Assembly: GCA_026396515.1 (NCBI GenBank)
Contig: JAPLWQ010000003.1
Coordinates: forward strand, 26,204 to 90,203
Length of the DNA stretch: 64,000 nt
Direction of reading: 5' to 3'
Source of the DNA: Candidatus Magasanikiibacteriota bacterium
GTDB taxonomy: Bacteria > Patescibacteriota > Patescibacteriia > Magasanikbacterales > GWA2-37-8
Shown: one piece after another, positions 1 to 64,000 of the stretch
Layout of the letters: every line of letters starts with the position of its first letter
Position numbering within the stretch: the first letter of the stretch is position 1
The notes under the pieces: model-generated
What the model was told of the DNA's origin: nothing
The model's database searches: none
Seen by the model: only the letters and a program-made list of their open reading frames with translations
Position numbers and translations under genes: made by a program

Positions 1-16
1 ACAGGTTGATGAATAT

Positions 17-3000
17 TTGCGGTTGATTCAGGATAAAAAGCTTAATGAGTTGGCGGGCCAGATGCAATCCCTGGATCGTTTATCTCAGGAAATGCGCCTG
101 ATCGGAGATGCTGACATTGCGACACAGGGCTTCCAAGACAGAATAGGTGAATGGAAGGCGCAAATGCGCGGGGTGTCGGAAAGTTTTAATCGGATCAAGG
201 AAGAAGTTAAAAAGGCGCTTGAGGAAGCGCCGGTTATACCTGAAGCGAAAGATACGGGAAAGAAAAATGAAGTGCTGGAAATATCCAAAGGAGATCTGCA
301 AAGCATAGTTGATTATTACTCGCAGGACTTGCTATCCGACAGACAGGAAGCTATTGGAGACGCTGATCTGGGCGTGCTGTCGCGGATTCTTAGCGGTGAA
401 AAATTATCAAGCGAAGAAAGAGAGCAGAAGGCGGTAAAAGATGTCTTGTTTAAACTTAGGCAGCATTTTCAAGTTGCCGAGTTATTATGGGACAGATCAG
501 ATAAAAAAAAGATATGGGGGCCGCGGCATGAGAAGCTAAAAAAATTGGAGCACATATTTTCGACGCGAGCTGAAAAAGTAAAAATTGTTGAGTTGCCGGA
601 GCCATCTGCGACAAGAGAGCCTTCACTTCCTGATGTTGTGCCAGAAAAAGACAGGGCAGAGAAGGGCGAATTAAAAACGATGCGCCCGCTAAAGACGGGT
701 GATGTTTTGGTAGAAAAAAACGGCAAAATTACCCATGAAGTAATGGAAGTGTACAACGCTGATGTGGGCGGGAAAAATTTTAAACAATATAAGGTGTTAA
801 CCAGAGCCAATAGTAAAGCCGCTGAGCAGGTGCTGTCAGAAAAAGATTTAGCCGGACTTAAAATAATACGGACTCCACGGCGGAAGGCGGATGCAGAACC
901 GTCGGCGAAATTGATCGTTGAACCGGTAGATGATAAAGCGGAAGCGGCCGGGGAGATGGAAATTAAAGTGGGGCAAAAGCTTAGGGTAAAAAGAACTTCA
1001 GGTGAAATGGAAGATGGGTGGGAGGTAGTTGTTATAACCGGCAATACAGCCAATGTCAGGAAAAAACTCGAAGGTACTAAGAAGGAAAAATTTATAATAA
1101 AAACAAATATCCCATTTGAATCACTTAGGGAGTGGAATGCGTCTGATGAAAAAATAAAAACGAAGAAGGACAAAAAAGGAAAGGAGAAGGCCGAGGGCGA
1201 AGAAAGTGAAGAAGGCGAAAAGAAGGAAAACAAAGAAGAGGTGGAAACAAATGAGAATATAAAGAAGGAGTTTGCTGAAAAGGCGGAGCTCATGATTGCT
1301 GAATATACTAAAAAAATTGAGTTAGTAAAGGATAAATATCCAAAGTTTTATGCCGAGTTTTTTCCGAATGTGAAGCGAATGGAAGAAACTTTGGTAAAAG
1401 AACTTCAGGAAGTTGAAGCTAAGATGCAGGGTGCGACCGGAGGAAAGAAAAAATCTTCCGGTAACAAGATGAGTATTAAAGGTTTTCTGTCGGAATCCGA
1501 GGGAATATTTGAATATCAAAAATTTGTAATGGAGACAGCGCTTCAGTGGCTTTTAACTGATCCGGAAGCTACACGCTGGATTGTAAAAGAAAGAGCGAGG
1601 GTGGCTCCGGAAGAACCGGTAACGCCGGGCGTTGAGCCGGCTGAGGTGCAACTGCCCACGGAATCTTTGCCGATGGCCGTAGAATCACCCGCGGCGCCCG
1701 CAGAAGAACCGGTAAAAAAATCGTGGTGGCAAAGGGCTAAAGAAAAAATTGGTTTTGTGGCCAACAAAGAAACCGGCAAAGTGGCGGCTGATGTGGCGTA
1801 TAAAACAGTGACTTCTGTATTCGGCGTGAAAACCGCCACTGACTTGGTTGGCGCGTTAGCGGGTGTATTTAAAAGTGAACTAGGTTTTGGCGACATTCAC
1901 AAGCATCGCGTTAGCGCCAGTGAGATGAAGGGAGAAAAAGCACTGATGAAAGAGTACCTGAAAGATGTTTTTGAGGGAGGAGAAAAAATTGAGGAAAAAA
2001 TGAATGCCTTGCGTGCGAATATTGAAAGTGCGACGCATATCGCAAAAAAAGACAGAGAGGCGCTGTTAAATAATTTGCAGCGTATTGCTTCAGAATATAC
2101 TTCGGCCACTGAAGAGGCCGCGAAAGAACGGGATAAAAAAGTGGAGTCGCTCCTTAAGATTTACATGAAAAACAAAGTTTCCGGCATGACTTTGGCTAAG
2201 GACTTGTTAAATACCGCGCTAACCGCCACTGGAATGTCCATGGTTCGCGGTGCGGTCTACGCGTCTATGTCTGTCGGTGAGCGCTTGTTGAAATCGGAAA
2301 GAGAATTTGAAATGAAAAAAGCCGGGCGCACCGGTGAAGAAGAGAAAGCGGCTGAATCAAAAGCCGGGTTTGTCTTAAAAGATTTGACAGTCAACGCGGC
2401 TGTGGAAACAGCCCGCAGTTTGGTGTTCATGGGCGCGAAAAAAGAAACCAAAGGGGCGGGCAGAGTTATTGATTTTATGCGGGCCGCAGGTACTGTAGCC
2501 CGAGGTTTTGGTATATATGGCTTGGCGCTCACCGACTCAATGTCGCCGGCTGAAACGCTTGAGGCGTTTATGAGCAAGGTTGGGGAGCAAGGAATAACCT
2601 GCACCATAAAAGATGATTTTATTGTAAATGCTGAACGGGCAATCCAGTTATACGCGCATCCGATTGACACGATTTCAAGCCGTTTTGGAGATAAGGCGCC
2701 AGCGGGTGAACACGCGGCCCTACCGTCCGAGACAGCAGGGCATGGAATGTCTCCGGAAATGGCTATTTTGCAAAAATATCATTTGGAATCAGTTGAAATG
2801 GATCCTGACCAATTGAATCAGGCGGTGATTAAACTTGGACAGCTTGAAAAATCCGGTGTTAGTTTAATGGCCTTGCAACAGTTGGCTGAAGGCGGCATTA
2901 CGCCGGAAGAAATGTCAGCTATGGATAATGTTTTGGCTCTGGCAAACGGACGACCGGAAGTAATGGCGGAATTTTCTCAGGCCATCATGGCCGGCCATTC

Positions 3001-4447
3001 GCCGCAGGAAATATTTGAATCAACGCAAGTCCATAAAGGAGATGGCCTTGAGAGAGTATTACAAAGACAATTAAAAATGAATCCGGAGGCTCTCGGCTTC
3101 AAAGGTGATCTGAATGACCAGCAAGCGATTCAGCGCTGGGCCGGCCACGAGGCAAGCGTGATCGCCCAAAAGCAGGGCTTGGCAGACAAATATTTTGTGT
3201 TTCATGAAGATCGTCCGCAATTTCTTGTGTTGCACAAAGATGGCAGTGTTGACGTGGGAGGCAGATTGTATCAGGAGATTCCCAAACCGCCTGCGGAATT
3301 GGCCGGGGAAACAACTGTTGAAACCGGAGACAAGGTTAATCCTGTGCAGGAGCTGATAGACGCGAAAACGGGACAGCCGGTTTATATGACCGACGCTGAA
3401 CGGTCGGAATATGACAGGTTGGTGCGCAATGAGGATTATGACAATGCCATGGCATACATGTTGCATGCCAAGGAGCATGGGCCGGTCTATGAATTGTCTG
3501 ATGGCCGTGAAATTCACCGTTCTGGTGTGACGGAATGGGTTGGCGGGAAGCCGGAGATAGTGGTTACCGGAGATGTTAGGATCGGGTTTACGGAGGATGA
3601 GACGGGGTTAAGGTCGAATACATTGAATGTAACTGAAAATACAAACCGGCTATATGAAAACTTTAGTGTTAATCTGGCGCATAATGGTATGGTACAGGAA
3701 GGTTTTACCCCGGCTTATGTTGATGAAGGTTGGGGTACAAGAGCGGATGAATGGGTTATGAAAAACGAATTGATCCGAGCGACACAATTTTATGAAGCGC
3801 TTAATCAGACCAGCGATCCCGCCGAACGCCAGGCTCTTTTAGATAGCTTACATAGATCGATTCTTGACGCCAGCGCTTCTGCCGGAGTACACCCGGACCA
3901 GATGTTTAATAAAGAATTTTTGGATAAGGTTCATTATGGCGAAGAGGCGCCTGTTAGGGGTTCAGACGCGTCAATCACGGAAACAGGGGAATCGCGCAGG
4001 GCCGCAACTTATGAAGAAATAGTTCGAAGAGCGCAAGAAGAAGTGGCGAGCACAGAGGAAACAGCGCCAAGCGGCCGTACAACCGCCGATGTTGAACAGT
4101 CGTCCGATGAAATGTTTGATGATTTAGACCGCACCACTACCGGTTTTAATAGATTTTTTGACAAGGGTGCTAATTTTCACGAGCGGATGACAGTTTTACG
4201 TGAAACGCTTAAGCCGGGTGAGCGCACATATTTCAATAATGTCGAATATCTTTATGATGGCGGTAAAGTTCATTACAAAATGGGCAGTATTGTCGGAATT
4301 TTGGATACTCCGCAGGAAGCCAACGCACTGGCTGATATGGATTATTTGTACAGGATGAAATCGATGGAAATGCAGAATAGCGACAGCGAGGCGGCTAAGG
4401 ATTTTACGCGGGCGATGGATGTATTGAGAGGCGGTTCGGACAGTTGA
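17..4447 (+). CDS. Giant K/E-rich hypothetical protein, 5'-partial (at least 1476 aa); highly charged N-terminal region, no recognised catalytic motif
   Basis: Uninterrupted ORF from the window edge to TGA at 4445-4447. Host-like codon usage. Low-complexity KKDKKGKEKAEGEESEEGEKKENKEE segment. Confidence 0.6.
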   Translation: MRLIQDKKLNELAGQMQSLDRLSQEMRLIGDADIATQGFQDRIGEWKAQMRGVSESFNRIKEEVKKALEEAPVIPEAKDTGKKNEVLEISKGDLQSIVDYYSQDLLSDRQEAIGDADLGVLSRILSGEKLSSEEREQKAVKDVLFKLRQHFQVAELLWDRSDKKKIWGPRHEKLKKLEHIFSTRAEKVKIVELPEPSATREPSLPDVVPEKDRAEKGELKTMRPLKTGDVLVEKNGKITHEVMEVYNADVGGKNFKQYKVLTRANSKAAEQVLSEKDLAGLKIIRTPRRKADAEPSAKLIVEPVDDKAEAAGEMEIKVGQKLRVKRTSGEMEDGWEVVVITGNTANVRKKLEGTKKEKFIIKTNIPFESLREWNASDEKIKTKKDKKGKEKAEGEESEEGEKKENKEEVETNENIKKEFAEKAELMIAEYTKKIELVKDKYPKFYAEFFPNVKRMEETLVKELQEVEAKMQGATGGKKKSSGNKMSIKGFLSESEGIFEYQKFVMETALQWLLTDPEATRWIVKERARVAPEEPVTPGVEPAEVQLPTESLPMAVESPAAPAEEPVKKSWWQRAKEKIGFVANKETGKVAADVAYKTVTSVFGVKTATDLVGALAGVFKSELGFGDIHKHRVSASEMKGEKALMKEYLKDVFEGGEKIEEKMNALRANIESATHIAKKDREALLNNLQRIASEYTSATEEAAKERDKKVESLLKIYMKNKVSGMTLAKDLLNTALTATGMSMVRGAVYASMSVGERLLKSEREFEMKKAGRTGEEEKAAESKAGFVLKDLTVNAAVETARSLVFMGAKKETKGAGRVIDFMRAAGTVARGFGIYGLALTDSMSPAETLEAFMSKVGEQGITCTIKDDFIVNAERAIQLYAHPIDTISSRFGDKAPAGEHAALPSETAGHGMSPEMAILQKYHLESVEMDPDQLNQAVIKLGQLEKSGVSLMALQQLAEGGITPEEMSAMDNVLALANGRPEVMAEFSQAIMAGHSPQEIFESTQVHKGDGLERVLQRQLKMNPEALGFKGDLNDQQAIQRWAGHEASVIAQKQGLADKYFVFHEDRPQFLVLHKDGSVDVGGRLYQEIPKPPAELAGETTVETGDKVNPVQELIDAKTGQPVYMTDAERSEYDRLVRNEDYDNAMAYMLHAKEHGPVYELSDGREIHRSGVTEWVGGKPEIVVTGDVRIGFTEDETGLRSNTLNVTENTNRLYENFSVNLAHNGMVQEGFTPAYVDEGWGTRADEWVMKNELIRATQFYEALNQTSDPAERQALLDSLHRSILDASASAGVHPDQMFNKEFLDKVHYGEEAPVRGSDASITETGESRRAATYEEIVRRAQEEVASTEETAPSGRTTADVEQSSDEMFDDLDRTTTGFNRFFDKGANFHERMTVLRETLKPGERTYFNNVEYLYDGGKVHYKMGSIVGILDTPQEANALADMDYLYRMKSMEMQNSDSEAAKDFTRAMDVLRGGSDS

Positions 4448-4527
4448 AATTCCTAGCGTGCGGAAGACGGTTGTAACATTTTACCGGCGTTAAGCATTAT
4501 ATTAATATATTCACTAATTAATCGCAT

Positions 4528-6588
4528 ATGCTTCAAAGAGAAGTCGGGACGAAAATCGGTTTCGCCATTTTAGCTGTGATTTTTGTTATTTGCGGCGGAA
4601 TTCTCGTTTTTGCCGCCACGCGCGGCGATCTTAAAGTAGTGCTGGAAAATTCCATTATTGGAAAAAAAATCGGCGCGGAAAAATTATCAGGCGTTGTAGC
4701 TGAAGTTAAGAAGTTCGCTTCAGCCGATGAATTTAAGAAATATCTTGCTGAGCACGCGCAACAATCCAATAATTACGGTTTTGGCATAGGCGGCGGTGAA
4801 ATGCGCACGATGGTGGCGCAAGATAGCGCCATGGGACTGGCTCAACCGGTAGGTATTGGTATGGCGGAGAAAGGTTCAGAAACGGCGACGGCGCCATCGG
4901 CCGGACGAGTTTCTGAAACCAATGTGCAGGTGGCCGGCATTGATGAGCCGGATATCGTAAAAACCGACGGCAAAGAAATTTATTTTTCACGGTTCGGCGG
5001 ATATTATCCGTATATGCGCGCCGTGCCGATGAATGGCGCAGCGGAAAAAATGATTGCCCCGCCATACTACAACCAGGGAGAAACAAAGTTGATCGCCGCT
5101 TTTCCGCCTGAATCAATGAAGGAAGATTCAAAGCTGGATAAGAGTGGCGACCTGTTGCTCGACGGCAATATTATGATGGTTTTCGCGAGTGACAATAAAA
5201 TATATGCTTATGATGTGAAGGACAAGGCCAACCCAAAAGAATTGTGGACCGCTAAACTTGGCGACCGCGAAAATTTAGTTGGCGCCCGCTTGATGAACAG
5301 TAAAATATATCTGACAACACAAAGCGGAGTTGATTACGGTAAGCCGTGCCCGATAGTGCCTTTAACCGTCGGCAAAGATGAGGTGAGCATCTCTTGTACT
5401 GATATTTATTATCCAACTTCAGCATCCGGCGCCGATGTTACCTATGATTTCGTAGTGATGGACACTTTGACCGGTGCGGTGGAGAAAAAAACGGCTTTTG
5501 TCGGTTCATCCGGACAAACCGTTTTTTATATGTCTGAAAATGCCATCTATTTGACCTTCCAAACGGAAGTTGATTCGGTAAAAGTAGCTTATGATTTCTT
5601 TTCCGAAAATAAGGATCTGGTGCCGGATTGGGTAATAGAACGCCTGAATAAAGTGAAAGGGTATGACTTAAGCATGAACGCGAAACAGACGGAATTGCAA
5701 TCCATATTACAGCAATATACCAACTCGTTGAATAATGACGACATGCTTAAAATGCAAAATGAAATGTCCAACCGGATGGACAAATTTTATCTGAATCATC
5801 GGCGTGATTTGGATATTACCGGCATAGTAAAAATTTCTTTGAACGACTTTAAAGCGATTGCCGGAGCGGTGCCGGGCCACCCTCTTAATCAATTCTCGCT
5901 TGATGAATACGACAAACATTTGCGCGTCGCCATGACTGTGGGTGATCGCTGGTGGGGAATGGGCGGATTCGGCGGTACGGGTAAAACAGTAAGCGATGTA
6001 TATGTGCTCGATAATGATTTGAATATCGTCGGGTCGGTTAAAGATCTTGGTGAAACCGAGCGTATATATTCCGTGCGCTTTTTAGCAGACCGCGGATATG
6101 TGGTTACTTTCAGGGAAACTGATCCGTTTTACGTATTAGATCTGGCAAATCCGAAAAATCCTTTATTGAGAGGCGAGCTAAAAATTCCGGGGTTTTCTTC
6201 CTACCTGCATCCGCTTGGGGCTCATAAAGTTTTGGGTATTGGCCGTGAAGACGGAAAGGTAAAGCTGTCAATTTTTGACGCCACTTCTCCGGAAAATCCG
6301 AAAGAGCTCTCAAAATATATCCTGAGTGAATACTGGTCCGAGGCCATTAATAACCACCATGCCTTTCTCTTGGATGAAAAACATAAAGTATTTTTCATTC
6401 CCGGCGGACAGGGCGGGTATGTGTTCGGGTATGACAAAGATGAGTTGACGCTTAAAAAAGCTGTTAGCGAATCACAGGTGCAAAGAGCGATATATCTGGA
6501 CGACTACATGTATCTGATTGGCAATGACAAGATTACGGTTTTGGACGAAAAGAGCTGGGAAAAAGTCAAAGAATTTGAGCTGAAGTAA
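4528..6588 (+). CDS. Membrane-anchored secreted beta-propeller domain protein (PF09826-like)
   Basis: N-terminal hydrophobic helix (IGFAILAVIFVICGGILVFAA). Segment NVQVAGIDEPDIVKTDGKEIYFS resembles the start of the bacterial/archaeal Beta_propel family. 686 aa. Confidence 0.55.
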   Translation: MLQREVGTKIGFAILAVIFVICGGILVFAATRGDLKVVLENSIIGKKIGAEKLSGVVAEVKKFASADEFKKYLAEHAQQSNNYGFGIGGGEMRTMVAQDSAMGLAQPVGIGMAEKGSETATAPSAGRVSETNVQVAGIDEPDIVKTDGKEIYFSRFGGYYPYMRAVPMNGAAEKMIAPPYYNQGETKLIAAFPPESMKEDSKLDKSGDLLLDGNIMMVFASDNKIYAYDVKDKANPKELWTAKLGDRENLVGARLMNSKIYLTTQSGVDYGKPCPIVPLTVGKDEVSISCTDIYYPTSASGADVTYDFVVMDTLTGAVEKKTAFVGSSGQTVFYMSENAIYLTFQTEVDSVKVAYDFFSENKDLVPDWVIERLNKVKGYDLSMNAKQTELQSILQQYTNSLNNDDMLKMQNEMSNRMDKFYLNHRRDLDITGIVKISLNDFKAIAGAVPGHPLNQFSLDEYDKHLRVAMTVGDRWWGMGGFGGTGKTVSDVYVLDNDLNIVGSVKDLGETERIYSVRFLADRGYVVTFRETDPFYVLDLANPKNPLLRGELKIPGFSSYLHPLGAHKVLGIGREDGKVKLSIFDATSPENPKELSKYILSEYWSEAINNHHAFLLDEKHKVFFIPGGQGGYVFGYDKDELTLKKAVSESQVQRAIYLDDYMYLIGNDKITVLDEKSWEKVKEFELK

Positions 6589-6617
6589 GCGTTGGTGTAA
6601 AAGAATGCTATAATATA

Positions 6618-6650
6618 AAGGAGCGCTCGCAGGCGTTCCTTTATCAGTTC
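6618..6650 (+). terminator. Hairpin (aaggagcgc/gcgttcctt) downstream of the beta-propeller gene
   Basis: Imperfect 9-bp inverted repeat seen in sequence; weak T-tract. Confidence 0.3.
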
Positions 6651-6679
6651 AAGATCCTGATAGAGGTGCTTGACAAAAT

Positions 6680-6712
6680 TTCAATAATTATATAGTATAT
6701 CGGCACTTATGT
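6680..6712 (+). promoter_or_regulatory. Sigma-70-like promoter (TTGACA, about 16-17 nt, TATAGT) for the zinc-ribbon ORF and rplY
   Basis: tgcTTGACAaaatttcaataattaTATAGTat immediately upstream of the ATG at 6709. Confidence 0.45.
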
Positions 6713-7047
6713 TTCCGGCAAAAAATGGTCGGCTATCCTGGCAGGAGGCCTTAAAATTCATCAATAAATGCCCGGTTTGCGGCGTTGAATACGTACCAGA
6801 GAAGGCAAGATTGTTCGCTCAAAACGAAAAAGCCAATCTGGTGCACATCTCGTGCAAATCATGCCACGGTAATTTTATCGCCATGGTTTTGGTCATGCAA
6901 GGCGGAATCAGTACTATTGGCATGGTGAGCGACCTGAATTTTGAAGATGCCAAGCGTTTACACGTTCTGCCGCCGGTTAATATCGACGAGCTAATTGAAG
7001 GAAGAAAGTATATCAATAACAATGATTTAATATTAAAGATTGTGTGA
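6709..7047 (+). CDS. Small Cys4 zinc-ribbon protein, hypothetical
   Basis: CPVCGVEY ... CKSCHG motifs; 112 aa; precedes rplY. Confidence 0.45.
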   Translation: MFPAKNGRLSWQEALKFINKCPVCGVEYVPEKARLFAQNEKANLVHISCKSCHGNFIAMVLVMQGGISTIGMVSDLNFEDAKRLHVLPPVNIDELIEGRKYINNNDLILKIV

Positions 7048-7048
7048 T

Positions 7049-7735
7049 ATGTATAAATTGTCTGCTACAAAACGGGAAATAAAAGGTGAAAAAGTCAGAC
7101 GAGAAGGACTTTTGCCCGCTGTTATTTACGGAGCCGGTGGAGAGACCGTATCGCTTACGCTTGCCTATTCCGAATTTGTAAAATTATATGATGAAGCCGG
7201 CGAGTCAAGTTTGATTGATTTGGCTGTGGAAAATAAAGATGCCGGCAAGGTGTTGATTCATGAAGTGCAATTTGATCCGGTGAAGGGTCAGCCGATACAT
7301 GTGGATTTACGCCGAATTGATATGAGTAAACCGATTACCGCGAACGTGGCATTGGTTTTTGTCGGTGAAGCCCCGGCCATTAAAGAGTTGGGCGGCACGT
7401 TAGTTAAAAATTTCGAGGAAGTGGAAGTGGAATGCTTGCCGAAAGATTTGGTAAATCATATTGATGTTGACTTGTCCGTGCTGGCCACATTTGATCTCTC
7501 AATCAAAGTGTCTGACTTGAAGATACCGTCAGGAATGACGATTATTGAACCGTCGACAGATGTTGTGGTGGTAAAAGCCCAGCCGGCCCTGACTGAAGAA
7601 CAGATTAAAGCAATGGAAGAAGAATCAAGCGCTGCTGTTGATGTTACCAAAATTGAATCGGCTGTTTCCAAGAAGGAAAAGGAAGGGGAAGAGGGGGAAG
7701 CTGCCGCTGCTCCGGCTGTTGAAGAAAAAAAATAA
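7049..7735 (+). CDS. rplY: 50S ribosomal protein L25 / general stress protein Ctc
   Basis: MYKLSATKREIKGEKVRREGLLPAVIYG...HVDLRRI matches the L25/Ctc N-domain. Long C-terminal charged tail typical of the Ctc form. Start could be the ATG at 7040 or 7049. Confidence 0.85.
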   Translation: MYKLSATKREIKGEKVRREGLLPAVIYGAGGETVSLTLAYSEFVKLYDEAGESSLIDLAVENKDAGKVLIHEVQFDPVKGQPIHVDLRRIDMSKPITANVALVFVGEAPAIKELGGTLVKNFEEVEVECLPKDLVNHIDVDLSVLATFDLSIKVSDLKIPSGMTIIEPSTDVVVVKAQPALTEEQIKAMEEESSAAVDVTKIESAVSKKEKEGEEGEAAAAPAVEEKK

Positions 7736-7749
7736 TATAAGCCAAAAAA

Positions 7750-7781
7750 CACGGGAATGTTGCTTTCCGTGTTTTTGTTTT
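7750..7781 (+). terminator. Rho-independent terminator after rplY
   Basis: cacgggaa-tgttgc-tttccgtg hairpin followed by tttttgtttt. Confidence 0.6.
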
Positions 7782-7802
7782 ATATGATATGATTATACAC
7801 AT

Positions 7803-8849
7803 ATGAAAAATCGCGATTTAATCCTGATGATTGCCGCCATTATCCTGTTTGCGGCGGTTATTTGTTTTGTTGTTTATATTATTTTTTTCAATGACCGCGG
7901 AGACAGCGGAAATTTTTCCGGCCAGGCCACATCAACCGCGAAAGAAAGCCCCTATAAAAGCCGTCTGACCGGACTGTCCGTGGAAAAAGAGGAATACGTA
8001 TCGCCTAAAATTATCGGTATAATGATTGATAATAATCCGGAGGCATATCCGCAATCCGGCCTAAACGAGGCTGCAGTTGTCTATGAGGCGCCGGTAGAAG
8101 GCGGTATCAGCCGTTTTTTGGCAATCTATCCTGAATATGCCAATGTGGAAAAGGTAGGACCGGTGCGCAGCGCTCGTCCCTATTATATTGATTGGATTCA
8201 AGAGTATGGCACCGCGTTATATATGCATTGCGGCGGGTCGCAAGAAGGATTAACCGAAATAAAAGTGAGGGGAATTTTCGACGCTAATGAATTTTTCCGC
8301 GGTTCATATTATTGGCGTGAAAATTTACGAAGCGCGCCATACAACCTTTATACAAGCAGTGAAAAATGGCAGAAATATTTTATTGACTACGGCGAAGCGC
8401 AAGAATATCCTGACTGGCAAATGTGGAATTTTGGAGAAATTTCAACAGCAACCGATACGGAAAATATTTCCTCTTTCGACATTGAATATATCAAAAGATT
8501 TGCTGTCGGTTGGCAATATATTTCTGCGTCAGGAACGTATCAGAGAAAATTAAATGGCGAGACATTTTTAGATGATAAAAATGTTCCTATTTCCGCCTCA
8601 AATATTATAGTGCAATTTGCTTCAGTTAGGGTGATCGATGAAATTGGCCGAAGAAAAATCACCTCCGTTGGTGAAGGTGAAGCCAGATTATTTCGCGATG
8701 GTTTGATGTTTAGGGGTGTTTGGAAAAAGGAAACCGAGTCGGGCAGAACAAGATTTTATACCAGAGAAGGCAAAGAAATGGTATTAACTCCCGGGCGCAC
8801 TTGGATAATGGTCGTGCCGGAAAAATCCGTGCTTAACGTTTCAAATTAA
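7803..8849 (+). CDS. DUF3048 (YerB-like) secreted/membrane-anchored protein
   Basis: N-terminal TM helix. IGIMIDNNPEAYPQSGLNEAAVVYEAPVEGGISRFLAIY resembles the DUF3048 N-domain. Confidence 0.5.
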   Translation: MKNRDLILMIAAIILFAAVICFVVYIIFFNDRGDSGNFSGQATSTAKESPYKSRLTGLSVEKEEYVSPKIIGIMIDNNPEAYPQSGLNEAAVVYEAPVEGGISRFLAIYPEYANVEKVGPVRSARPYYIDWIQEYGTALYMHCGGSQEGLTEIKVRGIFDANEFFRGSYYWRENLRSAPYNLYTSSEKWQKYFIDYGEAQEYPDWQMWNFGEISTATDTENISSFDIEYIKRFAVGWQYISASGTYQRKLNGETFLDDKNVPISASNIIVQFASVRVIDEIGRRKITSVGEGEARLFRDGLMFRGVWKKETESGRTRFYTREGKEMVLTPGRTWIMVVPEKSVLNVSN

Positions 8850-9703
8850 TTATTGACTTCGATATTAATTATACGGTCGCGTCCGGCCAAGTCCTTTTTT
8901 ATTTCAACGCTGGCTTGCGGAAAATATCCTTTTGCCAAGTCTGAAAAAGCAGTTGACTGGCGCGGGTCTATCTCGCAGAGTAATATCAATTTAACGTCAT
9001 TATTCGGTAAAGCAGCTATTTGCGTAAATAATTTTTCATAAAGCGTTAAGCCGTTTTTGGTGTCGGCGACCAGGGCGGTCTTTGGCTCGTGTTGGATACT
9101 CGGCTCACCGGCAAATTGTTCATTTGTAAGGTAGGGGAGATTAGCGGTGATGATAATTGATTCTATACCTTCGGTAATGTTTTTCCAACGCCTGATTAAT
9201 GGCGATAATAATGAGCCGCGCAGAAATTTTATATTTACGTCGCGAAGTTTGGAATTCTTTTTAGCGACGCGTAAAGCAGCGCGGGAAATGTCTATGGCGA
9301 ATGTTTCAGTGCCTTCACGTTTTAGTGTTTTTATAGCCGCAATCGGAACGCAACCGGAGCCTGCGCCGATATCAATCAATATAATAGTTCGACTTTTCTC
9401 TATTTTTTTTATAGTTTCTTCAACCAATAATTCTGTTTCCGGTCTGGGAATCAGAACATGCCGGTTAACAATAAAATTGAGACCAAAAAATTCTTTCTGT
9501 CCGGTTATATAGGCCAATGGCAGCCCTTCGCGTAATTGGCGTATTGCTTTTGATATTTTACAATATTGCCAAAATGTCAGTTTGTATTCAGGGTGAGCAA
9601 GTACAAATGCGCGATCTCGTCCGGTGGCGCATCCGATAATTATTTCAATTTCAGCGATTCTATCCGGCGGACTGGATTTTTTAATGTCGTCAATTCTTTT
9701 CAT
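8846..9703 (-). CDS. prmC: Release-factor glutamine N5-methyltransferase PrmC/HemK
   Basis: IDIGAGSGCV SAM motif. Catalytic tetrapeptide reads NLPY rather than the canonical NPPY. In the prfA operon. Confidence 0.8.
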   Translation of the reverse strand: MKRIDDIKKSSPPDRIAEIEIIIGCATGRDRAFVLAHPEYKLTFWQYCKISKAIRQLREGLPLAYITGQKEFFGLNFIVNRHVLIPRPETELLVEETIKKIEKSRTIILIDIGAGSGCVPIAAIKTLKREGTETFAIDISRAALRVAKKNSKLRDVNIKFLRGSLLSPLIRRWKNITEGIESIIITANLPYLTNEQFAGEPSIQHEPKTALVADTKNGLTLYEKLFTQIAALPNNDVKLILLCEIDPRQSTAFSDLAKGYFPQASVEIKKDLAGRDRIINIEVNN

Positions 9704-11204
9704 AAAAATACAAATTGTAGTATCCGCTTAGCCGCGCTCTCTCCGGGCCGTCAGTTTTTTTCCAGCCATTATCTTCCAGTGTTGTAGTAAGCCGGTTCAT
9801 ATAATTATACTCACCCTGCAAAAGAATAATTTTTTCAAAATTATCTAGGTTATGCTCTGCATACCAATCGTCAATTTTTTCTTTACTCAGTTGGATGAAT
9901 AGATAGTTCTTCTTTACCACCATGTCATCCCAACCCATATTTTCATAAAGCAACAGCGGCAGCGCCGGTGCGGAAATATTATTCGGCAAATAACGGTCAA
10001 TTTGTGATTTTAAAATATAATTATTGTATACAAGAGCAGTTTTATCTTTGGCGTGGTTCACATAAAATAATTCTATGTTTTTCCAGTCGGTGAGCGGTAA
10101 AGTAATCCATAACCGGTATAGGCCGATTGAGCAAACCACGGCGATAATCATCAGTGACGAAACTAATTTTTTGAAGGCGATTGATAGTGATTCGGCGAGC
10201 GCCAATACAACGAGCGGCAGGGCGCTTAGAAAAAATTTGATATGCCAGACATCGCAAGCGAATGAGAGCGCGATTGGCGTAAGCGCAATGATAAGCAGGA
10301 AAATAAAACGGTTGTCTTTTGCCTGAATTTTTTTAATAGTTGCGCCGGAAAGTAATATCACCGACGCGCCAACAAGTATTATGCCGGCATAAATCGGATA
10401 TTGACCGGCGATAATATTTATTAGTGGATTGACTGCACTTGTAAAAGAGTGAGCCATATTCAAAAACCACGCGCTGCCGAGGTCGTTACCGGATTTAACC
10501 GCAAGCGACGCCAATATCCAGATTAAACCGATTATACCCGGCAAAAGATTTAATTTTATCCAATCTATTGCCGCCGTTTTTCCTTTTAATATGATGAGCG
10601 AGACAAATTGTCCGGCCAGTAAAAAAACAGAGCTTAAATGAGCAAAAATAAGAAACAGGTTTGCAACAGCGTGGCAGCGCCGATTATGACGGTTATTGTC
10701 GATAAAATAGGTACGGAAAAAAAACCAGACCGAGCAAATAGCCAATAGCATAAAGATCGCATAAATTCTTGCCGTAGCCGACCAAAAGATATGGTATGGA
10801 TGAATTGCCAAATATAACGCCGCAATGTAGGCGGTTTTTTTACTGAATATTTCTTCTCCAAACTTATAAATAACATATACGGTAGCAACGCCGGCAATAA
10901 CGCTCGGCAGGCGGGCAAAAAATTCAATTGCCGGAAAGAAGTAAAGCCAAATTTTTAATACCAAGAGATGAAGCGGGGGATTCGTTTCCCAAAGCCAATA
11001 AACAAGGCCTTGGGGCCAGGATTTTTGGCTGTAAATAAAATTAAACATTTCATCGTCCCAAAAATCGCCGTATTTAAATACGGCGATAAGGCGAAGCAAG
11101 GCGGCCAGGGTGAGTATTGAGAGAAGGGGAATGTGAGGTTTTATTTTTTGCCACATAGAATCAGTATTACTGATTCCTATATTCCGCTTCGCGCAAGGCG
11201 ACAA
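9690..11204 (-). CDS. Multi-pass membrane glycosyltransferase of the PMT/ArnT (GT-C) family
   Basis: About 12 predicted TM helices. [11 protein letters not shown] (DE motif in the first external loop). Overlaps both prfA and prmC. The start may be the internal Met at 11156. Confidence 0.55.
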
Positions 11205-12231
11205 TTAAGGGTTCCAAGTTTCCCTCAAGAACAACCTTAATATTATTCCAATTTTGATTGATGCGGTGGTCGGTGATCCGGTCCTGCGGAAAATTGTAAG
11301 TGCGGATTTTTTCGCTCCTATCGCCTGATCCTATTTGCGATTTTCGCTGGTCGGACAGTTCTTTTTCCCGCTTTTGGCGTTCCACTTCAAAAATTCTGGA
11401 ACGAAGAACGCGCATTGCCTTGTCTTTATTTGCCGCTTGAGATCGTTCATCCTGACATTGCACCATGGTGCCCGTGGGTACATGCACGATGCGCACTGCC
11501 GAATAAGTGGTGTTTACGCTTTGTCCGCCATGACCGCCGGCGCAGAAAGTATCAATGCGCAAATCTTTCGGCTCAATTTTCATTTCAGCTTCTTCAATTT
11601 CCGGTAACACCGCCACAGTCACGGTGGAAGTGTGAATGCGTCCGGATTTTTCCGTTTCCGGCACGCGCTGAACCCGGTGTACGCCCATTTCATATTTAAG
11701 ATCGCGATAGACCCCGCCGGATGATGGGTTGCCCTTTATAGAAAATAATACCTCTTTAAATCCGCCTATACCGATCATGCTGGTGTCGATTAGCGCGGTT
11801 TTCCATTTATGAGCTTCAGCATATTTTATATACATCCTGTACAGTTCTGCGGCAAAAAGAGCGGATTCGTCTCCGCCGGCAGCAGCCCTTATTTCTACGA
11901 TTACATCTTTTTTATCCATTGGGTCTGTTGGTCTGGTTATCTCATCCAGCTCAGTGTTCATCGCGGCAATCCGTGATTTCAATTCGTCAATCTCGGTAAA
12001 TGCCAGGCCTCTTAGCTCCTCATCAGTTTCCTTGGCGATTATAAGTTCGGCCTCGGCCAAGTTTTTTTCCAGACCCTGTAAAATATAAATTTTTTCGGCT
12101 GTTGCTTTCATCTCTGAGTATTCTTGAGACGCCTTTTTAAATTTTTCCTGGTTCTCAAGCACCGCCTTGTTTTGCAAGCCGTTTTCCAATTCCTCAAATT
12201 TATTGATTATGTCCTGGTACTTCTGCATCAT
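11167..12231 (-). CDS. prfA: Peptide chain release factor 1
   Basis: GGQ motif ([12 protein letters not shown]). RF1-type recognition region [17 protein letters not shown], with PET in place of PAT. Translated by hand from ccg gaa acg at about 11660-11668. Confidence 0.9.
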
Positions 12232-12234
12232 AGA

Positions 12235-13683
12235 TTACTTCATTTTTAAAAAATCTCTGATTTCATTGCGCGCCCGCCTGGTGACCGCGATTTTAAGCCA
12301 TGATTTTTTTGCCGTTGATTTTTCACTTTTAAAAACTTCCACAACGTCGTTTGATTTTAGCGGGTGAGTTATTGGCTCTATCTTGCCATTAACCTTCGCT
12401 TTTAGAAAATAATTCCCCAATTGGGCGTGAATGGCATAGGCAAAGTCAATCGGCGTGGCGTCTTCCGGCAAATCAATAACGTCGCCCTTGGGAGTGACAG
12501 CAAAAATTCTGTTGCGAAATAAGTCTATTTTAACCGTGCGAATCGTCTGCGGAACGGAAAAATTATTTTTTAATTCTTTTTGAATTTCCGCCAGCTCCTT
12601 CAGCCAGGCAGTACGGCGCCTGATATTTTCCGTGATGTTTTTTTCTTTTTCTTTATAAACCCAGTGAGCGGCGATACCGAACTCGGCTTCCTCGTGCATT
12701 TCCGGCGTGCGGACTTGAAATTCCACTACTTTTCGCTCGCAAAATACATTGGTGTGCAAAGAGCGGTAGCCGTTTGGTTTTGGCTGGGAAATATAATCTT
12801 TGAAACGGCCGGGCAGCGGCTTCCAATAGCGGTGAATAAGCCCGAGCATGGCGTAGCAGTCGCTTATTGTCGGCACAATTATTCTGCAGGCCGCGATATC
12901 GTAGACGCTTTTAGCATCGCGGTTTCGTGTTTTATATTTTTCATGCAAGCTGTATAAGCTTTTTATCCGGTTATCAATATTTAATATTTTTATCCCCGCG
13001 CTTTTAGCGCTTTCGCGCATCGCGCTCTCAATTGTTTTCATGCATTTGCCGTCGTCCTTATAATAGTTGGCCACCACCTCGGAAATTTTTTCATATTCCT
13101 TCGGTTCAAGATAAAAAAATGATAAGTCCTCCAGGTCGCGTTTAATTTTATCCATGCCTAAGCGGTTGGCGATAGCGGCATAAATATGCATACTCTCCAT
13201 TGCCAGGCGCTGTTGTTTTTCCGGCGGTAGATAACTGAGTGTTTTTAAATTATCAATGCGATCGGCAAATTTTATGAAAATTATCTGTACGTCTTCGGCC
13301 ATAGCCATAAACATCCTGCGCAAATTTTCCGCATATCGTTCTTTGCCCCAATATTTTAAACTGTCCAATCGATTCTCGCCGACAATTAGACGGGCAATTT
13401 TTTGGCCAAATTTTTGTCTGATATCGTCTTCGGAATAAACCGAATATTCCAAAATATCATGAAGCAATCCGGCTATAACAATATCCGGAGACAATTTCCA
13501 CTCCGCGAGAAGTGTCGCCACGTCGGCCGCGTGCTCAATTTGTTTGTTTCCGGAAGCCCGGCGGCGGTCGCCGTAGGCTGTTTCAGCAAATTCGTATGCT
13601 CTTTTTATGTCGGTCAAATCTTCAGACGGGCAGTTCTTTTTAAGAGTACGAAGAATGTTTTGCAGATCGTTTGTTTGTGGCAT
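12235..13683 (-). CDS. rel: Short bifunctional (p)ppGpp synthetase/hydrolase Rel (HD, synthetase and TGS domains; no ACT/RIS)
   Basis: HD motif (LLHDILEY). Synthetase motifs (DIAACRIIV, GYRSLHTNV). TGS (KVNGKIEPITHPLKSNDVVEV). 482 aa. Confidence 0.8.
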   Translation of the reverse strand: MPQTNDLQNILRTLKKNCPSEDLTDIKRAYEFAETAYGDRRRASGNKQIEHAADVATLLAEWKLSPDIVIAGLLHDILEYSVYSEDDIRQKFGQKIARLIVGENRLDSLKYWGKERYAENLRRMFMAMAEDVQIIFIKFADRIDNLKTLSYLPPEKQQRLAMESMHIYAAIANRLGMDKIKRDLEDLSFFYLEPKEYEKISEVVANYYKDDGKCMKTIESAMRESAKSAGIKILNIDNRIKSLYSLHEKYKTRNRDAKSVYDIAACRIIVPTISDCYAMLGLIHRYWKPLPGRFKDYISQPKPNGYRSLHTNVFCERKVVEFQVRTPEMHEEAEFGIAAHWVYKEKEKNITENIRRRTAWLKELAEIQKELKNNFSVPQTIRTVKIDLFRNRIFAVTPKGDVIDLPEDATPIDFAYAIHAQLGNYFLKAKVNGKIEPITHPLKSNDVVEVFKSEKSTAKKSWLKIAVTRRARNEIRDFLKMK

Positions 13684-13684
13684 A

Positions 13685-13731
13685 TAAAAGAAAAAGCCCT
13701 GCTGTCAGTATACAACTGCTGACAGCAGGGC
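13685..13731 (-). terminator. Strong rho-independent terminator for the foreign gene (minus strand)
   Basis: Perfect 13-bp stem gccctgctgtcag / ctgacagcagggc. On the minus strand it is followed by tttttcttttat. Confidence 0.75.
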
Positions 13732-13746
13732 GCAAGGAGAGAACGG

Positions 13747-15003
13747 TTATGTCTGGTCGCGTTCGATCTTCCGATAAGTTTGTTCTTTGATGTGTGTTTC
13801 CATCTCTTTTCGGATATCCAAATCGCTCCAGTCAATGCCGTATATTTCCGGCGGAAATAGATGATAGAACAGACCGGGACGTTCAGGATCTGTGAACCAG
13901 CGCAAGTTGTAGAGGTCGTGATTTTCAGGGCCGGTTGAATATTCAATGCTGTACAGATTTCTTGCCGGCATGTGCTGAACTTCGCGCCGGCAACCGTCCA
14001 GGTAGAGGTACTGGCTCTTGATGCAGAGCTTTTTATGAGAATGCCTGTTTTTAATAGGTACTCTTTTCACCGCGCCGTCGCTTTGGATAAGGGATGCGCG
14101 GGAAGTAAGATACGCTACGCCGTTATTTAACATCGCTTTTTCCAAATAGGCGAAGCGTATACCGTACATATCAGGAACACTCTCAAACAGTTCTGCTTGC
14201 GGCTCGCGGAATCTCCTGGCAAATGCCGATAGGTAGTCCTTCTGCCTTGCCTGCATGATCGCCTGGATTTTTCCTTTAAAAAGCGCATCCATTGTCAGCA
14301 GGTAAACAGTTTGGACAAGGCGTTTAAGATGGGGTCCGCGGGGCTCGGGACTTCCTTCAAGCGAGATGCCGCTGCACCGGTATTCGTTGCGTCTATCAAG
14401 AAAGATAAATACCTTCTTCGGTTCAAGAACCGCTTTAGGATTAAGCCATGCAACAAAGTCGGTGACTCGTCTTTCGCCCTCAGCGACAGGTAGCTTGTGA
14501 TTCCACCTATTGTTTAATTGCGTGGTCAGGAAGAAGTAATCACCGCTAAGCTCAAGCGCGCGCATTGCTTCAAAGGTTCTCCGATCGATCAGTGCATCTT
14601 CGTCCTTCACTTTATCACCGGGCATAAGTTTAAGCAGTTCGATCGGATCACTCGGTAGTTCGCTTGAGTTAAGCGGCTGAAGCTGTTCTCTGAGCCAGTA
14701 GGGCATGAGCCTCTCCATGAGAGAGACAATGTCTTCTCTGGAAGAATCTGTCTCAGACGCGAAGGTGTTTGCCACCCTCTCAAGGTCGGTGCGGAGCTTT
14801 GGCTGAAGAATCGCGCCGATGATGTCGGCGAAACGGTTCCTCGGAGTGGCGAAGCGTTCATTTTCCGCGCTGTCTTCCACAGTCATGATGCTGTTGTTGA
14901 GCAGCATCCACTTGTTAGACTCGCGCGCAAAATGATTCTTTTTTGACCTCAATTTCCGCAGTGACACATCACCGCGGGACAGAGATCCTGTTCGCGATGA
15001 CAT
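13747..15003 (-). CDS. Hypothetical protein of atypical composition (GC3-rich; CTC/CTG/AAG/GAG/ATC codons) with a canonical AAGGAGA RBS; function unknown
   Basis: 418-aa ORF. Codon usage visibly different from flanking AAA/GAA/ATT-rich genes. Own RBS, promoter region and terminator. Confidence 0.6.
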   Translation of the reverse strand: MSSRTGSLSRGDVSLRKLRSKKNHFARESNKWMLLNNSIMTVEDSAENERFATPRNRFADIIGAILQPKLRTDLERVANTFASETDSSREDIVSLMERLMPYWLREQLQPLNSSELPSDPIELLKLMPGDKVKDEDALIDRRTFEAMRALELSGDYFFLTTQLNNRWNHKLPVAEGERRVTDFVAWLNPKAVLEPKKVFIFLDRRNEYRCSGISLEGSPEPRGPHLKRLVQTVYLLTMDALFKGKIQAIMQARQKDYLSAFARRFREPQAELFESVPDMYGIRFAYLEKAMLNNGVAYLTSRASLIQSDGAVKRVPIKNRHSHKKLCIKSQYLYLDGCRREVQHMPARNLYSIEYSTGPENHDLYNLRWFTDPERPGLFYHLFPPEIYGIDWSDLDIRKEMETHIKEQTYRKIERDQT

Positions 15004-15004
15004 G

Positions 15005-15078
15005 TTAATTCTCCTTTGTCAATGAGCGATTATAGATAGTAATTTAAAGTAGCATAAATGCGAGCCTTTGTCAATAAT
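15005..15078 (-). promoter_or_regulatory. Promoter/operator region of the foreign gene with two direct repeats of cctttgtcaat (minus strand: ATTGACAAAGG)
   Basis: Repeats at about 15013-15023 and 15066-15076. Minus strand reads ...tctataatcgctcATTGACAAAGGAGAattaacATG. Confidence 0.35.
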
Positions 15079-15108
15079 ATAAAACAGGCCAAATTTGGCC
15101 TGTTTTTA
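15079..15108 (-). terminator. Bidirectional hairpin terminator downstream of rpmE
   Basis: caggccaaatttggcctg perfect palindrome flanked by T/A tracts. Confidence 0.7.
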
Positions 15109-15112
15109 TTGA

Positions 15113-15397
15113 TTATTCGCTCTTTTTTTCCTTCTTTTTGGCTGCCGAAGTGGCCTTTTTTACCTTTTTGCCTTTTCTGGCTGCTGAAGCCACAGTTTGC
15201 TTGCCGGCTCTCTCCTGGAATTTTTCGACACGGCGGGCTGTGTCAACGAATTTTTGTTTGCCGGTATAGAAGGGGTGGCACTTGCTGCACAGCTCTACGC
15301 GTATTTCCTTCAATATTGAGCCGGTTTTAAAGGTGTTTCCGCAGGCGCAGGTGACCGCGCAATCATTGTGAAACTCGGGATGGATATCTTTTTTCAT
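15113..15397 (-). CDS. rpmE: 50S ribosomal protein L31 with a Lys-rich C-terminal extension
   Basis: [10 protein letters not shown]...CxC...[10 protein letters not shown] signature of L31. Confidence 0.9.
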
Positions 15398-15424
15398 ACT
15401 TTGTTCAGTTTTTTAGCGAAATAT

Positions 15425-15475
15425 TGACTTTTTGGTCAAAATATGCTATATTTAGTTGTTAAAAAGTGCTATAAT
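15425..15475 (+). promoter_or_regulatory. Promoter region: TTGACT-16-TATATT, plus a downstream extended -10 (TGcTATAAT)
   Basis: aTTGACTttttggtcaaaatatgcTATATT and agTGcTATAATcat about 30 nt before the ATG at 15508. The -35 lies in a ttgac...gtcaa inverted repeat. Confidence 0.45.
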
Positions 15476-15507
15476 CATAGCATAAAAAATATTATTGTCA
15501 ACCCCAT

Positions 15508-16677
15508 ATGTTTAAAGAAGGATTAGCTAAACTATTTGGTGGAAAACCAAAAGAATCAACAGGAAAGGAAAACGTCGGACCGATAATGGTTGAAGGCGCT
15601 GAAGTTTTGTTCGAAAAACCTTCTGTCGAGGAAGAGACTACGCGCAAAATTGACGCAGAAAAAAAGGAAAATCCTTTCAGTTTTGAGACTGCCGAAGTTT
15701 CAGTCGAAAAAACCAAAGGAAAAGGGGAAGACAGAACGATTGTTTTTAATGACGGGAAGAAATCCATTTATGCTGTTTTAGATGGTATGGGAGGCCAAGA
15801 GGGCGGAGGCGGTGATGTGGCTGCGCAGATTGTGAAGGAATCCTTTTTGAGGGATGTTTCTAAAATAGATAAATTCCCGGAAGATGAAAGCGAATTACGC
15901 TCCATGCTTAATGAGATTGTCCAGAAAGCAAACAAGGAGTTGCAGAACAGTCCGACATCTGCTATTTATGAAAAAATGGGCACTACGCTTACTGCCGTAA
16001 TTTGTCATGATAAGAAAGCGACAATTGTCAGCGTTGGTGACAGCAAAGCTTATCGCATGCGCGAAGGGAAATTGGAACAGATTTCTGATGAAGATTCCGT
16101 AATTTATGTACTAAAAAAGAACGGCTACGATATTAATATGGGTATCCTGTCTACTGTGATGCCGGACGGCTCAAGACATGAGATAACTTTAAATGAGGCG
16201 ATGAGAAGTGCGAAGCATACGGCGTCGGAATTTGCCACTGAAGAAAGTAAGATGGCGAGTGAAAAAATCGTAAAACAATTATTAACAGGGTTCGGCGAAA
16301 TGTCGTTAAAAAGTTTGCGTAACGTGAATACCGGTGGAATTGCCGCCGGAGAAAAAAATCCGCCGTATATTCATGTGCGCACTTATGATGTTCAAGACGG
16401 TGACGAATATTTTGTTACGAGTGATGGTTTAACCGATAATTGTCTGGACCAAAATATTGAACAGGGTTTGAATAAGCTTGAGGGCAAATCTTCGGATGTA
16501 AAAGCTCAGGAGCTGGCGAAATTCGGTAAAAAAATGCAGGATAGAACCGTTCATCCGGACGCCAATAAGCCGGATGATATTTCCATTGTATATTTCAAAG
16601 CGCAGGAAAAAAATAAGAGCAAAATAGCGGAAGACATTGAAGAATTGAACATTGAAGATATCCAGGAAGTCGGTTGA
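15508..16677 (+). CDS. PP2C-family (PPM) Ser/Thr protein phosphatase
   Basis: YAVLDGMGG, GTTLTAV, VGDSKAY, SDGLTD and DDISIVY motifs. Confidence 0.8.
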   Translation: MFKEGLAKLFGGKPKESTGKENVGPIMVEGAEVLFEKPSVEEETTRKIDAEKKENPFSFETAEVSVEKTKGKGEDRTIVFNDGKKSIYAVLDGMGGQEGGGGDVAAQIVKESFLRDVSKIDKFPEDESELRSMLNEIVQKANKELQNSPTSAIYEKMGTTLTAVICHDKKATIVSVGDSKAYRMREGKLEQISDEDSVIYVLKKNGYDINMGILSTVMPDGSRHEITLNEAMRSAKHTASEFATEESKMASEKIVKQLLTGFGEMSLKSLRNVNTGGIAAGEKNPPYIHVRTYDVQDGDEYFVTSDGLTDNCLDQNIEQGLNKLEGKSSDVKAQELAKFGKKMQDRTVHPDANKPDDISIVYFKAQEKNKSKIAEDIEELNIEDIQEVG

Positions 16678-16686
16678 TAGAGACTC

Positions 16687-16715
16687 TTGACGAAATTCAA
16701 AAAACAGGTTATACT
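16687..16715 (+). promoter_or_regulatory. Sigma-70 promoter TTGACG-17-TATACT for rpsB-tsf, followed by a structured leader of about 100 nt
   Basis: Consensus-like spacing counted in the sequence. The leader contains repeated tcgggg motifs. Confidence 0.55.
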
Positions 16716-16825
16716 CGCGATAACCTGTTTATATTTAACGGGGTTAATTATCTCTCACCAACTCACTTTTTTCCTCTTCGGGGCCATTCCTCGGGGTCGG
16801 GTTGGGAGGTTAAAGGAAAAACACT

Positions 16826-17605
16826 ATGTCAAAGTTACCAACTTTGCTGGAGTTGCTGAAAGCCGGAATCCATTTCGGCCATCAGAAATCCCGCTGGCAC
16901 CCCAAGATGAAGCCATATATTTATGGCGCTCGCGGGGGAATCCATATTATTGATCTGGATAAAACTCTCGAAATGCTCGAGACGGCTCTGGATTATGCGA
17001 AAAACCTCGCCGCAGAAGGCAAGGTTATTTTATTTGTCGGCACCAAGCGCCAGACCCGCGATCTGATTAAAGCCGCGGCCGAGGCCTGTGGTATGCCATA
17101 TTTGGTGGAACGCTGGATTGGCGGGTTGCTCACCAACTTTGATGAAATGAAACGACGTCTGCGAAAATATCAGAATATGCATGAGCAGGTGAAGACCGGA
17201 GAGGTGGAAAAATACACTAAAAAGGAACAGATTAAATTTAAGAAAGATTTGGAAAAAATGGACAGATACTTGGTGGGTTTAACCAATCTGGAAAAAATGC
17301 CGGATGCGATATATATCGCCGATATGCGAACGGAAAAAACCGCGTTAGCGGAAACATCCCGCAAGCATGTTCCGGTTATCGGCATCTGCGATACCAATGT
17401 GGATCCGGAGGACGCCGACTATCCGATCCCGGCCAATGACGATGCGGTGAATTCAATTAAGATTATGGCCGATCTTTTGGCCGAAGCAATAAATGAAGGC
17501 AAGAAGGAATTTGAGAAGAAAAAAGCCGAAGCGCCGAAAGACGAAAAAAAGCCGGAAGTCGTGAGGGCACAACAGCGGGTCATCCGCAAGGAAGGCTCTG
17601 ACTAA
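16826..17605 (+). CDS. rpsB: 30S ribosomal protein S2
   Basis: LLKAGIHFGHQKSRWHPKMKPYIYGARGGIHIIDL... Confidence 0.95.
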   Translation: MSKLPTLLELLKAGIHFGHQKSRWHPKMKPYIYGARGGIHIIDLDKTLEMLETALDYAKNLAAEGKVILFVGTKRQTRDLIKAAAEACGMPYLVERWIGGLLTNFDEMKRRLRKYQNMHEQVKTGEVEKYTKKEQIKFKKDLEKMDRYLVGLTNLEKMPDAIYIADMRTEKTALAETSRKHVPVIGICDTNVDPEDADYPIPANDDAVNSIKIMADLLAEAINEGKKEFEKKKAEAPKDEKKPEVVRAQQRVIRKEGSD

Positions 17606-17662
17606 AAAAATTTTTGAAGGGGGGTGCTGGAATATTATTTCAGCAACACTATAAATAAATAT

Positions 17663-18517
17663 ATGACAACTCAAGATATCACAAAATTGCGCGAGATGAC
17701 CGGTGCCGGAATGATGGATTGTAAAAAGGCACTGGATGAATCGGCGGGGGATATGGAAAAGGCGGTTGAGATTCTGCGGAAAAAAGGCATTATCAAAGCT
17801 GCAAAAAGAGGCGATAAGATTGCGGCCGAGGGTTTGACCGCGGTCAAAATAGAGGGAAATGTCGCTGCGATTGTTGAGGTGAACGCAGAAACAGATTTTG
17901 TGGCAGAAAGTGATGCTTTTCAGGATCTGGTTAATTTAATTGTAGGCACGGCTATTGCAGAAAAACCGGCAACGGTTGAAGAAGCTATGGCCAAACCGGG
18001 CCTTCAGGATAAATTCAATGAAGCTGTAGCCAAAATTGGTGAAAAGCTCAATTTACGACGCCTTCAGGTGATTACCGCAGAGGCCGGAGAAACAATCGGC
18101 AGCTATCTTCATTTGGGCGGAAAAATCTCCGTGTTGGTGAAAATGATCGGAGGCAATGATGGTTTGGCAAAAGATATTGCTATGCATATTGCCGGCGCCA
18201 GTCCGAAATATTTGAACCGCGAGTCAGTTGATGCGGCAGAGATAAATAAAGAAATTGAAATCGCCTCTGAACAATTGCGCGCGCAGGGCAAGCCGGAAAA
18301 TATTATTGAAAATATTGTTAAAGGCAAAATGGATAAATTTTATAGCGAGGTTTGCCTTTTGGAACAACCGTTTGTCAAAGACGAAGAAAAAACCGTCGGT
18401 AAATTGGCCGAAGAATCAGGCGCCACGATAAAAGGGTTTTGGCGCTATGAGTTGGGTGAGGGGATAGAAAAGAAACAATGCGATTTTGCCGCTGAAGTGG
18501 CAGAACAATTGAAATAA
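17663..18517 (+). CDS. tsf: Elongation factor Ts
   Basis: ITKLREMTGAGMMDCKKAL N-terminal UBA-like motif. An alternative GTG start at 17624 is preceded by GAAGGGGGG. Confidence 0.9.
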   Translation: MTTQDITKLREMTGAGMMDCKKALDESAGDMEKAVEILRKKGIIKAAKRGDKIAAEGLTAVKIEGNVAAIVEVNAETDFVAESDAFQDLVNLIVGTAIAEKPATVEEAMAKPGLQDKFNEAVAKIGEKLNLRRLQVITAEAGETIGSYLHLGGKISVLVKMIGGNDGLAKDIAMHIAGASPKYLNRESVDAAEINKEIEIASEQLRAQGKPENIIENIVKGKMDKFYSEVCLLEQPFVKDEEKTVGKLAEESGATIKGFWRYELGEGIEKKQCDFAAEVAEQLK

Positions 18518-18529
18518 TCAATGCGATAA

Positions 18530-18558
18530 AAACCCCGCTGAAAAAGCGGGGTTTTTTG
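18530..18558 (+). terminator. Rho-independent terminator after tsf
   Basis: ccccgctgaaaaagcgggg followed by tttttt. Confidence 0.8.
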
Positions 18559-18594
18559 TACACAGGGGGTTAAAGAAAGCAGGGGTTCTTGTTT

Positions 18595-18605
18595 TGTGGT
18601 ATAAT
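18595..18605 (+). promoter_or_regulatory. Extended -10 promoter (TGgTATAAT) for the giant surface-protein gene
   Basis: tgtggtataat located 45 nt upstream of the ATG at 18651. Confidence 0.45.
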
Positions 18606-18650
18606 ACCGTTGATGAAAAACTCATCAAATTTATTGTATTATTATATTAT

Positions 18651-21600
18651 ATGAAGCAAAAATTAAAGCTTCTGGTTTTGGCGTTTTCAGTTGTGGGTTT
18701 TATAGTGGCGGGCATTTTTTCTTCAATTGATAGAACTCGCGCGGCGGGTTATGGCCCGGGAAATTTGATCATAAATGAGTTCACTGCTTCCGGCACAACG
18801 TGGATTGAACTTATGAATACCACGGCCAGCGATATTGATTTGAGTGCTTCAACTTGGGAATTTGTCTTCTCACCGCATGGTGCCCCGGGTCCAAGTACCA
18901 CTACTTTATCCGGTCTAGTGCCGGCCAACGGTATGCTTACAATTTCAGCCTCATTACTTGGTGGTCCGGTCCTAACAGATTTATTAATATATTGGAATGG
19001 TTCAAACATTTATCATGTAAGCTACGGTCCGGGGGGCGATGTGGCGGCGCCTAGCGTCGGGGAATCAGCTATCTTGATAAGCACTTCAACATGGAGTACG
19101 ACTTCATCCATCAGCAAGGGCTGGTTCAATGAAACAACCAGTACTTTAAATTGTAGTACTCCGCCTGCACCAGGCCCGGGCGTTACTCCACCCTCTCTTG
19201 ATGCCATTGTTTCTTGTTTGCCGAGCGGCGTAACGACCAACATGAACAACACCGGTTCCATTTCCGATCCGACCCGAGCGAGTAATCTTTGGTTTGAAAA
19301 AACGGGAAGCGGAAAAATTAATTATAGTTCGGCCTTGAATTTAACTGACCAGAATACCCGGACTCTGCTTCAAAATCTCGGGACCAAAATGGAGCTTGAA
19401 GATGGCAGAGTTCGTCTTGACGCGAGTACAGCTTTGATAATGAAAAACGCCGGAGCGACGCTGTATTTTTATGGTTTGAACGATCTCGGCTATAACAATA
19501 TCGGCACCGGTTCCATCCTGGTTAAAGATGACGCGGGCGCGGTTATCCCGACTTCTTCAGTTGATTATCCTGATATGACAGGCGCTTCTTGGAGTAGTAC
19601 CAATTCCGGTACGCTGCAATTTGATGCTGAACATTTTTCCGAATATGATGTGAATCCGGTTATCACGGAAATTACGCCGGTCGCGAGCCCGTCATATACG
19701 GCCACACCAACCTATGTTTTTTCGGCCAATGTTACTGGCACGGTGATTTATGGCGGCGACTGCGTTATGGCCGCGGCTTCCACGACCAACGGTAACAATT
19801 CCGTGGTTTTTGGTCCGCTTTCCGATGGCACTCACAGTAATTGCACGGTGAAAGTAATTGACGGCGCCGGCGCATCCACCACCTTGGCGGTTACTTCATT
19901 TGCGACCATTACAAACCCTCCATCAACACCCGTCGGTCTTTCCGCGGCTCCTGTATCCGCGAGCGAGATTGATCTGACTTGGACTGCAACTACCGGCACA
20001 AATTATTATAATATTTATAGAGGTACGGTAAGCACCTCTCTCTCGGTTGTGGCTTCCACCACCAACAACTATAAGAATAACACCGGTTTGGCCAATAATA
20101 CTTTATTCTACTACAAGGTTTCCGCTGTTAATGGTATCGGCGAGGGAGCTTCGTCTTCGCTGGTTAGTACAACTACCTTGCCTTTGGCAGCCCCCAACGT
20201 CCCGATCGGACTTTCTGCAGTGGGAACTTCCACTAGTATGGTTCAAGTGAGTTGGACCGCCTCCACGGATACACCGGATTATTATAATGTTTATCACGGC
20301 ACTGATGGAGTTGCTTACAGTTTTGTGGCAAGTACCACCGATCCAATTTATTATCACGACAGTTTGGGCGTCAACACCATTCATTATTATAAAGTGTCGG
20401 CCGTCAATAATGCCGGCGAAACTACCTCCACGGCCGACAATGCTTATACCTTTGCCGCTGTTCCATCCGGCTTAACAACCACTGCCTCAACAACGGTTGC
20501 TACTACCTTGCAATGGAGCGCGAATGGCAATCCGGCAGGCACGGTTTATCAGATTTCCGGCACTGGTTTTGCCACAGCCACAACTACGGCCACGTCGACC
20601 GCGATTTCAAGTTTGAACCCCGATACCAGTTATACATTTGATCTGCTCGCAAAAAATGGCGACAATATACTAACTGCGGCAGTGAGCGCATCGGATTGGA
20701 CAAAAGCCGTAAACCCATCTTCGTTCGTTTCCACCGCTTCCTCCACAGTCTCCATTTCCCTGAGCTGGAGCGGAGGCTTGAATCCCGGTACAACCATATA
20801 TCAGCTGTTTGGCATTGGGTTCGCGACGACATCCGTAACAGCGACTTCTGATATTGTTTCCGGATTAAATCCGAACGCTCACTATACTTTTAATGTGCGG
20901 TCGCAAAATCATGATGGTACATATAATGCGCCGCAGAGTGTTTCAGATGACACCACGGTCGCTGTCCCGGGTACACCTACCGCAACCCCAACTTCTTCCA
21001 CGCAAATTATTTTATCTTGGGACCCGAGCAGTAACCCCGGCACCACCGTTTATCAGGTCTACAATGTTACGACCGCGGCTGTAAGCGGTACGACCACTGC
21101 GACGTCATTGACCGTGGGAGGTTTAACCACAAATACCGCGTATGAATTTAAGGTACGCGCTCAGAATTTGAACGATGGGAGTTGGTCCGCCTATTCGGGT
21201 ATCAGCACGGCTGCCACGACTTTTGCTCTGCCAACCGTGACTTCGGGAGATGTATCTTCTGTCGCCTCCACAACAGCAACTTTTAACGGAAACATTACAT
21301 TCATCGGCGGCACAAACGCAACCGAGCGCGGCTTTACATATGGCACGACCACCGGTTATGGGACGACCAGTACTGCGAGCGGCTCATTCGGCACCGGCGC
21401 GTTCACTGCTCCGATATCCGCTCTCTCGGCCGGGACGAATTATCACTATAAGGCCTATACGAAAAATAGTGTTGGCACAAGTTTCGGATCCGATATATTG
21501 TTTACGACCGTGTTCGCCCCCACTGCCGGCAATCCCACCACCACAATCGGCGTGAGTAATACCGCTACTAACACAATTATCGCAGGAACTGATGTGGTTA

Positions 21601-23162
21601 ATCCTGTTATTAATATGTCAAGCGTTACAACAGGAGGCGCGGGTACGGTGCCGGGAGAAATTGATGCCACTGTAGGTACTAGCATTGGTGATATAATAGT
21701 GACTATACCGGACGGCACCACAATATCCGGCGCGTCATGGAACGGGGTTATTCACTTGCCGACCATCAAATCTAACAGCAGCGTATCGGTAACCGCCGAT
21801 TCAGGATATACGGCAACAGTAGATAGTGTGATAGAGATCGGCTTTGACAACACTGCTTTGACATTTGATAGGGGCGTTAGGATATTAATTCCGGGCAAAG
21901 CAAGTAAATATGCCGGATACTACCGCAATTCAACCTTTACGAAGATTACCGCGACTTGTTCGGCCGACAATCAGGCGGCTGGTGATGCTTTACTGGCTGG
22001 CACTGATTGCAGAACCACTTCAGGTAGTGACCTGGTGATCTGGACGAAACACTTTACCAGCTTCCTAACTTATACCCAGCAAGTCCAGCAGAGCGGTGGT
22101 TCTTCCGGCGGTGGTATTAACAACAACAATCAAACGGCACCGACGAACGCGTCCGTCGTAATTAATAGCGGGTCGGCTTCCACAGCATCGGCCAATGTGA
22201 CGTTGGCGCTCTCAGCAAGCGATGCAACTCAAATGGCAATATCTAATACCTCGGACTTTAACGGAATAAGCTGGGAAGATTATGCGGCCAGCAAATCATG
22301 GGTTCTGCCAGCCGGCGCCGGGTTAAAGACAATATATGTAAAGTTCCGCAATGCCGATGGTAATATATCCAATATTGTGTCCGATTCAATAGACCTTACA
22401 GTATCGGCCGGTGGCGCCACCCCTGAAGAAGCGGCGACCGGTGAAATCGGTGTTGCAGAGAGTCCTGATTCCGCGGTGGCCATTAGTAATATCGTTGCGG
22501 CGGAATATCAGCCCGGAAACAGCGTCGGCTTCAGCTATGAATATAAAAATGAGACGGAAAAAACTTTATACGTAAAAATAATGCGTGAACTGGTGAACAG
22601 CAAAGGAAAGGTGATTAAGAAACTGACGGCCTACAGAACGATTAAAGCAGGTTCCGTATTTAAGGCGGATATTAAAGAACTGTTAAGCTCCAACTTGGCA
22701 TCTGGCTTGTACACAATGCGGGTCAAGATATATAACTCGCGCACCAACAAGTTGCTGGCACAGAACAGTTTCAAGATAATGGTTAAAAACAAAAATTTTG
22801 TTTTTTCCTCTCTGCCTGAAGCTAATGCTATTGCTTTTAATACCTCCACGTTTAATAAGATGAAAAAGGTGGTATTATTGCCCGCCACGGTTACCCTGCG
22901 TTATAGCTACACAAATTTAACCGAGACCAAGCAGACCATAAAAATGGTGCGGGAGTTGATTGACCCAAGCGGAAAAACGCTGGCAATGCGGACGGGCAAG
23001 TGGGTGATGGTGCCGGGAGAAAAAGACAGCGTTTCCCTGGTTCAGAGTTTAGCAAAGAAATTGTCCGTCGGAGATTACAAGCTCCGCGTAAGAGCGCTTG
23101 ACTATAAGACCGGAGAAATATTGGCCGAGAACGCCGTTGACTTCAAGATTGAGCTGAGATAA
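18651..23162 (+). CDS. Giant (1503 aa) cell-surface protein: signal/anchor helix, lamin-tail domain, about 8 fibronectin type III repeats, two C-terminal ~100-aa repeats
   Basis: MKQKLKLLVLAFSVVGFIVAG. LIINEF...IELMN...IDLS LTD signature. Repeated PxxPxGLxAxxxSxSxIxLxWxA...YxVY units. Internally similar C-terminal repeats (YVKIMRELVNSKGK.. / IKMVRELIDPSGK..). Confidence 0.75.
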   Translation: MKQKLKLLVLAFSVVGFIVAGIFSSIDRTRAAGYGPGNLIINEFTASGTTWIELMNTTASDIDLSASTWEFVFSPHGAPGPSTTTLSGLVPANGMLTISASLLGGPVLTDLLIYWNGSNIYHVSYGPGGDVAAPSVGESAILISTSTWSTTSSISKGWFNETTSTLNCSTPPAPGPGVTPPSLDAIVSCLPSGVTTNMNNTGSISDPTRASNLWFEKTGSGKINYSSALNLTDQNTRTLLQNLGTKMELEDGRVRLDASTALIMKNAGATLYFYGLNDLGYNNIGTGSILVKDDAGAVIPTSSVDYPDMTGASWSSTNSGTLQFDAEHFSEYDVNPVITEITPVASPSYTATPTYVFSANVTGTVIYGGDCVMAAASTTNGNNSVVFGPLSDGTHSNCTVKVIDGAGASTTLAVTSFATITNPPSTPVGLSAAPVSASEIDLTWTATTGTNYYNIYRGTVSTSLSVVASTTNNYKNNTGLANNTLFYYKVSAVNGIGEGASSSLVSTTTLPLAAPNVPIGLSAVGTSTSMVQVSWTASTDTPDYYNVYHGTDGVAYSFVASTTDPIYYHDSLGVNTIHYYKVSAVNNAGETTSTADNAYTFAAVPSGLTTTASTTVATTLQWSANGNPAGTVYQISGTGFATATTTATSTAISSLNPDTSYTFDLLAKNGDNILTAAVSASDWTKAVNPSSFVSTASSTVSISLSWSGGLNPGTTIYQLFGIGFATTSVTATSDIVSGLNPNAHYTFNVRSQNHDGTYNAPQSVSDDTTVAVPGTPTATPTSSTQIILSWDPSSNPGTTVYQVYNVTTAAVSGTTTATSLTVGGLTTNTAYEFKVRAQNLNDGSWSAYSGISTAATTFALPTVTSGDVSSVASTTATFNGNITFIGGTNATERGFTYGTTTGYGTTSTASGSFGTGAFTAPISALSAGTNYHYKAYTKNSVGTSFGSDILFTTVFAPTAGNPTTTIGVSNTATNTIIAGTDVVNPVINMSSVTTGGAGTVPGEIDATVGTSIGDIIVTIPDGTTISGASWNGVIHLPTIKSNSSVSVTADSGYTATVDSVIEIGFDNTALTFDRGVRILIPGKASKYAGYYRNSTFTKITATCSADNQAAGDALLAGTDCRTTSGSDLVIWTKHFTSFLTYTQQVQQSGGSSGGGINNNNQTAPTNASVVINSGSASTASANVTLALSASDATQMAISNTSDFNGISWEDYAASKSWVLPAGAGLKTIYVKFRNADGNISNIVSDSIDLTVSAGGATPEEAATGEIGVAESPDSAVAISNIVAAEYQPGNSVGFSYEYKNETEKTLYVKIMRELVNSKGKVIKKLTAYRTIKAGSVFKADIKELLSSNLASGLYTMRVKIYNSRTNKLLAQNSFKIMVKNKNFVFSSLPEANAIAFNTSTFNKMKKVVLLPATVTLRYSYTNLTETKQTIKMVRELIDPSGKTLAMRTGKWVMVPGEKDSVSLVQSLAKKLSVGDYKLRVRALDYKTGEILAENAVDFKIELR

Positions 23163-23177
23163 TACCGTATAAAACAG

Positions 23178-23211
23178 AGCCCCGATGCAAATGTCGGGGT
23201 TCTTGTTTTTT
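23178..23211 (+). terminator. Rho-independent terminator after the surface-protein gene
   Basis: ccccga-tgcaaatg-tcgggg hairpin followed by ttcttgtttttt. Confidence 0.7.
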
Positions 23212-23240
23212 AAACGATAATCAGATAGAATTTTAACATT

Positions 23241-24437
23241 ATGATAAATCTCAAAATTAACAAAAATCGAGTTGGTCCCATTCTTGGTCGTCATCCTTGG
23301 GTGTTTCAGGGCGCGATAAAACAAACGCCGGAAGGACTGACGAGCGGTATGACCGTGGCGCTTTTTGATGAGACCGGCCGTTTTTTGGCGCAGGGGTATT
23401 TCAATTCATATTCGCAGATGGCCGTGCGTCTTTGGAGCTGGGATGAAGAAGAGAAAATTGATTTGGATTTTTTTATCCGTCGAGTGCGTTCGGCTTATGA
23501 ACTGCGAAAAAAATATGTTGAATCTAAGCAGACTGATTCGTATCGCCTTATAAACAGTGAAAATGATTTGTTGCCCGGGCTAATTGTCGATAAATATGGT
23601 GATTATTTGTGTGCTCAGTTTCATAATCGAGGAATTGAGTTTTGGAAACTGATGGTTATTGATGCCTTGGAAAAAGTGCTGGAGCCAAAAGGAATTTACG
23701 AGCGGTCTGATGTCGGCGGGCGAAAAGACGAGGAAGCGGGCGCAAAGACAGGTGTTATTTCCGGCGATGTCCCGGATAGGATTAAAATCACGGAAAACGG
23801 TTTTAAATTTTGGGTGGATGTTGCGCGCGGGCAAAAAACCGGTTTCTTTTTGGATCAACGCGACAAACGCGCAGCGCTTCAAAAATATGTTGATGGTAAA
23901 AATGTTTTGAATTGTTTCAGCTACACCGGCGGGTTCAGCGTTTACGCGCTCTCTGCCGGGGCGAAAAAAGTGGTGAGTGTGGACTCTGCAGAAGAAGCCT
24001 TGGAACTGGCAGAGGAAAATATTAAGCTTAATGGTTTGAATCCAAAAAAATGCGAATTTATCTGTGCGGATGTAAAAGATTATTTGAGCGGATTAGGACA
24101 AAAAGATCCCGATATCCGCGAAGATTTTGAGGTAATAATTTTGGATCCGCCGGCTTTTGTTAAAGACCGCCGGAAGATAGCCGAAGGTTTGCAGGGCTAT
24201 CGCAAAATAAATGAAATGGCTTTTCGCCTTTTGTCGTCTGAGGGCATCCTCGTCACAGCTTCCTGTTCAATGCACGTATCGCTTCAGGATTTCCGCTATG
24301 CGGTTTCTGAAGCCGCCGCCCGGGCGCGTAAAAATGTGCAGATTTTAGAGACATTCACCCATGGTATTGATCATCCAGAACTTGTCTCGTTTGGAGAGGG
24401 AGAATACCTCAAATGCCTATTTGCGCGGGTTATTTAA
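23241..24437 (+). CDS. Class I SAM-dependent rRNA (m5C) methyltransferase, RlmI-like (PUA + MTase)
   Basis: N-terminal PUA-like region (RHPWVFQGAI). Motifs VLNCFSYTGGFS and ILDPPAFV. Confidence 0.7.
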   Translation: MINLKINKNRVGPILGRHPWVFQGAIKQTPEGLTSGMTVALFDETGRFLAQGYFNSYSQMAVRLWSWDEEEKIDLDFFIRRVRSAYELRKKYVESKQTDSYRLINSENDLLPGLIVDKYGDYLCAQFHNRGIEFWKLMVIDALEKVLEPKGIYERSDVGGRKDEEAGAKTGVISGDVPDRIKITENGFKFWVDVARGQKTGFFLDQRDKRAALQKYVDGKNVLNCFSYTGGFSVYALSAGAKKVVSVDSAEEALELAEENIKLNGLNPKKCEFICADVKDYLSGLGQKDPDIREDFEVIILDPPAFVKDRRKIAEGLQGYRKINEMAFRLLSSEGILVTASCSMHVSLQDFRYAVSEAAARARKNVQILETFTHGIDHPELVSFGEGEYLKCLFARVI

Positions 24438-24449
24438 AAAAGGTATAAT
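24421..24449 (+). promoter_or_regulatory. Promoter TTGCGC-17-TATAAT for gap
   Basis: Spacing counted in the sequence. A 12-bp palindrome tgttttaaaaca lies at about 24472-24483 between the promoter and the ATG. Confidence 0.4.
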
Positions 24450-24509
24450 AATCGCGTGGCATGTTGTTTTAAAACATGTAAATTTTTATTAATAATTAAT
24501 ATTTGAAAT

Positions 24510-25508
24510 ATGAATTTAGCAATAAATGGGTTCGGACGCATCGGCAGACAGGCCTTTAAAATTGCCTGCGAACACAAGGGGATTGATGTTGTTGCCATTA
24601 ATGACTTAACCGACCCGAAGACGCTGGCGCATTTATTGAAACATGACACTTCTTACCGTACATGGGACCATGATGTTTCGTTTGATGAGAAAAATATTAT
24701 TGTAGACGGCAAAAAAGTTCCGGTTTCGGCGGAAAAAGATCCGGCCGCGTTGCCGTGGAAAAAATTGTCGGTTGATGTGGTTTTGGAATGCACCGGCCGG
24801 TTTACAAAAAAAGAAGACGCTGAACTTCATATTAAAGCCGGTGCGCGCAAAGTCGTGCTTTCGGCTCCGGGCAAGGGCGGCGATATTCCAACCTATGTAC
24901 GCGGTGTGAACTGTGCTAAGGTCGGCAAGGAAACTGCCGAGATTATCAACAACGCTTCCTGTACCACCAACTGCATTGCGCCGGTGATGGCCGTGCTTGA
25001 AGAAACGTTTGGTATCAAAAAAGCAATGATGACCACCGTACACGGTTATACTGCTGACCAGAATCTGCAGGACGGCCCGCATAAGGATTTGCGCCGGGCA
25101 CGCGCGGCTGCGGAAAATATCGTGCCAACTACCACGGGCGCGGCTAAAGCCGTGGGTGAGGTGATTCCGGCTGTAAAAGGAATTTTTGATGGCTTGGCTA
25201 TCCGCGTACCGGTCCTAACTTGTTCGCTCGCAGATATTACAGCTGTGCTCAATAAGAAAGTAACAAAAGAAGAAGTGAATCAGGCGTTGATTGATGCGTC
25301 CAAAACCGCGCGATTTGAAAATGTTTTGCTTACCACCGAAGAAGAACTTGTTTCCTCTGATTTTGTCGCCAATCCATATTCTTCCATCGTTGATTTGAAA
25401 CTGACCAACGTGGTCGGTGATGATTTGGTTAAAGTGATCGCCTGGTACGACAATGAAATGGGTTACTCATACCGCTTGGTGGAAATTGCCGAGATGTTTG
25501 GAAAATAA
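24510..25508 (+). CDS. gap: Glyceraldehyde-3-phosphate dehydrogenase
   Basis: INGFGRIGR NAD motif; active-site ASCTTNC. Confidence 0.95.
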   Translation: MNLAINGFGRIGRQAFKIACEHKGIDVVAINDLTDPKTLAHLLKHDTSYRTWDHDVSFDEKNIIVDGKKVPVSAEKDPAALPWKKLSVDVVLECTGRFTKKEDAELHIKAGARKVVLSAPGKGGDIPTYVRGVNCAKVGKETAEIINNASCTTNCIAPVMAVLEETFGIKKAMMTTVHGYTADQNLQDGPHKDLRRARAAAENIVPTTTGAAKAVGEVIPAVKGIFDGLAIRVPVLTCSLADITAVLNKKVTKEEVNQALIDASKTARFENVLLTTEEELVSSDFVANPYSSIVDLKLTNVVGDDLVKVIAWYDNEMGYSYRLVEIAEMFGK

Positions 25509-25518
25509 TATTGTTATT

Positions 25519-25806
25519 ATGTCAAATATTATTGAAAAGGAAGTCATCTCTCTGTTGAAGTATTTGAAACAGGAAAAATTGCCGGTTGAAATAGAGCTAC
25601 TCGCTTTGCACGAGGCGACGAGTGCATTGTGGGCAGCGCACCGCGAGAAGAGGGGAGCCGCGCAAATCAAAAATCGGTTGGCGAATTGTTATGTTATGCT
25701 TTTTAATATTGCGAATAAAATGAAAATCCGTGATGTCGATTCGCTTATTTTGCAGCGAATTGAACAAATCAGAAATAATCCGAAAAATAAAAAAAGACGG
25801 AAATAA
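25519..25806 (+). CDS. Small hypothetical alpha-helical protein (weak MazG-like resemblance)
   Basis: 96-aa ORF between gap and aspS; no strong motif. Confidence 0.3.
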   Translation: MSNIIEKEVISLLKYLKQEKLPVEIELLALHEATSALWAAHREKRGAAQIKNRLANCYVMLFNIANKMKIRDVDSLILQRIEQIRNNPKNKKRRK

Positions 25807-25818
25807 ACCAATCAACTA

Positions 25819-27225
25819 ATGAATAAGTTTATGAATCGTATTTACACCGTTGACACCGTCGGAAAGGTGGGGGAGGAAGTGCTGCTCAAGGGCTGGGTGA
25901 ATGCCCGGCGCGATATGGGTAAGATTGCGTTTTTTGATTTGCGCGACCGTGAAGGAATCATCCAAGTGGTCGGCGTACCGGCGGAATTAGATGAAAAATC
26001 TTTGGCCGCCATGCGCGATGCCCGTTTGGAATATTTACTTGAGATCCGTGGCGTCGTTCAAGCGCGCGGTGCCAAACAAGTTAATCCGGTTATGCCTACC
26101 GGCACGGTTGAACTTTTGGCCAAAGAAATTTCCATTATCACCGCGTCCGAACCGATGCCTTTTGCGGTGGATAGTGATACCAAGGTAATTAGTGAAGAAT
26201 TGCGCCTGAAATACCGTTATTTGGATCTGCGTTCCGAGCGGATGTTGAAAAACTTGGTTTTGCGCGATAAGGTTATTTCCTTCATGCGTGACTTCCTACA
26301 TCAGGATGGATTTATTGAAGTGGAAACGCCTTACATTACCAAAGGCACACCCGAGGGCGCGCGTGAATTTTTAATTCCGTCGCGCATTTATCCGGGTCAG
26401 TTTTACGCTTTGCCGCAATCACCGCAACAGTTTAAACAACTGCTGATGGTCGGCGGAATTGAAAAATATTTTCAAATTGCCAGATGTTTCCGCGACGAAG
26501 ACCAGCGTGGCGACCGTCAGCCGGAATTTACACAGCTGGATTTGGAAATGTCATTTGTGGAGCGTGAAGATATTTTGGCTTTGACGGAAAAAATGATGAT
26601 TGACATGGTGAAAAAAGTAACGCCGGGAAAAAGAATCCAGACCGTGCCGTTTCCGCGTTTGAGTTACAAAGAAGTGATGGATAAATACGGCACTGACAAG
26701 CCGGATTTACGCGAAGATAAAGACGATCCCAACCTCCTCGCCTTCGCCTGGATAATTGATTTTCCGTTTTTTGAGAAAACCGATGAGGGCGGCTGGACTT
26801 TCAGCCACAATCCATTCTCACGGCCAAATCCGGAACACATGGAATGGTTGATGAAGAAAAAGAACATCGGCGAGATTCTTACCACGCAATATGACATTGT
26901 ACTTAACGGTTACGAAGCCGGCGGCGGCAGTATCCGCAATCATGAGCCGGAAGCGTTGCATAAAGTATTTGAGGTAATGGGTTTTGACGAGGAGGGGATT
27001 CAGAAGCAATTCGGCCATATGCTTGAGGCCTTCAAATTCGGCGCACCACCGCACGGCGGCATTGCCCCGGGTATTGATCGTATAATAATGATTTTGGCGA
27101 ATGAACCGAACATCCGCGAAGTGATTGCTTTTCCGAAAACCGGTGACGCGCGTGATTTGATGATGGGCGCGCCGAGTGAAATACCGCAGAAAGCGATTGA
27201 TGAAGTTCATATAAAATTGAAATAG
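25819..27225 (+). CDS. aspS: Aspartyl-tRNA synthetase, compact type lacking the GAD insertion
   Basis: QSPQQFKQLLMVGGIEKYFQIARCFRDEDQRGDRQPEFTQLDLEMSF matches the class II AspRS motif 2 region. GGGSIRNH and GIDR motif 3. Confidence 0.9.
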   Translation: MNKFMNRIYTVDTVGKVGEEVLLKGWVNARRDMGKIAFFDLRDREGIIQVVGVPAELDEKSLAAMRDARLEYLLEIRGVVQARGAKQVNPVMPTGTVELLAKEISIITASEPMPFAVDSDTKVISEELRLKYRYLDLRSERMLKNLVLRDKVISFMRDFLHQDGFIEVETPYITKGTPEGAREFLIPSRIYPGQFYALPQSPQQFKQLLMVGGIEKYFQIARCFRDEDQRGDRQPEFTQLDLEMSFVEREDILALTEKMMIDMVKKVTPGKRIQTVPFPRLSYKEVMDKYGTDKPDLREDKDDPNLLAFAWIIDFPFFEKTDEGGWTFSHNPFSRPNPEHMEWLMKKKNIGEILTTQYDIVLNGYEAGGGSIRNHEPEALHKVFEVMGFDEEGIQKQFGHMLEAFKFGAPPHGGIAPGIDRIIMILANEPNIREVIAFPKTGDARDLMMGAPSEIPQKAIDEVHIKLK

Positions 27226-27236
27226 TGCGTATTGGA

Positions 27237-27365
27237 GACCGAATATTATCGGCGCCGTTCACTCGCCCAGCGAGCTCATTCACTACGCAGTTCGCGGCCT
27301 CTTTTTCGCTCTGCGAAAAAACCATGCCCGGCCGCTTCACTGATGTGCGCCGACAATAATCGGTC
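27237..27365 (+). other. 129-bp GC-rich structured element bounded by 19-bp imperfect terminal inverted repeats (candidate MITE or ncRNA)
   Basis: gaccgaatattatcggcgc ... gcgccgacaataatcggtc (17/19 complementary). Three internal TTCACT copies and internal hairpins. Confidence 0.35.
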
Positions 27366-27387
27366 GCCAATTCAACCGTGTGTTACA

Positions 27388-28077
27388 ATGAAAGAGATTA
27401 AACTCGAACAATTTAGCGGACCGCTTGATCTTCTGATTGCGCTTATTGATCAGGAGAAGTTGAATATCAACGACATCGCTCTTTCCAAAGTTACCGGGCA
27501 ATATTTTGATTATCTAAATAAGCTGGAAGAAAGGCGGCCGGAGGAGTTGGCGGATTTTTTGGTCATTGCCACGAAACTCGTGTACATGAAGTCAAAAAAT
27601 CTTCTGCCGCAAATATCGCCTGATGAAGATTATGGACCGTCTTTAGCCGAACAGCTCAAAATGTATAAGCGCTACATTGAAGCCAGCCGCGATGTGAACC
27701 GGATGTGGAACAAGAGTATTCTTGGTTATGGCCGAGTGGAGCCGCCGGTTAAACCTGAAGGTTTTGTTTTACCGTTGAATGCGAAAAACAGCGATCTCAA
27801 AGATTCTTTCATCAGTTTGCTTAAGCGCCTCAAGCCGATTAATCCGCTGCCAAAGGTGAGTATTGACCGGGCGATCAGCGTGAAACAAAAAATTGATTTA
27901 ATTTATAATTTACTGAAGCGGTACAAGAAAATCAGTTTTGCCACGATTTTAGCGGAGGCCGAAAATAAGACAGAAGTCATTGTTTCATTTTTGGCCATTC
28001 TTGAACTTATCAAATTCGGCAACGCCGCTGTTCGCCAAACAAAAACATTTGCCGATTTGGAAATCTCAAAAATTTAA
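27388..28077 (+). CDS. scpA: Segregation and condensation protein A
   Basis: MKEIKLEQFSGPLDLLIALIDQEKLNINDIAL; followed by scpB. Confidence 0.85.
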   Translation: MKEIKLEQFSGPLDLLIALIDQEKLNINDIALSKVTGQYFDYLNKLEERRPEELADFLVIATKLVYMKSKNLLPQISPDEDYGPSLAEQLKMYKRYIEASRDVNRMWNKSILGYGRVEPPVKPEGFVLPLNAKNSDLKDSFISLLKRLKPINPLPKVSIDRAISVKQKIDLIYNLLKRYKKISFATILAEAENKTEVIVSFLAILELIKFGNAAVRQTKTFADLEISKI

Positions 28078-28079
28078 TT

Positions 28080-28640
28080 ATGTCATTAATTTCACAGATA
28101 GAGACAATATTATTCGTCGCCTCAAAACCGTTGTCACTGAAAAAAATTGCTAAATCACTTGATGTCGCCGAGGCCGCGGTAGGGGAGGCGCTTTTGTCTA
28201 TCGCCGGCAAATACAATACCGGCGATTCCGGCGTGATGCTTCTGCAGAATAACGATGAATGGCAGATGATTTCCAACCCTGACAACCGCACGGCGGCGGA
28301 AAAATTTTTAAAAGCGGAAGTTAGCGGCGAGCTTACACGTCCGCAGCTTGAGACCCTTACAGTTATTTCATATTGCGGGCCGATCACCAAGCCTGAACTG
28401 GAACAAATTCGGGGCGTAAATTGCGCTTTGATTATAAGAAATCTTTTAATGAGGGGTTTGGTAAAAGAAAATGAAGATGCGGCAAACCTTTTACCGACCT
28501 TCGAGGTGACCATGGATTATTTGCGCCATCTTGGTTTGAGCACATTGGCTGAACTGCCGGATTATGAAACCTTGCATAATCATGAATATGTGATGAAAAT
28601 TTTGGGTACAAATCCGGAAGAACTGCCGCAGACGCAATAA
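28080..28640 (+). CDS. scpB: Segregation and condensation protein B
   Basis: IETILFVASKPLSLKKIAKSL ... winged-helix pair. Confidence 0.85.
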   Translation: MSLISQIETILFVASKPLSLKKIAKSLDVAEAAVGEALLSIAGKYNTGDSGVMLLQNNDEWQMISNPDNRTAAEKFLKAEVSGELTRPQLETLTVISYCGPITKPELEQIRGVNCALIIRNLLMRGLVKENEDAANLLPTFEVTMDYLRHLGLSTLAELPDYETLHNHEYVMKILGTNPEELPQTQ

Positions 28641-28643
28641 ACT

Positions 28644-29657
28644 ATGACAAAAAAAGTTTTTGATTTTATTTCTTCTTTTGGCCTGATGATACTCGGTGTG
28701 GGCCTTCTTTTCGCCTTCACTGTTTCATTTGCTCCGGCACAAAAACAATGCCAATACCGTTTTCCGAAATCACATCCGCGCGAACAGTTTGGTGGTGATT
28801 TGGAAAGGCAAAATTTGCCCCCCAGCCGACCGACCGTGCCTTTAGCCAAAAATGATTCAAATTTTTCCGCCACGCTCACCGCCTTTTCCGCTTACATTAT
28901 TGACGATAAGACGGATACGGTTTTATTTGAAAAAAATGCCGAAGCTATCCGTCCTTTAGCTTCTATTACCAAAATAATGTCGGCGATAGTACTTCTTGAT
29001 TTGCCGATTAAGTGGAATGCTACCACCACTGTAACTGAGGCGGATTGTGACGACAGCAGTCACATTTTGAATTCAGGAGAAATTTTTAAGTTGCAGGATT
29101 TGTGGGCCGCCGGTCTGATCGGCTCGTCAAACAGCGGCATTAGATCGTTGGTAAGGGTGAGCGGCCTAACCATCGAAGAATTTGTCCAAAAAATGAATAA
29201 TAAAGCAAAAGTACTTAATCTGTTGTCGCTAAAATTCACGGATCCTACCGGCTTGGAAGCGGATAATGTCGGCAGTGCCAAGGACATCGCCGCACTATTA
29301 AAAGAGGCCCTGAAGAATGAAAAAATTTCTAAAACAATGAGTATCGGCGAATATTATATCAAACCACTCAATAAACCAAAGTCACGGCGTGTCTGGAGCA
29401 CGAATTGGCTTTTAACCAAGTGGATACCGAGCGATTTTGACACAAAGAATATTTGCGGTAAGACAGGATACATTGGTGATGCTAAATATAATTTTGCCGT
29501 GAGAATCGCCGATAAGGAGAATAATCCGATTATCGTAGTGGTCCTTGGGTCGGCAACTAATGAATCGCGTTTTAGCGAGGCCAGGGATTTGGCTGACTGG
29601 TCATATAGTAAGTTTCTATGGCCGAACGAAGATGGTTATAACGATTTGGTTGAGTAA
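28644..29657 (+). CDS. Serine-type D-Ala-D-Ala carboxypeptidase (PBP5/6, peptidase S11)
   Basis: SITK (SxxK), SSN (SxN) and KTG motifs; N-terminal TM anchor. Confidence 0.8.
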   Translation: MTKKVFDFISSFGLMILGVGLLFAFTVSFAPAQKQCQYRFPKSHPREQFGGDLERQNLPPSRPTVPLAKNDSNFSATLTAFSAYIIDDKTDTVLFEKNAEAIRPLASITKIMSAIVLLDLPIKWNATTTVTEADCDDSSHILNSGEIFKLQDLWAAGLIGSSNSGIRSLVRVSGLTIEEFVQKMNNKAKVLNLLSLKFTDPTGLEADNVGSAKDIAALLKEALKNEKISKTMSIGEYYIKPLNKPKSRRVWSTNWLLTKWIPSDFDTKNICGKTGYIGDAKYNFAVRIADKENNPIIVVVLGSATNESRFSEARDLADWSYSKFLWPNEDGYNDLVE

Positions 29658-29677
29658 ATATGCAGGCAGTTGTTTTT

Positions 29678-29688
29678 TGTGCTATAAT
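29678..29688 (+). promoter_or_regulatory. Extended -10 promoter (TGtGcTATAAT); pgk ATG only 6 nt downstream, so the mRNA is probably leaderless
   Basis: tgtgctataataatggtATG. Confidence 0.4.
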
Positions 29689-29694
29689 AATGGT

Positions 29695-30900
29695 ATGAAA
29701 ATAAGCACTTTGGCCGAAAAAAAGAACCTGAAAGGCAGGCGCGTATTGGTTCGTGTTGATTTTAATGTACCGCTCAAAAACGGAAAAATAAAAGAAGCGT
29801 ATAAAATTGAAAAAAGTTTGTCGACTGTAGAATTCTTGTGCAAAGCCGGAGCGAAAATTATTTTAATAAGCCATTTAGGACGGCCAACAGGAGTAGACAA
29901 AAAATTAAGCCTGAAACCTGTCGCTGTGGCGCTCGGAAAAATGCTGGAAAAAAAAATAGATTTTTTTGCGGTCAGCGATAAAATTTTAGGCGATAAAAAA
30001 CAACTGGAAAATTTGCAGAAAAAAATCATGGCGCTGAAAAATGGTGATGTTGCGCTTCTGGAAAATATCAGATTTATAAAAGGTGAAGAAAAAAATGACC
30101 CAAAGATTGCCCGCGCCCTCTCTTCTCTCGGCGAGCTGTTTGTCCTGGATGGATTTGCCGTGGCGCATCGCGATGCCGCTTCTGTATCGGGAGTGGCTAA
30201 ATATTTACCTGCTTGCGCCGGATTGTTATTGGAAGAAGAAATAAAAGGTCTGGCTAAGCTCATTGAAAGGCCGAAAAAGCCTTTTGTTGTGGTGCTGGGC
30301 GGTGCAAAAATGGAAACTAAGGTTCCTTTGATAAAGAAATTTATCCCTAAAGCATCGCAGATTTTAATCGGCGGCGGAATATTTAACACCTGTCTCTGGG
30401 CTAAAGGCGTAAAAGTTGGACGCTCGATTGTTGATAAAAATTATAAAAAAATTGCCCTGTCTTTCTGGAAAAATAAAAAAATTATAATGCCCGTGGATTT
30501 GGTGGTTGGAGGTGAGCAAGGCGAGCAGGCAAAGGTTGTCGCTTTAGATTCAAAATTTAAGATTCAAAATTTAAAAAACGGCATCTACGATATAGGCCCA
30601 AAAACCGTGTCGCTTTTTGCAAAATACATCAAGAAAGCCAATACACTGGTGTGGAATGGATCCATGGGAATGTTTGAAGTGCCGCCCTACCATTGGGGCA
30701 GCAACGCGGTAGCGCGCCTGTTTGCCAGCCGGGCAAGGGGAAAGGCATTCGGCGTTACCGGCGGCGGGGAAACCGTGGAAGTGGTGAAAAAATTAAAATT
30801 AATGAATGATATTGATCTGGTTTCCACCGGCGGGGGCGCAATGCTTGAATATTTATCGGGAAATAAACTGCCCGGAATAATGGTGGTATTAAAAAAATAA
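29695..30900 (+). CDS. pgk: Phosphoglycerate kinase
   Basis: RVDFNVPL, ISHLGRP and GGGA motifs. Confidence 0.95.
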   Translation: MKISTLAEKKNLKGRRVLVRVDFNVPLKNGKIKEAYKIEKSLSTVEFLCKAGAKIILISHLGRPTGVDKKLSLKPVAVALGKMLEKKIDFFAVSDKILGDKKQLENLQKKIMALKNGDVALLENIRFIKGEEKNDPKIARALSSLGELFVLDGFAVAHRDAASVSGVAKYLPACAGLLLEEEIKGLAKLIERPKKPFVVVLGGAKMETKVPLIKKFIPKASQILIGGGIFNTCLWAKGVKVGRSIVDKNYKKIALSFWKNKKIIMPVDLVVGGEQGEQAKVVALDSKFKIQNLKNGIYDIGPKTVSLFAKYIKKANTLVWNGSMGMFEVPPYHWGSNAVARLFASRARGKAFGVTGGGETVEVVKKLKLMNDIDLVSTGGGAMLEYLSGNKLPGIMVVLKK

Positions 30901-30960
30901 TTTATTATATATTATTTAAATACCTTTCAAACGGAAGGTGTTTAATAAGGGAGGTAATTT

Positions 30961-31821
30961 ATGCCCATAACAAGCGGCATTAGACGGGATCTGCCGCCGA
31001 AAAACGGCCATGGTTCCTGCGGTTGTGCGTCATCTTGCGCGTCGTGCGGTTGCCACAGTACTTTCGGCAAGAAAATGCTATTTACCCTGCTTGGGGTATT
31101 AATGGTATATGGTATTTTTTATTTTGGCACACTTATCAATAACAACCTGAAGAAGAATCAATTTATTGGCAGGATGGATAAAAGCGAAAGAATGGTCACA
31201 GTGAACGGTTTGGGGAAAGTAACCGGCAACAATAACATTGCTGTCACAACCATCGGTTATTCCAACACCGATAAAGAAGTGTCAAAAGCGCAATTAGATA
31301 ACAAGAAAATAATGGATCAGGTGATGGCCGATTTGAAGAAGCTCGGTATTGAAGATAAAGATCTGCAGACAGATTACACTATTTATCCGGACTATAATTA
31401 TACCCAAGAGCGTGGTCAGGAGCTCAAGGGGTATCGCGTAAATAATTCCGTTACGGTTAAAATTCGCGATTTGTCAAAAATTAATGATATTCTAGGATTG
31501 GCCGGAAAATATGGCGCCACCGAAGTCGGCGGTTTGAGTTTTACCATCGACGATCCGAGCAACCTTAAAGATCAGGCTCGAGGCAAGGCCTTGGATGACG
31601 CCAAGAAAAAAGCCGCAGAATTGGCGGCATCACTCGGCGTAAGATTGGGTGGAGTGGTCAGCTACAATGAATATGACGCTTCAAACGACACATACTATCC
31701 GAAATATAATACGATCAGCGCCGAAGGCGGAGGAATGGGCAGCGGTGCGCCGGAAGCGGTTTCCGGAGGCAGTAAAGATGTCCTTATGAACGTTAATATC
31801 ACCTACGAAATATTGCCGTAA
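30961..31821 (+). CDS. SIMPL/DUF541-domain membrane-anchored protein with a Cys-rich N-terminal tail
   Basis: GGGAGG RBS 7 nt upstream. N-terminus GSCGCASSCASCGCHS, then a TM helix, then a SIMPL-like domain. Confidence 0.5.
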   Translation: MPITSGIRRDLPPKNGHGSCGCASSCASCGCHSTFGKKMLFTLLGVLMVYGIFYFGTLINNNLKKNQFIGRMDKSERMVTVNGLGKVTGNNNIAVTTIGYSNTDKEVSKAQLDNKKIMDQVMADLKKLGIEDKDLQTDYTIYPDYNYTQERGQELKGYRVNNSVTVKIRDLSKINDILGLAGKYGATEVGGLSFTIDDPSNLKDQARGKALDDAKKKAAELAASLGVRLGGVVSYNEYDASNDTYYPKYNTISAEGGGMGSGAPEAVSGGSKDVLMNVNITYEILP

Positions 31822-31838
31822 ATTATCTGAAAATGTTA

Positions 31839-31870
31839 AAAGAGTCCGCCGTTGGCGGGCTCTTTTTTTA
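31839..31870 (+). terminator. Rho-independent terminator after the SIMPL gene
   Basis: agagtccgcc-gttg-ggcgggctct followed by ttttttt. Confidence 0.75.
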
Positions 31871-31882
31871 TTCTGTTCCGCG

Positions 31883-31891
31883 TGCTATAAT
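31883..31891 (+). promoter_or_regulatory. Extended -10 promoter (TGcTATAAT) for eno
   Basis: cgtgctataat 38 nt upstream of the ATG. Confidence 0.45.
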
Positions 31892-31929
31892 ATTTTTATA
31901 AAACAATACGAGTTTTAAGTATTTTTGCT

Positions 31930-33177
31930 ATGAAAATCAAAAAAATTCAAGCCAGAGAGATCCTTGATTCGCGTGGTAATCCCACGGTGGAAACACGCGT
32001 TTCGCTTGCGAGTGGCATGGTAGTGTCGGCAAAAGTTCCCTCCGGCGCTTCTACCGGAGCGCACGAGGCCTGGGAATTGCGCGATGGCGGCAAGCGGTAT
32101 GGAGGAAAAGGCGTGCTGAAGGCGGTGAAAAATGTAAATACAATAATTGCCAAAGCGATAGTTGGAATGGATGTGCGCGATTTAGAAAAAATTGACCAGA
32201 AAATGATTGCTTTGGACGGTACGAAAAATAAGTCAAAGCTTGGTGCTAATGCTATTTTATCGGTTTCTCTCGCCGTGGCCAGAGCCGGCGCTGTTGCCGC
32301 GCGAATTCCACTATATCGCCATCTGCGAAAAGCATATGGCATAAAGGAAAAAGGCTGGCGTTTGCCTATTCCGACTATGAACGTGTTAAACGGCGGAGCG
32401 CACGCGGACAGCGGCCTTTCAATTCAGGAATTCATGATTATTCCAGCCCACAGGCTGCTTCGCGAGAGAGTGAGGATGGGTGCTGAAATATTTCATGCTT
32501 TGGCCGGCCTTCTTAGGAAAAAAGGATACACTACCGCTGTGGGTGATGAGGGCGGTTTCGCCCCCCGTTTGCCGGGAAATGAAGCGGCGCTAAAAATGCT
32601 AATGCAGGCAATTGAACTTGCCGGATATAAAGCCGGTGAAAATATATTTCTCGGCCTTGATGTAGCCGCGTCGGAATTTTTTTCCGATGGCAAGTATTTT
32701 TTTGAAAAAGAAAAGGGCGGCCGGACTTCGGAAAAAATGATTGCCACTTTTGAAAGTTGGATAAAAAAATATCCGTTGGTACTGGTTGAAGACGGGCTTA
32801 GCGAAAATGATTGGGTGGGTTGGAAAGATATGACTGTACGGTTGGGCAAAAAGACAATTTTAGTGGGCGATGATATTTTTGTCACCAATCCCGAAATATT
32901 CTCCCGTGGCATAAAGGAAAAAGTCGGCAATGCCATTCTTATTAAAGTAAATCAGATCGGCACGGTCAGTGAAACCATGAAGGCGATTAAATTAGCCAAG
33001 GCGAACGGTTATAAAACTGTAATATCGCACCGCAGCGGAGAAACCGGCGATACATTTATTGCCGATTTGGCCGTAGCGGTCAACTCCGATTATATTAAAA
33101 CCGGTTCGCTGTCGCGTTCTGAAAGAGTGGAAAAATATAATCGTTTGATGGAAATTGAAATGGAGCTGGGCATCTAA
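31930..33177 (+). CDS. eno: Enolase
   Basis: [16 protein letters not shown]; [12 protein letters not shown]. Confidence 0.95.
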
Positions 33178-33179
33178 AT

Positions 33180-34739
33180 ATGAAAACAAAACCAACAGTA
33201 CTCGCGATCATGGATGGTTGGGGAATAGCGCCGATAGAAAACAAAGGTAATCCGATTACGCCAAAAAATGCGCCTAATTTTTTTTCTTGGCTGAAAAAAT
33301 ACCCGAATACTGAAATTGCCGCCAGCGGAGAATCAGTTGGGCTTTTTAAGGGCGAAGATGGCAATAGTGAAGCCGGACATATGAATTTGGGAGCCGGCCG
33401 GGTGGTACAACAAGACGCCATATATATATCTGATGCGATTGAAGATGGTACATTTTTTAAAAATCCCGCCTTTCATCAGGCCTTGCATCATTTGCACAAA
33501 TATAAGACAGCCGCCCATGTGATGGGTCTGCTATCCAATCATAACAGCGCTCATTCCTGTCCGGAGCATCTTTACGCGCTTTTGGATTTTTTACGGAGTG
33601 AGGGCGTAAAAAAGATATTCTTGCATTTGTTTACCGATGGCCGCGATTCCGGCCAGCACGACGCGCCTAAACATCTAAAAAAATTGCGCGAGCACATGAA
33701 AAATGGCGAAAAGATAGCCACTATTACCGGCCGATTTTACGCCATGGATCGCGGGAAAAACTGGGATCGCCTAAAAGGAGCTTATGAAGCAATTGTTATG
33801 GGTCGAGGTGTGCGTTGTACCGCGCACAGCGCTGAGGAAGCGATTGCCCAGGCATACAATAGCGGTGAAACGGACGAGTACATTTGCCCCACTGTGATCA
33901 TGGATGACGGTCATCCGGTTACTTCAATAAAAGATAATGATGTAATTTTTTTCTTTAATCTGCGCAGTGACCGCGCGCGTGAACTGACTAAAGCGTTTGT
34001 TCAGCCGGATTTTGAGCAAATAAATGACGGCGCTTTCCATCGTGCGTTTGTGCCGAAAAATACGCGCTTTGTTGCTATGACTGATTTTGGACCGGACCTG
34101 CCGCATGTCTTAACCGCCTATCCCAGCCGGGATGTGGTTAACAGTTTGCCGCGGGTTTTGTGTCCCCACCAACAGCTATACATCGCTGAAACAGAAAAAT
34201 TCGCCCATGTGACATATTTTTTCAACGGAGGTTATGGCCGGCATTTTTGCGACGAACGCTGGATAAAAATCGCTTCGGTTGAAGTGAAAAATTATAAAGA
34301 TCGTCCGGAAATGAGCGCTAAATTAATTACTGATGTTTTAACAAAGGCAATTGAAAAAGACGGATATGAATTTGTCTGTGTTAATTTCGCCAATCCGGAC
34401 ATGGTGGCGCATAGCGGCGATATGGAAGCAACCGCTAAAGCAATTCGCACGGTTGATACCGAGATGGCGCGTCTGATAAAAGTTGTGGAAAGACTCGACG
34501 GACAAATGATAATTACTGCTGACCACGGTAATGCCGAAGAGCTGGTTAATCTGAAAACCGGCGAAGTTGATACAGAGCATTCCACCAATCCGGTTCCGTT
34601 TATTGTTGTGGGAAAAAAATATTCAAAAAGTAAATTAAAACTGCGTAAAAACGGCAAGCTCGGCGATGTGGCGCCCACGATCCTAAAAATGATGGATATT
34701 CCAAAACCAAAGGAGATGACAGGTAAAAGTATATTTTAA
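33180..34739 (+). CDS. gpmI: 2,3-bisphosphoglycerate-independent phosphoglycerate mutase, paralog 1
   Basis: ILDGWG, GNSEAGHMNLGAGR, DGRD and ADHGNAEE motifs. Confidence 0.85.
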   Translation: MKTKPTVLAIMDGWGIAPIENKGNPITPKNAPNFFSWLKKYPNTEIAASGESVGLFKGEDGNSEAGHMNLGAGRVVQQDAIYISDAIEDGTFFKNPAFHQALHHLHKYKTAAHVMGLLSNHNSAHSCPEHLYALLDFLRSEGVKKIFLHLFTDGRDSGQHDAPKHLKKLREHMKNGEKIATITGRFYAMDRGKNWDRLKGAYEAIVMGRGVRCTAHSAEEAIAQAYNSGETDEYICPTVIMDDGHPVTSIKDNDVIFFFNLRSDRARELTKAFVQPDFEQINDGAFHRAFVPKNTRFVAMTDFGPDLPHVLTAYPSRDVVNSLPRVLCPHQQLYIAETEKFAHVTYFFNGGYGRHFCDERWIKIASVEVKNYKDRPEMSAKLITDVLTKAIEKDGYEFVCVNFANPDMVAHSGDMEATAKAIRTVDTEMARLIKVVERLDGQMIITADHGNAEELVNLKTGEVDTEHSTNPVPFIVVGKKYSKSKLKLRKNGKLGDVAPTILKMMDIPKPKEMTGKSIF

Positions 34740-34741
34740 TT

Positions 34742-36334
34742 ATGCCTCACAAACATAAACCGGTTGTCTTAATCATCCTCGACGGCTGGGGAATTGCTCC
34801 GGACGGAGAAGGCAACGCCATCGCAAAAGCCAAAACACCCAATCTGGATGATTACAAAAAAAATTATCCGGTGACGACTATTACCGCGAGCGGTACCGAG
34901 GTTGGGTTGTCATTTGGCGAAGTGGGCAATTCCGAAGTCGGCCATTTAAATATTGGCGCCGGCAGGGTGTATTATCAAACACTGCCGCGTATTGACCAGG
35001 AAATATTAAATGGAAATTTTTTTGGCAATCAGGCATTTTTATCGGCTTTTGAACACGTGAAAAAAAACAAGTCAAATCTTCATCTGATGGGGCTCGTTTC
35101 CGCCGGAAAAGTGCATTCCAGCGATGAGCACCTCCATCGGCTGCTTGAGATGGCAAAGAAAAACGGCTGTTCAAAAAATGTTTATGTTCACGCCTTTCTT
35201 GACGGCAGAGATACTTTGTATAATTCAGGCAAATATTTTATCGGGCAGTTAATAAATAAAATGCAGGAGTTAAAAACCGGCAAGCTGGCGACACTGGCCG
35301 GCCGCTATTGGGCGATGGACAGAGATAACCATTGGGACAGGATTGAAAAAGTTTTTCGGGCATTAACAGTAGGCGAAGCCGATCGGATGGCACCCGACCC
35401 GTTGCAGGCGATAGATGGCGCATACGCCAACAAAAACTATGACGAAGAATTTTTACCAACGGTTATTACCGATAAAAACGGAAAGCCCACAATTACCATT
35501 AAAGATAACGACGCCGTGATATTTTTTAATTTTCGTCCGGACCGGGCGCGTGAGATGACCAAAGCGTTCGTTTTGCCGGAGTTTGATAAGTTTCCTCATC
35601 AGGCGCTTAATAATCTGTATTTTGCGACCATGGGTGAGTATGAAAAAGATTTGCCGGTATCGGCTGTGGCTTTTCCGCCGGTTGTAATTATTAATGGTTT
35701 AGCCGAAACCGTCAGCCGGGCCGGTCTGCAACAATTTCATATTGCCGAAACTGAAAAATATGCCCACATTACATTTTTTATAAATGGCACCAGAGAGGAT
35801 CCGTTTCCCGGAGAAGACAGAAAAATTATTCCTTCGCCAAAGGTATCTTCATATGATCAGCAGCCGGAGATGTCGGCTGTTCCGGTGGCAAAAGAAACGG
35901 TCAAGGCCGTGGAAAGCGGAAAGTATGATTTTATTGCCGTAAACTTCGCCAACGCAGATATGGTCGGCCACACCGGCTTGCTTGAGCCCACAATTACGGC
36001 CTGTGAAACAATTGATGAGTGTGTCGGCAGCATCGTTGACCATGTTTTGGCCCATGAGGGCGCGGTTGTCATTACGGCCGATCACGGTAATGCCGAAGAG
36101 GTCGTAAATTTGCAGACAGGGGATATAGACAAAGAACATTCAACAAATCCCGTGCCGCTGTATATTGTCAGCCGGGATTTAATGGGGCAGGCCGGCCCGA
36201 GCGGAGACCCGCCCGAGGGGGACTTGAGTTTATTGCAGCCGGTGGGTATGCTTTCCGATGTTGCTCCGACAATTTTAAAATTAATGGGTTTGGAACAACC
36301 GCCGGAGATGACCGGCTCCAGTTTAATTCAATAG
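34742..36334 (+). CDS. gpmI: 2,3-bisphosphoglycerate-independent phosphoglycerate mutase, paralog 2
   Basis: ILDGWG, GNSEVGHLNIGAGR, DGRD and ADHGNAEE motifs. Divergent from the upstream paralog. Confidence 0.85.
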   Translation: MPHKHKPVVLIILDGWGIAPDGEGNAIAKAKTPNLDDYKKNYPVTTITASGTEVGLSFGEVGNSEVGHLNIGAGRVYYQTLPRIDQEILNGNFFGNQAFLSAFEHVKKNKSNLHLMGLVSAGKVHSSDEHLHRLLEMAKKNGCSKNVYVHAFLDGRDTLYNSGKYFIGQLINKMQELKTGKLATLAGRYWAMDRDNHWDRIEKVFRALTVGEADRMAPDPLQAIDGAYANKNYDEEFLPTVITDKNGKPTITIKDNDAVIFFNFRPDRAREMTKAFVLPEFDKFPHQALNNLYFATMGEYEKDLPVSAVAFPPVVIINGLAETVSRAGLQQFHIAETEKYAHITFFINGTREDPFPGEDRKIIPSPKVSSYDQQPEMSAVPVAKETVKAVESGKYDFIAVNFANADMVGHTGLLEPTITACETIDECVGSIVDHVLAHEGAVVITADHGNAEEVVNLQTGDIDKEHSTNPVPLYIVSRDLMGQAGPSGDPPEGDLSLLQPVGMLSDVAPTILKLMGLEQPPEMTGSSLIQ

Positions 36335-37477
36335 CGCGGCGGTTTCAGACGTCCGCTGTTTTATTTCTGCGATTACCGTTTCCTCGGCCGCCTTAAGAGA
36401 AGATCCGTTTATTTCGATTTCCGCATTGCGTTTGTTTCCGCGCGGAGAAAAAGTTTTCAGTATTTCCATCGCGTCAAAATGTTTTTCCACGGTCAGCCGG
36501 CCGTGGATTTTGTTTTCCTCATTTTCGTCTTCAAACAACACTAAAATTAATGAAGCCTCGGGCGAATTGCCGATTAATTCATTTATCAACTCCTGAATGT
36601 CGTTCATTCCGGCGCCGGAGCGTTTGAAATCATCTCTGGTGAGGAGCGTCCATGCCAGGGCGATACTGCGTTCTGTCTGAAGTCCGGTAAGGGCCTGTCC
36701 CCACAGTTTTAATGTAGCGATGGATTTTGTCCGGTAAAGATGCTTGATAATTTTTTCGCGGTCAGCGCCCAGGTTCATCAGCTGTCCGGCGAGATTAAGC
36801 GTTGCCGGCGTCACATTCGGAGTTTTAAAGCTTCTGGTCCCGGCAATCATGCCGGTGAGTATTGCCGTGGCAGTCGCTTCATTTGTAGAAAATCCTAATT
36901 GTTCAAAAGTGTGATAGACAATTTCCGATGTTGAAGTGGCGGTTAATTCCACTAAATTCAAACTGCCAAAATGTTCGTTTGCCGCTTTGTGGTCAATATT
37001 GACAATTGGTGTGCGGTAAAACAGATCCGTATTATTGAAGAATACGTCGCCCAGTGAATCCAGGTCGGTGGCGCCCAGCACGAAAATTAAATCGTATTTA
37101 AACGTGGTTTGTAAGGTCCTTAAATCGTTTTTTGTGATTGCGCCACTTAGCGGAGTCAGATGTATGGAAAGCCAGTTGTCCTTAATGTCATAGCTCAATG
37201 TCTCAATTTTTGCTTTGGAGACATCAACTTTGATGGTGAATTTATGCAAATGAAATAATTCCGGTTTAATATTGTCCACGCCTTCGAGAAATGAAAGATG
37301 GCCGGACGCGCTAAAACCGCCACAAACTACGTCAGCCTGTTTGCGCCGGGTGGAAAGATATCTTTTGAGTGCCAGTGCGGCAGCCACTGCGTCGTCGTTT
37401 TTTCCCTCCGGTAAAGCGATTAACGGGTGTCCACTCTGGTCAATCAGTTTATTCAATTGTGCCTTGGTGTCAAACAT
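36323..37477 (-). CDS. DHH/DHHA1-family phosphoesterase (NrnA-like nanoRNase / pAp phosphatase)
   Basis: NDDAV (motif I), NIDHK (DHH-like) and GGFSASGH (GGGH-like). Overlaps the end of gpmI-2 by 12 nt. Confidence 0.6.
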   Translation of the reverse strand: MFDTKAQLNKLIDQSGHPLIALPEGKNDDAVAAALALKRYLSTRRKQADVVCGGFSASGHLSFLEGVDNIKPELFHLHKFTIKVDVSKAKIETLSYDIKDNWLSIHLTPLSGAITKNDLRTLQTTFKYDLIFVLGATDLDSLGDVFFNNTDLFYRTPIVNIDHKAANEHFGSLNLVELTATSTSEIVYHTFEQLGFSTNEATATAILTGMIAGTRSFKTPNVTPATLNLAGQLMNLGADREKIIKHLYRTKSIATLKLWGQALTGLQTERSIALAWTLLTRDDFKRSGAGMNDIQELINELIGNSPEASLILVLFEDENEENKIHGRLTVEKHFDAMEILKTFSPRGNKRNAEIEINGSSLKAAEETVIAEIKQRTSETAALLN

Positions 37478-37509
37478 AGAACAGGTGATTATATCTCACC
37501 CAGGGTATC

Positions 37510-37537
37510 TTGTCAATAATGAAATATTGGCTAAATA
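37510..37537 (+). promoter_or_regulatory. Candidate promoter TTGTCA-16-TAAATA for valS with a leader of about 125 nt
   Basis: Seen in sequence; no T-box consensus in the leader. Confidence 0.3.
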
Positions 37538-37664
37538 TAGCGGAATTTTTGCCTGTGTGAACACTATTTTGGCGAAATTTAGCAGAATATCGAGTCTTCC
37601 AGGTTGCTTTTTCCGTCTATTTTCATTAAAATATATGTTAATTGTACATAAAATAGCAGTGAAC

Positions 37665-40316
37665 ATGAAAGAGCTGGAAAAGGCCTACGAGGCGAAGAAA
37701 TACGAAGATGGTATCTACGAAAAATGGGAAGAGTCCGGGTTGTTTAATCCGGATGTTTGCGTTGAAAAAAGCACTGCAAAAAAGGACGCGCCTATTTTTT
37801 CCATGGTTTTGCCCCCGCCGAATGTAACCGGCGTTCTGCATATGGGCCACGCCGCCATGCTTGCCATTGAAGACGCCATGATCCGCTACCACAGAATGAA
37901 GGGCGACAGGACTTTATGGCTGCCGGGCACCGACCATGCCGCCATTGCCACTCAAACCAAGGTGGAAAAGTTGCTTATGGAAAAGGGTGTGAAAGACCCG
38001 CGAGTTGAGCTTGGCCGTGAAAAATTTTTGGAAGAAGTGGATAAATTCGCCAAGGCCTCGCACGATACGATAATCAATCAGTGCAAGAAAATGGGTTCGA
38101 GTCTGGACTGGAGCAGGGAGGCGTTTACGCTGGACGAAAAAAGAAATCTGGCGGTGAGAACCGTTTTCAAAAAAATGTATGACGACGGACTGATAGAGCG
38201 CGGGTACAGAATTGTCAATTGGTGCCCTCGTTGTCACTCGACTTTGGCTGACGATGAAGTGGAATACAAGGAGCAATCGGCGAAGATTTACATCTTTAAA
38301 TATTCGGCGGACTTTCCGTTTGCTATTGCGACCACTCGGCCGGAGACAAAACTTGGCGATACAGCCGTGGCGGTAAACCCTAAAGATAAGCGATACAAAA
38401 AGTTCATTGGTAAAACTTTTAAAGTAAAGAGTTTCGCCGGTGGCGCTGATTTAAATATTGAAGTAATCGGCGACGAAGCCGTGGATATGAATTTTGGAAC
38501 TGGCGCGCTCGGTGTTACTCCGGCGCACAGCCACGTGGATTATGAAATGGCGCAAAAAAATAATTTACCGGTAATAAAAGTTATTGACGAAGACGGAAAC
38601 ATGGCGGCGGACGCCGGTACCGTTTATGCCGGGCTGTCGGTCAAAGATGCCAGAAAAAAAGTCGTGGAGAATTTACGTGTCAGCAATTTATTGGAAAAAG
38701 AAGAAGACGCGCCGAATAATTTGTCAGTTTGTTACCGCTGTGAAACGCCGATCGAACCATTACCGTCCAAGCAGTGGTTTATCAAAGTGAACAAAGAATT
38801 TCAAATGGGGCCGAGTAAAATTATGGGAATAAAAGAAGGGCAGAAAACCACCTTAAAGAAATTGATGCAGGCGGCGGTGCGTGAAGGACAGATAAAAATT
38901 ATTCCCGATCGTTTTGATAAAACATATTTTCACTGGATAGACAATCTGCATGACTGGTGTATCAGCCGTCAGATTTGGTATGGGCACCGCATTCCGGTGT
39001 GGTACAAAGGCGACCAAACTTATGTAGGCTTTGAAGCGCCAAAAGACAGCGGCTGGCAGCAGGATTCCGATACGCTGGACACTTGGTTCAGTTCCGGTCT
39101 TTGGACTTTTTCAACGCTCGGCTGGCCGGATAAGACCGATGACTTCAATAATTATCATCCGACATCTGTACTTGAAACCGGCTATGATATATTGCCGTTC
39201 TGGGTGGCGCGCATGATTCTTATGACCACCTACACGCTCGGCGACATTCCTTTTGAAACGGTTTATCTGCACGGCCTGGTGCGCGACGAACAGGGCAGAA
39301 AGATGAGCAAGTCTTTGGGCAATGTAATTGATCCGCTCGCTATGGTGGAAAAATTCGGCGCGGATGCCACGCGTTTGTCACTAATGCTCGGCAATACTCC
39401 GGGCAATGATTCCAGATTGTCCGAGGAAAAGATCGCCGGTTTCCGTAATTTTACCAACAAGCTCTGGAACATTTGCCGGTATATGATGATGCAGATTGAT
39501 TTTGAAAAAAGCGAACCGGCGAAACCGGTGACCTTGGCTGATTTTTGGATTTTAGAGCGTTTGCATGAGATTGCGTCCGATACCTCAAAACATATTGAAC
39601 AGTTCAATTTTTCTTTTGCCGGTGAGAAGCTTCGCGATTTTACCTGGAATGAGTTGGCCGATTGGTATTTGGAGATTTCCAAAATTGAAGGAAATAAATC
39701 CGGCATTCTGCAATATATTCTGGAAACGATACTTAAGCTCTGGCACCCGTTTATGCCTTTTGTCACGGAAGCGATATGGTCGGAAATACCCGGCAAGAAG
39801 TTACTTATGGCTGAAAAGTGGCCGCAGCTAAAAAAGGAAAAAATTTCAGGCAGGGTCAAGGACTTTGAGATCATAAAAAATATTATTACCAATATACGGT
39901 CTTTGCGGGCAGAATATAAAGTGGAGCCGGCAAAAAAAATTAGTGTCAGCATTGGCGCCGGAAAATTTGCGGGCCTGTTAAAGGATAATGTTGAAATTCT
40001 TCAGGGACTGGCAAGAATTGAAAAAATACAAATAGACAAGTCAATGAAAAAACCGGGTAATTCGGTCGGCTTTTTGGAAAGCGGGGTGGAAGTGTTTATT
40101 GATCTCTCCGGTCTGGTTGATTTTGCCAAAGAAAAAATTCGTCTGCAGAAAGAAATCGGCGAGGTGGAGCCGTATATCGCCGTGTTGAAAAAGAAGCTAT
40201 CAAACAAGGAATTTGTAAAAAATGCGCCAAAAGAAATTGTGGCAAATGAGAATGCAAAACTGGCCGAGGCTGAAGAGATGCTCGCCAAGTTAAATGACCA
40301 ACTAAAATCAATTTAA
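37665..40316 (+). CDS. valS: Valyl-tRNA synthetase
   Basis: PPPNVTGVLHMGHA (HIGH), KMSKSLGN and C-terminal coiled coil. Confidence 0.95.
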   Translation: MKELEKAYEAKKYEDGIYEKWEESGLFNPDVCVEKSTAKKDAPIFSMVLPPPNVTGVLHMGHAAMLAIEDAMIRYHRMKGDRTLWLPGTDHAAIATQTKVEKLLMEKGVKDPRVELGREKFLEEVDKFAKASHDTIINQCKKMGSSLDWSREAFTLDEKRNLAVRTVFKKMYDDGLIERGYRIVNWCPRCHSTLADDEVEYKEQSAKIYIFKYSADFPFAIATTRPETKLGDTAVAVNPKDKRYKKFIGKTFKVKSFAGGADLNIEVIGDEAVDMNFGTGALGVTPAHSHVDYEMAQKNNLPVIKVIDEDGNMAADAGTVYAGLSVKDARKKVVENLRVSNLLEKEEDAPNNLSVCYRCETPIEPLPSKQWFIKVNKEFQMGPSKIMGIKEGQKTTLKKLMQAAVREGQIKIIPDRFDKTYFHWIDNLHDWCISRQIWYGHRIPVWYKGDQTYVGFEAPKDSGWQQDSDTLDTWFSSGLWTFSTLGWPDKTDDFNNYHPTSVLETGYDILPFWVARMILMTTYTLGDIPFETVYLHGLVRDEQGRKMSKSLGNVIDPLAMVEKFGADATRLSLMLGNTPGNDSRLSEEKIAGFRNFTNKLWNICRYMMMQIDFEKSEPAKPVTLADFWILERLHEIASDTSKHIEQFNFSFAGEKLRDFTWNELADWYLEISKIEGNKSGILQYILETILKLWHPFMPFVTEAIWSEIPGKKLLMAEKWPQLKKEKISGRVKDFEIIKNIITNIRSLRAEYKVEPAKKISVSIGAGKFAGLLKDNVEILQGLARIEKIQIDKSMKKPGNSVGFLESGVEVFIDLSGLVDFAKEKIRLQKEIGEVEPYIAVLKKKLSNKEFVKNAPKEIVANENAKLAEAEEMLAKLNDQLKSI

Positions 40317-40317
40317 T

Positions 40318-41298
40318 ATGTCCGAATTCGCCAAAGTAAATCCTGGTGATATATCCCCTAAACAAGAAAAAGAGCCCGAAACAGTATTGTCTCCCAAAGA
40401 TAATGCCCGCCTTATTAATATCCTTAAAAGAGCCAAAGCGGCTGAAGCAGATGAAGACACTATGCTCGCCATCCGGCTGTATGAAGAGTATCTTGAAGAG
40501 TTTGAAAAGATCAAAAGAGACGGACCATCACCTGAAACTCCTTCAGATCCTAACATTATCATTGCTACCAATCCTGAAGGAAAAGAAGTATCTATTAATT
40601 TAGAATCCACCCTTCTTAATTCAAAGTATCTGTACGCCATTAACAATTTGACGAAATTCTCCGATGCCCTTCCCGAAACCATTACTCTATCTGAATCATC
40701 TCTGGCCCGTTGCCGTGAAGCCCTGGAACAGGGTTTTGATAAAGCCATCTTTTTCCCCAACCTGGAAGTACAGCTTGAAAAAGTTGGCATAACCAAATTA
40801 AAACAAGAGCTGGCTGACAAACCCTTGCCTAAGGGTACTTTTCCAGATGAAAAAGATAACTATTCTAGGGAATCTTATCTGCAAAACCCTATTGCTGAAA
40901 ATCATTCTCTCACTGAATCAGCCCAAGCTAAAAGAAAGAATGGCTATCTTCTTTTCTACTCGTCCAATCCAGTACCCAAAGAAACTAAAAACCTCACCTT
41001 CCCTGAAGCCGTACAATACCTTAAAGACAAAAACCTGGATGGTCTCACCTTGCCCGAATATTACATCCTCCAAAGAAAAGAAGCTGAAATTAACGAAGAC
41101 CACTCTTTTGATGCCTACAATGATGACGCGGATCAATCCAATTCGACTTGGCTAATTGACTCTCGCGCGCCCGGGGGCTGCGTGCGCGCGGTCTGGAATC
41201 CGGACGATCGGCGGGTGGTTGTGTACTGGAGCGGTGCCGGGAATCAGTACTCGGATTTGGGGGCGCGCCCCGCGATCGTTGTGCCCTTAGAACTTTAG
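40318..41298 (+). CDS. Hypothetical protein, CpG-depleted body with a CpG-rich palindromic 3' tail; possibly a chimera or pseudogene
   Basis: ATG 1 nt after the valS stop. Pyrimidine-ending codons (CCC/CTC/ACC/ATC) up to about 41140, then about 150 nt of roughly 65 % GC. Confidence 0.4.
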   Translation: MSEFAKVNPGDISPKQEKEPETVLSPKDNARLINILKRAKAAEADEDTMLAIRLYEEYLEEFEKIKRDGPSPETPSDPNIIIATNPEGKEVSINLESTLLNSKYLYAINNLTKFSDALPETITLSESSLARCREALEQGFDKAIFFPNLEVQLEKVGITKLKQELADKPLPKGTFPDEKDNYSRESYLQNPIAENHSLTESAQAKRKNGYLLFYSSNPVPKETKNLTFPEAVQYLKDKNLDGLTLPEYYILQRKEAEINEDHSFDAYNDDADQSNSTWLIDSRAPGGCVRAVWNPDDRRVVVYWSGAGNQYSDLGARPAIVVPLEL

Positions 41299-41408
41299 TC
41301 TTTAAGCTCTAACCTCTCATTTTGTCATTGCGAGGACCCGCCTTTGGCGGGGACGAAGCAATCTTTATTCCTTAATCTTTTCCGAAATTTGTAAACATAA
41401 CGCCATTT

Positions 41409-42590
41409 ATGAAAATAAACACTGACCCCAAAAAAATTGAAGAAGTGCTGTCGCGCGGCGTGGAACAGGTCGTCGACAAAAATCACCTTGCGGAGAAATT
41501 AAAGTCCGGAAAACAATTACGCGTAAAATTAGGCGTTGACCCGACAAGTCCGAATATTCATTTGGGCCGTTCAATTCCGCTTCTTAAACTGCGCGACTTT
41601 CAGGAGTTGGGGCATCAAATCGTGTTAATCGTCGGTGATTTTACCGGAGTGATCGGAGATACTTCAGACAAGGACAGCGAACGGCCGATGCTTACACACG
41701 AACAGGTTAAAGCGAATATGGAAGGATATTTTGAACAGGCGGCCCGGGTAATTGATATCCGCAAGTGCGAAAAATATTACAACAGCGAATGGCTGGGAAA
41801 ACTTAATTATCATGAAATCGGCGAGCAGGCCGACCAATTTTCAGTGGCGGAGTTTATCGCCCGCGAAAATATAAAAAAGCGCTTAGAGGGCGGTACGCGC
41901 GTTTCTCTGCGCGAAGTGCTTTATCCTCTGATGCAGGGTTATGATAGCGTGGCCATGAAAGCCGATGTGGAACTGGGCGGCACGGATCAGTGGTTTAATT
42001 TATTGGCCGGAAGAAAATTGCAGGAACATTACAAGCAGGAGCCGCAGGATATTTTAGTCGGTCCGTTGCTTGAAGGCACTGACGGCCGCAAGATGAGCAG
42101 CAGCTGGGGTAATACCATTAATCTCCTGGCCGAACCAAACGACATGTTTGGAAAAATAATGTCAATTCCGGACGGGTTGATTATTAAATATTTTACTCTG
42201 GCGACCCGCGCGCCGATGGCGGACATCGCGTTGTATGAAAAAGAAATAAAATCAGGCGGTAATCCGCGCGATTATAAAATAAAATTGGCTGAATACTTAA
42301 CAAGCGTGTATCACGGTGATAAAGAAGCCAAGAAAGCGCTGGAATATTTTGTCAGCACGTTCAGTAAAAAGGAGATTCCTGATGAAATGCCGGAAGTGTC
42401 GGCGCGAGATATTGCAAGCGCGCTGGTGGAATCAAAAATTTGCAAAAGCAAATCAGAAGCGCGCCAGGTGATTGACCAGGGCGGAGTGAAAATTAATGAA
42501 ATTAAAGTTGAAGCGGGTGATTATGCCGCCGCTGTTAAGGCCGGCGATATTGTTCAAAAAGGCAGCCGGTGGTTTGTAAGAATAAAATAG
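41409..42590 (+). CDS. tyrS: Tyrosyl-tRNA synthetase
   Basis: PTSPNIHLGR (HIGH), KMSSS, YPLMQGYDSV and C-terminal S4 domain. Confidence 0.9.
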   Translation: MKINTDPKKIEEVLSRGVEQVVDKNHLAEKLKSGKQLRVKLGVDPTSPNIHLGRSIPLLKLRDFQELGHQIVLIVGDFTGVIGDTSDKDSERPMLTHEQVKANMEGYFEQAARVIDIRKCEKYYNSEWLGKLNYHEIGEQADQFSVAEFIARENIKKRLEGGTRVSLREVLYPLMQGYDSVAMKADVELGGTDQWFNLLAGRKLQEHYKQEPQDILVGPLLEGTDGRKMSSSWGNTINLLAEPNDMFGKIMSIPDGLIIKYFTLATRAPMADIALYEKEIKSGGNPRDYKIKLAEYLTSVYHGDKEAKKALEYFVSTFSKKEIPDEMPEVSARDIASALVESKICKSKSEARQVIDQGGVKINEIKVEAGDYAAAVKAGDIVQKGSRWFVRIK

Positions 42591-42597
42591 CAAATTT

Positions 42598-43554
42598 GTG
42601 GACAATAAATTGGTTATCTGTATTTTCCTTTTTTCCGCCATGCTGCTGGGCGGTTTTGGTTGTGAAAAGAAAGAAACGCCGGTAATAGCGAGAAGCGAAA
42701 AAATTCCTCAAAGCGCGGTAAAAATTTCGCCACAAGCCGATTTATCGCCGCCAATATTGCATTCAAAAGAATTTGACATGCCGGTACCTGTGTCCGGGCC
42801 GATTAATACTGCCGGAGCGGAAGATTCGCCGTTCATTACGCCCGATGGCAACACACTATATTTTTTCTTTACGCCTGACCCGAACATTCCGGCTGAAAAA
42901 CAGTTGAATGACGGTGTTACAGGCATTTATGTGTCAGAGAATGTGAATGGCAAGTGGAGCGAACCAAAAAGAGTGATTTTGGAAAGGCCCGGGGAATCCG
43001 CGCTTGACGGTTGTGAGTTCGTGAAAGGCGATGTAATGTGGTTTTGCTCGGCCAGAGAAGGATACACCGGAATAAATTTATTTACTGCTAAAAAGATTAA
43101 TAACGGGTGGGGCGGCGTAAAGTATGCGGGCGATGTGCTGATGAAAGATTATCAGGTCGGTGAGATGCATATTACGGCTGACGGGAATGAAATGTATTTT
43201 CATTCTCCGCAAGCGGGAGGAAAAGGCCAATTAGATATTTGGGTGATGAAAAAAGTTAATGATGAATGGCAGGCGCCTGAAAATGTGACAGCAGTCAATA
43301 CAGCGGAAAATGACGGCTGGCCGTTTATTTCAGAAGACGGCAATGAACTGTGGTTTCTGCGGACATATCGAGGGTCGCCGGCGATTTTCAGATCAAAGAA
43401 AGCGGACGGTGTTTGGCAGAAGCCGGAGCTGATCGTATCGCAGTTTGCCGGCGAGCCGACTTTGGACAGGGCCGGAAATATGTATTTTGTCCATCATTAT
43501 TATAAAAACGGAAAAATGCTGGAGGCCGATATTTATATGGCCAGGAAAAAATAA
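42598..43554 (+). CDS. Lipoprotein with PD40/TolB-like beta-propeller repeats
   Basis: Signal peptide ending LGGFGC; repeated DGN..YF motifs. GTG start. Confidence 0.55.
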   Translation: MDNKLVICIFLFSAMLLGGFGCEKKETPVIARSEKIPQSAVKISPQADLSPPILHSKEFDMPVPVSGPINTAGAEDSPFITPDGNTLYFFFTPDPNIPAEKQLNDGVTGIYVSENVNGKWSEPKRVILERPGESALDGCEFVKGDVMWFCSAREGYTGINLFTAKKINNGWGGVKYAGDVLMKDYQVGEMHITADGNEMYFHSPQAGGKGQLDIWVMKKVNDEWQAPENVTAVNTAENDGWPFISEDGNELWFLRTYRGSPAIFRSKKADGVWQKPELIVSQFAGEPTLDRAGNMYFVHHYYKNGKMLEADIYMARKK

Positions 43555-43558
43555 CAAT

Positions 43559-45229
43559 ATGGATTTCATTAAAGATGAACTTATTAAATTGTTGAAAACT
43601 GCCGGTGTGGCCGGCGAAATTGATTTATCTGCTCCGCCAAAATCGGAAATGGGCGATTTGGCGTATGCCTGTTTTGAGACGGCGAAAAAACAGGGGATAA
43701 ACCCGGCTGAAGCGGCCAAAGTATTGGCGCAAAAAATTACGCCAACTACGCTGGTGGAAAAAATTGAAGCCATCGGGCCGTATGTTAATTTTCATTTAAA
43801 CACCGCGCAGGCGGCAAAATTGATATTGCTTAAAAAAGAAAAAAAACAGAAAACCGGAAAGAAAATAATGGTGGAGTATTCCCAGCCCAATACGCATAAG
43901 GAGTTCCATGTCGGCCATTTGCGCAATGCCTGTATTGGCGCCGCAGTGGTTAAGATGCTTAAAGAAACCGGCAACAAAGTAATCGCCGCCAATTATATCG
44001 GCGATATCGGAGCGCATGTGGCCAAATGCCTCTGGTATGTTAAGAGACATAAAATGAACGACTGGCCGAAAGAAAATTTGGGTAGCTGGATCGGAAAAAT
44101 GTACACCGAAAGCGTGGCGGAACTGGAGAAAAATCCTGACGCGAAAAGCGAAATCGACGGGGTGCAGAGAAAGTTGGAAAGCCGCGACCGCGAGTGGTCT
44201 AAGCTTTGGGAAAAAACCAGGAAGGCGAGTCTGGATGAATTTAAAAGAATATATAAATTGCTCGGAAATGAATTTGACGTCTGGTTTTTTGAAAGCGAGG
44301 AAGAAAATCGCGGCAAAGAGATGGTCCAGGAGCTTTTAAAAAAAGGCATTGCAAAAATAGGGGAGGGAGGAGCCGTAATCGTAGATTTATCGCAATACGG
44401 CTTGGACATATTCTTATTATTAAAATCCGACGGTTCGACCCTGTACGCCACTAAAGATCTGGCGCTGGCGGAGAAAAAGTTTAAGAAATATAAAATTGAT
44501 GAAAGCGTGGTGATTATTGACACCCGCCAGGTTTTCTATTTTAAGCAATTATTTAAAACATTGGAACTTGCCGGCTGGAAGAAAAAGTTTATCTGCCTTG
44601 CCTATGAATTTGTGCGCTTGCCCGAAGGGGCGATGTCCAGCCGCCGCGGAAATGTTGTTTTGTTTGAAGACATATACAATGAAGTTTTCAGCGCCCTGCA
44701 AAGCGAAGTGGCTTCGCGCCATAACGATTGGAAGCCGGCAAAACGGGATGAAACGGCGCGCGCCTTAGCGCTCTCGGCAATAAAGTTCGGCATGCTGAAG
44801 CATCCGATAGACAAGGTGATAGAATTTGAAGTTAAAGAAGCGATGTCGTTCGACGGATATACCGGGCCGTATGTTTTGTATACAATCGCGCGCATTAACA
44901 GCATTATGAAAAAATTCGGAAAAAAAGTGCCGGTTGCTGAAAAATATCTGTCCGGCCTGGTGAAAGGCGAAGAAAAAAATTTGATAATGAAAATCGGCCA
45001 GTTTAATCAGGTTATAAAATCAGCCGCCGACGGATTTGATCCGTCCGCATTGGCGCGTTATTCGTTCGACCTGGCCAAAATTTTTAATGATTTTTACGGC
45101 AAGTGCGGAATTCTGAACGCCGATGATGCCGGTCAAAAAACCGCCCGCCTGATACTTTGCGACCGCGTCAGGGAAACATTGGGGAAAGCCGCGGAATTGC
45201 TGAATATCGGGACAGTGGAGGAGATGTAA
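43559..45229 (+). CDS. argS: Arginyl-tRNA synthetase
   Basis: SQPNTHKEFHVGHLRNACIG HIGH region; C-terminal DALR anticodon-binding region. Confidence 0.9.
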   Translation: MDFIKDELIKLLKTAGVAGEIDLSAPPKSEMGDLAYACFETAKKQGINPAEAAKVLAQKITPTTLVEKIEAIGPYVNFHLNTAQAAKLILLKKEKKQKTGKKIMVEYSQPNTHKEFHVGHLRNACIGAAVVKMLKETGNKVIAANYIGDIGAHVAKCLWYVKRHKMNDWPKENLGSWIGKMYTESVAELEKNPDAKSEIDGVQRKLESRDREWSKLWEKTRKASLDEFKRIYKLLGNEFDVWFFESEEENRGKEMVQELLKKGIAKIGEGGAVIVDLSQYGLDIFLLLKSDGSTLYATKDLALAEKKFKKYKIDESVVIIDTRQVFYFKQLFKTLELAGWKKKFICLAYEFVRLPEGAMSSRRGNVVLFEDIYNEVFSALQSEVASRHNDWKPAKRDETARALALSAIKFGMLKHPIDKVIEFEVKEAMSFDGYTGPYVLYTIARINSIMKKFGKKVPVAEKYLSGLVKGEEKNLIMKIGQFNQVIKSAADGFDPSALARYSFDLAKIFNDFYGKCGILNADDAGQKTARLILCDRVRETLGKAAELLNIGTVEEM

Positions 45230-45327
45230 CTTTTTGCTTATCCACCTGTTTTTACCGATCCGCCACTTCTAATAAATGGCAAAAAGGTGTATCATATTAA
45301 TAACTATAATATTTAAATATACTAAAT

Positions 45328-45804
45328 ATGATTTTTAAAAGACAAAATACTCCGGTTGAAGAAGTTGACGAGGCAGTGGAAGAAGTTTATGAGGACGCGG
45401 GTCATTCGGAAGACAATGTTGATACCGTAGTTGGTCCATCGGTGAATGTGGAGGGTGATTTTGCTTCCGAGGGAAATATAGTGGTTAAAGGCACGGTTAC
45501 GGGAAGCGTGCATACCAGTAAAAATCTTTTGGTTGAACCGGGCGCGAGAATTATTGCCAATGTGAAAGCAGGCAGTGCTACCATTGCCGGCGAAGTGCGC
45601 GGTAATATGAAAATTAAAGACTATCTGGAATTAACCGCTACGGCGCGCGTGGTTGGCGATATTGAAGCAAAAACGATTGCCATGGAAGCCGGTTCTCTGC
45701 TTTGCGGCAAAGTAATGATGCCCGGGCTTGAGGCAAACGAACCGCGGCGCTCCGGCCGTTCCAGAAAGTCAGAAGATTCTTCCATGGAAATGGGTGGAGA
45801 ATAA
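45328..45804 (+). CDS. Bactofilin-family cytoskeletal protein
   Basis: Beta-helical repeats (VVKGTVTGSVHTSKNLLVEPGARIIANVKAGSATIAGEVRGNMKI). Confidence 0.75.
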   Translation: MIFKRQNTPVEEVDEAVEEVYEDAGHSEDNVDTVVGPSVNVEGDFASEGNIVVKGTVTGSVHTSKNLLVEPGARIIANVKAGSATIAGEVRGNMKIKDYLELTATARVVGDIEAKTIAMEAGSLLCGKVMMPGLEANEPRRSGRSRKSEDSSMEMGGE

Positions 45805-45826
45805 AAAGAGGTAAAATATCGTTGTT

Positions 45827-46591
45827 ATGTATGTCTACCTCTACGACAATTATTTAAACAGCAAAAAGTTTCAGTCGATATTAAAGCAAATTGAGATTCG
45901 TTTGGTGGACTATGGAATTGCCGGCAAGATTCTGCGCCTCAACAATTATGTTGACGTGAAACCGATTATCGAAGACGAAATAAAACGCGGCGCTAAAAAT
46001 ATCGTGATTGTGGGAAACGACCGGACCTTCGGTCATGTGCTTTCGCGCGGCGCTACTTGCGACTGCGTTTTTGGTTTCTTGCCGATCGGTCCGGACAATA
46101 CCATTGCCGAAGTGCTCGGCATTCCCGAAGGAGTGGAGTCGTCCGACATACTGGCCCGCCGTCGCAAGCAGAAATTAGATGTGGGCTGGTTTAATAACCG
46201 TTATTTTGTTTCCCAGCTTCATGTTATGCCGGCCAAAGTAAGGGTAATTTACGATGAGCGTTTTCAGGTCTCAACGCCGTTTAAAATGGAAGTAGTGGTA
46301 TGCAATTTTCAGCCGTTTTATTGGAAGCGGCACAAAAAAGACGCCGAAGAGTTTGTGGTTCATCCGCAGGACAGAAAGCTGGAGGCATTCCTTCGGCCGT
46401 TGACAAAGACCGGCTGGTTCGGGTATAAATATGAAGACCCGAGCATATTTCCCTTTGAAGAAATGGAAATAATCGGGGATAGCCCCTTTGTGGTTGAGGC
46501 CGACGGTAAAGCCACGAAAGAGGTAAAGGTAAAAATAAAATTGGCAAAAAATAAGATAGACATGATCGTCGGACGGGATCGAAAATTTTAA
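45827..46591 (+). CDS. DAGK_cat-family lipid-kinase-like protein with a degenerate GGDGT motif (GNDRT)
   Basis: IVIVGNDRTFGHVL ... FLPIGPDNTIAEVLGIP aligns to the GGDGT ... PlGTgNdfAR motifs. Confidence 0.45.
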   Translation: MYVYLYDNYLNSKKFQSILKQIEIRLVDYGIAGKILRLNNYVDVKPIIEDEIKRGAKNIVIVGNDRTFGHVLSRGATCDCVFGFLPIGPDNTIAEVLGIPEGVESSDILARRRKQKLDVGWFNNRYFVSQLHVMPAKVRVIYDERFQVSTPFKMEVVVCNFQPFYWKRHKKDAEEFVVHPQDRKLEAFLRPLTKTGWFGYKYEDPSIFPFEEMEIIGDSPFVVEADGKATKEVKVKIKLAKNKIDMIVGRDRKF

Positions 46592-46691
46592 TTTACGGGC
46601 GGGTGGCCCCGAAGCAGATGCTTCACATCGCTACGGGGCAAGCGAAACTTGATTGGACGGAGTTAAAAATTAAGTTTAAAAAAATAAAATT

Positions 46692-46772
46692 GCGCGGGTG
46701 GCGAAATGGTAGACGCACTACTTTGAGGTGGTAGCGCCGCAAGGCATGGAGGTTCGAATCCTCTCCCGCGCA
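46692..46772 (+). tRNA. tRNA-Leu (anticodon GAG), no encoded CCA
   Basis: Hand-folded: 7-bp acceptor GCGCGGG/CCCGCGC, 3-bp D-stem, anticodon stem CTACT/GGTAG with loop TTGAGGT, 13-nt variable arm, T-loop TTCGAAT. Confidence 0.8.
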
Positions 46773-46810
46773 CAGCGAGCAATTTATTTAATTGCGAGTG
46801 AAAAACATAT

Positions 46811-47056
46811 ATGTTTCACATCATTATCGGTTTGTTGCTTGTGGCGGCCGGTACGGTACTCATCTTTAAAACTGAATGGTTTGTCCAGAATTTCGGCACT
46901 ATCGCCTGGGCTGAGAACAACCTGGGTACCAGCGGCGGCAGCAGGCTGTTTTATAAGCTGATTGGTTTGGTTTTGATTTTTGTCGGCATGCTGGCGGCCA
47001 CGAATTTAATGACCAGTTTTCTAATGGGAACGGTGGGAAAATTGCTAATCAGATAA
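46811..47056 (+). CDS. Small two-TM membrane protein, hypothetical
   Basis: 81 aa; two hydrophobic helices. Confidence 0.4.
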   Translation: MFHIIIGLLLVAAGTVLIFKTEWFVQNFGTIAWAENNLGTSGGSRLFYKLIGLVLIFVGMLAATNLMTSFLMGTVGKLLIR

Positions 47057-47060
47057 TTTT

Positions 47061-47618
47061 ATGCCTACTTCAGGCACAGCATTAATCGATCCGGCAATAG
47101 TATTTAAAAAGATCGGCTTAAGCGCCGGAATGCGCGTGGCCGATTTTGGCTGCGGGCGCACCGGACATTTTGTATTTCCAATGTCGCCGATTATCGGGGA
47201 CAAGGGCGTGATATATGCCGTTGACATAATGAAGGATATTTTGGAAAGCATAAAAAGCCGTTCAAGGTCAGAGGGCTTCAGTAATATTCAGGCGGTTTGG
47301 TCTGATCTTGAAAGTGTCGGCGCTGCGCCGATACCAGAGGGAAGTTTGGATGCGGGTTTTTTTGTCAATGTGATGTTTCTGTTGAAAAATCGTTTGGGAG
47401 CGATAAAGGAATCGTTGAGATTAATCAGAGAAGACGGATATCTAATTGTTATTGATTGGGCGAAAAAAGTCGGCCCGATCGGCCCTACACCAGAGCAAAT
47501 GGTTAACCAGGAAGCGCTCGTTGGTATGGGTTTAAAAGAAAACCTGCAGCTGGTCGGCCGTATGCCGATGGGGGATTATCATTTTTGCGTAATATTTAAA
47601 AAGAAAAAAGAGATATGA
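47061..47618 (+). CDS. Class I SAM-dependent methyltransferase
   Basis: VADFGCGRTG motif I; LIVIDW. Confidence 0.6.
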   Translation: MPTSGTALIDPAIVFKKIGLSAGMRVADFGCGRTGHFVFPMSPIIGDKGVIYAVDIMKDILESIKSRSRSEGFSNIQAVWSDLESVGAAPIPEGSLDAGFFVNVMFLLKNRLGAIKESLRLIREDGYLIVIDWAKKVGPIGPTPEQMVNQEALVGMGLKENLQLVGRMPMGDYHFCVIFKKKKEI

Positions 47619-48013
47619 ATATCATGAACATTCTTGGCTGGTCATATTGGTTTCAGCAGCCATATATAGCGCGAGGGACAACTATGTGGATTTGGGTGAT
47701 TATTTTTTTGGCGGCGATTTTCGGCGGTTTAATTTTGAAATTTGTCCAACAACAATTGTCTGAAAAATATAAAAAGAAAATGGCGAACAGCTTCTCCAAT
47801 GTCGGGCTGACTTCCGGCCTGCTTGGCTTACTCTGGCTTTTTCTCCGCCAGGAGCAGGTGCCGTTTCTGGCCTGGCGTTTCTGGCTGTTGTTTTTAGTGG
47901 CTTATGCCCTCTATGTAGTTATTAAGAATTTAAAGTTTATTATTACCCGTTTACCGGAGATTCGCGCTGAACATGCCGATAAAGCCTTGAAGGAGAAATA
48001 TTTGCCCAAATAG
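47615..48013 (+). CDS. Hypothetical membrane protein (3 TM)
   Basis: Overlapping start/stop with neighbouring genes; hydrophobic helices. Confidence 0.4.
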   Translation: MNIMNILGWSYWFQQPYIARGTTMWIWVIIFLAAIFGGLILKFVQQQLSEKYKKKMANSFSNVGLTSGLLGLLWLFLRQEQVPFLAWRFWLLFLVAYALYVVIKNLKFIITRLPEIRAEHADKALKEKYLPK

Positions 48014-48014
48014 C

Positions 48015-48380
48015 GTGACGCGACACAATAAAAATATTGGTGATTGGGGAGAGGATCTGGCTGTGGGTTTTTTGCGGCGCCGCGGATTTGCAATCATTGA
48101 ACGCAATTTTCATACAACTCAAGGTGAAATTGACATCGTCGCCCAAAAAGGCGGCGATTATTATTTTGTGGAAGTAAAAACACGGCTGAATTTGGCTTTG
48201 GCCACGGATCTGGCGATTCACCCTCTCAAGCAGTACCGCCTGGCCAAAGCGGTAAAAGAATATTGCTATCGCCGGAATATCGGCGGCGTTGGCATAATAT
48301 ATGTAGGCATAATTGTTTTACCGGATAGGGCAAAAAAAACGGTAAAAATCAGATATGTTGTTTTGCGGAATTTATCCTGA
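48015..48380 (+). CDS. YraN-family (UPF0102) endonuclease
   Basis: GDWGEDLAVGFLRRRGFAIIERNF...GEIDIVAQ...YFVEVKTR. GTG start. Confidence 0.75.
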   Translation: MTRHNKNIGDWGEDLAVGFLRRRGFAIIERNFHTTQGEIDIVAQKGGDYYFVEVKTRLNLALATDLAIHPLKQYRLAKAVKEYCYRRNIGGVGIIYVGIIVLPDRAKKTVKIRYVVLRNLS

Positions 48381-48412
48381 AATTTAATGAAATGCGGATT
48401 CTTTTGACACTA

Positions 48413-48441
48413 TTGAATAATAATAAGAAATCCTATATAAT
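48413..48441 (+). promoter_or_regulatory. Promoter TTGAAT-17-TATAAT for ndk
   Basis: Spacing counted in the sequence. Confidence 0.45.
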
Positions 48442-48465
48442 GCCATCAAATAACTAACTAATTAT

Positions 48466-49065
48466 ATGACAAATAAAAATGAAAGAACGTTCGTAATTGT
48501 TAAGCCGGATGGCGTACAAAGATCGCTCGTCGGTGAAATTATCCGCCGGATTGAGCGCGTTGGCCTTAAACTTATTGGAATTAAATTTATTGTGCCGACA
48601 GAGGATCAGTGTTGGGCGCATTATAATAAAGATGATGTTTGGTTTGAAACCAAGGGCGCTAAAATGATTGAAAGTCGTAAGACCAATGGATTGCCGGTTG
48701 ACAAACCGGCCGTGGAATACGGCAAGGACATTGTCCGGGCTCTGGTAAAATTTATGACCTGCGGTCCGGTAGTGGCCATGGTCTGGCAGGGGAATGAATC
48801 AGCGGGAATTGTGAAAAAAATTGTCGGCGGCACTGAACCGCTTACCTCTGATGTTGGTACAATCCGCGGAGATTTGACATTGGATTCGTACGATTTGTCA
48901 GGCATGGATGACCGGGCCGTCAGAAATCTGGTGCATTGTTCTGATAAACCGGAAGAGGCGGAAAGAGAAATCAAAATTTGGTTTAAAGAAGATGAGATAA
49001 TAAAGTACCGTCTGGTCACGGAAGAAATATTGTACGATGTGAACCTTGACGGGATACTTGAATAG
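48466..49065 (+). CDS. ndk: Nucleoside diphosphate kinase (extended, 199 aa; active-site region NLVHCSD)
   Basis: ERTFVIVKPDGVQRSLVGEI, GPVVAMVW, GTIRGDL and EAEREIKIWF. Confidence 0.85.
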   Translation: MTNKNERTFVIVKPDGVQRSLVGEIIRRIERVGLKLIGIKFIVPTEDQCWAHYNKDDVWFETKGAKMIESRKTNGLPVDKPAVEYGKDIVRALVKFMTCGPVVAMVWQGNESAGIVKKIVGGTEPLTSDVGTIRGDLTLDSYDLSGMDDRAVRNLVHCSDKPEEAEREIKIWFKEDEIIKYRLVTEEILYDVNLDGILE

Positions 49066-49071
49066 CAAACA

Positions 49072-49127
49072 GAAAATGCGCCTCAATCCGGGGCGCTTTT
49101 TTAAACGAAAACGACAGCCGGGCGGCT
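49072..49127. terminator. Back-to-back terminators: gcgcc..ggcgc-tttttt for ndk and gacagcc-ggg-cggctgtc for the minus-strand gene
   Basis: Hairpins with flanking T/A tracts, seen in sequence. Confidence 0.55.
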
Positions 49128-49158
49128 GTCTTGGAAATGAGCGGGTAGGTTTTGGTGG

Positions 49159-49698
49159 TTAGAATAGACTGCGGAAATAGATAGCGCTGGTCTCTACCTG
49201 GTTGACTACGCGCGAGCCCTTCACTTGCCAGTCATCATAGATGACGGCGTTGAGTTCGGCGAGTTTTGTCTGACGTTTGGCAATGACCTTTTCGATCCCG
49301 CCGTGACATTCCAGCTCTCCGCCTGGTTTCAGGTCGCACACGGCGGCCACGTCGTTGAATTCCTTTTTTATTGGCGCCAGTTCGTAAGATATCGCCACTT
49401 GGTTGTGGCATATTGAAATTGCGAACACGATTACGAGGAGACGCAGTCCGAAGCGGATTACCTTTGGAAGGTACTTAAAGCGCCCGATGAGAAAGAGCAG
49501 TCCGATGCCGAGAATGATGTAGAGCACTATCGCATAGAACTCCTTCATCAGATCCGGCGGTGTCATGCCAAAGTCTGCTGCCCACCTGCTGGCGGTCATG
49601 TTCACGGTACTGGACAGCGCGACCATCCCAAATAAAGCGTAAATCCATTTGGTCCAGGACCCGTTGACCTGCCTTTCTTCACCTTCACGCTCTATCAT
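49159..49698 (-). CDS. Hypothetical 3-TM membrane protein with a C-terminal soluble domain; atypical GC3-rich composition; AAGGAGG RBS
   Basis: Minus-strand ORF using ctc/ctg/gtc/atc/aag/gag codons. Perfect SD (ccacaAGGAGGaaaa) 7 nt upstream of the ATG. Confidence 0.55.
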   Translation of the reverse strand: MIEREGEERQVNGSWTKWIYALFGMVALSSTVNMTASRWAADFGMTPPDLMKEFYAIVLYIILGIGLLFLIGRFKYLPKVIRFGLRLLVIVFAISICHNQVAISYELAPIKKEFNDVAAVCDLKPGGELECHGGIEKVIAKRQTKLAELNAVIYDDWQVKGSRVVNQVETSAIYFRSLF

Positions 49699-49847
49699 TT
49701 TTCCTCCTTGTGGTTTTTGTATGATAACGCCGAATTATAGCATATAAATGCGATATTGTCAAGGTTGATTGCTCGTATTTCTTATGCACAAACAAACTTT
49801 GCTACAAAGGTCAAAATTTGCTAAAATTAAGGCACAAAACATATCAT

Positions 49848-50834
49848 ATGAATATTATCGATAAAATTAAAGTTGCCGGTTTGACTGGCAGGGGAGGTGC
49901 TGAGTTTCCGACTGCCCAAAAGTGGCAGTCCGTATTAAACGCAAAAAAAGCCAACCCAAAAAAACCGGTCTATGTCGTATGCAACTTAAGCGAGGGCGAG
50001 CCGGGTGTGGACAAAGACATGCATATTGTCGAATATTTTCCCGAAGATGTGATTATTGGCATGCGGGCGGCGATTGAAACGTTTCATGCCGATAAGGCCT
50101 ATATTTTTGTTCAGAGCCATAATTTAAAAAAGGTAAAATCTCGGCTCGGCCCGTTTATCAAGCGGCTGCCCATTGTTTTCTTTCCTGAAGACCGCGGGTA
50201 CCTTGCCGGAGAAGAAACCGCCTTAATTGAAACAATTGAAGGCAATAGAACCGAACCAAGATTAAAACCTCCTTATCCGACCGAAAAAGGATTGTTTGGC
50301 TGTCCGACGCTGGTTAATAATTTAGAAACATTTTATTGTGTTTCCAGAATTTTAAGAGGTGAATATAATAGCACCAGATTTATATCTATCCGCGGAGATG
50401 CGCGGAATCCCGGAGTTTTTGAGATGCCCTGTACGGCCACCATAGAACATATTTTGAAAAAAACAAAGAATGTTCCGCGCTTCGGATATTTTGTCCAAGT
50501 GGGAGGCGGCGCGTCCGGCAACATTCTTTTGCCTGAAGAATTGGAAACAACTATTAAAGGCGCCGGTTCAATAATGATTTACGGAACCAAAAAAACAGAC
50601 GGCCGCAAACTGATGAAGAGATGGGTTGAGTTTTTTTACCGTTCAAACTGCGGAAAGTGCGCTCCCTGCCGCGAAGGAGTGTACCGTCTGCGCGAAGAGC
50701 TTGGAAAAGCGAAGCCAAACTGGTTAATATTGCGGGCAGTGTTGGAAACGATGCGCGATTCAAGTTTTTGCCCGCTGGGTAAAAGCGTTCATGAACCGAT
50801 GATGAGCTTTATGGAAAAAATCGGTGTTAAATAA
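49848..50834 (+). CDS. Compact NuoF-like (51-kDa) flavoprotein / HydB-like subunit (329 aa)
   Basis: GLTGRGGAEFPTAQKW, VVCNLSEGEPGVDKD, AGEETALIETIEGNRTEPRLKPPYP and C-terminal CGKCAPCREG...FCPLG [4Fe-4S]. Confidence 0.7.
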   Translation: MNIIDKIKVAGLTGRGGAEFPTAQKWQSVLNAKKANPKKPVYVVCNLSEGEPGVDKDMHIVEYFPEDVIIGMRAAIETFHADKAYIFVQSHNLKKVKSRLGPFIKRLPIVFFPEDRGYLAGEETALIETIEGNRTEPRLKPPYPTEKGLFGCPTLVNNLETFYCVSRILRGEYNSTRFISIRGDARNPGVFEMPCTATIEHILKKTKNVPRFGYFVQVGGGASGNILLPEELETTIKGAGSIMIYGTKKTDGRKLMKRWVEFFYRSNCGKCAPCREGVYRLREELGKAKPNWLILRAVLETMRDSSFCPLGKSVHEPMMSFMEKIGVK

Positions 50835-50841
50835 TTTTATT

Positions 50842-51360
50842 ATGCCAATGAGTGAACAAGTGGAAGCGGTGCCAAAGGAAAAGACAATTTACGTAGTGGG
50901 AGTATTTTTGTTTTTGCTCGGTGGTGTAATGCTCGCTCCTCTGTTTCCTAATCAATTTATTTCCGGTCCGATTGTAAACGCCATTTTGCTGATCGTTACC
51001 GTCATATTGGGTTTGCGCAGCGGAATACTTATGTCTTTTTTGCCGAGTGTAATGGCATTGGTCGGCGGCCTTTTGCCGGCAATATTTATCCCTTTCATTC
51101 CATTTATCATGGCCGGAAATATTATTTTTGTCACTATATTTCATTACTTGCGCCAGAAAAATTTTTGGCTCGGCGCCGGAGCGGGTAGCGTGGTAAAATT
51201 TATTTTTCTTTATATATCCAGCAAAATAATGTTTGATTATTTTACTGGTCAGACGCTTGCCGGGGCGTTTGCACTGATGATGTCTTGGAATCAACTGTAT
51301 TCTGCGGCAGTCGGCAGTTTGATCGCCTTTTTATTTCTAAAAACAATTAAACGTATTTAG
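50842..51360 (+). CDS. Integral membrane protein (5-6 TM), possibly ECF-type S-component-like, inside the hydrogenase operon
   Basis: Highly hydrophobic 172-aa ORF between the nuoF-like gene and hydA; no catalytic motif. Confidence 0.35.
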   Translation: MPMSEQVEAVPKEKTIYVVGVFLFLLGGVMLAPLFPNQFISGPIVNAILLIVTVILGLRSGILMSFLPSVMALVGGLLPAIFIPFIPFIMAGNIIFVTIFHYLRQKNFWLGAGAGSVVKFIFLYISSKIMFDYFTGQTLAGAFALMMSWNQLYSAAVGSLIAFLFLKTIKRI

Positions 51361-51364
51361 TGTT

Positions 51365-53164
51365 ATGCCGAAAAAATTTCAAATAAAGATTGACGGGAAA
51401 AATATCGACGCCATGGAAGGTGAAACAATTTTGCAGGCGGCTTTGAGGTCTAATATTGATATTCCGCATCTCTGCCAGCACCCCGACCTGTCTGTACGCG
51501 CCAATTGCCGGATGTGTATGGTGAGCGTGAAGGGAATACGCTCGCTTGTCACCGCTTGTTCCACTAATGTGGCGCCGGGAATGGAAATAATTTCGAAATC
51601 GCCGGCAATAAAACGATCGCGCAAATTTAATTTGGAAATGATTTTCGGCGAGCATGTGGAAGATTGCCCTGTTTGCGTTTGGAATTCACGCTGTGATTTG
51701 CTTAAATACCGCAAAGAGCTTAATTCAAAAATGCTACGGTTTGAAGACCGAAAAGTTAGGCGTCCGATCTACGAGTTCGGTCCGATTGTTTTTGATCAGA
51801 CGAAATGTATTGATTGCCGAAATTGTGTGGAAGTTTGCCCTGTGGAATATTTGGAAGTGAGCGGTAAAGGTTCAGAAATTGGCATTGAGCCGTCGGCGAA
51901 TAGAAAGAAGGATTGTATTGCCTGCGGCCAGTGTATAGTACATTGCCCGGCTGGAGCGATAAAATCCGTCGGCGAATATTCGGCGATTGATAAGTTGGAA
52001 AAATTATTTAAACAAAAAGATAAGATTGTAGTAGTGCAGTTCGCCCCCTCGATCAGAGTCTCGATCGGTGAAGAGCTTGGCCTGCCTTATGGCGCCGCTG
52101 CCACCAATCAGCTCTCTGCCGGTTTGCGCGCGCTGGGATTCAATTATGTTTTTGACACTTCTGCTGCTGCTGATTTTACCACTATTGAAGAGGCGTCCGA
52201 AGCGGTCGAGAGAATAAAAAAAGGAGAGAATCTGCCGATATTTACATCCTGTTGTCCTTCCTGGGTGATGTTTATGGAATTTAATCGTCCGGATTATGTG
52301 AAACATTTAAGCACGGCGCGTTCGCCCGAGATTATGCTTGGCGGACTGATTAAAACCTATTGGGCGGAAAAAGAAAAAATTGATCCGAAACAGATAATTT
52401 CCGTTTCAGTAATGCCTTGCACCTCCAAAAAGTTTGAAATTGAAAGGCCGGAATTTAAGATTAATGGCTTGAAGCCGGTGGATATTGTAATAACCACACG
52501 CGAGCTGTCCCGCTGGCTCTTAAATAAAAAAATTGATCTGAAAAAAATAAAGCCGTCCATGGCTGACAATCCGTTTGGCGATCCGTCCGGCGCCGGTGTC
52601 ATCTACGGCGCCTCCGGCGGTGTCATGGAATCGGCTTTGAGAACCGCTTATTGGATCTTAACCGGAGAGAATTTGAAAGACTACAACTTGTTTAAAAATG
52701 TGCGCGGTTTGGACGGAATTAAAAGAGCGGTGATTAAACTGCCGCGTCCGCTTAAAACCGCAAAAGGCGTGCGCACTGAACTTCGGGTAGTTGTGACCAA
52801 TATGATAAAAAACGCGAGGTTAATTCTTGATGAGTTGAAGAAAGATCCTTCGGCCTATGATTTTGTGGAAGTGATGACTTGCCCGGGCGGATGTATTGGC
52901 GGGGGAGGCCAATCAATGCCGGTAGATAATTCCATACGCGAACGTAGGGCTTCCTCCCTTTACGTGATTGATGGTGAGAAAAAAATTCGGTTGGCGCACG
53001 AGAATCCGGCTGTGCTTAAGGCTTATGACGATTATTTCAAGGATGTTAATAAGAAGCACCTGGTTTTCCATACAAAATTTTATCCGAAAAATAGGACTAA
53101 AATAATTACCCGGCGCCGGGTAAAAGCTGATGGGGCCCTACAGAGCGATAAATATAAAAAATAA
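51365..53164 (+). CDS. hydA: [FeFe]-hydrogenase catalytic subunit HydA
   Basis: N-terminal [2Fe-2S] and His-ligated cluster; two CxxCxxCxxxCP ferredoxin motifs. H-cluster motifs TSCCPSW (L1), MPCTSKKFE (L2) and EVMTCPGGCIGGGGQ (L3). Confidence 0.9.
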   Translation: MPKKFQIKIDGKNIDAMEGETILQAALRSNIDIPHLCQHPDLSVRANCRMCMVSVKGIRSLVTACSTNVAPGMEIISKSPAIKRSRKFNLEMIFGEHVEDCPVCVWNSRCDLLKYRKELNSKMLRFEDRKVRRPIYEFGPIVFDQTKCIDCRNCVEVCPVEYLEVSGKGSEIGIEPSANRKKDCIACGQCIVHCPAGAIKSVGEYSAIDKLEKLFKQKDKIVVVQFAPSIRVSIGEELGLPYGAAATNQLSAGLRALGFNYVFDTSAAADFTTIEEASEAVERIKKGENLPIFTSCCPSWVMFMEFNRPDYVKHLSTARSPEIMLGGLIKTYWAEKEKIDPKQIISVSVMPCTSKKFEIERPEFKINGLKPVDIVITTRELSRWLLNKKIDLKKIKPSMADNPFGDPSGAGVIYGASGGVMESALRTAYWILTGENLKDYNLFKNVRGLDGIKRAVIKLPRPLKTAKGVRTELRVVVTNMIKNARLILDELKKDPSAYDFVEVMTCPGGCIGGGGQSMPVDNSIRERRASSLYVIDGEKKIRLAHENPAVLKAYDDYFKDVNKKHLVFHTKFYPKNRTKIITRRRVKADGALQSDKYKK

Positions 53165-53174
53165 TAGATACTTT

Positions 53175-54863
53175 ATGCCCATGGAAAAGAAATCACCAAT
53201 TTATACCATATTGGTCGGCGGCGCAGCCGGAGACGGCGCTAAAGAGGCGGCTATAAATTTCGGCCGGCTGGCGGCTAAACACGGTTATGAATTTTTTTTG
53301 TCAGTGGAATATCCGTCGCTTATCCGGGGCGGGCATAATTATGCGCGTGTAAGCATATCCTCCAAAAAAGTTTTTTGTGATTCAGCCGAGCTCGATGCGG
53401 TGGTGGCTCTTAATGATGAAACAGTTGAAAAACATCGGTCTGAAATAAAAAAAGGCGGAATGATTTTTTTAGACAGTGCTGAGGATGCCGGGAAGAAAGG
53501 GTTGATAAATATTCCGGCGAGCGCCTGGGTTAAAGAAGAAAATTTGCCGCGTCTTTTTAGGGCCAGCGCACTGCTTGGCGCCGTCTGCCGATATTATAAT
53601 TTTGATATTGTTGAGCTGAACAATATTTTTAAAGAAATTTTCGGTGAAAAAGCCGGGCCGAATATCTTGCTGGCCAAAAAGGGCTATGAGTTTTTGCAGA
53701 GTAAAAATGTTCAGCAAGTATTTCTGCCGCGCCGTAAGTGCGCCGGGAAAATGGTGCTTGACGGGAACGAAGCTTTTTCGGAAGGATTAGTTAAAGCAGG
53801 CCTGAAGAATTACTTTGGCTACCCCATGACGCCCTCTTCTTCCATATTGCATTATCTGGCAAAGAAGGCGAAAGAATATAAATTGAAAGTGGTTCAGCCG
53901 GAAAATGAAATTAGCGTTATAAACATGGCACTTGGCGCTTCATATGCCGGCAGTCGGACTGCGATAGCATCCACCGGCGGCGGTTTCGCTCTTATGCTTG
54001 AGGCGATGGCTTTTGCCGGAGTAGCCGAGATTCCAATCGTCGTGGTCGATGCCCAGCGCGCTTCAACCTCAACCGGCGTACCGACACGGACCGGACAGGG
54101 CGATCTTGATTTCGTCCGTCATTTACCGGGAGAGTATCCGAGAATTGTGCTGGCGCCCGGAGATGCCGACGAGGCGTATCTTATAGCCGGCGCAGCCATG
54201 AATCTGGCGTGGAAATTTCAATCGCCGGCCGTTGTGTTGCTTGACAAGCATTTATCCGAAAGTGTTTCCACTGTTGACTTGCAGACAAATAAAGTTAAAA
54301 TTGAAAACCCAAAGATAGCCGGCAACGGTGCCGCTTACCGCCGCTACGCATTTTCGCCGGATGGCGTGTCGGCGCTGGCGTTTCCCGGTGAGAAAGGCAA
54401 AGTAGTAAAAATATCCAGTTATGAGCACGACGAAGATGGATATATTTGTGATGGCGTGGAAAACGCCAAAAAAATGTGCGAAAAGCGTTTTGCCAAGACA
54501 AAAGGCATTGTCGTGGAAAGAAAAAAATATGATTCAATAAAAATTTACGGTGATAAGAAAGCGAAGAATGCCGTAATTTTTTGGGGTTCGGTAAAAGGCC
54601 CGATGCTTGAGGCGATGCGCGCGGTCAAGCGGCCATATAAAGCGGTCCAAATTGTCTGGTTGGAACCGTTTGATACTGATCGTTTTTTGAAAGAAATAAA
54701 AGGTGTAAAAAAATTGGTGATAGCGGAAAATAATTTTACCGGACAGCTGGCTAAGCTAATACGGGAGAAAACCGGTGTAGAAATAAAAAATAAGATATTG
54801 AAATATGATTCTTTGCCTTTTGACGTTCGGGAATTGGCAAAAAAATTAGATAAGATATTTTAA
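53175..54863 (+). CDS. 2-oxoacid:ferredoxin oxidoreductase, fused gamma-alpha subunit
   Basis: N-terminal POR-gamma-like domain (ILVGGAAGDGAKEA...IRGGH), then an alpha domain (GYPMTPSS). Confidence 0.75.
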   Translation: MPMEKKSPIYTILVGGAAGDGAKEAAINFGRLAAKHGYEFFLSVEYPSLIRGGHNYARVSISSKKVFCDSAELDAVVALNDETVEKHRSEIKKGGMIFLDSAEDAGKKGLINIPASAWVKEENLPRLFRASALLGAVCRYYNFDIVELNNIFKEIFGEKAGPNILLAKKGYEFLQSKNVQQVFLPRRKCAGKMVLDGNEAFSEGLVKAGLKNYFGYPMTPSSSILHYLAKKAKEYKLKVVQPENEISVINMALGASYAGSRTAIASTGGGFALMLEAMAFAGVAEIPIVVVDAQRASTSTGVPTRTGQGDLDFVRHLPGEYPRIVLAPGDADEAYLIAGAAMNLAWKFQSPAVVLLDKHLSESVSTVDLQTNKVKIENPKIAGNGAAYRRYAFSPDGVSALAFPGEKGKVVKISSYEHDEDGYICDGVENAKKMCEKRFAKTKGIVVERKKYDSIKIYGDKKAKNAVIFWGSVKGPMLEAMRAVKRPYKAVQIVWLEPFDTDRFLKEIKGVKKLVIAENNFTGQLAKLIREKTGVEIKNKILKYDSLPFDVRELAKKLDKIF

Positions 54864-54867
54864 ATAT

Positions 54868-55638
54868 ATGATTGACTTTTCCACAAAAGCAAAAAATACA
54901 TGGTGTCCCGGTTGCACTAATTTTTCAATTTTAGCCGCTTTTAAAAATGCGCTCAATGATCTGGCGGGGGAGGGTTACTCAAAGGATAATTTTGTCATGG
55001 TTGCCGGCATCGGTTGCCATGGAAAAATACCGGATTATGTGGATATTAACAGTTTTATGTCTTTGCATGGCCGTGATGTTGCTTCGGCCGAGGGCATTAA
55101 AGCTGGTAACCCCAATCTGACAGTGGTTTCTTTTGCCGGAGATGGCGACGCCTATGCCGAAGGCATGGAGCATTTGGTGCATGCGGCTAAGCGTAATGCC
55201 AATATCACTTTGTTCGTGCATAATAATCAGGTTTTTGGTCTAACTACCGGACAGGTGACCCCAACCAGCCCTAAGGGCTATCGCGGCCGTTCTACGCCAT
55301 TTGGCAGCCCTGAGGAGCCGCTTAACCCTCTCGCAGTACTGCTCGCGTCCGGCGCCACCTTTATCGCCCGTGCTTGGGCGTTGGACCCGGATAAGCTGAA
55401 AGAAATAATGAAACGCGCGGTAAAGCATAAGGGGTTTTCCATTGTGGATATAATCCAGCCATGTATCACTTTCAGCGATACCAGGGCGCATTTTAAGGAT
55501 AAAGTTTTTTATCTTGACCAAAATTGGCCGACAAATGATTGGAGCAAGGCGATGCAAAAAATTCGTGAGAATTCCGACAAAGTTCCGCTGGGAGTTATCT
55601 ATGAAATTAATAAACCGGTATTTGAAGAACAGCTATGA
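54868..55638 (+). CDS. 2-oxoacid:ferredoxin oxidoreductase beta subunit (TPP-binding)
   Basis: WCPGCTNF; GDGDAYAEG TPP motif. Confidence 0.8.
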   Translation: MIDFSTKAKNTWCPGCTNFSILAAFKNALNDLAGEGYSKDNFVMVAGIGCHGKIPDYVDINSFMSLHGRDVASAEGIKAGNPNLTVVSFAGDGDAYAEGMEHLVHAAKRNANITLFVHNNQVFGLTTGQVTPTSPKGYRGRSTPFGSPEEPLNPLAVLLASGATFIARAWALDPDKLKEIMKRAVKHKGFSIVDIIQPCITFSDTRAHFKDKVFYLDQNWPTNDWSKAMQKIRENSDKVPLGVIYEINKPVFEEQL

Positions 55639-55779
55639 CCCCGTAGAGAAATTTTGAATGATTATTATTAAATTTTTCAGTAAAAATATGAAAAAGGAAA
55701 TATCGTCTCAACTGACTTTTTTTATGAAACAAAAACATAATAATCGAATAAAAATTTATTCAAAATTCTTCTACGGGGT

Positions 55780-57822
55780 ATGAACTTGAAAACTCTTTTC
55801 AATCCGCGGACAGTGGCCGTAATCGGTGCGGCTGATGATCCGAAGAAGCTCGGATACGCGCTGGTATACAATTTGTTGCAGAACAAAAAAAGAAAAGTTA
55901 TACCGGTCAATCCTTCTTTTAAGAAAGTCCTCGGTCTTCGTTGTTTTTCTTCGCTTTCAAAAGTTAAAGACAAAATTGACCTGGTTATTATTGCGGTAAA
56001 GCCGGAAATAGTGCCCTTGGTTTTAAAAGATTGTGGTGAAAAAAAAATTCCTCACGCCATAATTATTACGGCCGGTTTTAAAGAAATTGGCGGAGCGGGT
56101 GCAGAGCGGGAAAAGGAACTCAAAGCGATAGCCAAAAAATATAAAATTAATATTGTCGGTCCGAATTGTCTGGGCGTATTGGACACGGAGAGCAATTTAA
56201 ATGGCACTTTTGGCAGTGAAACAATGCCGAAAAAAGGACCGGTAGCTTTTATTTCGCAATCGGGCGCGGTTGGTACGGCTATGCTTGATTGGGCAATGAA
56301 AAATAATGTCGGGTTTTCCAAATTTGTTTCCATTGGCAATGAGGCCGGTGCGACAGAAAATGATTTTTTGGAATATCTTGGCAAGGACCGCTGTACTTCG
56401 GCAATTTTAATGTATCTTGAAGGTATAACTGATGGAAAAAGATTCATGCGCCAGGTGAAAAAAATATCCGCAAAAAAACCGGTGGTTATTTTAAAAGCCG
56501 GATTGTCCGAGCGCGGCTTAAAAGCAGTGGCGTCTCATACCGGTTCGCTGGCGCCGTCTCGTGAGATATTTCGTACTGCCTGTCGTCAAAGCGGCGCCAT
56601 TCTGGTTGATTCGCTTGGCGCCATGTTTAACCTGGCGAAATTATTGAATGGTGGTTTGTATAGTGCCCCGAATGAATGGGTAATACTGACAAACGGAGGT
56701 GGTCCGTCGATTGTTACCGCCGACTTAATTGAATCCACTCCAAATTTGAACTTATTCGCGCCTGATGAAGCTTTAAAAAATAAATTGAGTAAAGTATTGC
56801 CGGCCACGGCGGCGCTGAACAATCCGGTGGATATTATCGGTGACGCCTTAAGTGATCGCTATGAAGCTGCGTTAAAAATTCTTACTGCAGATAAGAAGGT
56901 GAAGGGGATAATGGTAATTCTTACGCCTCAAAAAATGACGCGGATTAAGGAAACCGCTGTCATTGTGGCAAAGTACGCTTCAAAAATACCAATTATTCCG
57001 CTTTTTATCGGCGGAGCGGCAGCAACCGAGGCGGAGAAGGTTTTTACTAAGCATAATCTAGTCAACTTTATCGATCCGTACGCTGCGGTTGAAGCAGTGT
57101 CCTCTTTGGCTTCGCCAATAAAAAAGAAAGAAGATGCTGATAATCGGATACCGTCAGAAGACGCAGGGCCGATGATGCGCCAAATGCGTTTTAATGAGTG
57201 TGTGGCCATGTTGTACCAGCAGGGTTTAAAAATATCAGGCGATTTTATTGCAAAAAAAGAAAATTTGCGAAGATTTTCGGAAAAGAACAAATTTCCTTGG
57301 GCCATGAAAGTGATGTCAGAGCAGATTGTGCATAAAACAGATGTGGGCGGTGTAAGAGTTAATATAAATAGCTTGGCTGAGGCGGAAAAGGCTTGGAAAG
57401 AAATTTATACGGCAGTGACAAAAAAAATGCCCGGAGTAAAAATTGAGGGTTTTATTGTACAGCCAATGTCATCAGGCAGGGAAGTTATTATTGGTATGAA
57501 GCGCGACCCGTCATTTGGTCCGGTAATTGTTTTTGGCTTGGGTGGCGTTTTTGTGGAAACGCTTAAGGACGCGTCTATGCGCATTTCACCGATAAATGAT
57601 GCTGATGCAATGGCCATGATTTATGAAATTAAAGCGGCGGCAATTTTACGGGGCGTGCGGGGCGAGCCGTCGGTTGATATATCCGCTTTGGCCAAGATTA
57701 TTGTGGCTGTTTCAAAAATGGCGGAGAAACACAAAAATATTAAGGAAATTGATTTTAACCCGGTGATGGCAAGACCGGACGGAGCCGATATTGTAGATGT
57801 GCGAATTATGGTTGAACGCTGA
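55780..57822 (+). CDS. Acetyl-CoA synthetase (ADP-forming), fused alpha-beta
   Basis: TVAVIGAADDPKKLGYALVYNL CoA-binding N-terminus; succinyl-CoA-synthetase-like flavodoxin and ATP-grasp domains; 680 aa. Confidence 0.8.
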   Translation: MNLKTLFNPRTVAVIGAADDPKKLGYALVYNLLQNKKRKVIPVNPSFKKVLGLRCFSSLSKVKDKIDLVIIAVKPEIVPLVLKDCGEKKIPHAIIITAGFKEIGGAGAEREKELKAIAKKYKINIVGPNCLGVLDTESNLNGTFGSETMPKKGPVAFISQSGAVGTAMLDWAMKNNVGFSKFVSIGNEAGATENDFLEYLGKDRCTSAILMYLEGITDGKRFMRQVKKISAKKPVVILKAGLSERGLKAVASHTGSLAPSREIFRTACRQSGAILVDSLGAMFNLAKLLNGGLYSAPNEWVILTNGGGPSIVTADLIESTPNLNLFAPDEALKNKLSKVLPATAALNNPVDIIGDALSDRYEAALKILTADKKVKGIMVILTPQKMTRIKETAVIVAKYASKIPIIPLFIGGAAATEAEKVFTKHNLVNFIDPYAAVEAVSSLASPIKKKEDADNRIPSEDAGPMMRQMRFNECVAMLYQQGLKISGDFIAKKENLRRFSEKNKFPWAMKVMSEQIVHKTDVGGVRVNINSLAEAEKAWKEIYTAVTKKMPGVKIEGFIVQPMSSGREVIIGMKRDPSFGPVIVFGLGGVFVETLKDASMRISPINDADAMAMIYEIKAAAILRGVRGEPSVDISALAKIIVAVSKMAEKHKNIKEIDFNPVMARPDGADIVDVRIMVER

Positions 57823-57856
57823 TTCTTGCCATTTATTTTCGCTTATGTTAGAATAA

Positions 57857-57881
57857 TTAAGCCCTTTTTGGGCTTAATTTT
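57857..57881 (+). terminator. Rho-independent terminator after the ACD gene
   Basis: ttaagccc-ttttt-gggcttaa followed by tttt. Confidence 0.75.
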
Positions 57882-57895
57882 CATATTCAAATTAC

Positions 57896-60661
57896 ATGTC
57901 ATTTATTACGAAAATTTTTGGTGATCCGAACGCTAAGGTGCTTAAGGGCATTGAACCGATTATTGCCCAAATAAATGCAAAAGAACCGGAAATTCAGAAG
58001 TTGTCAGCACTAGGTTTAAAAAATAAGACGACCGATCTTAAGGAGCGCCTGGCAAAAGGCGAGACACTCGAGGATATTCTTCCCGAGGCTTTTGCTGTCG
58101 TGCGCGAAATGTCCAAGCGCCTGACTGGAATGCGTCATTTTGACGTACAGCTTGTTGGCGGCGTAGTGCTTCATCGCGGGCAGATTGCGGAGATGAGAAC
58201 CGGTGAAGGTAAAACTTTGGTAGCCACATTGCCGATATATTTAAACGCGTTGGCCGGGAAAGGCGTACATTTGGTCACTGTTAATGATTACCTGGCAAAA
58301 CGCGACGCGGTTTGGATGGGTCAAATTTATGACGCGCTTGGCCTTTCAATCGGTATCATTCAACAACTCGGAGTGTCATACAAATATAATTCGCAAGCGC
58401 GTGCCGCAGTGCCTGACGATGATCTAAGTGAAGGAGGCGCGATTGATAAAGAGCGCGACGCCAAGGGTATGTATAAAATTGAATATGATTATCTGGAGCC
58501 GTGTTCACGCGCCGAAGCGTATCAGTGTGATATCACCTATGGCACGAACAACGAATACGGTTTTGATTATCTGAGGGACAACATGGTTCAGTCGCTTGAA
58601 GACATGTCTCAGCGCAAATTGAGTTATGCGATTGTTGATGAAGTTGACTCAATTTTAATTGATGAAGCGCGAACCCCGCTTATTATTTCCGCTCCGGCTG
58701 AAGAAGCGGCGGATATGTATTATAAATTCGCCGAATTGGTAGAAAAGCTGGAAGAAAATGTTGATTACAATATCGATGAAAAAATGCGTGCTTCCACTTT
58801 GACCGAAGCGGGCATACAAAAAATGGAGAAATGGCTGGGAGTGGGCAATATTTACGCCGAAGGCGATGTAAGTATTGTGCATCACGTGGAACAGTCTTTG
58901 CGTGCCATGGCGTTATTTAAACGTGATCGTGATTATGTGGTGGAAGAAGGTGAAGTGATTATTGTTGATGAATTTACCGGGCGCAAAATGCCCGGCCGCC
59001 GGTATAGCGAAGGTTTGCATCAGGCGATTGAGGCTAAAGAGCGTGTTAAAATTCAGCGTGAAAGCCGGACTATGGCCACCGTAACATTTCAGAACTACTT
59101 TCGCATGTACGAGAAGTTGGCCGGTATGACCGGTACGGCCGTGACTGAAGCTGAAGAGTTTGGAAAAATTTATAAATTGGAAGTGGTGGTAATCCCCACG
59201 AACAAAGTAAATCTTCGCAAAGACCATCCTGATAGAATTTACCGGACCGAGGAATTGAAATATTTAGCTATTGCCAATAAATGCAAGGAATTGCAGGCAA
59301 AAGGCCAGCCGGCGCTGATTGGTACTATTTCAGTTGAAAAAAATGAACAGTTATCAATATACTTGGAGCGGGAGGGCGTTAAACATGAAATTTTGAATGC
59401 AAAGAATCATGAACGTGAAGGTGAAATTATTGCTCAAGCCGGCCGTCCCGGCGCGGTAACGCTGGCTACAAATATGGCCGGCCGCGGCGTAGACATTATT
59501 ATGGGCGGAAATCCGCCGGATAAGGAAATGGGCTCGCGCGCGCGTGAAGCCGGCGGTTTGTTTGTGATCGGCTCCGAACGGCATGAATCCCGCCGCATTG
59601 ACAATCAACTGCGTGGCCGCGCCGCCCGCCAGGGTGATTCCGGTGAATCACAATTTTATCTTTCCACCGAGGATGATTTGATGCGTATTTTTGCCGGTGA
59701 TAGAATCCGGGCGGTAATGCAAACACTGCGAGTGCCGGACGATATGCCGATAGAGCAAAAATCAATTACCCGAATTATTGAATCGGCGCAGAGAAAAGTT
59801 GAAGGATTTCATTTTGACATGCGCAAGCACTTAATTGAGTATGACGATGTTTTGAATAAACACCGCGAGGTAGTTTATGGCAAGCGCCGGAAGATACTGG
59901 ATAATTTTGAAAAAGAAAAGAATCACGTGCCGGTTGAGGGTGAACAAACATTGCGGCAGATGATTTTAGAAATGGTGGAGGAGGAAATAGAGGCGGTTGT
60001 ATCATTTCATACCAATGCCGAAGAAATGGATAATTGGAATTTAAAAGAAATCACCGAGACCATGCAGACGGTGTTTCCTCTTTCCGATACGGAAAAAAAG
60101 GAATTGTCCGGATTGGGCGGAGAGGGCAGACAAAAATTGGAGGCGGTTGAAACGCGCACGAGAATTATTGAATATTTAACAGAACTCTCGAAAAAGAGAT
60201 ACGATGAAATGCTGGTTAAGCAGGCGAGCGATCCGGTTCTGCTTTTGGAAATTGAAAAACAGATGCTGCTACGGTCAATTGATAATCTCTGGATTGATCA
60301 CCTTGTAGCGATTGATTATTTGCGCACCGGTATCGGTCTGCGCGGTTACGGTCAGCGTGACCCGCTTGTTGAATACAAAAAAGAAACTTATCACATGTTT
60401 AATGAGCTTCTGTCACTCATTCAGAAAGAAGTTGTATATTCGATTTATAAGATGGGTATCGGTATGAAGTTTGCTCCGAGCATTATGCAAAAAGGTAATT
60501 TAATACTTCAGGGCGCGGCTAAAGAAGCCGGTGACGCCGTCTCCAGTGGTAAGCCGCGCGATAAAGAGGGGAATGATGTGGGGCGAAACGATCCTTGCCC
60601 ATGCGGAGCAAAACACCCGGACGGGCGACCGATTAAGTTCAAGAATTGCCACGGAAAATAA
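57896..60661 (+). CDS. secA: Preprotein translocase ATPase SecA (with C-terminal zinc finger)
   Basis: DEAD-like motor motifs; C-terminal CPCGAKHPDGRPIKFKNCHG. Confidence 0.95.
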   Translation: MSFITKIFGDPNAKVLKGIEPIIAQINAKEPEIQKLSALGLKNKTTDLKERLAKGETLEDILPEAFAVVREMSKRLTGMRHFDVQLVGGVVLHRGQIAEMRTGEGKTLVATLPIYLNALAGKGVHLVTVNDYLAKRDAVWMGQIYDALGLSIGIIQQLGVSYKYNSQARAAVPDDDLSEGGAIDKERDAKGMYKIEYDYLEPCSRAEAYQCDITYGTNNEYGFDYLRDNMVQSLEDMSQRKLSYAIVDEVDSILIDEARTPLIISAPAEEAADMYYKFAELVEKLEENVDYNIDEKMRASTLTEAGIQKMEKWLGVGNIYAEGDVSIVHHVEQSLRAMALFKRDRDYVVEEGEVIIVDEFTGRKMPGRRYSEGLHQAIEAKERVKIQRESRTMATVTFQNYFRMYEKLAGMTGTAVTEAEEFGKIYKLEVVVIPTNKVNLRKDHPDRIYRTEELKYLAIANKCKELQAKGQPALIGTISVEKNEQLSIYLEREGVKHEILNAKNHEREGEIIAQAGRPGAVTLATNMAGRGVDIIMGGNPPDKEMGSRAREAGGLFVIGSERHESRRIDNQLRGRAARQGDSGESQFYLSTEDDLMRIFAGDRIRAVMQTLRVPDDMPIEQKSITRIIESAQRKVEGFHFDMRKHLIEYDDVLNKHREVVYGKRRKILDNFEKEKNHVPVEGEQTLRQMILEMVEEEIEAVVSFHTNAEEMDNWNLKEITETMQTVFPLSDTEKKELSGLGGEGRQKLEAVETRTRIIEYLTELSKKRYDEMLVKQASDPVLLLEIEKQMLLRSIDNLWIDHLVAIDYLRTGIGLRGYGQRDPLVEYKKETYHMFNELLSLIQKEVVYSIYKMGIGMKFAPSIMQKGNLILQGAAKEAGDAVSSGKPRDKEGNDVGRNDPCPCGAKHPDGRPIKFKNCHGK

Positions 60662-60739
60662 GCACAATCTGTCCACTTGCCTTTTTTGCTCATATTTAGT
60701 AATATTTGCGCACAAAACAATCTATTTTATATCTAAAAT

Positions 60740-62827
60740 ATGGCTAAAACAAAGAATGTTGTTAAGACCGCAACCCGCTCACAGATTAAGTGGAGGATGG
60801 TTGGTGTAACCGCCTTGTTTATTGTATGTTTAGTTGTTGTTGTACCCGGATACTGCAATAAGGGGATTAATTGGGTGAATTCAAAAATTAGCCTAGGCAT
60901 CCCGACTCTTCCGGACAAGGGTTTTAATTTGGGTCTTGATCTTCAAGGCGGCGCCCATCTGCAGTATGTTGCAAAAACCGACAGTATCCCGCCTACAGAA
61001 AGAGCAGCGGCCGTAGAGGGTGTGCGAGACGTCATTGAACGCCGTGTCCGAGGCGGATTGGGCGTGGCTGAACCCCTTGTTCAAACCACAAGAGTAGGCG
61101 AGGAGTACCGTGTAATTGTGGAGCTTCCCGGTGTAGCAAATGTTACCGACGCGATCAAAATGATCGGTGAAACTCCGGTATTGGAATTTAAAGAAGAAAA
61201 TAATGAACCTCCGCGCGAGCTTACGGCCGCAGAAACAAAAGAAATGAATGATTTTAACGCCATAGCCGATAAAAAAATTAAAGAGGTTCAAAAGGAAATA
61301 AATAACAAGGCGGATTTTTCCGCCACCGCTCTTAAGTACAGCGAGGACGAAAAAAGCAAGCGTAACGGCGGAAATCTCGGGTTCATTAACAATAGTATTT
61401 ATCCGGAGATTTATGATTGGGCCGCCAAACAAAATAATGGCGATATTTCCAAAGAGATCATTAAAACTTCGGACGGCTTGAACATAGTAAAGAGATTAAA
61501 TGTGAGAGACGGCGAAAAACAAGTAACCGCCTCCCATATATTGATTTGTTATAAAGGTGCCGAACTTTGCGGCGGTACATTAAGCAAGGAAGACGCAAAA
61601 GCTAAAATTGATGCATTAAAACAAACCGTTAACGTTGAAAATTTTGCGGAAATGGCAAAACAAAATTCCACTGAACCAGGAGTGGCAGAGAGCGGTGGAG
61701 ACCTTGGCACTTTCGGGAAAGGTAAGGTAGTGCCTGAATTTGAAAGTGCGGTTTATGATGCGCCGGTTAATCAGATTATCGGTCCGGTGGAAACCAAATT
61801 CGGTTATCATTTGATACTTAAAAGGGGAGAGGAAACGCCGAAAGAATATGAGGTGGCAAGAATATATGTCCGCACAAAAAGTCAGACAGATATTCTGCCT
61901 CCGAACGATCAGTGGAAATTTACCGGTTTAACCGGTAAACAGCTGAAAAAAGCGGAAGTTACACAGGATAGCCGCAATGGCGAAGTGCAGGTTAATCTGC
62001 AGTTCAATGATGACGGCGCCAAATTATTTGCCGATATTACCACAAGAAATGCCGGGAAATTGGTGGCCATATTTTTGGACGGTGAGCCAATCAGCATTCC
62101 GCGCGTCAACGAGCCGATCATTGAAGGCAGTGCGGTAATTTCCGGCAATTTCAAGTGGGATGAAGCAAAATTGCTCGCTCAGCGCCTTAATTCCGGTGCC
62201 TTGCCGGTTCCGGTTGAATTGGTAAGCCAGCAAAAGGTTGACGCCACGCTCGGTTTTGACTCACTTACAATGAGCTTTAAAGCCGGTGTTATCGGCCTTA
62301 TAATTGTTATATTATTCATGATTTTGTACTATCGGCTGCCGGGTGCCGTCTCTTCACTCGCCTTGCTGATTTACACAGTACTTGTTCTGGCAATATTTAA
62401 AATTATCGGTTTCACTTTGACACTTTCCGGTATCGCCGGTTTTATTCTTTCAATCGGCATGGCCGTTGACGCCAATGTTCTTGTGTTTGAGCGCCTTAAA
62501 GAAGAACTGCGCGCCGGCAAGAATTTGAGAAGCGCCATGGAAGAATCGTTTTTGCGCGCATGGACTTCCATACGCGACAGCAATGTGACGACAATGATTT
62601 CCTGCGTCTTTCTGGTTTGGATGGGAACGGGCTTTGTAAAGGGTTTCGCAGTTATCCTACTTCTTGGTGTAATTGCTTCCATGTTTACTGCCATTACTAT
62701 CACCAGAACACTGATGCGGTTTTTCTTCTATTGGTTCGGGGACAATGCTAATTGGATGTTTTTGGGACATAAAAAGATTGAACCGGTACAGGCGGCCGAC
62801 ACCCGGTCAAATAGCATACTTCAATAA
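60740..62827 (+). CDS. secD: Protein-export membrane protein SecD with two parvulin (PpiC-type) PPIase domains in the periplasmic P1 region
   Basis: GLDLQGGAHLQY SecD signature. Second insert SHILICYKG...GGDLGTFGKGKVVPEFESAVY...GPVETKFGYHLILKRGE is a complete parvulin fold. An upstream partial or inactive copy (ADF...NGGNLGFINNSIYPEI...GLNIVK). C-terminal 6-TM SecD core. Confidence 0.85.
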   Translation: MAKTKNVVKTATRSQIKWRMVGVTALFIVCLVVVVPGYCNKGINWVNSKISLGIPTLPDKGFNLGLDLQGGAHLQYVAKTDSIPPTERAAAVEGVRDVIERRVRGGLGVAEPLVQTTRVGEEYRVIVELPGVANVTDAIKMIGETPVLEFKEENNEPPRELTAAETKEMNDFNAIADKKIKEVQKEINNKADFSATALKYSEDEKSKRNGGNLGFINNSIYPEIYDWAAKQNNGDISKEIIKTSDGLNIVKRLNVRDGEKQVTASHILICYKGAELCGGTLSKEDAKAKIDALKQTVNVENFAEMAKQNSTEPGVAESGGDLGTFGKGKVVPEFESAVYDAPVNQIIGPVETKFGYHLILKRGEETPKEYEVARIYVRTKSQTDILPPNDQWKFTGLTGKQLKKAEVTQDSRNGEVQVNLQFNDDGAKLFADITTRNAGKLVAIFLDGEPISIPRVNEPIIEGSAVISGNFKWDEAKLLAQRLNSGALPVPVELVSQQKVDATLGFDSLTMSFKAGVIGLIIVILFMILYYRLPGAVSSLALLIYTVLVLAIFKIIGFTLTLSGIAGFILSIGMAVDANVLVFERLKEELRAGKNLRSAMEESFLRAWTSIRDSNVTTMISCVFLVWMGTGFVKGFAVILLLGVIASMFTAITITRTLMRFFFYWFGDNANWMFLGHKKIEPVQAADTRSNSILQ

Positions 62828-62838
62828 CACAAATCATT

Positions 62839-63750
62839 ATGAATATACCTTTCATTAAGTATTCAAAAATTTGGTTAATTATCAGCATCGCGATAGCGGT
62901 GGTGAGTGTTTGGGCGATTGCCACATGGGGGCTTAAATTTGGTATTGACTTTACCGGTGGATCGCTTATGGAAGCATCTTTTTCAAAGAGTATCCCGACC
63001 GCCGATGAAGTAAAGATGGCACTCGGCACAAATGGAATTGAAAATGCTCTGATTCAAAAAACCAGTGACGGGACGCTGATTATTCGCACGTCATTGCTTT
63101 CAGAGGAAGGGCATCAAAAAGCGCTGAAAACCCTGCAAGATGCTTTTCAAAAAGACGGTAATGTTTTGACTGAGAATCGTTTTGAAATGGTCGGACCATC
63201 CGTTTCAAGTCAGTTGCGCCAGCGTTCCATTTGGGCAATAATTCTTGTTTGTATCGGAATTTTGGCCTACATCGCTTACGCTTTTCGCGTTGTTTCCCGG
63301 CCGGTTGCCAGCTGGAAATTCGGTGCTTTGGCCATACTCGCCATGTTGCACGATGTCCTTCTTGTTATCGGCGTGTTCGCTTTTCTTGGCCATTATTTCG
63401 GAGTGGAAATTGACACCGCTTTTGTGGTGGCCGTGCTAACCATTCTTGGCTTTTCCGTGCATGACACGATCGTTGTCTACGACCGTATCAGAGAAAAATT
63501 GCTGCACAGAACATCCCAGACCCTTGAGGAGATTGTTAACGCCGGTCTGAATCAAACGCTTGGCCGTTCCATTAATACTACTGTAACCGTTTTGATTACG
63601 CTTTTCGCCATGTATTTCTTCGGCGGTGTGAGTATCCACAATTTCGTCTTAGCGCTGATTATAGGCTTTGTTACAGGCGCTTATTCATCAATCTTCATTG
63701 CCTCTCCGCTTTTAGTATACGTGGAGCGCTGGCAGAAAAAGAAGGCATAA
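62839..63750 (+). CDS. secF: Protein-export membrane protein SecF
   Basis: GIDFTGGSLME; 6 TM. Confidence 0.9.
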   Translation: MNIPFIKYSKIWLIISIAIAVVSVWAIATWGLKFGIDFTGGSLMEASFSKSIPTADEVKMALGTNGIENALIQKTSDGTLIIRTSLLSEEGHQKALKTLQDAFQKDGNVLTENRFEMVGPSVSSQLRQRSIWAIILVCIGILAYIAYAFRVVSRPVASWKFGALAILAMLHDVLLVIGVFAFLGHYFGVEIDTAFVVAVLTILGFSVHDTIVVYDRIREKLLHRTSQTLEEIVNAGLNQTLGRSINTTVTVLITLFAMYFFGGVSIHNFVLALIIGFVTGAYSSIFIASPLLVYVERWQKKKA

Positions 63751-63761
63751 TTTTACTTAAG

Positions 63762-63790
63762 AAACCGCCCATTTGGGCGGTTTTTTTGTT
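63762..63790 (+). terminator. Rho-independent terminator after secF
   Basis: ccgccc-attt-gggcgg followed by tttttttg. Confidence 0.8.
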
Positions 63791-63831
63791 TTTAAAGTTG
63801 TGGTATACTAATATTGTTAAAATATTGAACT

Positions 63832-63990
63832 ATGAGCGATAATTCTACTCGTCATTTTGTGGCATTCATCATCACTTTGATTGCCCTGTTGGCTTATCTT
63901 GGCGGATATTTTTCCGCCGGATTCGGTTGGTGGTGGGCCGGTTTTGCCGTCCTGATTGTTTATGGCGGCATTTTCAACGCCTTAAAATAA
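63832..63990 (+). CDS. Small (52 aa) two-TM hypothetical membrane protein, preceded by an extended -10 (TGgTATACT)
   Basis: ORF below the 60-aa track cutoff; hydrophobic (FVAFIITLIALLAYLGGYF...WWWAGFAVLIVYGG). Confidence 0.3.
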   Translation: MSDNSTRHFVAFIITLIALLAYLGGYFSAGFGWWWAGFAVLIVYGGIFNALK

Positions 63991-64000
63991 TATTGTTATG

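Follow-up and report, generated by a model that had tools for sequence, protein, structure and literature searches.

A highly diverged RelA/SpoT relative, probably an active pyrophosphokinase, is encoded beside rel in Magasanikbacteria

A conserved gene of Candidatus Magasanikbacteria bacterium, termed X here, probably encodes a highly diverged RSH (RelA/SpoT-type) protein that is inherited vertically beside rel and acts as an active pyrophosphokinase working with Rel. The gene lies within a stretch of 64,000 nucleotides (the window). In the proposed model, residues ~1-190 of X make up a helical domain specific to the family and residues ~190-418 a nucleotidyltransferase domain of the RSH synthetase type, and rel is its presumed functional partner. 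The original prediction, made from the DNA alone, was correct in the open reading frame (418 aa, on the minus strand) and in regarding the product as unannotated, since NCBI names it only as a hypothetical protein. The same prediction took X to be a recently acquired cargo gene whose position beside rel was mere context, and these claims did not survive comparison with related genomes. The features referred to below are as follows.

12235 to 13683, minus strand: rel, 482 aa, with the Pfam domains HD_4, RelA_SpoT and TGS; NCBI 'RelA/SpoT family protein'.
13685 to 13731, minus strand: hairpin with a 13-bp stem (13696-13731) and U tract (13685-13695), located after the stop codon of X and ahead of the rel ATG (13681-13683).
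13747 to 15003, minus strand: X coding sequence, 418 aa; NCBI MCX6781935.1, 'hypothetical protein'.
13900 to 14049, minus strand: X codons 319-368, with N319-x-H321, E341-x-Q343 and H362..Y365..R368, from the family alignment and hhalign.
14095 to 14247, minus strand: X codons 253-303, with R253-x-K255...S259...R263 and D278-xx-G281-x-R283.
15010 to 15023, minus strand: 5'-UTR element CATTGACAAAGGAGA, comprising repeat copy 2 (15013-15023) and the SD AAGGAGA (15010-15016).
15046 to 15074, minus strand: putative sigma-70-type promoter of X, with -35 TTGACA (15069-15074), a 17-nt spacer and extended -10 TGcTACTTT (15046-15054).
15081 to 15106, minus strand: intrinsic terminator of rpmE, AAAACAGGCC-AAAT-TTGGCCTGTTTT, from a terminator scan; the hairpin is kept in L001, L002 and L003.

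The assignment of X to the RSH proteins is based on transitive, profile-level evidence. The protein by itself has no matches in Pfam, NCBIfam, PADLOC, PHROGs or the PDB sequences. An HMM built from 36 members of the X family finds the synthetase domains of Rel and RelA as its best PDB matches (5xnx, E 7.3e-5; 8acu, 2e-4; 8fr8, 1.4e-3), followed by weaker matches to RelP and RelQ; GTP pyrophosphokinases make up six of the eight PDB matches listed. Individually, 10 of the 36 members match Pfam PF04607 (RelA_SpoT), the only Pfam family matched by more than one of them. A single member, P0030, exceeds the curated cut-off (30.4 bits vs 27); its match spans profile positions 2-99 of 113, and it is related to the window protein with an E value of 4e-13. 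Three Rel ORFs from unrelated loci are also weak matches of the family HMM (E 2e-4 to 6e-4). In the other direction, an HMM made from eight CPR Rel proteins scarcely picks up the X family (best E 0.006). All significant sequence-profile matches of the family are to RSH proteins. A first hhalign comparison used only four Rel sequences, too thin a template, and returned nothing; with 88 Rel sequences, hhalign aligned the two SYN cores over 100 columns with P=0.0012 and a probability of 19%. BLASTP detects no similarity between X and the neighboring Rel, and a recent tandem duplication of rel was for this reason rejected as the origin of X.

Structural modeling points to the same family. The AF2 model of X (pLDDT 88.2, pTM 0.88) has Rel, RelA or RelP as its top 12 Foldseek neighbors, and residues ~190-418 are predicted to form a diverged RelA/SpoT-type synthetase (SYN) domain with the RSH alpha/beta fold. 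Three extra beta-strands precede the synthetase core in the model. The helical domain of residues ~1-190 resembles no other protein detectably, and neither an HD or pseudo-HD fold nor HD hydrolase motifs were found in this half of the protein. Residues 10-22 are modeled with a pLDDT of 86 in the full-length protein vs 50 in the isolated N-terminal domain. There is no TGS match and no C-terminal regulatory domain of the TGS/ACT type; the protein ends at residue 418, soon after the synthetase core.

The original prediction held that no motif could be assigned to X, yet at the family level the RelA/SpoT synthetase motif series is recognizable. R253-x-K255...S259...R263 aligns to the ATP-phosphate motif RxKxxxSxxxK, with S259 and R263 present and K or R at position 263 in the family consensus. 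D278-xx-G281-x-R283 aligns to DxxGxR, which carries the Mg2+-binding Asp. Further downstream, N319-x-H321 aligns to the N-G-Y acceptor-stacking loop of Rel, E341-x-Q343 to the ExQ of EIQIRT, and H362..Y365..R368 to HWxYK. The stretch RVPIKNRH, noted originally as a loose Rx6H match, corresponds in the alignment to the acceptor-binding NGY loop of Rel. R253, K255, D278 and Y365 never vary among the 36 sequences, and at least 90% of them carry G281, N319, E341, Q343 and R368; the six closest sequences all have R283, and H362 is conserved at least among close orthologues. In hhalign the motif residues of X pair with Rel R239, K241, D262, R267, N304/Y306, E321 and Q323, and H362/Y365 with H340/Y343; codons 253-303 also align to the Rel structures 5xnx and 8acu. 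The Tyr that stacks the acceptor in Rel is His in the window protein, and nearly every family member has H, Y or F at position 321, so that an aromatic residue appears to be retained at the site corresponding to RelSeq Y308 and FaRel2 Y128, together with the predicted catalytic ExQ. Mutating the counterparts of the motif Asp and of the stacking aromatic (D90G, Y128A) inactivates FaRel2 (bioRxiv 10.1101/2021.04.30.441581). X lacks the 'RT' of EIQIRT and the Gly of NGY.

Because residues aligned with the ATP-binding, Mg2+-coordinating and acceptor-stacking positions of RSH synthetases are conserved, X would most likely move the beta,gamma-pyrophosphate group of ATP onto the 3'-OH of a purine nucleotide. 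X would then be a second, stand-alone alarmone-type synthetase without a TGS domain, and the bifunctional Rel next to it would balance or complement its output. The window Rel is a long RSH with an intact synthetase motif set by motif comparison; TGS is its only ribosome-sensing C-terminal domain, and HDxxEY takes the place of HDxxED as its hydrolase motif.

X appears to have been inherited vertically in a Magasanikbacteria-centered group of Patescibacteria as the immediate neighbor of rel. The order rpmE-X-rel-prfA is the same in the Magasanikbacteria-type contigs L001, L002, L007, L013 and L018; identity to the X protein of the window is 64% in L001 and 36% in L007, and goes down to ~30% among orthologues in this slot. 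Conserved syntenic orthologues were what the original prediction itself had named as evidence against its reading, and the search of relatives found them; since orthologues down to ~30% identity hold the same slot, X was not recently acquired. Proximity to rel is the most conserved and most informative feature of the gene, with X adjoining a long Rel (HD-SYN-TGS) in 13 of 14 informative contexts. The association persists where the other neighbors are PriA/ClpB (L008), ParB (L017) or TopA (L098), and in L011 the two genes are adjacent but divergently oriented. The exception is a distant member, L015, in which X lies beside ndk. L011 and L015 are high-GC, distant members of the family. X is lineage-restricted: among 80 related Patescibacteria Rel loci from metagenomes, three contain X and 77 do not, and X is therefore not generally needed for Rel function. 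At 50% identity the family falls into ~41 clusters within a set of 1.8 billion representatives, and a word-indexed profile search of a 5.8-billion-protein set returned almost no further members. All members with a retrieved source name are annotated as 'hypothetical'. Pairwise identities gave no information on co-divergence of X and Rel, since those between X proteins saturate near 30%.

The signals around X suggest a transcription unit that may extend into rel. The terminator of rpmE is the 5' boundary of the unit. Downstream of it, the putative promoter was missed by a consensus promoter scanner because its -10 element matches only three of six positions; its assignment is inferred from conservation, with TTGACAA and GTGCTA invariant in the four orthologous loci compared. 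The SD is likewise invariant in four orthologous loci. As predicted, AAGGAGA precedes X, with a spacing of 6 nt to the ATG, and such sequences are rare in the window (6 of 45 genes have an SD of at least 5 nt). The direct repeat reported upstream of X is an exact pair of 11 nt, ATTGACAAAGG, found exactly twice, at 15065-15075 and 15013-15023. Its suggested role as an operator is downgraded because copy 1 coincides with the conserved -35 box and relatives have only 8 nt, ATTGACAA, in common; copy 2 overlaps the SD, and its TTGACA part is kept in L001 and L003 but has degenerated in L002, which lacks copy 2.

At the other end of X, the predicted strong terminator with a 13-bp stem is real (-26.6 kcal/mol, z=-6.1; none of 200 shuffles folds as stably), and a U tract follows the stem. 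The hairpin is kept with compensatory stem changes in L001, L002, L003, L007, L013 and L018, has no significant match in Rfam, and is a terminator or attenuator. Its U tract stops 1 nt short of the rel ATG, leaving no space for a promoter or SD of rel. X has its own SD and a putative strong promoter, and the hairpin separates it from rel. The view of X as self-contained is doubtful given the lack of such space before rel, which is probably expressed through read-through of the hairpin.

The proposal that X is recently acquired foreign cargo, part of an undescribed accessory or defense system unrelated to its neighbors, is largely refuted and now seems barely tenable. In its favor are the gene's own promoter, SD and terminator, the lack of domain-library matches, the absence of X from most related Rel loci, and its composition. 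Compared with the other window genes, X is indeed atypical, ranking second among 45 by synonymous-codon likelihood (z=-2.5), but 'compositionally foreign' overstates what is a mild outlier. Its GC3 of 0.556 exceeds the window mean of 0.471 (sd 0.050) by z=+1.7, which is level with rpmE (0.558) and rpsB (0.554), and the two Magasanikbacteria orthologues tested share the excess (L001, z=+2.8; L007, z=+2.0). The divergence of orthologues within one syntenic slot, the retention of the promoter, SD and hairpin across genomes, the lack of mobility genes or repeats in the flanks, and the lack of matches in PADLOC and in phage, plasmid and IMG/VR searches all argue against this origin. It is also improbable that X belongs to another branch of the pol-beta superfamily (CD-NTase, MenT or TUTase type) and adds nucleotides instead of pyrophosphate. 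GS...DxD is the signature of pol-beta-type nucleotidyltransferases; X lacks it and has the RSH-specific series of RxK...S...K, a single Asp and ExQ. Matches of these types rank below eight RSH proteins, and, as described above, the significant profile matches are confined to RSH.

Among readings that accept the RSH relationship, X could be a toxSAS-like enzyme that pyrophosphorylates the tRNA 3'-CCA or another RNA and so throttles translation, with the HD domain of the adjacent Rel reversing the modification in the manner of a type-IV antitoxin or small alarmone hydrolase. This is unlikely, as the housekeeping RSHs (Rel, RelQ, RelP) outscore toxSAS enzymes, and X holds a syntenic place in a core region of ribosomal-protein and translation-factor genes, is inherited vertically, is not patchy or mobile, and has no PADLOC, phage, plasmid or IMG/VR matches. 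X is also promoter-proximal and predicted to be the better expressed gene, unlike a toxin under an upstream antitoxin. The pI of X does not discriminate between a tRNA and a nucleotide substrate, since Rel proteins from these genomes are just as basic. It is also rather unlikely that X is an RSH-like pseudo-enzyme that has lost catalysis and controls Rel by binding to it directly, for example a paralogue of the Rel N-terminal fragment whose HD half decayed to a new helical domain. Consistent with such a history, X is co-linear with that fragment (global hhalign aligns X 23-414 with Rel 30-382, and the synthetase motifs start at R253 in X vs R239 in Rel), its best Foldseek matches are HD+SYN fragments over 370-420 aligned columns, and its N-terminal half has no conserved His or Asp in the 36-sequence alignment. 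There is precedent in RelA, whose pseudo-hydrolase domain controls synthesis (PMC8012599). A departure from the preferred reading that deserves some weight, while still clearly the lesser possibility, is that X represents a new class of RSH enzyme whose product is not (p)ppGpp but, for example, another nucleotide or an RNA or protein that carries the added pyrophosphate, with the helical domain acting as a sensor and X and a co-evolved Rel forming a writer/eraser pair specific to this CPR branch. Given the three extra beta-strands before the core, the substrate and chemistry of X could differ from (p)ppGpp synthesis. Co-evolution of Rel with the product of X is suggested because 6 of the 11 X-linked Rel proteins compared have HDxxEY or HDxxEN in place of HDxxED, whereas among 77 Rel proteins without X the last position is never Tyr and is Asn once.

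To our knowledge, there is essentially no work on the stringent-response toolkit of Patescibacteria (CPR), and a literature search found no paper tying small alarmone synthetases to these bacteria. Patescibacteria have tiny genomes, and a conserved second RSH-type gene beside rel is therefore unlikely to be dispensable. The X family is an RSH relative that standard domain models have overlooked and that has so far gone unannotated; its recognition provides a testable hypothesis for a conserved hypothetical protein and widens RSH sequence space. X and Rel may offer a natural synthetase-plus-Rel pair in which to study the balance of alarmone-type synthesis and hydrolysis in minimal cells. The published RSH classification, with 30 SAS, 11 SAH and 13 long-RSH subfamilies, nowhere mentions candidate phyla (PMC7229694).

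As a probable diverged synthetase, X differs from the closest known RSH systems. It is twice as long as RelQ and RelP (SAS1/SAS2; PDB 5dec, 6ewz, 6fgk), adding the ~190-aa helical domain, the three beta-strands and a conserved C-terminal motif, GLFxxLFPxxIYGxDW; unlike them, it has His for the stacking Tyr, is missed by Pfam RelA_SpoT in the window protein and is paired with a long Rel. Long bifunctional Rel proteins (RelSeq 1vj7, Mtb Rel 5xnx, B. subtilis Rel 6yxa/8acu) are its best profile and structural matches and share its co-linear layout, with the synthetase motifs at near-equal distance from the N-terminus, but X lacks the HD motifs and fold and any TGS or other C-terminal regulatory domain, and has no pairwise similarity to the adjacent Rel. 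In contrast to toxSAS (FaRel/ATfaRel, FaRel2, PhRel2, CapRel; Tas1), X is neither mobile nor patchy within its clade, occupies a core syntenic region, and has no small antitoxin gene or PADLOC match. It is paired with an HD-containing gene, rel, in 13 of 14 contexts. CapRel fuses an N-terminal toxSAS to a C-terminal pseudo-ZFD; X lacks this fusion and has the reverse domain order, its extra domain being N-terminal. In the gamma-proteobacterial RelA/SpoT pair, too, one genome carries two RSH paralogues, and labor may be divided between a synthetase-only and a hydrolase-bearing protein. Unlike X, RelA retains a recognizable pseudo-HD fold and ribosome-binding C-terminal domains (PMC8012599), and, unlike in that pair, the Rel partnered with X has a full set of synthetase motifs.

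X is the 418-aa product of the ORF between rel and rpmE. The original prediction found no assignable motif in it, and X alone matches nothing in Pfam, NCBIfam, PADLOC, PHROGs or PDB sequences. The absence of motifs is not borne out for the family. An exhaustive phmmer search with X recovered 41 cluster representatives, nearly all of 370-470 aa, and the alignment of 36 of them (A1) contains the RelA/SpoT synthetase motif series in the order seen in those domains. Conserved positions lie mostly in the C-terminal half:

R253-x-K255...S...(K/R), conserved motif
D278-xx-G281-x-R, conserved motif
N319-x-(H/Y/F), conserved motif
E341-x-Q343, conserved motif
H362..Y365..R368, conserved motif
GLFxxLFPxxIYGxDW, family-specific motif

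The best PDB matches of the X-family HMM are Rel/RelA synthetase domains (E 7.3e-5, 2e-4 and 1.4e-3), with RelP and RelQ matched more weakly; three ORFs of genuine Rel proteins at unrelated loci are matched as well. Pfam RelA_SpoT is matched individually by 10 of the 36 members, and the family member P0030 scores 30.4 bits over profile positions 2-99 of 113, above the curated threshold of 27. In hhalign, the X core against 88 Rel synthetase domains (P=0.0012) pairs R253/K255/D278/R283/N319-H321/E341/Q343 with Rel R239/K241/D262/R267/N304-Y306/E321/Q323. By alignment to Rel, the stretch RVPIKNRH, previously taken for a mere loose match, corresponds to the acceptor loop. The top twelve Foldseek neighbors of X are likewise RelA/SpoT homologues (RSH). 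Because all scores are modest, the kinship with RSH proteins is remote, yet several independent lines agree.

Residues ~1-190 of X are all-helical. Among the 36 sequences of A1 this N-terminal half has no conserved His or Asp, and it is not recognizable as an HD or pseudo-HD domain. Being co-linear overall with the HD+SYN fragment of Rel, X may derive from such an N-terminal fragment. The placement of residues 10-22 is confident in the full-length model alone (pLDDT 86, versus 50 in the isolated N-terminal domain), which suggests that this segment docks on the catalytic domain.

X adjoins rel in 13 of 14 informative contexts. In the Magasanikbacteria slot the neighbor is a long Rel (HD_4, RelA_SpoT, TGS; 478-501 aa), and the pairing is also found at compared loci where the other neighbors differ:

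L008, PriA...X-rel...ClpB
L017, X-rel-ParB
L098, TopA-X-rel
L011, divergent rel<>X
L004, L005 and L020, X-rel

The sole exception is ndk-X in L015. The L015 gene (6001-7323, GCA_964551765.1; also L016) encodes a distant family member (E 1.8e-10) on a contig of 62% GC, directly downstream of nucleoside diphosphate kinase, another nucleotide-metabolism neighbor. Of 80 metagenomic Rel loci with 44-60% identity, just 3 carry X, which is thus a lineage-restricted add-on to Rel, not a general partner. At rel codon 80, the hydrolase motif HDxxED, described as crucial for hydrolysis (PMC8012599), reads HDxxEY in the X-adjacent Rel of the window, L001, L007, L018 and L008, and HDxxEN in that of L013; across 77 Rel loci that lack X, this residue is D 70 times, E 6 times and N once, with no Y. 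The change could reflect a Rel hydrolase co-evolving with X, or simply common ancestry.

The window belongs to a Candidatus Magasanikbacteria MAG, for which NCBI lists X under MCX6781935.1 as "hypothetical protein" and rel under MCX6781934.1. The physical features described earlier, namely the ORF, the SD, the duplicated 11-mer, the 13-bp-stem hairpin and the rarity of SDs, were correct:

15081-15106, minus strand, rpmE terminator, upstream of X
15069-15074, minus strand, TTGACA of the predicted X promoter, then 17 nt and TGcTACTTT
minus strand, X 5'-UTR containing CATTGACAAAGGAGA, its AAGGAGA part serving as SD 6 nt ahead of the start codon
13747-15003, minus strand, X ORF, 418 aa
13696-13731, minus strand, hairpin with 13-bp stem (-26.6 kcal/mol, z=-6.1), U tract after

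The exact 11-mer ATTGACAAAGG occurs at 15065-15075 and 15013-15023. The -35 box is repeat copy 1, and in relatives the two copies have only ATTGACAA in common. An SD of at least 5 nt precedes 6 of all 45 long ORFs in the window and is thus rare; most start regions are A/T-rich without one, and the strong-SD genes include rpsB, X, 30961-31821 and 49159-49698. A perfect TATAAT (15029-15034, minus strand) lies within the presumed X 5'-UTR in the window sequence only, being absent from L001, L002 and L003, and has no good -35 box at proper spacing.

The U tract stops 1 nt short of the rel ATG (13681-13683). The hairpin and a U tract up to the rel start are found in the window, L001, L002, L003, L007, L013 and L018, with compensatory stem changes. 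As this arrangement leaves rel in the window clade without an SD and without space for a promoter, rel is probably expressed by read-through or attenuation. L017 and L020 instead carry a promoter of the TTGACA/TATAAT type downstream of the terminator. Immediately 3' of the X stop codon lies CUCUCCUUGCGCCC (13732-13745, minus strand), nearly invariant in L001, L002 and L003; its CUCUCCUU portion is complementary to X's own SD, AAGGAGAG.

Most economically, X is read as an active RSH-type pyrophosphokinase. The donor would be ATP, its phosphates contacted by R253/K255/R263, with a metal site at D278/E341; the acceptor would be the 3'-OH of a purine that stacks on residue 321. Candidate acceptors are GDP/GTP, ADP/ATP and tRNA-CCA. 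These bacteria would thereby have a second synthetase that lacks the ribosome sensing conferred on Rel by TGS; its strong promoter and SD would drive expression, and its output would be integrated with the adjacent Rel or removed by it.

In the toxSAS FaRel2, mutating the counterparts of the motif Asp and of the stacking aromatic abolishes activity (bioRxiv 10.1101/2021.04.30.441581). Among rival readings, a toxSAS-like tRNA modifier is unlikely, a dead regulatory paralogue slightly less likely again, and an enzyme of another nucleotidyltransferase branch improbable. The X family belongs to a known superfamily, from which it differs in its new architecture, extreme divergence and conserved partnership with Rel. 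In the literature, no description was found of this family or of small alarmone synthetase-type enzymes in Patescibacteria, and the members seen here are "hypothetical protein" in NCBI.

Foreign cargo is the least probable explanation. Composition had suggested a recent acquisition. GC3 of X is 0.556 against a window mean of 0.471 (sd 0.050; z=+1.7), and synonymous-codon likelihood ranks X as the most atypical but one of the 45 genes (z=-2.5). Its GC3 equals that of rpmE and rpsB. A GC3 excess over neighbors also occurs in the orthologues of L001 (z=+2.8) and L007 (z=+2.0), at 64% and 36% protein identity to X, so it is a long-standing trait of X within this clade and not a sign of recent transfer. 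Orthologues occupy the same slot in other Magasanikbacteria, and the order PP2C, rpmE, X, rel, prfA, PMT_2 is common to close and distant loci: L001/L006 (a 255-kb Magasanikbacteria contig), L002, L003, L007 (a second Magasanikbacteria genome, with the 36% orthologue), L013 and L018. Across these loci the -35 box and the extended -10 are kept, as are the SD and the hairpin of the terminator, and no X homologue was found in phage, plasmid or IMG/VR collections. The recent-cargo reading was rejected on these grounds.

In composition, the ORF that departs furthest from the rest of the window encodes 179 aa (49159-49698, minus strand), with a GC3 of 0.650 (z=+3.6) and a codon-likelihood z of -3.4. 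It has a perfect AAGGAGG SD and no match in Pfam, and looks more "foreign" than X. Atypical codons (z=-2.0) are also found in a surface-protein-like 1522-aa protein with Fn3 repeats (18594-23162, plus strand), at the equivalent place of which L001 has only a 104-aa ORF.

What the first reader, a model, noticed from the sequence alone, without database searches (positions are those of the whole stretch)
33180..36334. Two divergent cofactor-independent phosphoglycerate mutase paralogs in tandem
Seen in sequence:
- Adjacent genes are separated by 2 nt and each encodes a full-length iPGM.
- The catalytic Ser (GNSE[AV]GH) and the metal-binding motifs are retained in both: DGWG, DGRD, ADHGN and the His pair.
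- They are only moderately similar, so this is an old duplication or an acquisition, not a recent copy.

Inference: unusual for a streamlined genome. One copy may have shifted specificity, for example to another phosphosugar mutase activity or a moonlighting role.
Basis: seen in the sequence. Interest (0 to 1): 0.5.

Follow-up and report, generated by a model that had tools for sequence, protein, structure and literature searches.

The report
Conserved tandem iPGM pair in CPR bacteria
A tiny-genome Magasanikbacteria (CPR) bacterium carries two intact, anciently diverged copies of the glycolytic enzyme phosphoglycerate mutase next to enolase, a pairing shared by many related lineages, which suggests the copies are not redundant although both look like ordinary mutases.

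Summary
Two full-length cofactor-independent phosphoglycerate mutase (iPGM) genes lie 2 nt apart (33180-34739 and 34742-36334), directly after enolase. They are 44% identical. Both exceed the iPGM equivalog cutoff, and both keep all 16 catalytic, metal and substrate residues of the Geobacillus enzyme.

This is not a local oddity. The enolase-copy 1-copy 2 order recurs in at least 30 other Parcubacteria-group genomes. Cross-paralog identity there stays at 39-46%, and the two copies co-diverge (Mantel r = 0.84). Both have dN/dS of about 0.04, the same as enolase.

- **Copy 1** belongs to a CPR-specific subfamily (100% bootstrap) with a GNSEAGH motif, a reshaped loop before His123 and a basic charge.
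- **Copy 2** is orthodox and acidic, with a 13-17 aa acidic insertion.

A shift in substrate is not supported: the first-shell residues are invariant, and diagnostic changes are not enriched near the active site.

In one sub-lineage copy 2 has become a conserved pseudoenzyme beside an intact copy 1. That hints at a partnership between the two proteins.

The best reading is two active, sub-functionalised iPGMs co-expressed with enolase. Each gene is a new subfamily member of a known enzyme kind. Interest is moderate.

The parts
31838..31866 (+). Terminator-like hairpin (13 pairs plus a T-run) after the SIMPL/DUF541 gene. It is the likely upstream boundary of the eno-iPGM-iPGM transcription unit.
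   Evidence: No comparable site lies between eno, copy 1 and copy 2.
31886..31891 (+). TATAAT hexamer 39 nt upstream of the enolase start codon. It is a possible -10 element of the operon promoter (inferred).
   Evidence: Sequence printed. It was not called by the two-hexamer scan because there is no -35 match.
31930..33177 (+). Enolase (415 aa), first gene of the inferred operon. It uses the 2-phosphoglycerate that iPGM makes.
   Evidence: Enolase_N and Enolase_C. It sits directly upstream of the pair in 25 of 28 related tandem loci.
33180..34739 (+). iPGM copy 1 (519 aa). It belongs to a CPR-specific, more diverged, basic subfamily. The catalytic Ser63 codon is at 33366-33368.
33360..33380 (+). 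GNSEAGH motif of copy 1. The V64A change (1EJJ numbering) two residues after the catalytic Ser is 97% conserved in the copy 1 clade, while Val is 100% conserved in copy 2 and in single-copy iPGMs.
33534..33557 (+). SNHNSAHS loop of copy 1. This is the reshaped loop, with a 1-aa insertion, that precedes the substrate-binding His (His125, equivalent to 1EJJ His123). Canonical iPGMs have SDG-GVHS here.
34614..34658 (+). Lys-rich loop KKYSKSKLKLRKNGK of copy 1 (1EJJ positions about 474-483). This is the site of the largest local charge contrast with copy 2.
34742..36334 (+). iPGM copy 2 (530 aa). It is the orthodox, acidic paralog and is closer to non-CPR bacterial iPGMs. The catalytic Ser64 codon is at 34931-34933.
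36173..36247 (+). Copy 2-specific acidic insertion region, RDLMGQAGPSGDPPEGDLSLLQPVG (clade consensus ..gdLsl..PvG). It is absent from copy 1 and from single-copy iPGMs, and it is retained even in the degenerate copy 2 of L013 and L083.
36486..36507 (+). Terminator-like hairpin (9 pairs plus a T-run) about 150 nt past the copy 2 stop codon, inside the convergent gene. It is a possible end of the operon transcript (inferred).

Best explanation
The locus is a three-gene lower-glycolysis operon, eno-gpmI(copy 1)-gpmI(copy 2). Both mutase genes encode catalytically competent cofactor-independent phosphoglycerate mutases. These interconvert 3-phosphoglycerate and 2-phosphoglycerate by the standard mechanism of this family: two metal ions and a phosphoserine intermediate, in a two-domain enzyme. 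They feed enolase, which is encoded just upstream.

The pair is not a recent or local duplication. It is an ancient paralog pair that was fixed before the Magasanikbacteria, Falkowbacteria, Paceibacter and other Parcubacteria-group lineages diverged, and it has been inherited vertically as a unit since then.

- **Copy 2** is the orthodox enzyme: acidic and closer to other bacterial iPGMs.
- **Copy 1** is a CPR-specific subfamily: basic, with the GNSEAGH motif, a reshaped loop before His123, and FTDGRD/RSDR variants.

Long-term retention of both under strong purifying selection in roughly 1-Mb genomes implies that they are not redundant. The most likely reason is sub-functionalisation of the same reaction, for example different metal, pH or ionic optima, or different partners, rather than a new substrate.

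**Shown:** gene structure, intact active sites, conservation, selection, co-inheritance and the charge split.
**Inferred:** co-transcription, catalytic activity, and the nature of the sub-functionalisation.
For: - **Family membership and intact sites.** Both copies pass TIGR01307 (535.6 and 612 bits against a cutoff of 330.65). Both have the iPGM domain architecture and align over their full length to 1EJJ. All 16 catalytic, metal and substrate residues are invariant in 29/29 copy 1-type, 29/29 copy 2-type and 5/5 lone copy 1-type proteins.
- **Selection.** dN/dS against the closest relative (L003) is 0.043 for copy 1 and 0.042 for copy 2, compared with 0.038 for enolase.
- **Conserved arrangement.** The tandem order c1->c2 occurs in 28 GTDB species genomes, with eno directly upstream in 25. 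Two further genomes show it, and 37 exact contig lengths are shared between the two top-120 homolog lists.
- **Coupling.** The intergenic gap is -8 to +14 nt in 17 of 28 loci. A strong terminator-like hairpin lies before eno and none lies within the triad.
- **Vertical co-inheritance.** Cross-paralog identity is 39-46% in every genome, and Mantel r = 0.84 with 0 of 2000 permutations reaching it.
- **Coherent subfamily.** The copy 1 clade has 100/100 bootstrap support. All 240 close homologs sort cleanly with clade HMMs, and 119 of 120 copy 1 hits carry GNSEAGH plus R[ST]DR.
- **Charge split.** Copy 1 has median net charge +4, copy 2 has -16 and single-copy iPGMs have -22.5. Copy 1 is the more positive in 27 of 29 genomes, p = 8e-6.
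- **Copy 1 is kept intact on its own.** In L013 and L083 copy 1 is the only intact iPGM of the pair. If those genomes have no other PGM, this implies copy 1 is a working mutase.
Against: - No biochemical data exist for either subfamily, so activity is inferred from sequence.
- Independent isozymes would not need strict adjacency. Tight coupling, opposite charges, a partial Mantel r(c1,c2|eno) of 0.64, and retention of a dead copy 2 next to copy 1 in one lineage fit a physical partnership at least as well.
- Copy 1 has systematic second-shell changes flanking substrate-binding residues. These could alter specificity or kinetics even though they are not statistically enriched there.
- A few genomes have a copy 1-type gene without an adjacent copy 2 (L022, L028). 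The rest of those genomes could not be searched.
Confidence: 0.55

Rival explanations
1. The two paralogs work as a physical pair, either a heteromeric iPGM or a catalytic subunit with a regulatory or scaffold partner, rather than as independent monomeric isozymes.
For: - Gene order and adjacency are strictly conserved across deep divergence, often with overlapping or 2-3 nt junctions.
- The net charges are opposite. The strongest contrast is at one shared loop, Lys-rich in copy 1 and carrying an acidic insertion in copy 2.
- Copy 1 and copy 2 distances stay correlated after controlling for enolase: partial r = 0.64, 0 of 2000 permutations reach it. In contrast, r(c1,eno|c2) = 0.03.
- In L013 and L083/L084, copy 2 has lost 13-14 of the 16 functional residues. 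It is still an intact 499-aa ORF, aligns almost without gaps at 50% identity between genomes, has dN/dS of about 0.40, keeps the copy 2-specific insertion, and lies 1 nt after an intact copy 1.
Against: - Characterised iPGMs are described as active monomers (PMC2964296; PMC5382265).
- Both copies in the window keep complete active sites, which a pure scaffold would not need.
- L019 and L021 have a 169-aa ORF inserted between the copies, and L022 and L028 lack an adjacent copy 2.
- Mirror-tree correlations between paralogs can come from shared constraints alone.
Confidence: 0.25
2. Copy 1 has been neofunctionalised. It keeps the iPGM scaffold but acts on a different phosphorylated substrate, or as a phosphatase or transferase.
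For: - The copy 1 clade has conserved changes flanking functional residues: V64A beside the catalytic Ser, a reshaped loop with one extra residue before His123, L150T before DGRD, F260L and P262S between Arg261 and Arg264, F342Y, and loss of Glu349 and Asp192.
- It retains fewer of the columns that are near-invariant in single-copy iPGMs: 79 of 118, against 90 of 118 for copy 2.
- It has a long stem branch in the tree.
Against: - Every residue that binds phosphate, carboxylate or metal in 1EJJ is invariant in all 34 copy 1-type proteins.
- Diagnostic switches are not enriched within 3 residues of those positions (4 of 16 switched against 52 of 232 unswitched, p = 0.51).
- RSDR also occurs in many ordinary iPGMs.
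- Copy 1 scores 535.6 bits on the iPGM equivalog model, but only 47 bits on phosphopentomutase (cutoff 254) and 43 bits on apgM (cutoff 320).
- In L013 and L083 copy 1 is the only intact mutase of the pair.
Confidence: 0.1
3. On origin: the pair arose by lateral acquisition of one copy into the eno-gpmI operon of an early Parcubacteria-group ancestor, not by in situ tandem duplication.
For: - The copy 1 and copy 2 clades never group as sisters in the NJ bootstraps (0 of 100).
- Each clade scores higher against the generic bacterial iPGM HMM than against the other clade's HMM.
- Copy 2 keeps the acidic charge typical of non-CPR iPGMs, while enolase (pI about 9.3) and copy 1 are basic like the host's proteins.
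- Foster et al. attributed two of the four known bacterial iPGM duplicates to lateral transfer.
Against: - Deep nodes are unresolved. Copy 2 monophyly has only 50% support and the root is unknown. Long-branch effects on the fast-evolving copy 1 could by themselves break up a true sister relationship.
- Same-strand tandem placement is what in situ duplication produces.
- The two copies have co-diverged across the whole clade.
Confidence: 0.3
4. The pair is an artefact (assembly duplication or chimeric bin), or one copy is a decaying pseudogene.
For: None found. This was considered because the source is a metagenome-assembled genome.
Against: - Identical loci occur in two independent assemblies.
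- The copies are only 44% identical.
- Both are full-length with intact sites.
- Both have dN/dS of about 0.04.
- The same arrangement occurs in at least 30 other genomes.
Confidence: 0.01

Closest known systems
Bacterial cofactor-independent phosphoglycerate mutase (GpmI/GpmM; TIGR01307; structures 1EJJ, 1EQJ and 1O98 from Geobacillus stearothermophilus)
   Same: - The split Metalloenzyme plus iPGM_N architecture is the same, and the length is about 510-530 aa.
- Alignment to the solved structure is full length.
- The catalytic Ser, both metal sites and all substrate-binding Arg, His and Lys residues are identical in both copies.
- Linkage with enolase, PGK and GAPDH fits a glycolytic role.
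   Different: - Two deeply diverged paralogs are kept side by side.
- Copy 1 is basic and has GNSEAGH, a reshaped loop before His123 and RSDR.
- Copy 2 carries a 13-17 aa acidic insertion near the C-terminus, plus Q58E and T460K.
- Characterised iPGMs are single-gene monomers.
Known cases of two bacterial-type iPGM genes in one genome (Foster et al. 2010: Acidithiobacillus ferrooxidans, Sorangium cellulosum, Desulfotomaculum reducens, Pseudomonas putida F1)
   Same: There is more than one bacterial-type iPGM gene per genome.
   Different: - Those cases are sporadic: 4 of 702 genomes. One is a pseudogene, one is a recent duplicate with 90% similarity, and two are attributed to lateral transfer.
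- They occur in larger genomes.
- Here the pair is clade-wide, tandem, ancient (about 44% identity) and found in genomes of about 1 Mb.
GpmI/GpmA isozyme pair of Staphylococcus aureus (Mn-dependent iPGM plus metal-independent dPGM; Radin et al. 2019, PMC6684088, abstract seen)
   Same: Two enzymes for the same glycolytic step are retained, which that paper explains by different metal requirements. This is a model for sub-functionalisation of one reaction.
   Different: - Those two enzymes are non-homologous, whereas both enzymes here are iPGMs with identical metal ligands.
- Any difference in metal preference here is conjecture.
Active enzyme plus dead-paralog partner systems (pseudoenzyme 'prozyme' pairs such as trypanosomatid AdoMetDC/prozyme; recalled from general knowledge, not tested here)
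   Same: In L013 and L083 a catalytically dead copy 2 is conserved directly beside an intact copy 1.
   Different: - In the window both copies are catalytically intact.
- No interaction has been shown.
- No such system is known to me for iPGM.

Membership tests
Bacterial-type iPGM (GpmI, TIGR01307) | Two-domain architecture: an alkaline-phosphatase-like Metalloenzyme domain (PF01676) interrupted by the iPGM_N transferase domain (PF06415). | tested here: met
   Copy 1: PF06415 at E = 2.8e-67 and PF01676 at E = 1.3e-65, spanning residues 4-507. Copy 2: 2e-76 and 5e-76, spanning residues 6-518.
Bacterial-type iPGM (GpmI, TIGR01307) | Whole-protein score above the curated equivalog cutoff (330.65 bits). 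| tested here: met
   copy 1 scores 535.6 bits and copy 2 scores 612 bits. The stricter NF003897 model (cutoff 862) is not reached by either copy (456 and 546 bits).
Bacterial-type iPGM (GpmI, TIGR01307) | Catalytic Ser nucleophile and two metal sites (1EJJ Asp12/Ser62/Asp444/His445 and Asp403/His407/His462, which correspond to the C. elegans sites listed in PMC5382265). | tested here: met
   All seven residues are present in both window copies and invariant in 29/29 proteins of each clade.
Bacterial-type iPGM (GpmI, TIGR01307) | Phosphoglycerate-binding residues of the transferase domain and cleft (1EJJ His66, His123, Arg153, Asp154, Arg185, Arg191, Arg261, Arg264, Lys336). The residue list is from my recollection of the 1EJJ literature. 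Their identities were checked against the 1EJJ sequence. | tested here: met
   All nine are present in both copies and invariant in both clades.
Bacterial-type iPGM (GpmI, TIGR01307) | Catalyses 3PG<->2PG without 2,3-bisphosphoglycerate and depends on divalent metal. | not testable with these tools
   This needs an enzyme assay. Indirect support only: operon linkage with enolase and copy 1 being the sole intact copy in L013 and L083.
Bacterial-type iPGM (GpmI, TIGR01307) | Active as a monomer (PMC2964296, PMC5382265). | not testable with these tools
Phosphopentomutase (DeoB) and archaeal-type iPGM (ApgM): other mutases of the same superfamily, considered for copy 1 | Score above the family cutoff (DeoB NF009049: 254 bits; apgM TIGR00306: 320 bits). 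| tested here: not met
   Copy 1 scores 47.4 and 43 bits. These matches cover only the C-terminal metal-site region.
Pseudo-enzyme (catalytically dead iPGM paralog) | Loss of the catalytic Ser, metal ligands or substrate residues. | tested here: not met
   neither window copy has lost any of these residues. The criterion is met only by the copy 2-derived genes of L013 (P0391) and L083/L084 (P0392), which have lost 14 and 13 of the 16.

The most novel reading that the evidence does not exclude
The two paralogs are an obligate two-protein phosphoglycerate mutase. A basic, CPR-specific catalytic subunit (copy 1) would pair with an acidic partner (copy 2) through their oppositely charged C-terminal loops. 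The partner can lose catalysis altogether and persist as a pseudoenzyme, as in L013 and L083. This would be the first heteromeric or partner-dependent form of an enzyme family regarded as strictly monomeric, and it would sit in the core energy pathway of a large part of the Candidate Phyla Radiation.
Probability: 0.2. Interest if true: 0.6.

Novelty: new member of a known kind. Interest (0 to 1): 0.35.

Why it matters
CPR bacteria have some of the smallest genomes known and depend on lower glycolysis for ATP. A duplicated glycolytic enzyme that is kept in tandem under strong selection across Magasanikbacteria, Falkowbacteria, Paceibacter and related lineages goes against the published pattern that iPGM paralogs are rare and found in large genomes.

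The finding defines an uncharacterised, CPR-specific iPGM subfamily with simple sequence signatures: GNSEAGH, a one-residue-longer loop before His123, and a basic pI. This can improve annotation. PGM was reported as 'absent' in some Parcubacteria, possibly because the sequences were too divergent for the HMM threshold used (PMC7304191).

It also gives a clean test case for why minimal genomes keep paralogs. The possibilities are different metal, pH or ionic optima, or a partnership between the two proteins. The partnership idea is suggested by the charge split and by a lineage where one copy became a conserved pseudoenzyme. Both possibilities can be tested directly with recombinant proteins.

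Tried and rejected
- **Assembly artefact or recent duplicate.** Rejected: identical loci in two assemblies, and only 44% identity.
- **Pseudoenzyme in the window.** Rejected: 16 of 16 functional residues are intact in both copies.
- **Pocket remodelling in copy 1.** I listed the clade-diagnostic switches and tested whether they fall within 3 residues of functional positions. They are not enriched (p = 0.51 for copy 1, p = 0.84 for copy 2). This test uses primary-sequence proximity only, because no 3D coordinates were available.
- **Duplication versus lateral transfer.** NJ with 100 bootstraps on 110 sequences and on 251 sequences including 50%-identity representatives gave solid support for the copy 1 clade. 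The deep nodes were unresolved and the two clades were not sisters, so the question stays open. No ML tree software was available.
- **Gene fusions of the two copies (Rosetta-stone evidence).** None were seen among the 390 fetched proteins.
- **Literature.** I searched for CPR, Magasanikbacteria or Parcubacteria together with PGM paralogs. Nothing specific turned up. Two searches for papers listing 1EJJ active-site residues also found nothing useful, so that residue list rests on my own knowledge plus the C. elegans metal-site list.
- **Rfam.** The only hit in the window is a tRNA-Leu. There is no riboswitch or leader near the operon.


Full report
**1.

One search lists two same-strand ORFs, 33180..34739 (519 aa, copy 1) and 34742..36334 (530 aa, copy 2), separated by 2 nt. 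Copy 1 starts 2 nt after the stop codon of a 415-aa enolase gene (31930..33177). BLASTP between the copies gives 44% identity over their full length, E = 5e-141.

Both copies have the split Metalloenzyme (PF01676) plus iPGM_N (PF06415) architecture. Both exceed the NCBIfam equivalog cutoff for 2,3-bisphosphoglycerate-independent phosphoglycerate mutase, TIGR01307: 535.6 and 612 bits against a cutoff of 330.65. Both align end to end with the Geobacillus stearothermophilus enzyme 1EJJ, at 441.8 and 516.6 bits.

The exact copy 1 protein, followed by the 530-aa copy 2, is found on contigs from two separate sequencing runs. The locus is therefore not an assembly duplication.

The source names the organism as a Candidatus Magasanikbacteria MAG. 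In NCBI taxonomy this lies in the Parcubacteria group of the Patescibacteria/CPR.

**2. Both active sites are complete**

I rebuilt the 1EJJ sequence from the alignments and verified its numbering. I then aligned it with 110 iPGMs taken from the window and from related loci.

Sixteen positions were scored:
- the seven metal and nucleophile residues: Asp12, Ser62, Asp444 and His445; Asp403, His407 and His462. These are the same two sites described for the C. elegans enzyme in PMC5382265;
- nine substrate-contact residues: His66, His123, Arg153, Asp154, Arg185, Arg191, Arg261, Arg264 and Lys336.

All 16 are present in both window proteins. All are invariant in 29/29 copy 1-type, 29/29 copy 2-type and 5/5 lone copy 1-type sequences. 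Neither copy in the window is a pseudoenzyme.

**3. The pair is clade-wide, ancient and inherited as a unit**

A scan of one genome per GTDB species with copy 1 returned 80 loci. tblastn of those loci shows the following.
- The order copy 1-type then copy 2-type, on the same strand, occurs in 28 genomes. These are labelled Magasanikbacteria, Falkowbacteria, Paceibacter, Parcubacteria group or Patescibacteria group. Several are clearly mislabelled 'uncultured Gammaproteobacteria' bins.
- Enolase lies directly upstream in 25 of the 28.

Two more genomes picked from the copy 2 hit list, one with a 1.03-Mb contig, show the full window synteny: PGK-SIMPL-eno-iPGM-iPGM-(convergent DHH-like gene)-ValRS. 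Thirty-seven exact contig lengths recur in the top-120 homolog lists of both copies, which indicates many more co-resident pairs.

The gap between the two genes is -8 to +14 nt in 17 of 28 loci. L019 and L021 are exceptions, with a 169-aa ORF inserted between the copies.

Within each genome the two copies are 39-46% identical. No copy 1 is more than 47.5% identical to any copy 2. Pairwise distances of the two paralogs across genomes are strongly correlated (Mantel r = 0.84, 0 of 2000 permutations reach it). The event therefore predates the divergence of these lineages, there has been no gene conversion, and the two genes have been co-inherited.

Against the closest relative (L003), dN/dS is 0.043 for copy 1, 0.042 for copy 2 and 0.038 for enolase. 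dS for that pair is 1.5-1.8, which is high but not saturated.

**4. What distinguishes the two copies**

Single iPGMs of non-CPR bacteria are closer to copy 2 (46-51% identity) than to copy 1 (40-44%).

Copy 1-type sequences form a clade with 100/100 NJ bootstrap support and a long stem branch. Clade-specific HMMs sort all 240 close homologs without error. Of the 120 copy 1 hits, 119 carry GNSEAGH plus R[ST]DR. At the 50%-identity level the subfamily accounts for only about 13 of the 150 best representatives.

Conserved copy 1 features:
- V64A, which gives GNSEAGH;
- a loop before His123 that is reshaped and one residue longer (SDG-GVH becomes SNxxSAH);
- L150T, giving FTDGRD;
- F260L and P262S;
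- F342Y;
- loss of conservation at Asp192 and Glu349.

Copy 2 features:
- Q58E and T460K;
- a 13-17 aa acidic insertion after about position 478 of 1EJJ.

These switches are not enriched within three residues of the functional positions (Fisher p = 0.51 and 0.84). RSDR also occurs in ordinary iPGMs. I therefore see no sequence support for a new substrate.

The clearest global difference is charge.
- Median net charge is +4 for copy 1, -16 for copy 2 and -22.5 for single-copy iPGMs.
- Copy 1 is the more positive in 27 of 29 genomes (Wilcoxon p = 8e-6).
- Enolase from the same genomes is also basic (pI about 9.3). Copy 1 therefore follows the host trend, while copy 2 stays acidic.
- The largest local contrast (+3.6 against -3.0) is at the loop at 1EJJ 474-483. 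This is KKYSKSKLKLRKNGK in window copy 1, and the GDPPEGD-containing insertion in copy 2.

**5. A lineage in which copy 2 died but was kept**

In L013, a lone-looking copy 1-type gene is followed after 1 nt by a 499-aa ORF (P0391, annotated as hypothetical). This ORF matches only iPGM_N, and weakly (39 bits). It aligns over its full length to copy 2 at 21% identity and keeps the copy 2-specific insertion motif. It has lost 14 of the 16 functional residues.

Its only close relative, P0392 (50% identity, also 499 aa, aligned almost without gaps), sits in the same position after an intact copy 1-type gene in L083 and L084. P0392 has lost 13 of the 16.

The partner copy 1 proteins are 71% identical. 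dN/dS is about 0.40 for the dead copy and 0.17 for copy 1.

This shows that copy 1 is the copy kept catalytically intact in that lineage. It also shows that a non-catalytic copy 2 is still under constraint beside it. That hints that the two proteins do something together.

A partial Mantel test points the same way: r(c1,c2|eno) = 0.64, 0 of 2000 permutations reach it, against r(c1,eno|c2) = 0.03. This test is weak for paralogs, because they share constraints.

**6. Operon inference**

A 13-pair terminator-like hairpin at 31838-31866 follows the SIMPL gene. A TATAAT hexamer lies at 31886-31891. No terminator-like site separates eno, copy 1 and copy 2, and the next one on the + strand is at 36486-36507. 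Together with the 2-nt junctions, this fits one eno-gpmI-gpmI transcript. This is an inference.

GAPDH (24510-25508) and PGK (29677-30900) lie nearby. Rfam finds no regulatory RNA in the region.

**7. Mechanism and rival readings**

The best-supported reading is that both proteins are working iPGMs. They would use the family's mechanism of two metal ions and a phosphoserine intermediate (described in PMC2964296 and PMC5382265) to supply 2-phosphoglycerate to the co-encoded enolase. On this reading the pair persists because the copies have partitioned the job, with different physicochemical optima or partners, rather than gaining a new substrate. My confidence is about 0.55.

- **Main rival: a physical partnership or heteromer (about 0.25).** It is favoured by the tight coupling, the opposite charges at a shared loop and the conserved pseudo-copy 2. 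It is disfavoured by the monomeric nature of all characterised iPGMs and by the intact active site of copy 2 in the window.
- **Neofunctionalisation of copy 1 (about 0.1).**
- **Artefact (about 0.01).**
- **Origin.** Whether the pair arose by in situ duplication or by ancient lateral acquisition is unresolved. The two clades never appear as sisters in NJ bootstraps, but the deep nodes are poorly supported.

**8. Comparison with what is known**

Each gene passes every testable membership criterion for bacterial-type iPGM. Foster et al. 2010 found two bacterial-type iPGMs in only 4 of 702 genomes. One was a pseudogene, one a recent duplicate and two were lateral transfers, and PGM paralogs were concentrated in large genomes.

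The CPR metabolic survey by Jaffe et al. 2020 treats PGM only as present or absent. It notes apparent absences in some Parcubacteria that may reflect divergence beyond the HMM threshold. Four targeted searches found no paper describing this tandem pair.

The enzymes are therefore of a known kind. What is new is a conserved, CPR-specific second subfamily and its obligate-looking pairing with the orthodox copy.

**9. Verdict**

Novelty: a new member (subfamily) of a known kind. Interest: 0.35. It would rise to about 0.6 if the partnership reading proves true, which I put at a probability of about 0.2.

Noticed in passing
L013:7553-9052 (+) (P0391); L083:1659-3158 and L084:1219-2718 (P0392): This is a copy 2-derived pseudo-iPGM of 499 aa that has lost 13-14 of the 16 functional residues. 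It keeps the copy 2-specific insertion and sits 1 nt after an intact copy 1-type iPGM, with NrdD downstream. The two versions are 50% identical and align almost without gaps, with dN/dS of about 0.40. NCBI annotates it as a hypothetical protein.
   Followed up: yes
window 33180-36334 and the 29 paired genomes: There is a systematic charge split between the paralogs: copy 1 has a median pI of about 8.4 and copy 2 about 5.4. Enolase in the same genomes is also basic (pI about 9.3), whereas single-copy bacterial iPGMs are acidic (pI about 5.05). The reason is unexplained.
   Followed up: partly
window 36323-37477 (-): A convergent 384-aa gene overlaps the 3' end of copy 2 by 12 nt. It has only a sub-threshold DHH-family match (23.4 bits against a cutoff of 28.1). 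The same gene follows the iPGM pair in L001, L002, L085 and L086, so its position is conserved.
   Followed up: partly
window 30961-31821 (+): A SIMPL/DUF541 protein with a Cys-rich N-terminus is wedged between pgk and eno. The same pgk-SIMPL-eno order is seen in L001, L085 and L086.
   Followed up: no
window 60740-62827 (+): A 695-aa SecD-like protein has two PpiC-type rotamase (PPIase) domain matches (around residues 248-371) that lie between SecD P1 segments. This appears to be a SecD-PPIase fusion.
   Followed up: no
window 55780-57822 (+): A 680-aa protein combines CoA-binding, Succ_CoA_lig and ATP-grasp_5 domains, which is the architecture of an ADP-forming acetyl-CoA synthetase. This would fit fermentative ATP generation downstream of glycolysis.
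   Followed up: no
window 17-4447 (+) and 18594-23162 (+): There are two very large ORFs. The 1476-aa ORF has no Pfam match at E <= 0.001. The 1522-aa ORF has fibronectin type III domains and is probably a surface protein.
   Followed up: no
L019:7608-8117 (+); a similar spacer in L021: In two high-GC relatives a 169-aa ORF of unknown function is inserted between copy 1 and copy 2, giving a spacer of about 600 nt. Adjacency is therefore not absolute.
   Followed up: partly
L009-L012, L014, L015, L018-L021, L025, L028, L052 (record titles); P0064/P0166: Many MAG records that carry the CPR-type eno-iPGM-iPGM locus are titled 'uncultured Gammaproteobacteria bacterium', and one is titled 'Candidatus Udaeobacter sp.'. 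The gene order and the closest relatives indicate Patescibacteria, so these taxonomic labels look wrong.
   Followed up: no
L022:4712-5926 (+): Upstream of a lone copy 1-type iPGM is a 404-aa protein that combines a WecG/TagA glycosyltransferase domain with a NUDIX domain. PGK lies just before it, and there is no enolase in that locus.
   Followed up: no

Follow-up and report, generated by a model that had tools for sequence, protein, structure and literature searches.

Diversity-generating retroelements (DGRs) are bacterial systems by which a protein has its binding tip rewritten. Variable proteins of DGRs of the candidate phyla radiation (CPR) were reportedly first described by Paul et al. 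in 2017. One DGR clade (clade 2) is restricted to the CPR, with targets that comprise no recognisable domains, and remote targets are known as well (Roux et al. 2021, PMC8144416). Retrohoming requires inverted repeats on the downstream side of the variable region (VR), and the hairpin of phage DGRs comprises a stem of 7-10 bp with a GRNA loop at a distance of 4-34 nt (PMC3240598). Furthermore, DGRs have been linked to the vWA-MoxR (VMAP) ternary conflict systems (Kaur et al. 2020, PMC7159879). The ORF described here (40318-41298) belongs to a Candidatus Magasanikbacteria MAG, and its product (MCX6781954.1, NTW66_02450) is annotated as "hypothetical protein". The window, i.e. the whole stretch of DNA that was analysed, comprises 64 kb of a 394-kb contig, and the MAG has multiple contigs. 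The ORF is very probably a DGR target of the CPR-restricted kind that was acquired horizontally as an insertion and that, if still diversified, is served in trans. It is a new example of a known system and not a decaying chimera, and an unannotated protein of puzzling composition can now be recognised as a DGR variable protein.

The features of the locus are compiled in Table 1. The coordinates and the Pfam domains of the neighbours agree with the earlier note, which had placed the ORF between valS and tyrS and its start 1 nt past the valS stop codon (TAA, 40314-40316). The tyrS product corresponds to MCX6781955.1 (100% match). In three relatives (L157, L158 and L159), whose TyrRS is 80-84% identical to that of the window, the gene order gpmI-DHH-valS-tyrS-argS-bactofilin is otherwise the same as here, while valS and tyrS overlap by 4 nt (ATGA). 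Since this overlap occurs in close relatives with the same gene order, the additional DNA can be explained by an insertion in the window. Judged from these sequence comparisons, the whole gene and its flank were acquired horizontally as a 1.1-kb insertion between the two synthetase genes, which explains why the codon usage of the gene body is foreign and poor in CpG. A foreign origin of the gene had been proposed before, and it is supported both by the overlap in the relatives and by the non-host codon and CpG usage. The locus represents a clean case of a target gene gained by insertion into a conserved synthetase operon.

Table 1. Features of the valS-tyrS interval and its neighbours, with positions counted from the first letter of the window.
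Feature	Position	Strand	Remarks
valS (valyl-tRNA synthetase)	37635..40316	+	upstream neighbour; Pfam tRNA-synt_1, Anticodon_1, Val_tRNA-synt_C
Probable lineage-specific insertion, 1092 nt	40317..41408	+	target gene, 3' flank and hairpin
Very probable DGR target (variable protein) gene, 326 aa	40318..41298	+	14 full-length homologues, 301 relative clusters
Gene body, foreign composition	40318..41140	+	CpG-poor, G3-poor, CCG codons absent
Module, residues 80-326	40555..41295	+	in relatives attached to MoxR-type AAA_5 ATPases at their C-terminus
C-terminal C-type-lectin-like (FGE-type) domain, residues ~205-326	40930..41295	+	displays the variable residues; modelled fold
GC-rich palindromic segment cgcgcgcccgggggctgcgtgcgcgcg	41164..41190	+	from 41165 on, 5' end of TR/VR homology
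Variable region (VR), 118 nt, residues 283-322	41165..41282	+	ungapped match to L002 template repeat (TR) 6388-6505
GGGGCGCGCCCC, GC-rich element at the VR 3' end (IMH-like)	41260..41271	+	common to template and VR
Conserved VR-specific 3' flank	41283..41323	+	last codons, stop and non-coding DNA; 84% DNA identity to P0003 locus
Hairpin GTCATTGCGAGG-[ACCCGCC TTT GGCGGGG A]-CGAAGCAATC	41324..41363	+	outer stem 41327-41331/41358-41362; inner stem 41337-41342/41346-41351
T-rich tract TTTATTCCTTAATCTTTTCC	41364..41385	+	end of similarity to related loci; with hairpin 92% to P0003 locus
tyrS (tyrosyl-tRNA synthetase)	41409..42590	+	downstream neighbour; Pfam tRNA-synt_1b, SYY_C-terminal, S4

The ratio of observed to expected CpG (o/e) along the gene was not uniform: it amounted to 0.60 over the gene body and to 1.37 in the tail (41141-41298, 63.3% GC), compared to a window mean of 1.32. 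All of the five lowest 300-nt o/e values of the 64 kb lie within 40301-41100, with a minimum of 0.24. By resampling synonymous codons for the same amino acids with the codon usage of the window's 42 other ORFs, 45.9±4.8 CpG were expected for the first 822 nt, while 20 were observed (z = -5.4), and none of 2000 samples was as low. The body also showed a third-position G of 0.109 compared to 0.13-0.31 in the others, an NCG codon share of 5% compared to 19-47%, a GC skew of -0.205, and no CCG among its 19 proline codons compared to 60% in the host. The CpG depletion over ~820 nt, which had been noticed in contrast to the CpG-rich host genes, is accordingly found in the o/e profile as well as in the codon resampling. 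A CpG depletion common to the whole family was rejected, since the gene bodies of the homologues are only mildly low (0.93-1.36). The GC-rich tail of ~150 nt with two palindromes (41164-41190 and 41260-41271) was also present as described, and in every homologue the tail is GC-rich as well (60-67%). Its richness in GC and CpG can be explained by a sequence that is set by the template repeat and not by host codon usage. Where a gene shows a sharp switch of GC and CpG at its 3' end and a hairpin behind it, this can indicate a DGR target, even one far from the retroelement.

A comparison with the template repeat of L002, a related CPR contig, showed 15 mismatches in the window VR, 13 of them at template adenines (hypergeometric P=6e-9) and two at non-adenines, the template in this test being that of another organism. 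Expressed as identity, the VR matches this template to 97.8% at non-A sites and to 48% at A sites. Within L002 itself, the template repeat (6388-6505), which abuts bAvd, differs from its own three VRs at adenines in 10 of 10, 10 of 10 and 10 of 11 mismatches, and the TR/VR pair of L026 showed 8 of 10. The variable codons are the Asn codons AAC/AAT of the template. At the protein level, the column entropy of 14 proteins was 2.25 bits at A-codons compared to 0.63 elsewhere (Mann-Whitney P=2e-6); hypervariability is confined to the template-adenine codons, with an invariant scaffold between them.

Both ends of the homology are conserved. The palindromic segment at the 5' end recurs in L002, in the template repeat as well as in the three VRs, with one T/C exchange as the only difference, while GGGGCGCGCCCC shows no change among template repeat and VRs in L002, L028 and L029 and reads GGCGCGCGCCCC in L026. 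The homology between template repeats and VRs stops at 41282, 11 nt past GGGGCGCGCCCC, from where the VRs continue with GCCC.. and the template repeats with TATT... Within the 3' flank, ..TTAGTCTTTAA[A/G]CTCTA.. is common to four VRs. DNA identity to the P0003 locus is 52% in the gene body and 82% in the VR, followed by the higher values of the 3' flank and of the hairpin with T tract (Table 1). The features of a target site, i.e. a GC-rich VR 3' end, template-divergent sequence beyond it and a downstream inverted repeat, are present, their role in retrohoming being putative. A metagenome scan with the 23-nt VR end added no more than two VR genes, both located on short contigs, and a scan of genome contigs with GGGGCGCGCCCCGCGRTCGT only chance matches in high-GC organisms.

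The imperfect hairpin that had been seen after the stop codon was reproduced by folding, with a DNA fold of -9.2 kcal/mol (z = -2.7), a value that was reached by 1 of 200 shuffles. A hairpin with the same constant base and with a tip that varies in sequence but always pairs with itself is also found downstream of the VRs in L001/L002, L028 and L029. At least 166 copies of this hairpin family were counted in 120 IMG/VR viral contigs, and the same family is common where a DGR is absent. The earlier term "REP-like" is a fair label for such a dispersed family, but the window holds one copy only, a search of its 64 kb for further ones being negative even with 2 mismatches. Rfam gave no match to the hairpin, and a literature search with its sequence gave unrelated primer matches only. 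With regard to termination, a stem is present and is followed by CTTTATTCCTTAATCTTTT, a tail rich in T yet not an unbroken run, the consensus terminator scan made no call, and T-rich tails follow the hairpin in related DGR loci. A function of the family as a general terminator is weakened by T tracts after only 8% of the copies elsewhere. Plausibly, the conserved 3' flank and the hairpin form a target-site recognition element and/or a terminator. Similarity to L002 past the hairpin ends where the GIY-YIG cassette of that contig starts. As a separate observation, the hairpin in relatives also brackets small GIY-YIG nuclease genes; a general tie between the two was rejected, as no GIY-YIG gene lies near the 166 copies in viral contigs.

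Searches of Pfam, NCBIfam, PHROGs and PADLOC with the 326-aa protein gave no family, and it comprises neither a transmembrane segment nor a lipoprotein signal. A search of IMG/VR for relatives of the protein gave none, so that there is no sign of a phage-borne family. The earlier statement that the N-terminal 270 aa belong to no recognisable family holds for these four databases, whereas its boundary was misplaced with regard to the domain at ~205-326, and about 300 clusters of relatives exist. The modelled C-terminal domain shows a C-type-lectin fold resembling TvpA and Mtd at a sequence identity of 8-17%, and the VR is located inside this modelled fold at the C-terminal end of an intact ORF. 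A tblastn comparison showed that residues 442-684 of a 686-aa AAA_5 protein of L002 are 62% identical to 40555-41286, and 8 of 9 long relatives comprise an N-terminal AAA_5 domain. In related genomes, the module occurs in cassettes with, or fused to, a MoxR-type AAA_5 ATPase beside a vWA protein, which suggests that it may act as the diversified binding or sensor subunit of a MoxR-type ATPase system. The recurrent fusion ties the CPR target family to MoxR-type ATPases and offers a lead to function in organisms with tiny genomes.

In related loci, the retroelement is found close to the homologues: a reverse transcriptase adjoins them in L002/L003, L026, L030, L032, L033 and L034, the homologue P0008 directly follows bAvd and RVT_1, and cassettes of this type also contain P0003 and P0006. 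The bAvd of these loci belongs to Pfam PF22296, with DivGenRetAVD as best NCBIfam match below its cut-off. The reverse transcriptase of L002 carries LGNLTSQ, an instance of the [I/L]GxxxSQ signature by which reverse transcriptases of the DGR type can be recognised. Within the 64-kb window, neither the reverse transcriptase nor the Avd of L002 gave a tblastn match, and a second copy of the tail or a template repeat was found neither by blastn (word size 7) nor by repeat search; the gene is surrounded by 40 kb upstream and 23 kb downstream in which these components are absent. The GIY-YIG, AAA_5 and vWA cassette proteins gave no tblastn match in the window except for the target module itself. 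A reverse transcriptase of the MAG itself (NTW66 names) was sought among the reverse transcriptase homologues and not found. The template repeats of L030, L032, L033 and L034 were rejected as cognate, since they are only ~70-77% like the window VR. As reverse transcriptase, Avd and template repeat are absent from the 64 kb, any current activity is putative.

Several other origins of the composition have to be considered. The earlier note had inferred a foreign gene whose 3' end had been exchanged or broken up by a GC-rich repetitive element, so that the ORF would be chimeric or in decay. In line with this reading, the composition switches sharply near 41140, the tail does represent one copy of a repeated class (TR/VR), and the hairpin of a repeat family follows it. 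However, all 14 homologues are full length and keep the last 50 aa in frame, a finding that had been named beforehand as one that would speak against the proposal, and it is in these 50 aa that the least variable columns of the family are found (W293, P295, V300, W304 and G315-A316-R317). Furthermore, nearly all of the 301 clusters of relatives, 76 of them with E<=1e-30, match through to their own C-terminus, the tail and the upstream residues are predicted to fold as one confident domain, and the tail has no other copy in the window. A disrupted ORF is hardly credible; the tail is a repeat-derived, overwritten segment, yet a working part of an intact gene. An artificial join of DNA from two organisms inside the ORF, by assembly or binning, is the least probable of all readings. 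The composition changes twice within 1.1 kb, and both Logan contigs stop inside the gene at 41076, for which a paralogue of 78% identity with an identical protein stretch at this position would be the simplest reason. From 41076 onward, two independent Logan assemblies (SRR20698648 and SRR20698649) match without mismatch over 7.5 and 5.7 kb, crossing the switch at ~41140, the hairpin and tyrS. Reading frame and domain run through without a break, and homologues from other samples show them conserved. Very improbable, too, is an explanation without any retroelement, according to which a domain rich in Gly, Ala, Arg, Pro and Trp needs GC codons and the variable sites are ordinary fast-evolving surface residues. 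On the basis of amino-acid composition alone, a GC of 60.8±2.6% is indeed to be expected for the VR, compared to ~43% for the gene body, but the 120 in-frame nt over the VR (41164-41283) showed 70.8% (z = +3.8). In addition, relatives carry a non-coding template copy beside bAvd and reverse transcriptase with differences almost only at adenines, silent non-A sites are nearly identical across organisms whose gene bodies share 41-52% of their DNA sequence, and the substitutions among VRs are not spread evenly over A and non-A template positions.

A clearly more serious alternative, though still on the unlikely side, is a target that was written in a donor and is now static, with no cognate DGR here and with the GC-rich tail as a historical imprint. 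In favour of this, no reverse transcriptase, Avd or template repeat was identified in the 64 kb or for the MAG, the VR consensus is identical in the two sequencing runs (SRR20698648 and SRR20698649; consensus assemblies), the foreign composition of the gene body is unameliorated, which points to a recent arrival, and around the homologue P0009 a reverse transcriptase is likewise missing from the ~7.6 kb read on the upstream side and the 10 kb read on the downstream side. On the other hand, a paralogue of the same MAG (NTW66_00415), 81% identical outside and 57% inside the VR, differs mainly at template-adenine codons, which fits two targets of one resident template. The non-adenine sites of the VR are 98% identical to a heterologous template, compared to ~50% for the gene body. 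Moreover, DGRs acting on remote VRs are documented (PMC8144416), and the view covers 64 kb of a larger contig in a multi-contig MAG.

For the preferred reading, a DGR target gained by insertion, the course of events can be proposed by analogy with characterised DGRs. RNA of the template repeat would be copied by the reverse transcriptase with Avd, adenines would be misread in copying, and the cDNA would take the place of the 118-nt VR. About 15 codons (AAC/AAT in the template) would be randomised on the putative ligand-binding face of the C-type-lectin-like domain, while scaffold codons without adenine would remain fixed. The two palindromic GC blocks represent the conserved termini of the TR/VR homology on its 5' and its 3' side, with GGGGCGCGCCCC presumably standing in for the GC-rich part of the IMH target-site element. 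If the window copy is still diversified, it would be a remote target served in trans, and DGR finders that need reverse transcriptase and VR on one contig miss such targets (PMC8144416). A further idea, which we regard as rather doubtful, is that target gene, VR, 3' flank and hairpin form a self-contained docking cassette that is transferred horizontally among CPR genomes on its own, apart from the reverse transcriptase, and can be adopted in trans by a resident DGR with a matching template, the hairpin being a shared handle for mobility and/or retrohoming. Such a cassette would here have landed between two essential synthetase genes.

Compared to REP-type hairpins and intrinsic terminators, the locus shares an imperfect hairpin just past the stop codon with a following T-rich tract, and a dispersed family with constant base and variable tip. 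It differs from them by its single copy in 64 kb, the terminator scan without a call, the T tracts in only 8% of the family elsewhere and the lack of an Rfam match. In contrast to the hairpin of phage DGRs, that of the window has a 6-bp GC stem and a TTT loop and begins 42 nt past the VR. A VR whose end is a GC-rich block common to the template, and an inverted repeat downstream of it, are shared with Mtd of Bordetella phage BPP-1 and TvpA of Treponema denticola, whereas the sequences are only 8-17% identical and the protein is neither a phage tail fibre nor the bearer of a lipoprotein signal. With regard to the vWA-MoxR (VMAP) systems, the lectin domain is there usually fused to the vWA component, while it is free-standing or ATPase-fused here (PMC7159879), and partner genes (AAA_5, vWA) are absent from the 64-kb window. 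Common to both are the target module of related CPR loci adjoining or fused to a MoxR-type AAA_5 ATPase, related CPR loci with a vWA/CobT_C/transglutaminase protein, bAvd and reverse transcriptase, and a diversified domain of FGE-type lectin fold. Unlike the described variable proteins of CPR DGRs, the window copy stands alone between two aminoacyl-tRNA synthetase genes and shows a foreign codon usage. It shares with them the host group Candidatus Magasanikbacteria, a VR at the extreme C-terminus, the Asn codons AAC/AAT in the template, a protein without transmembrane segment or Pfam domain, and related loci in which bAvd and reverse transcriptase lie beside the template repeat and one element serves several targets.

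In three syntenic relatives (L157, L158 and L159), whose TyrRS is 80-84% identical to that of the window and which comprise the same neighbourhood (gpmI, DHH, valS, tyrS, argS, bactofilin and so on), the valS and tyrS genes share an ATGA overlap. Accordingly, the window carries an insertion of 1092 nt between these two synthetase genes, both of which were confirmed by Pfam. The encoded protein is identical to MCX6781954.1 ('hypothetical protein', NTW66_02450), which is encoded on a 394-kb contig in a MAG of Candidatus Magasanikbacteria. Both the insertion and the codon usage of the gene body support the foreign origin that the earlier note had proposed. A second lineage-specific insertion was observed between tyrS and argS (42598-43554); it encodes a PD40 (beta-propeller repeat) protein of 318 aa whose N-terminus is hydrophobic, is absent from L157 and L159 and shows a host-normal CpG (1.36-1.38).

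The CpG-poor gene body described in the earlier note was clearly reflected in the calculated profile, with a CpG o/e of 0.60 across 40318-41140 compared to 1.32 as the mean of the window. The five lowest-CpG 300-nt windows of the 64 kb all lie within the gene (minimum 0.24). This does not originate from the amino-acid content, since a synonymous-codon redraw of the same protein with the codon usage of the remaining 42 ORFs in the window resulted in 45.9±4.8 expected CpG, compared to 20 observed (z = -5.4). Third-position G (0.109) and the share of NCG codons (5%) were the lowest among the window ORFs, the GC skew (-0.205) was the most negative, and proline was encoded by CCG in 0 of 19 cases compared to 60% in the host. 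The gene bodies of homologues showed CpG values of 0.93-1.36, merely mildly low relative to their own contigs, which indicates that the strong depletion is peculiar to the window copy and not a family trait. The GC-rich tail was found as described, with 63% GC and a CpG o/e of 1.37 in the last 158 nt, and the 120 nt that span the variable region (VR) in frame reach 70.8% GC, ten points above the amino-acid requirement (z = +3.8). Every homologue examined has such a tail (60-67%), the genomes themselves being at about 44% GC.

Features of the inserted gene and of related loci (window coordinates unless a contig is named)
Feature	Location	Strand	DNA identity to P0003 locus	Remark
Insertion, 1092 nt	40317-41408			Target gene, 3' flank and hairpin
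Target ORF, 326 aa	40318-41298	+		Starts 1 nt past valS stop; ends 110 nt before tyrS
N-terminal part	40318-40900		52%	
Putative lectin scaffold	40901-41164		66%	
VR	41165-41282		82%	
Palindrome cgcgcgcccgggggctgcgtgcgcgcg	Window VR			5' end of TR/VR homology
Palindrome GGGGCGCGCCCC	41260-41271			3' end of TR/VR homology
3' flank	41283-41323		84%	Identity measured over 41283-41325
Hairpin and T-rich tract	41324-41385		92%	Identity measured over 41326-41385
Template repeat (TR), 118 nt, non-coding	L002 6388-6505			Abuts bAvd end; matches 3' ends of three genes on that contig
GIY-YIG nuclease genes, 87 aa	L002 1007-1270, 9206-9469			Same contig as L001; follow two of three VRs
Hairpin copies	L002 1328-1353, 9140-9169, 9498-9525			
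MoxR-type AAA_5 ATPases	L002 4011-6071; P0261, P0290, P0301, P0303, P0306, P0311, P0349, P0388			C-terminal DGR target module with own VR

The tail had been read as a GC-rich repeat that replaced or disrupted the 3' end, leaving a chimeric or decaying ORF. Its repeat origin holds true in the form of TR/VR homology of a diversity-generating retroelement (DGR), in which mismatches between a non-coding and a coding copy lie almost only at adenines of the former. Among the homologues, P0008 is encoded immediately after the genes for bAvd and a reverse transcriptase; that contig also encodes P0003, at a distance of 8 kb, and P0006 belongs to a similar cassette. In L002, a contig of the candidate phyla radiation (CPR), 10/10, 10/10 and 10/11 mismatches of the three copies fall on adenines of the TR; for the pair in L026, another related locus, it is 8 of 10. 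On a contig of otherwise about 44% GC, the latter cassette adjoins an RNase J-like gene with 61% GC (L026 373-1791), likewise a compositional outlier. The window's VR aligns with the L002 template without gaps and 13 of 15 differences are located at template adenines (hypergeometric P = 6e-9), corresponding to 97.8% identity at non-adenine and 48% at adenine sites. The variable codons coincide exactly with Asn AAC/AAT in this template, and the column entropy of 14 proteins was 2.25 bits at adenine-bearing codons compared to 0.63 elsewhere (P = 2e-6). A paralogue in the same MAG, 78% identical overall, showed 81% identity outside and 57% within the VR. Both palindromes of the earlier note mark the ends of the TR/VR homology, which stops 11 nt after 41271, where VRs read GCCC and templates TATT.

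The ORF is neither chimeric nor decaying: its homologues are full length and keep the C-terminal 50 aa, the outcome that the earlier note had itself named as refuting such a reading. All 14 relatives found among 5.8 billion proteins are full length, and of the 301 relatives that a profile search retrieved from 1.84 billion cluster representatives, nearly all match as far as their own C-terminus. In the alignment of the 14, the last 50 residues form the invariant framework of the family (W293, P295, V300, W304, G315-A316-R317), alternating with very variable columns. Assembly continuity was observed in two independent Logan assemblies, SRR20698648 (L155) and SRR20698649 (L156), which match the window perfectly from 41076 across the switch in composition, VR, hairpin, tyrS and 4-6 kb beyond; this covers the gene from 41076 to its 3' end. 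Both assemblies begin at one and the same base within the gene, some 90 nt ahead of the VR, which likely results from the paralogue (MCX6781577.1, on a 129-kb contig), since an identical protein stretch appears to be common to both there. Altogether, there is good support for placing the gene in a DGR target family, as a CPR variable protein gene that was gained through insertion.

Searches of the 64-kb window for a reverse transcriptase, Avd or a template repeat were negative, and the MAG's own DGR element was not identified among reverse transcriptase homologues. DGRs acting on remote targets in trans are documented (PMC8144416). The copy, whose consensus VR is the same in both sequencing runs, may be such a remote target or a static relic of the transfer. 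The protein matched no family in Pfam, NCBIfam, PHROGs or PADLOC, consistent with CPR DGR targets without recognisable domains (PMC8144416); relatives were not found in IMG/VR viral contigs, and no hydrophobic segment was detected (maximum Kyte-Doolittle 19-residue mean 0.62). The AlphaFold2 model built on the alignment of 14 sequences (mean pLDDT 82.5) suggests a lectin-type fold of the C-terminal domain, with moderate confidence, since Foldseek against the PDB gave nothing significant. Tandem paralogous ORFs occur elsewhere in the window (33180-34739 and 34742-36334, the second phosphoglycerate-mutase-like and cofactor-independent), with a common 98-nt stretch of 73% identity (repeat D1).

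The DNA identity to the P0003 locus climbs along the gene toward the 3' end. Since retrohoming rewrites the VR only, the conserved 3' flank points to a possible cis-acting role or a recent exchange of the 3' module. The REP-like hairpin of the earlier note (41324-41363) gave a better fold than 199 of 200 shuffled sequences and, with one copy in the window, belongs to a very widespread repeat family with a constant base (GTCATTGCGAGG ... CGAAGCAATC) and a tip varying in length and sequence, always self-pairing; hairpins of this family also follow VRs in L001/L002, L028 and L029. In characterised DGRs an inverted repeat just past the VR is needed for efficient retrohoming, its structure counting more than its sequence (PMC3240598). 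However, phage DGR hairpins comprise 7-10 bp stems and GRNA loops 4-34 nt from the VR (PMC3240598), while the window hairpin shows a 6-bp GC stem within a 5-bp outer stem and a TTT loop, starting 42 nt after the VR. An exact-pattern scan of IMG/VR for GTCATTGCGAGG-N(2-32)-CGAAGCAATC gave at least 166 copies in 120 viral contigs (L035-L154; 34-72% GC), mostly without T tracts, with up to 7 copies per 10 kb among the matches listed and no GIY-YIG genes near the listed copies. Neither an Rfam family nor, in a full-text search for the motif, a relevant paper was found. Judged by this distribution, the hairpin is far from DGR-specific. Due to this and the difference from the phage type, its role here can only be inferred: it may serve as a recognition element or as a terminator, or it may be a repeat that is simply carried along. 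In L002, hairpin copies stand on both sides of each GIY-YIG gene, which is also flanked by an 18-nt inverted repeat (CCCTCACCTTTTAATTTT / AAAATTAAAAGGTGAGGG), so that these units resemble a putative small mobile cassette. In the window the hairpin is present and the GIY-YIG gene absent; the likeness to L002 ends exactly at the cassette start.

The related loci comprise a common cassette of a MoxR-type AAA_5 ATPase, one to three targets, TR, bAvd (opposite strand), reverse transcriptase, a vWA/CobT_C/transglutaminase protein and sometimes a small GIY-YIG gene; none of the partner genes (AAA_5, vWA etc.) occurs within the 64-kb window. Residues 442-684 of the L002 AAA_5 protein, a part with its own VR, share 62% identity with residues 80-323 of the target protein, and 8 of 9 long relatives carry an N-terminal AAA_5 domain. 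This recurrent fusion suggests that the free-standing target protein may work with such an ATPase. The genes adjoining the fusions encode vWA/CobT_C or transglutaminase-vWA proteins. This organisation is reminiscent of the DGR-linked vWA-MoxR conflict systems known from cyanobacteria and gammaproteobacteria (PMC7159879), of which the fusions and their vWA neighbours look like a CPR counterpart.
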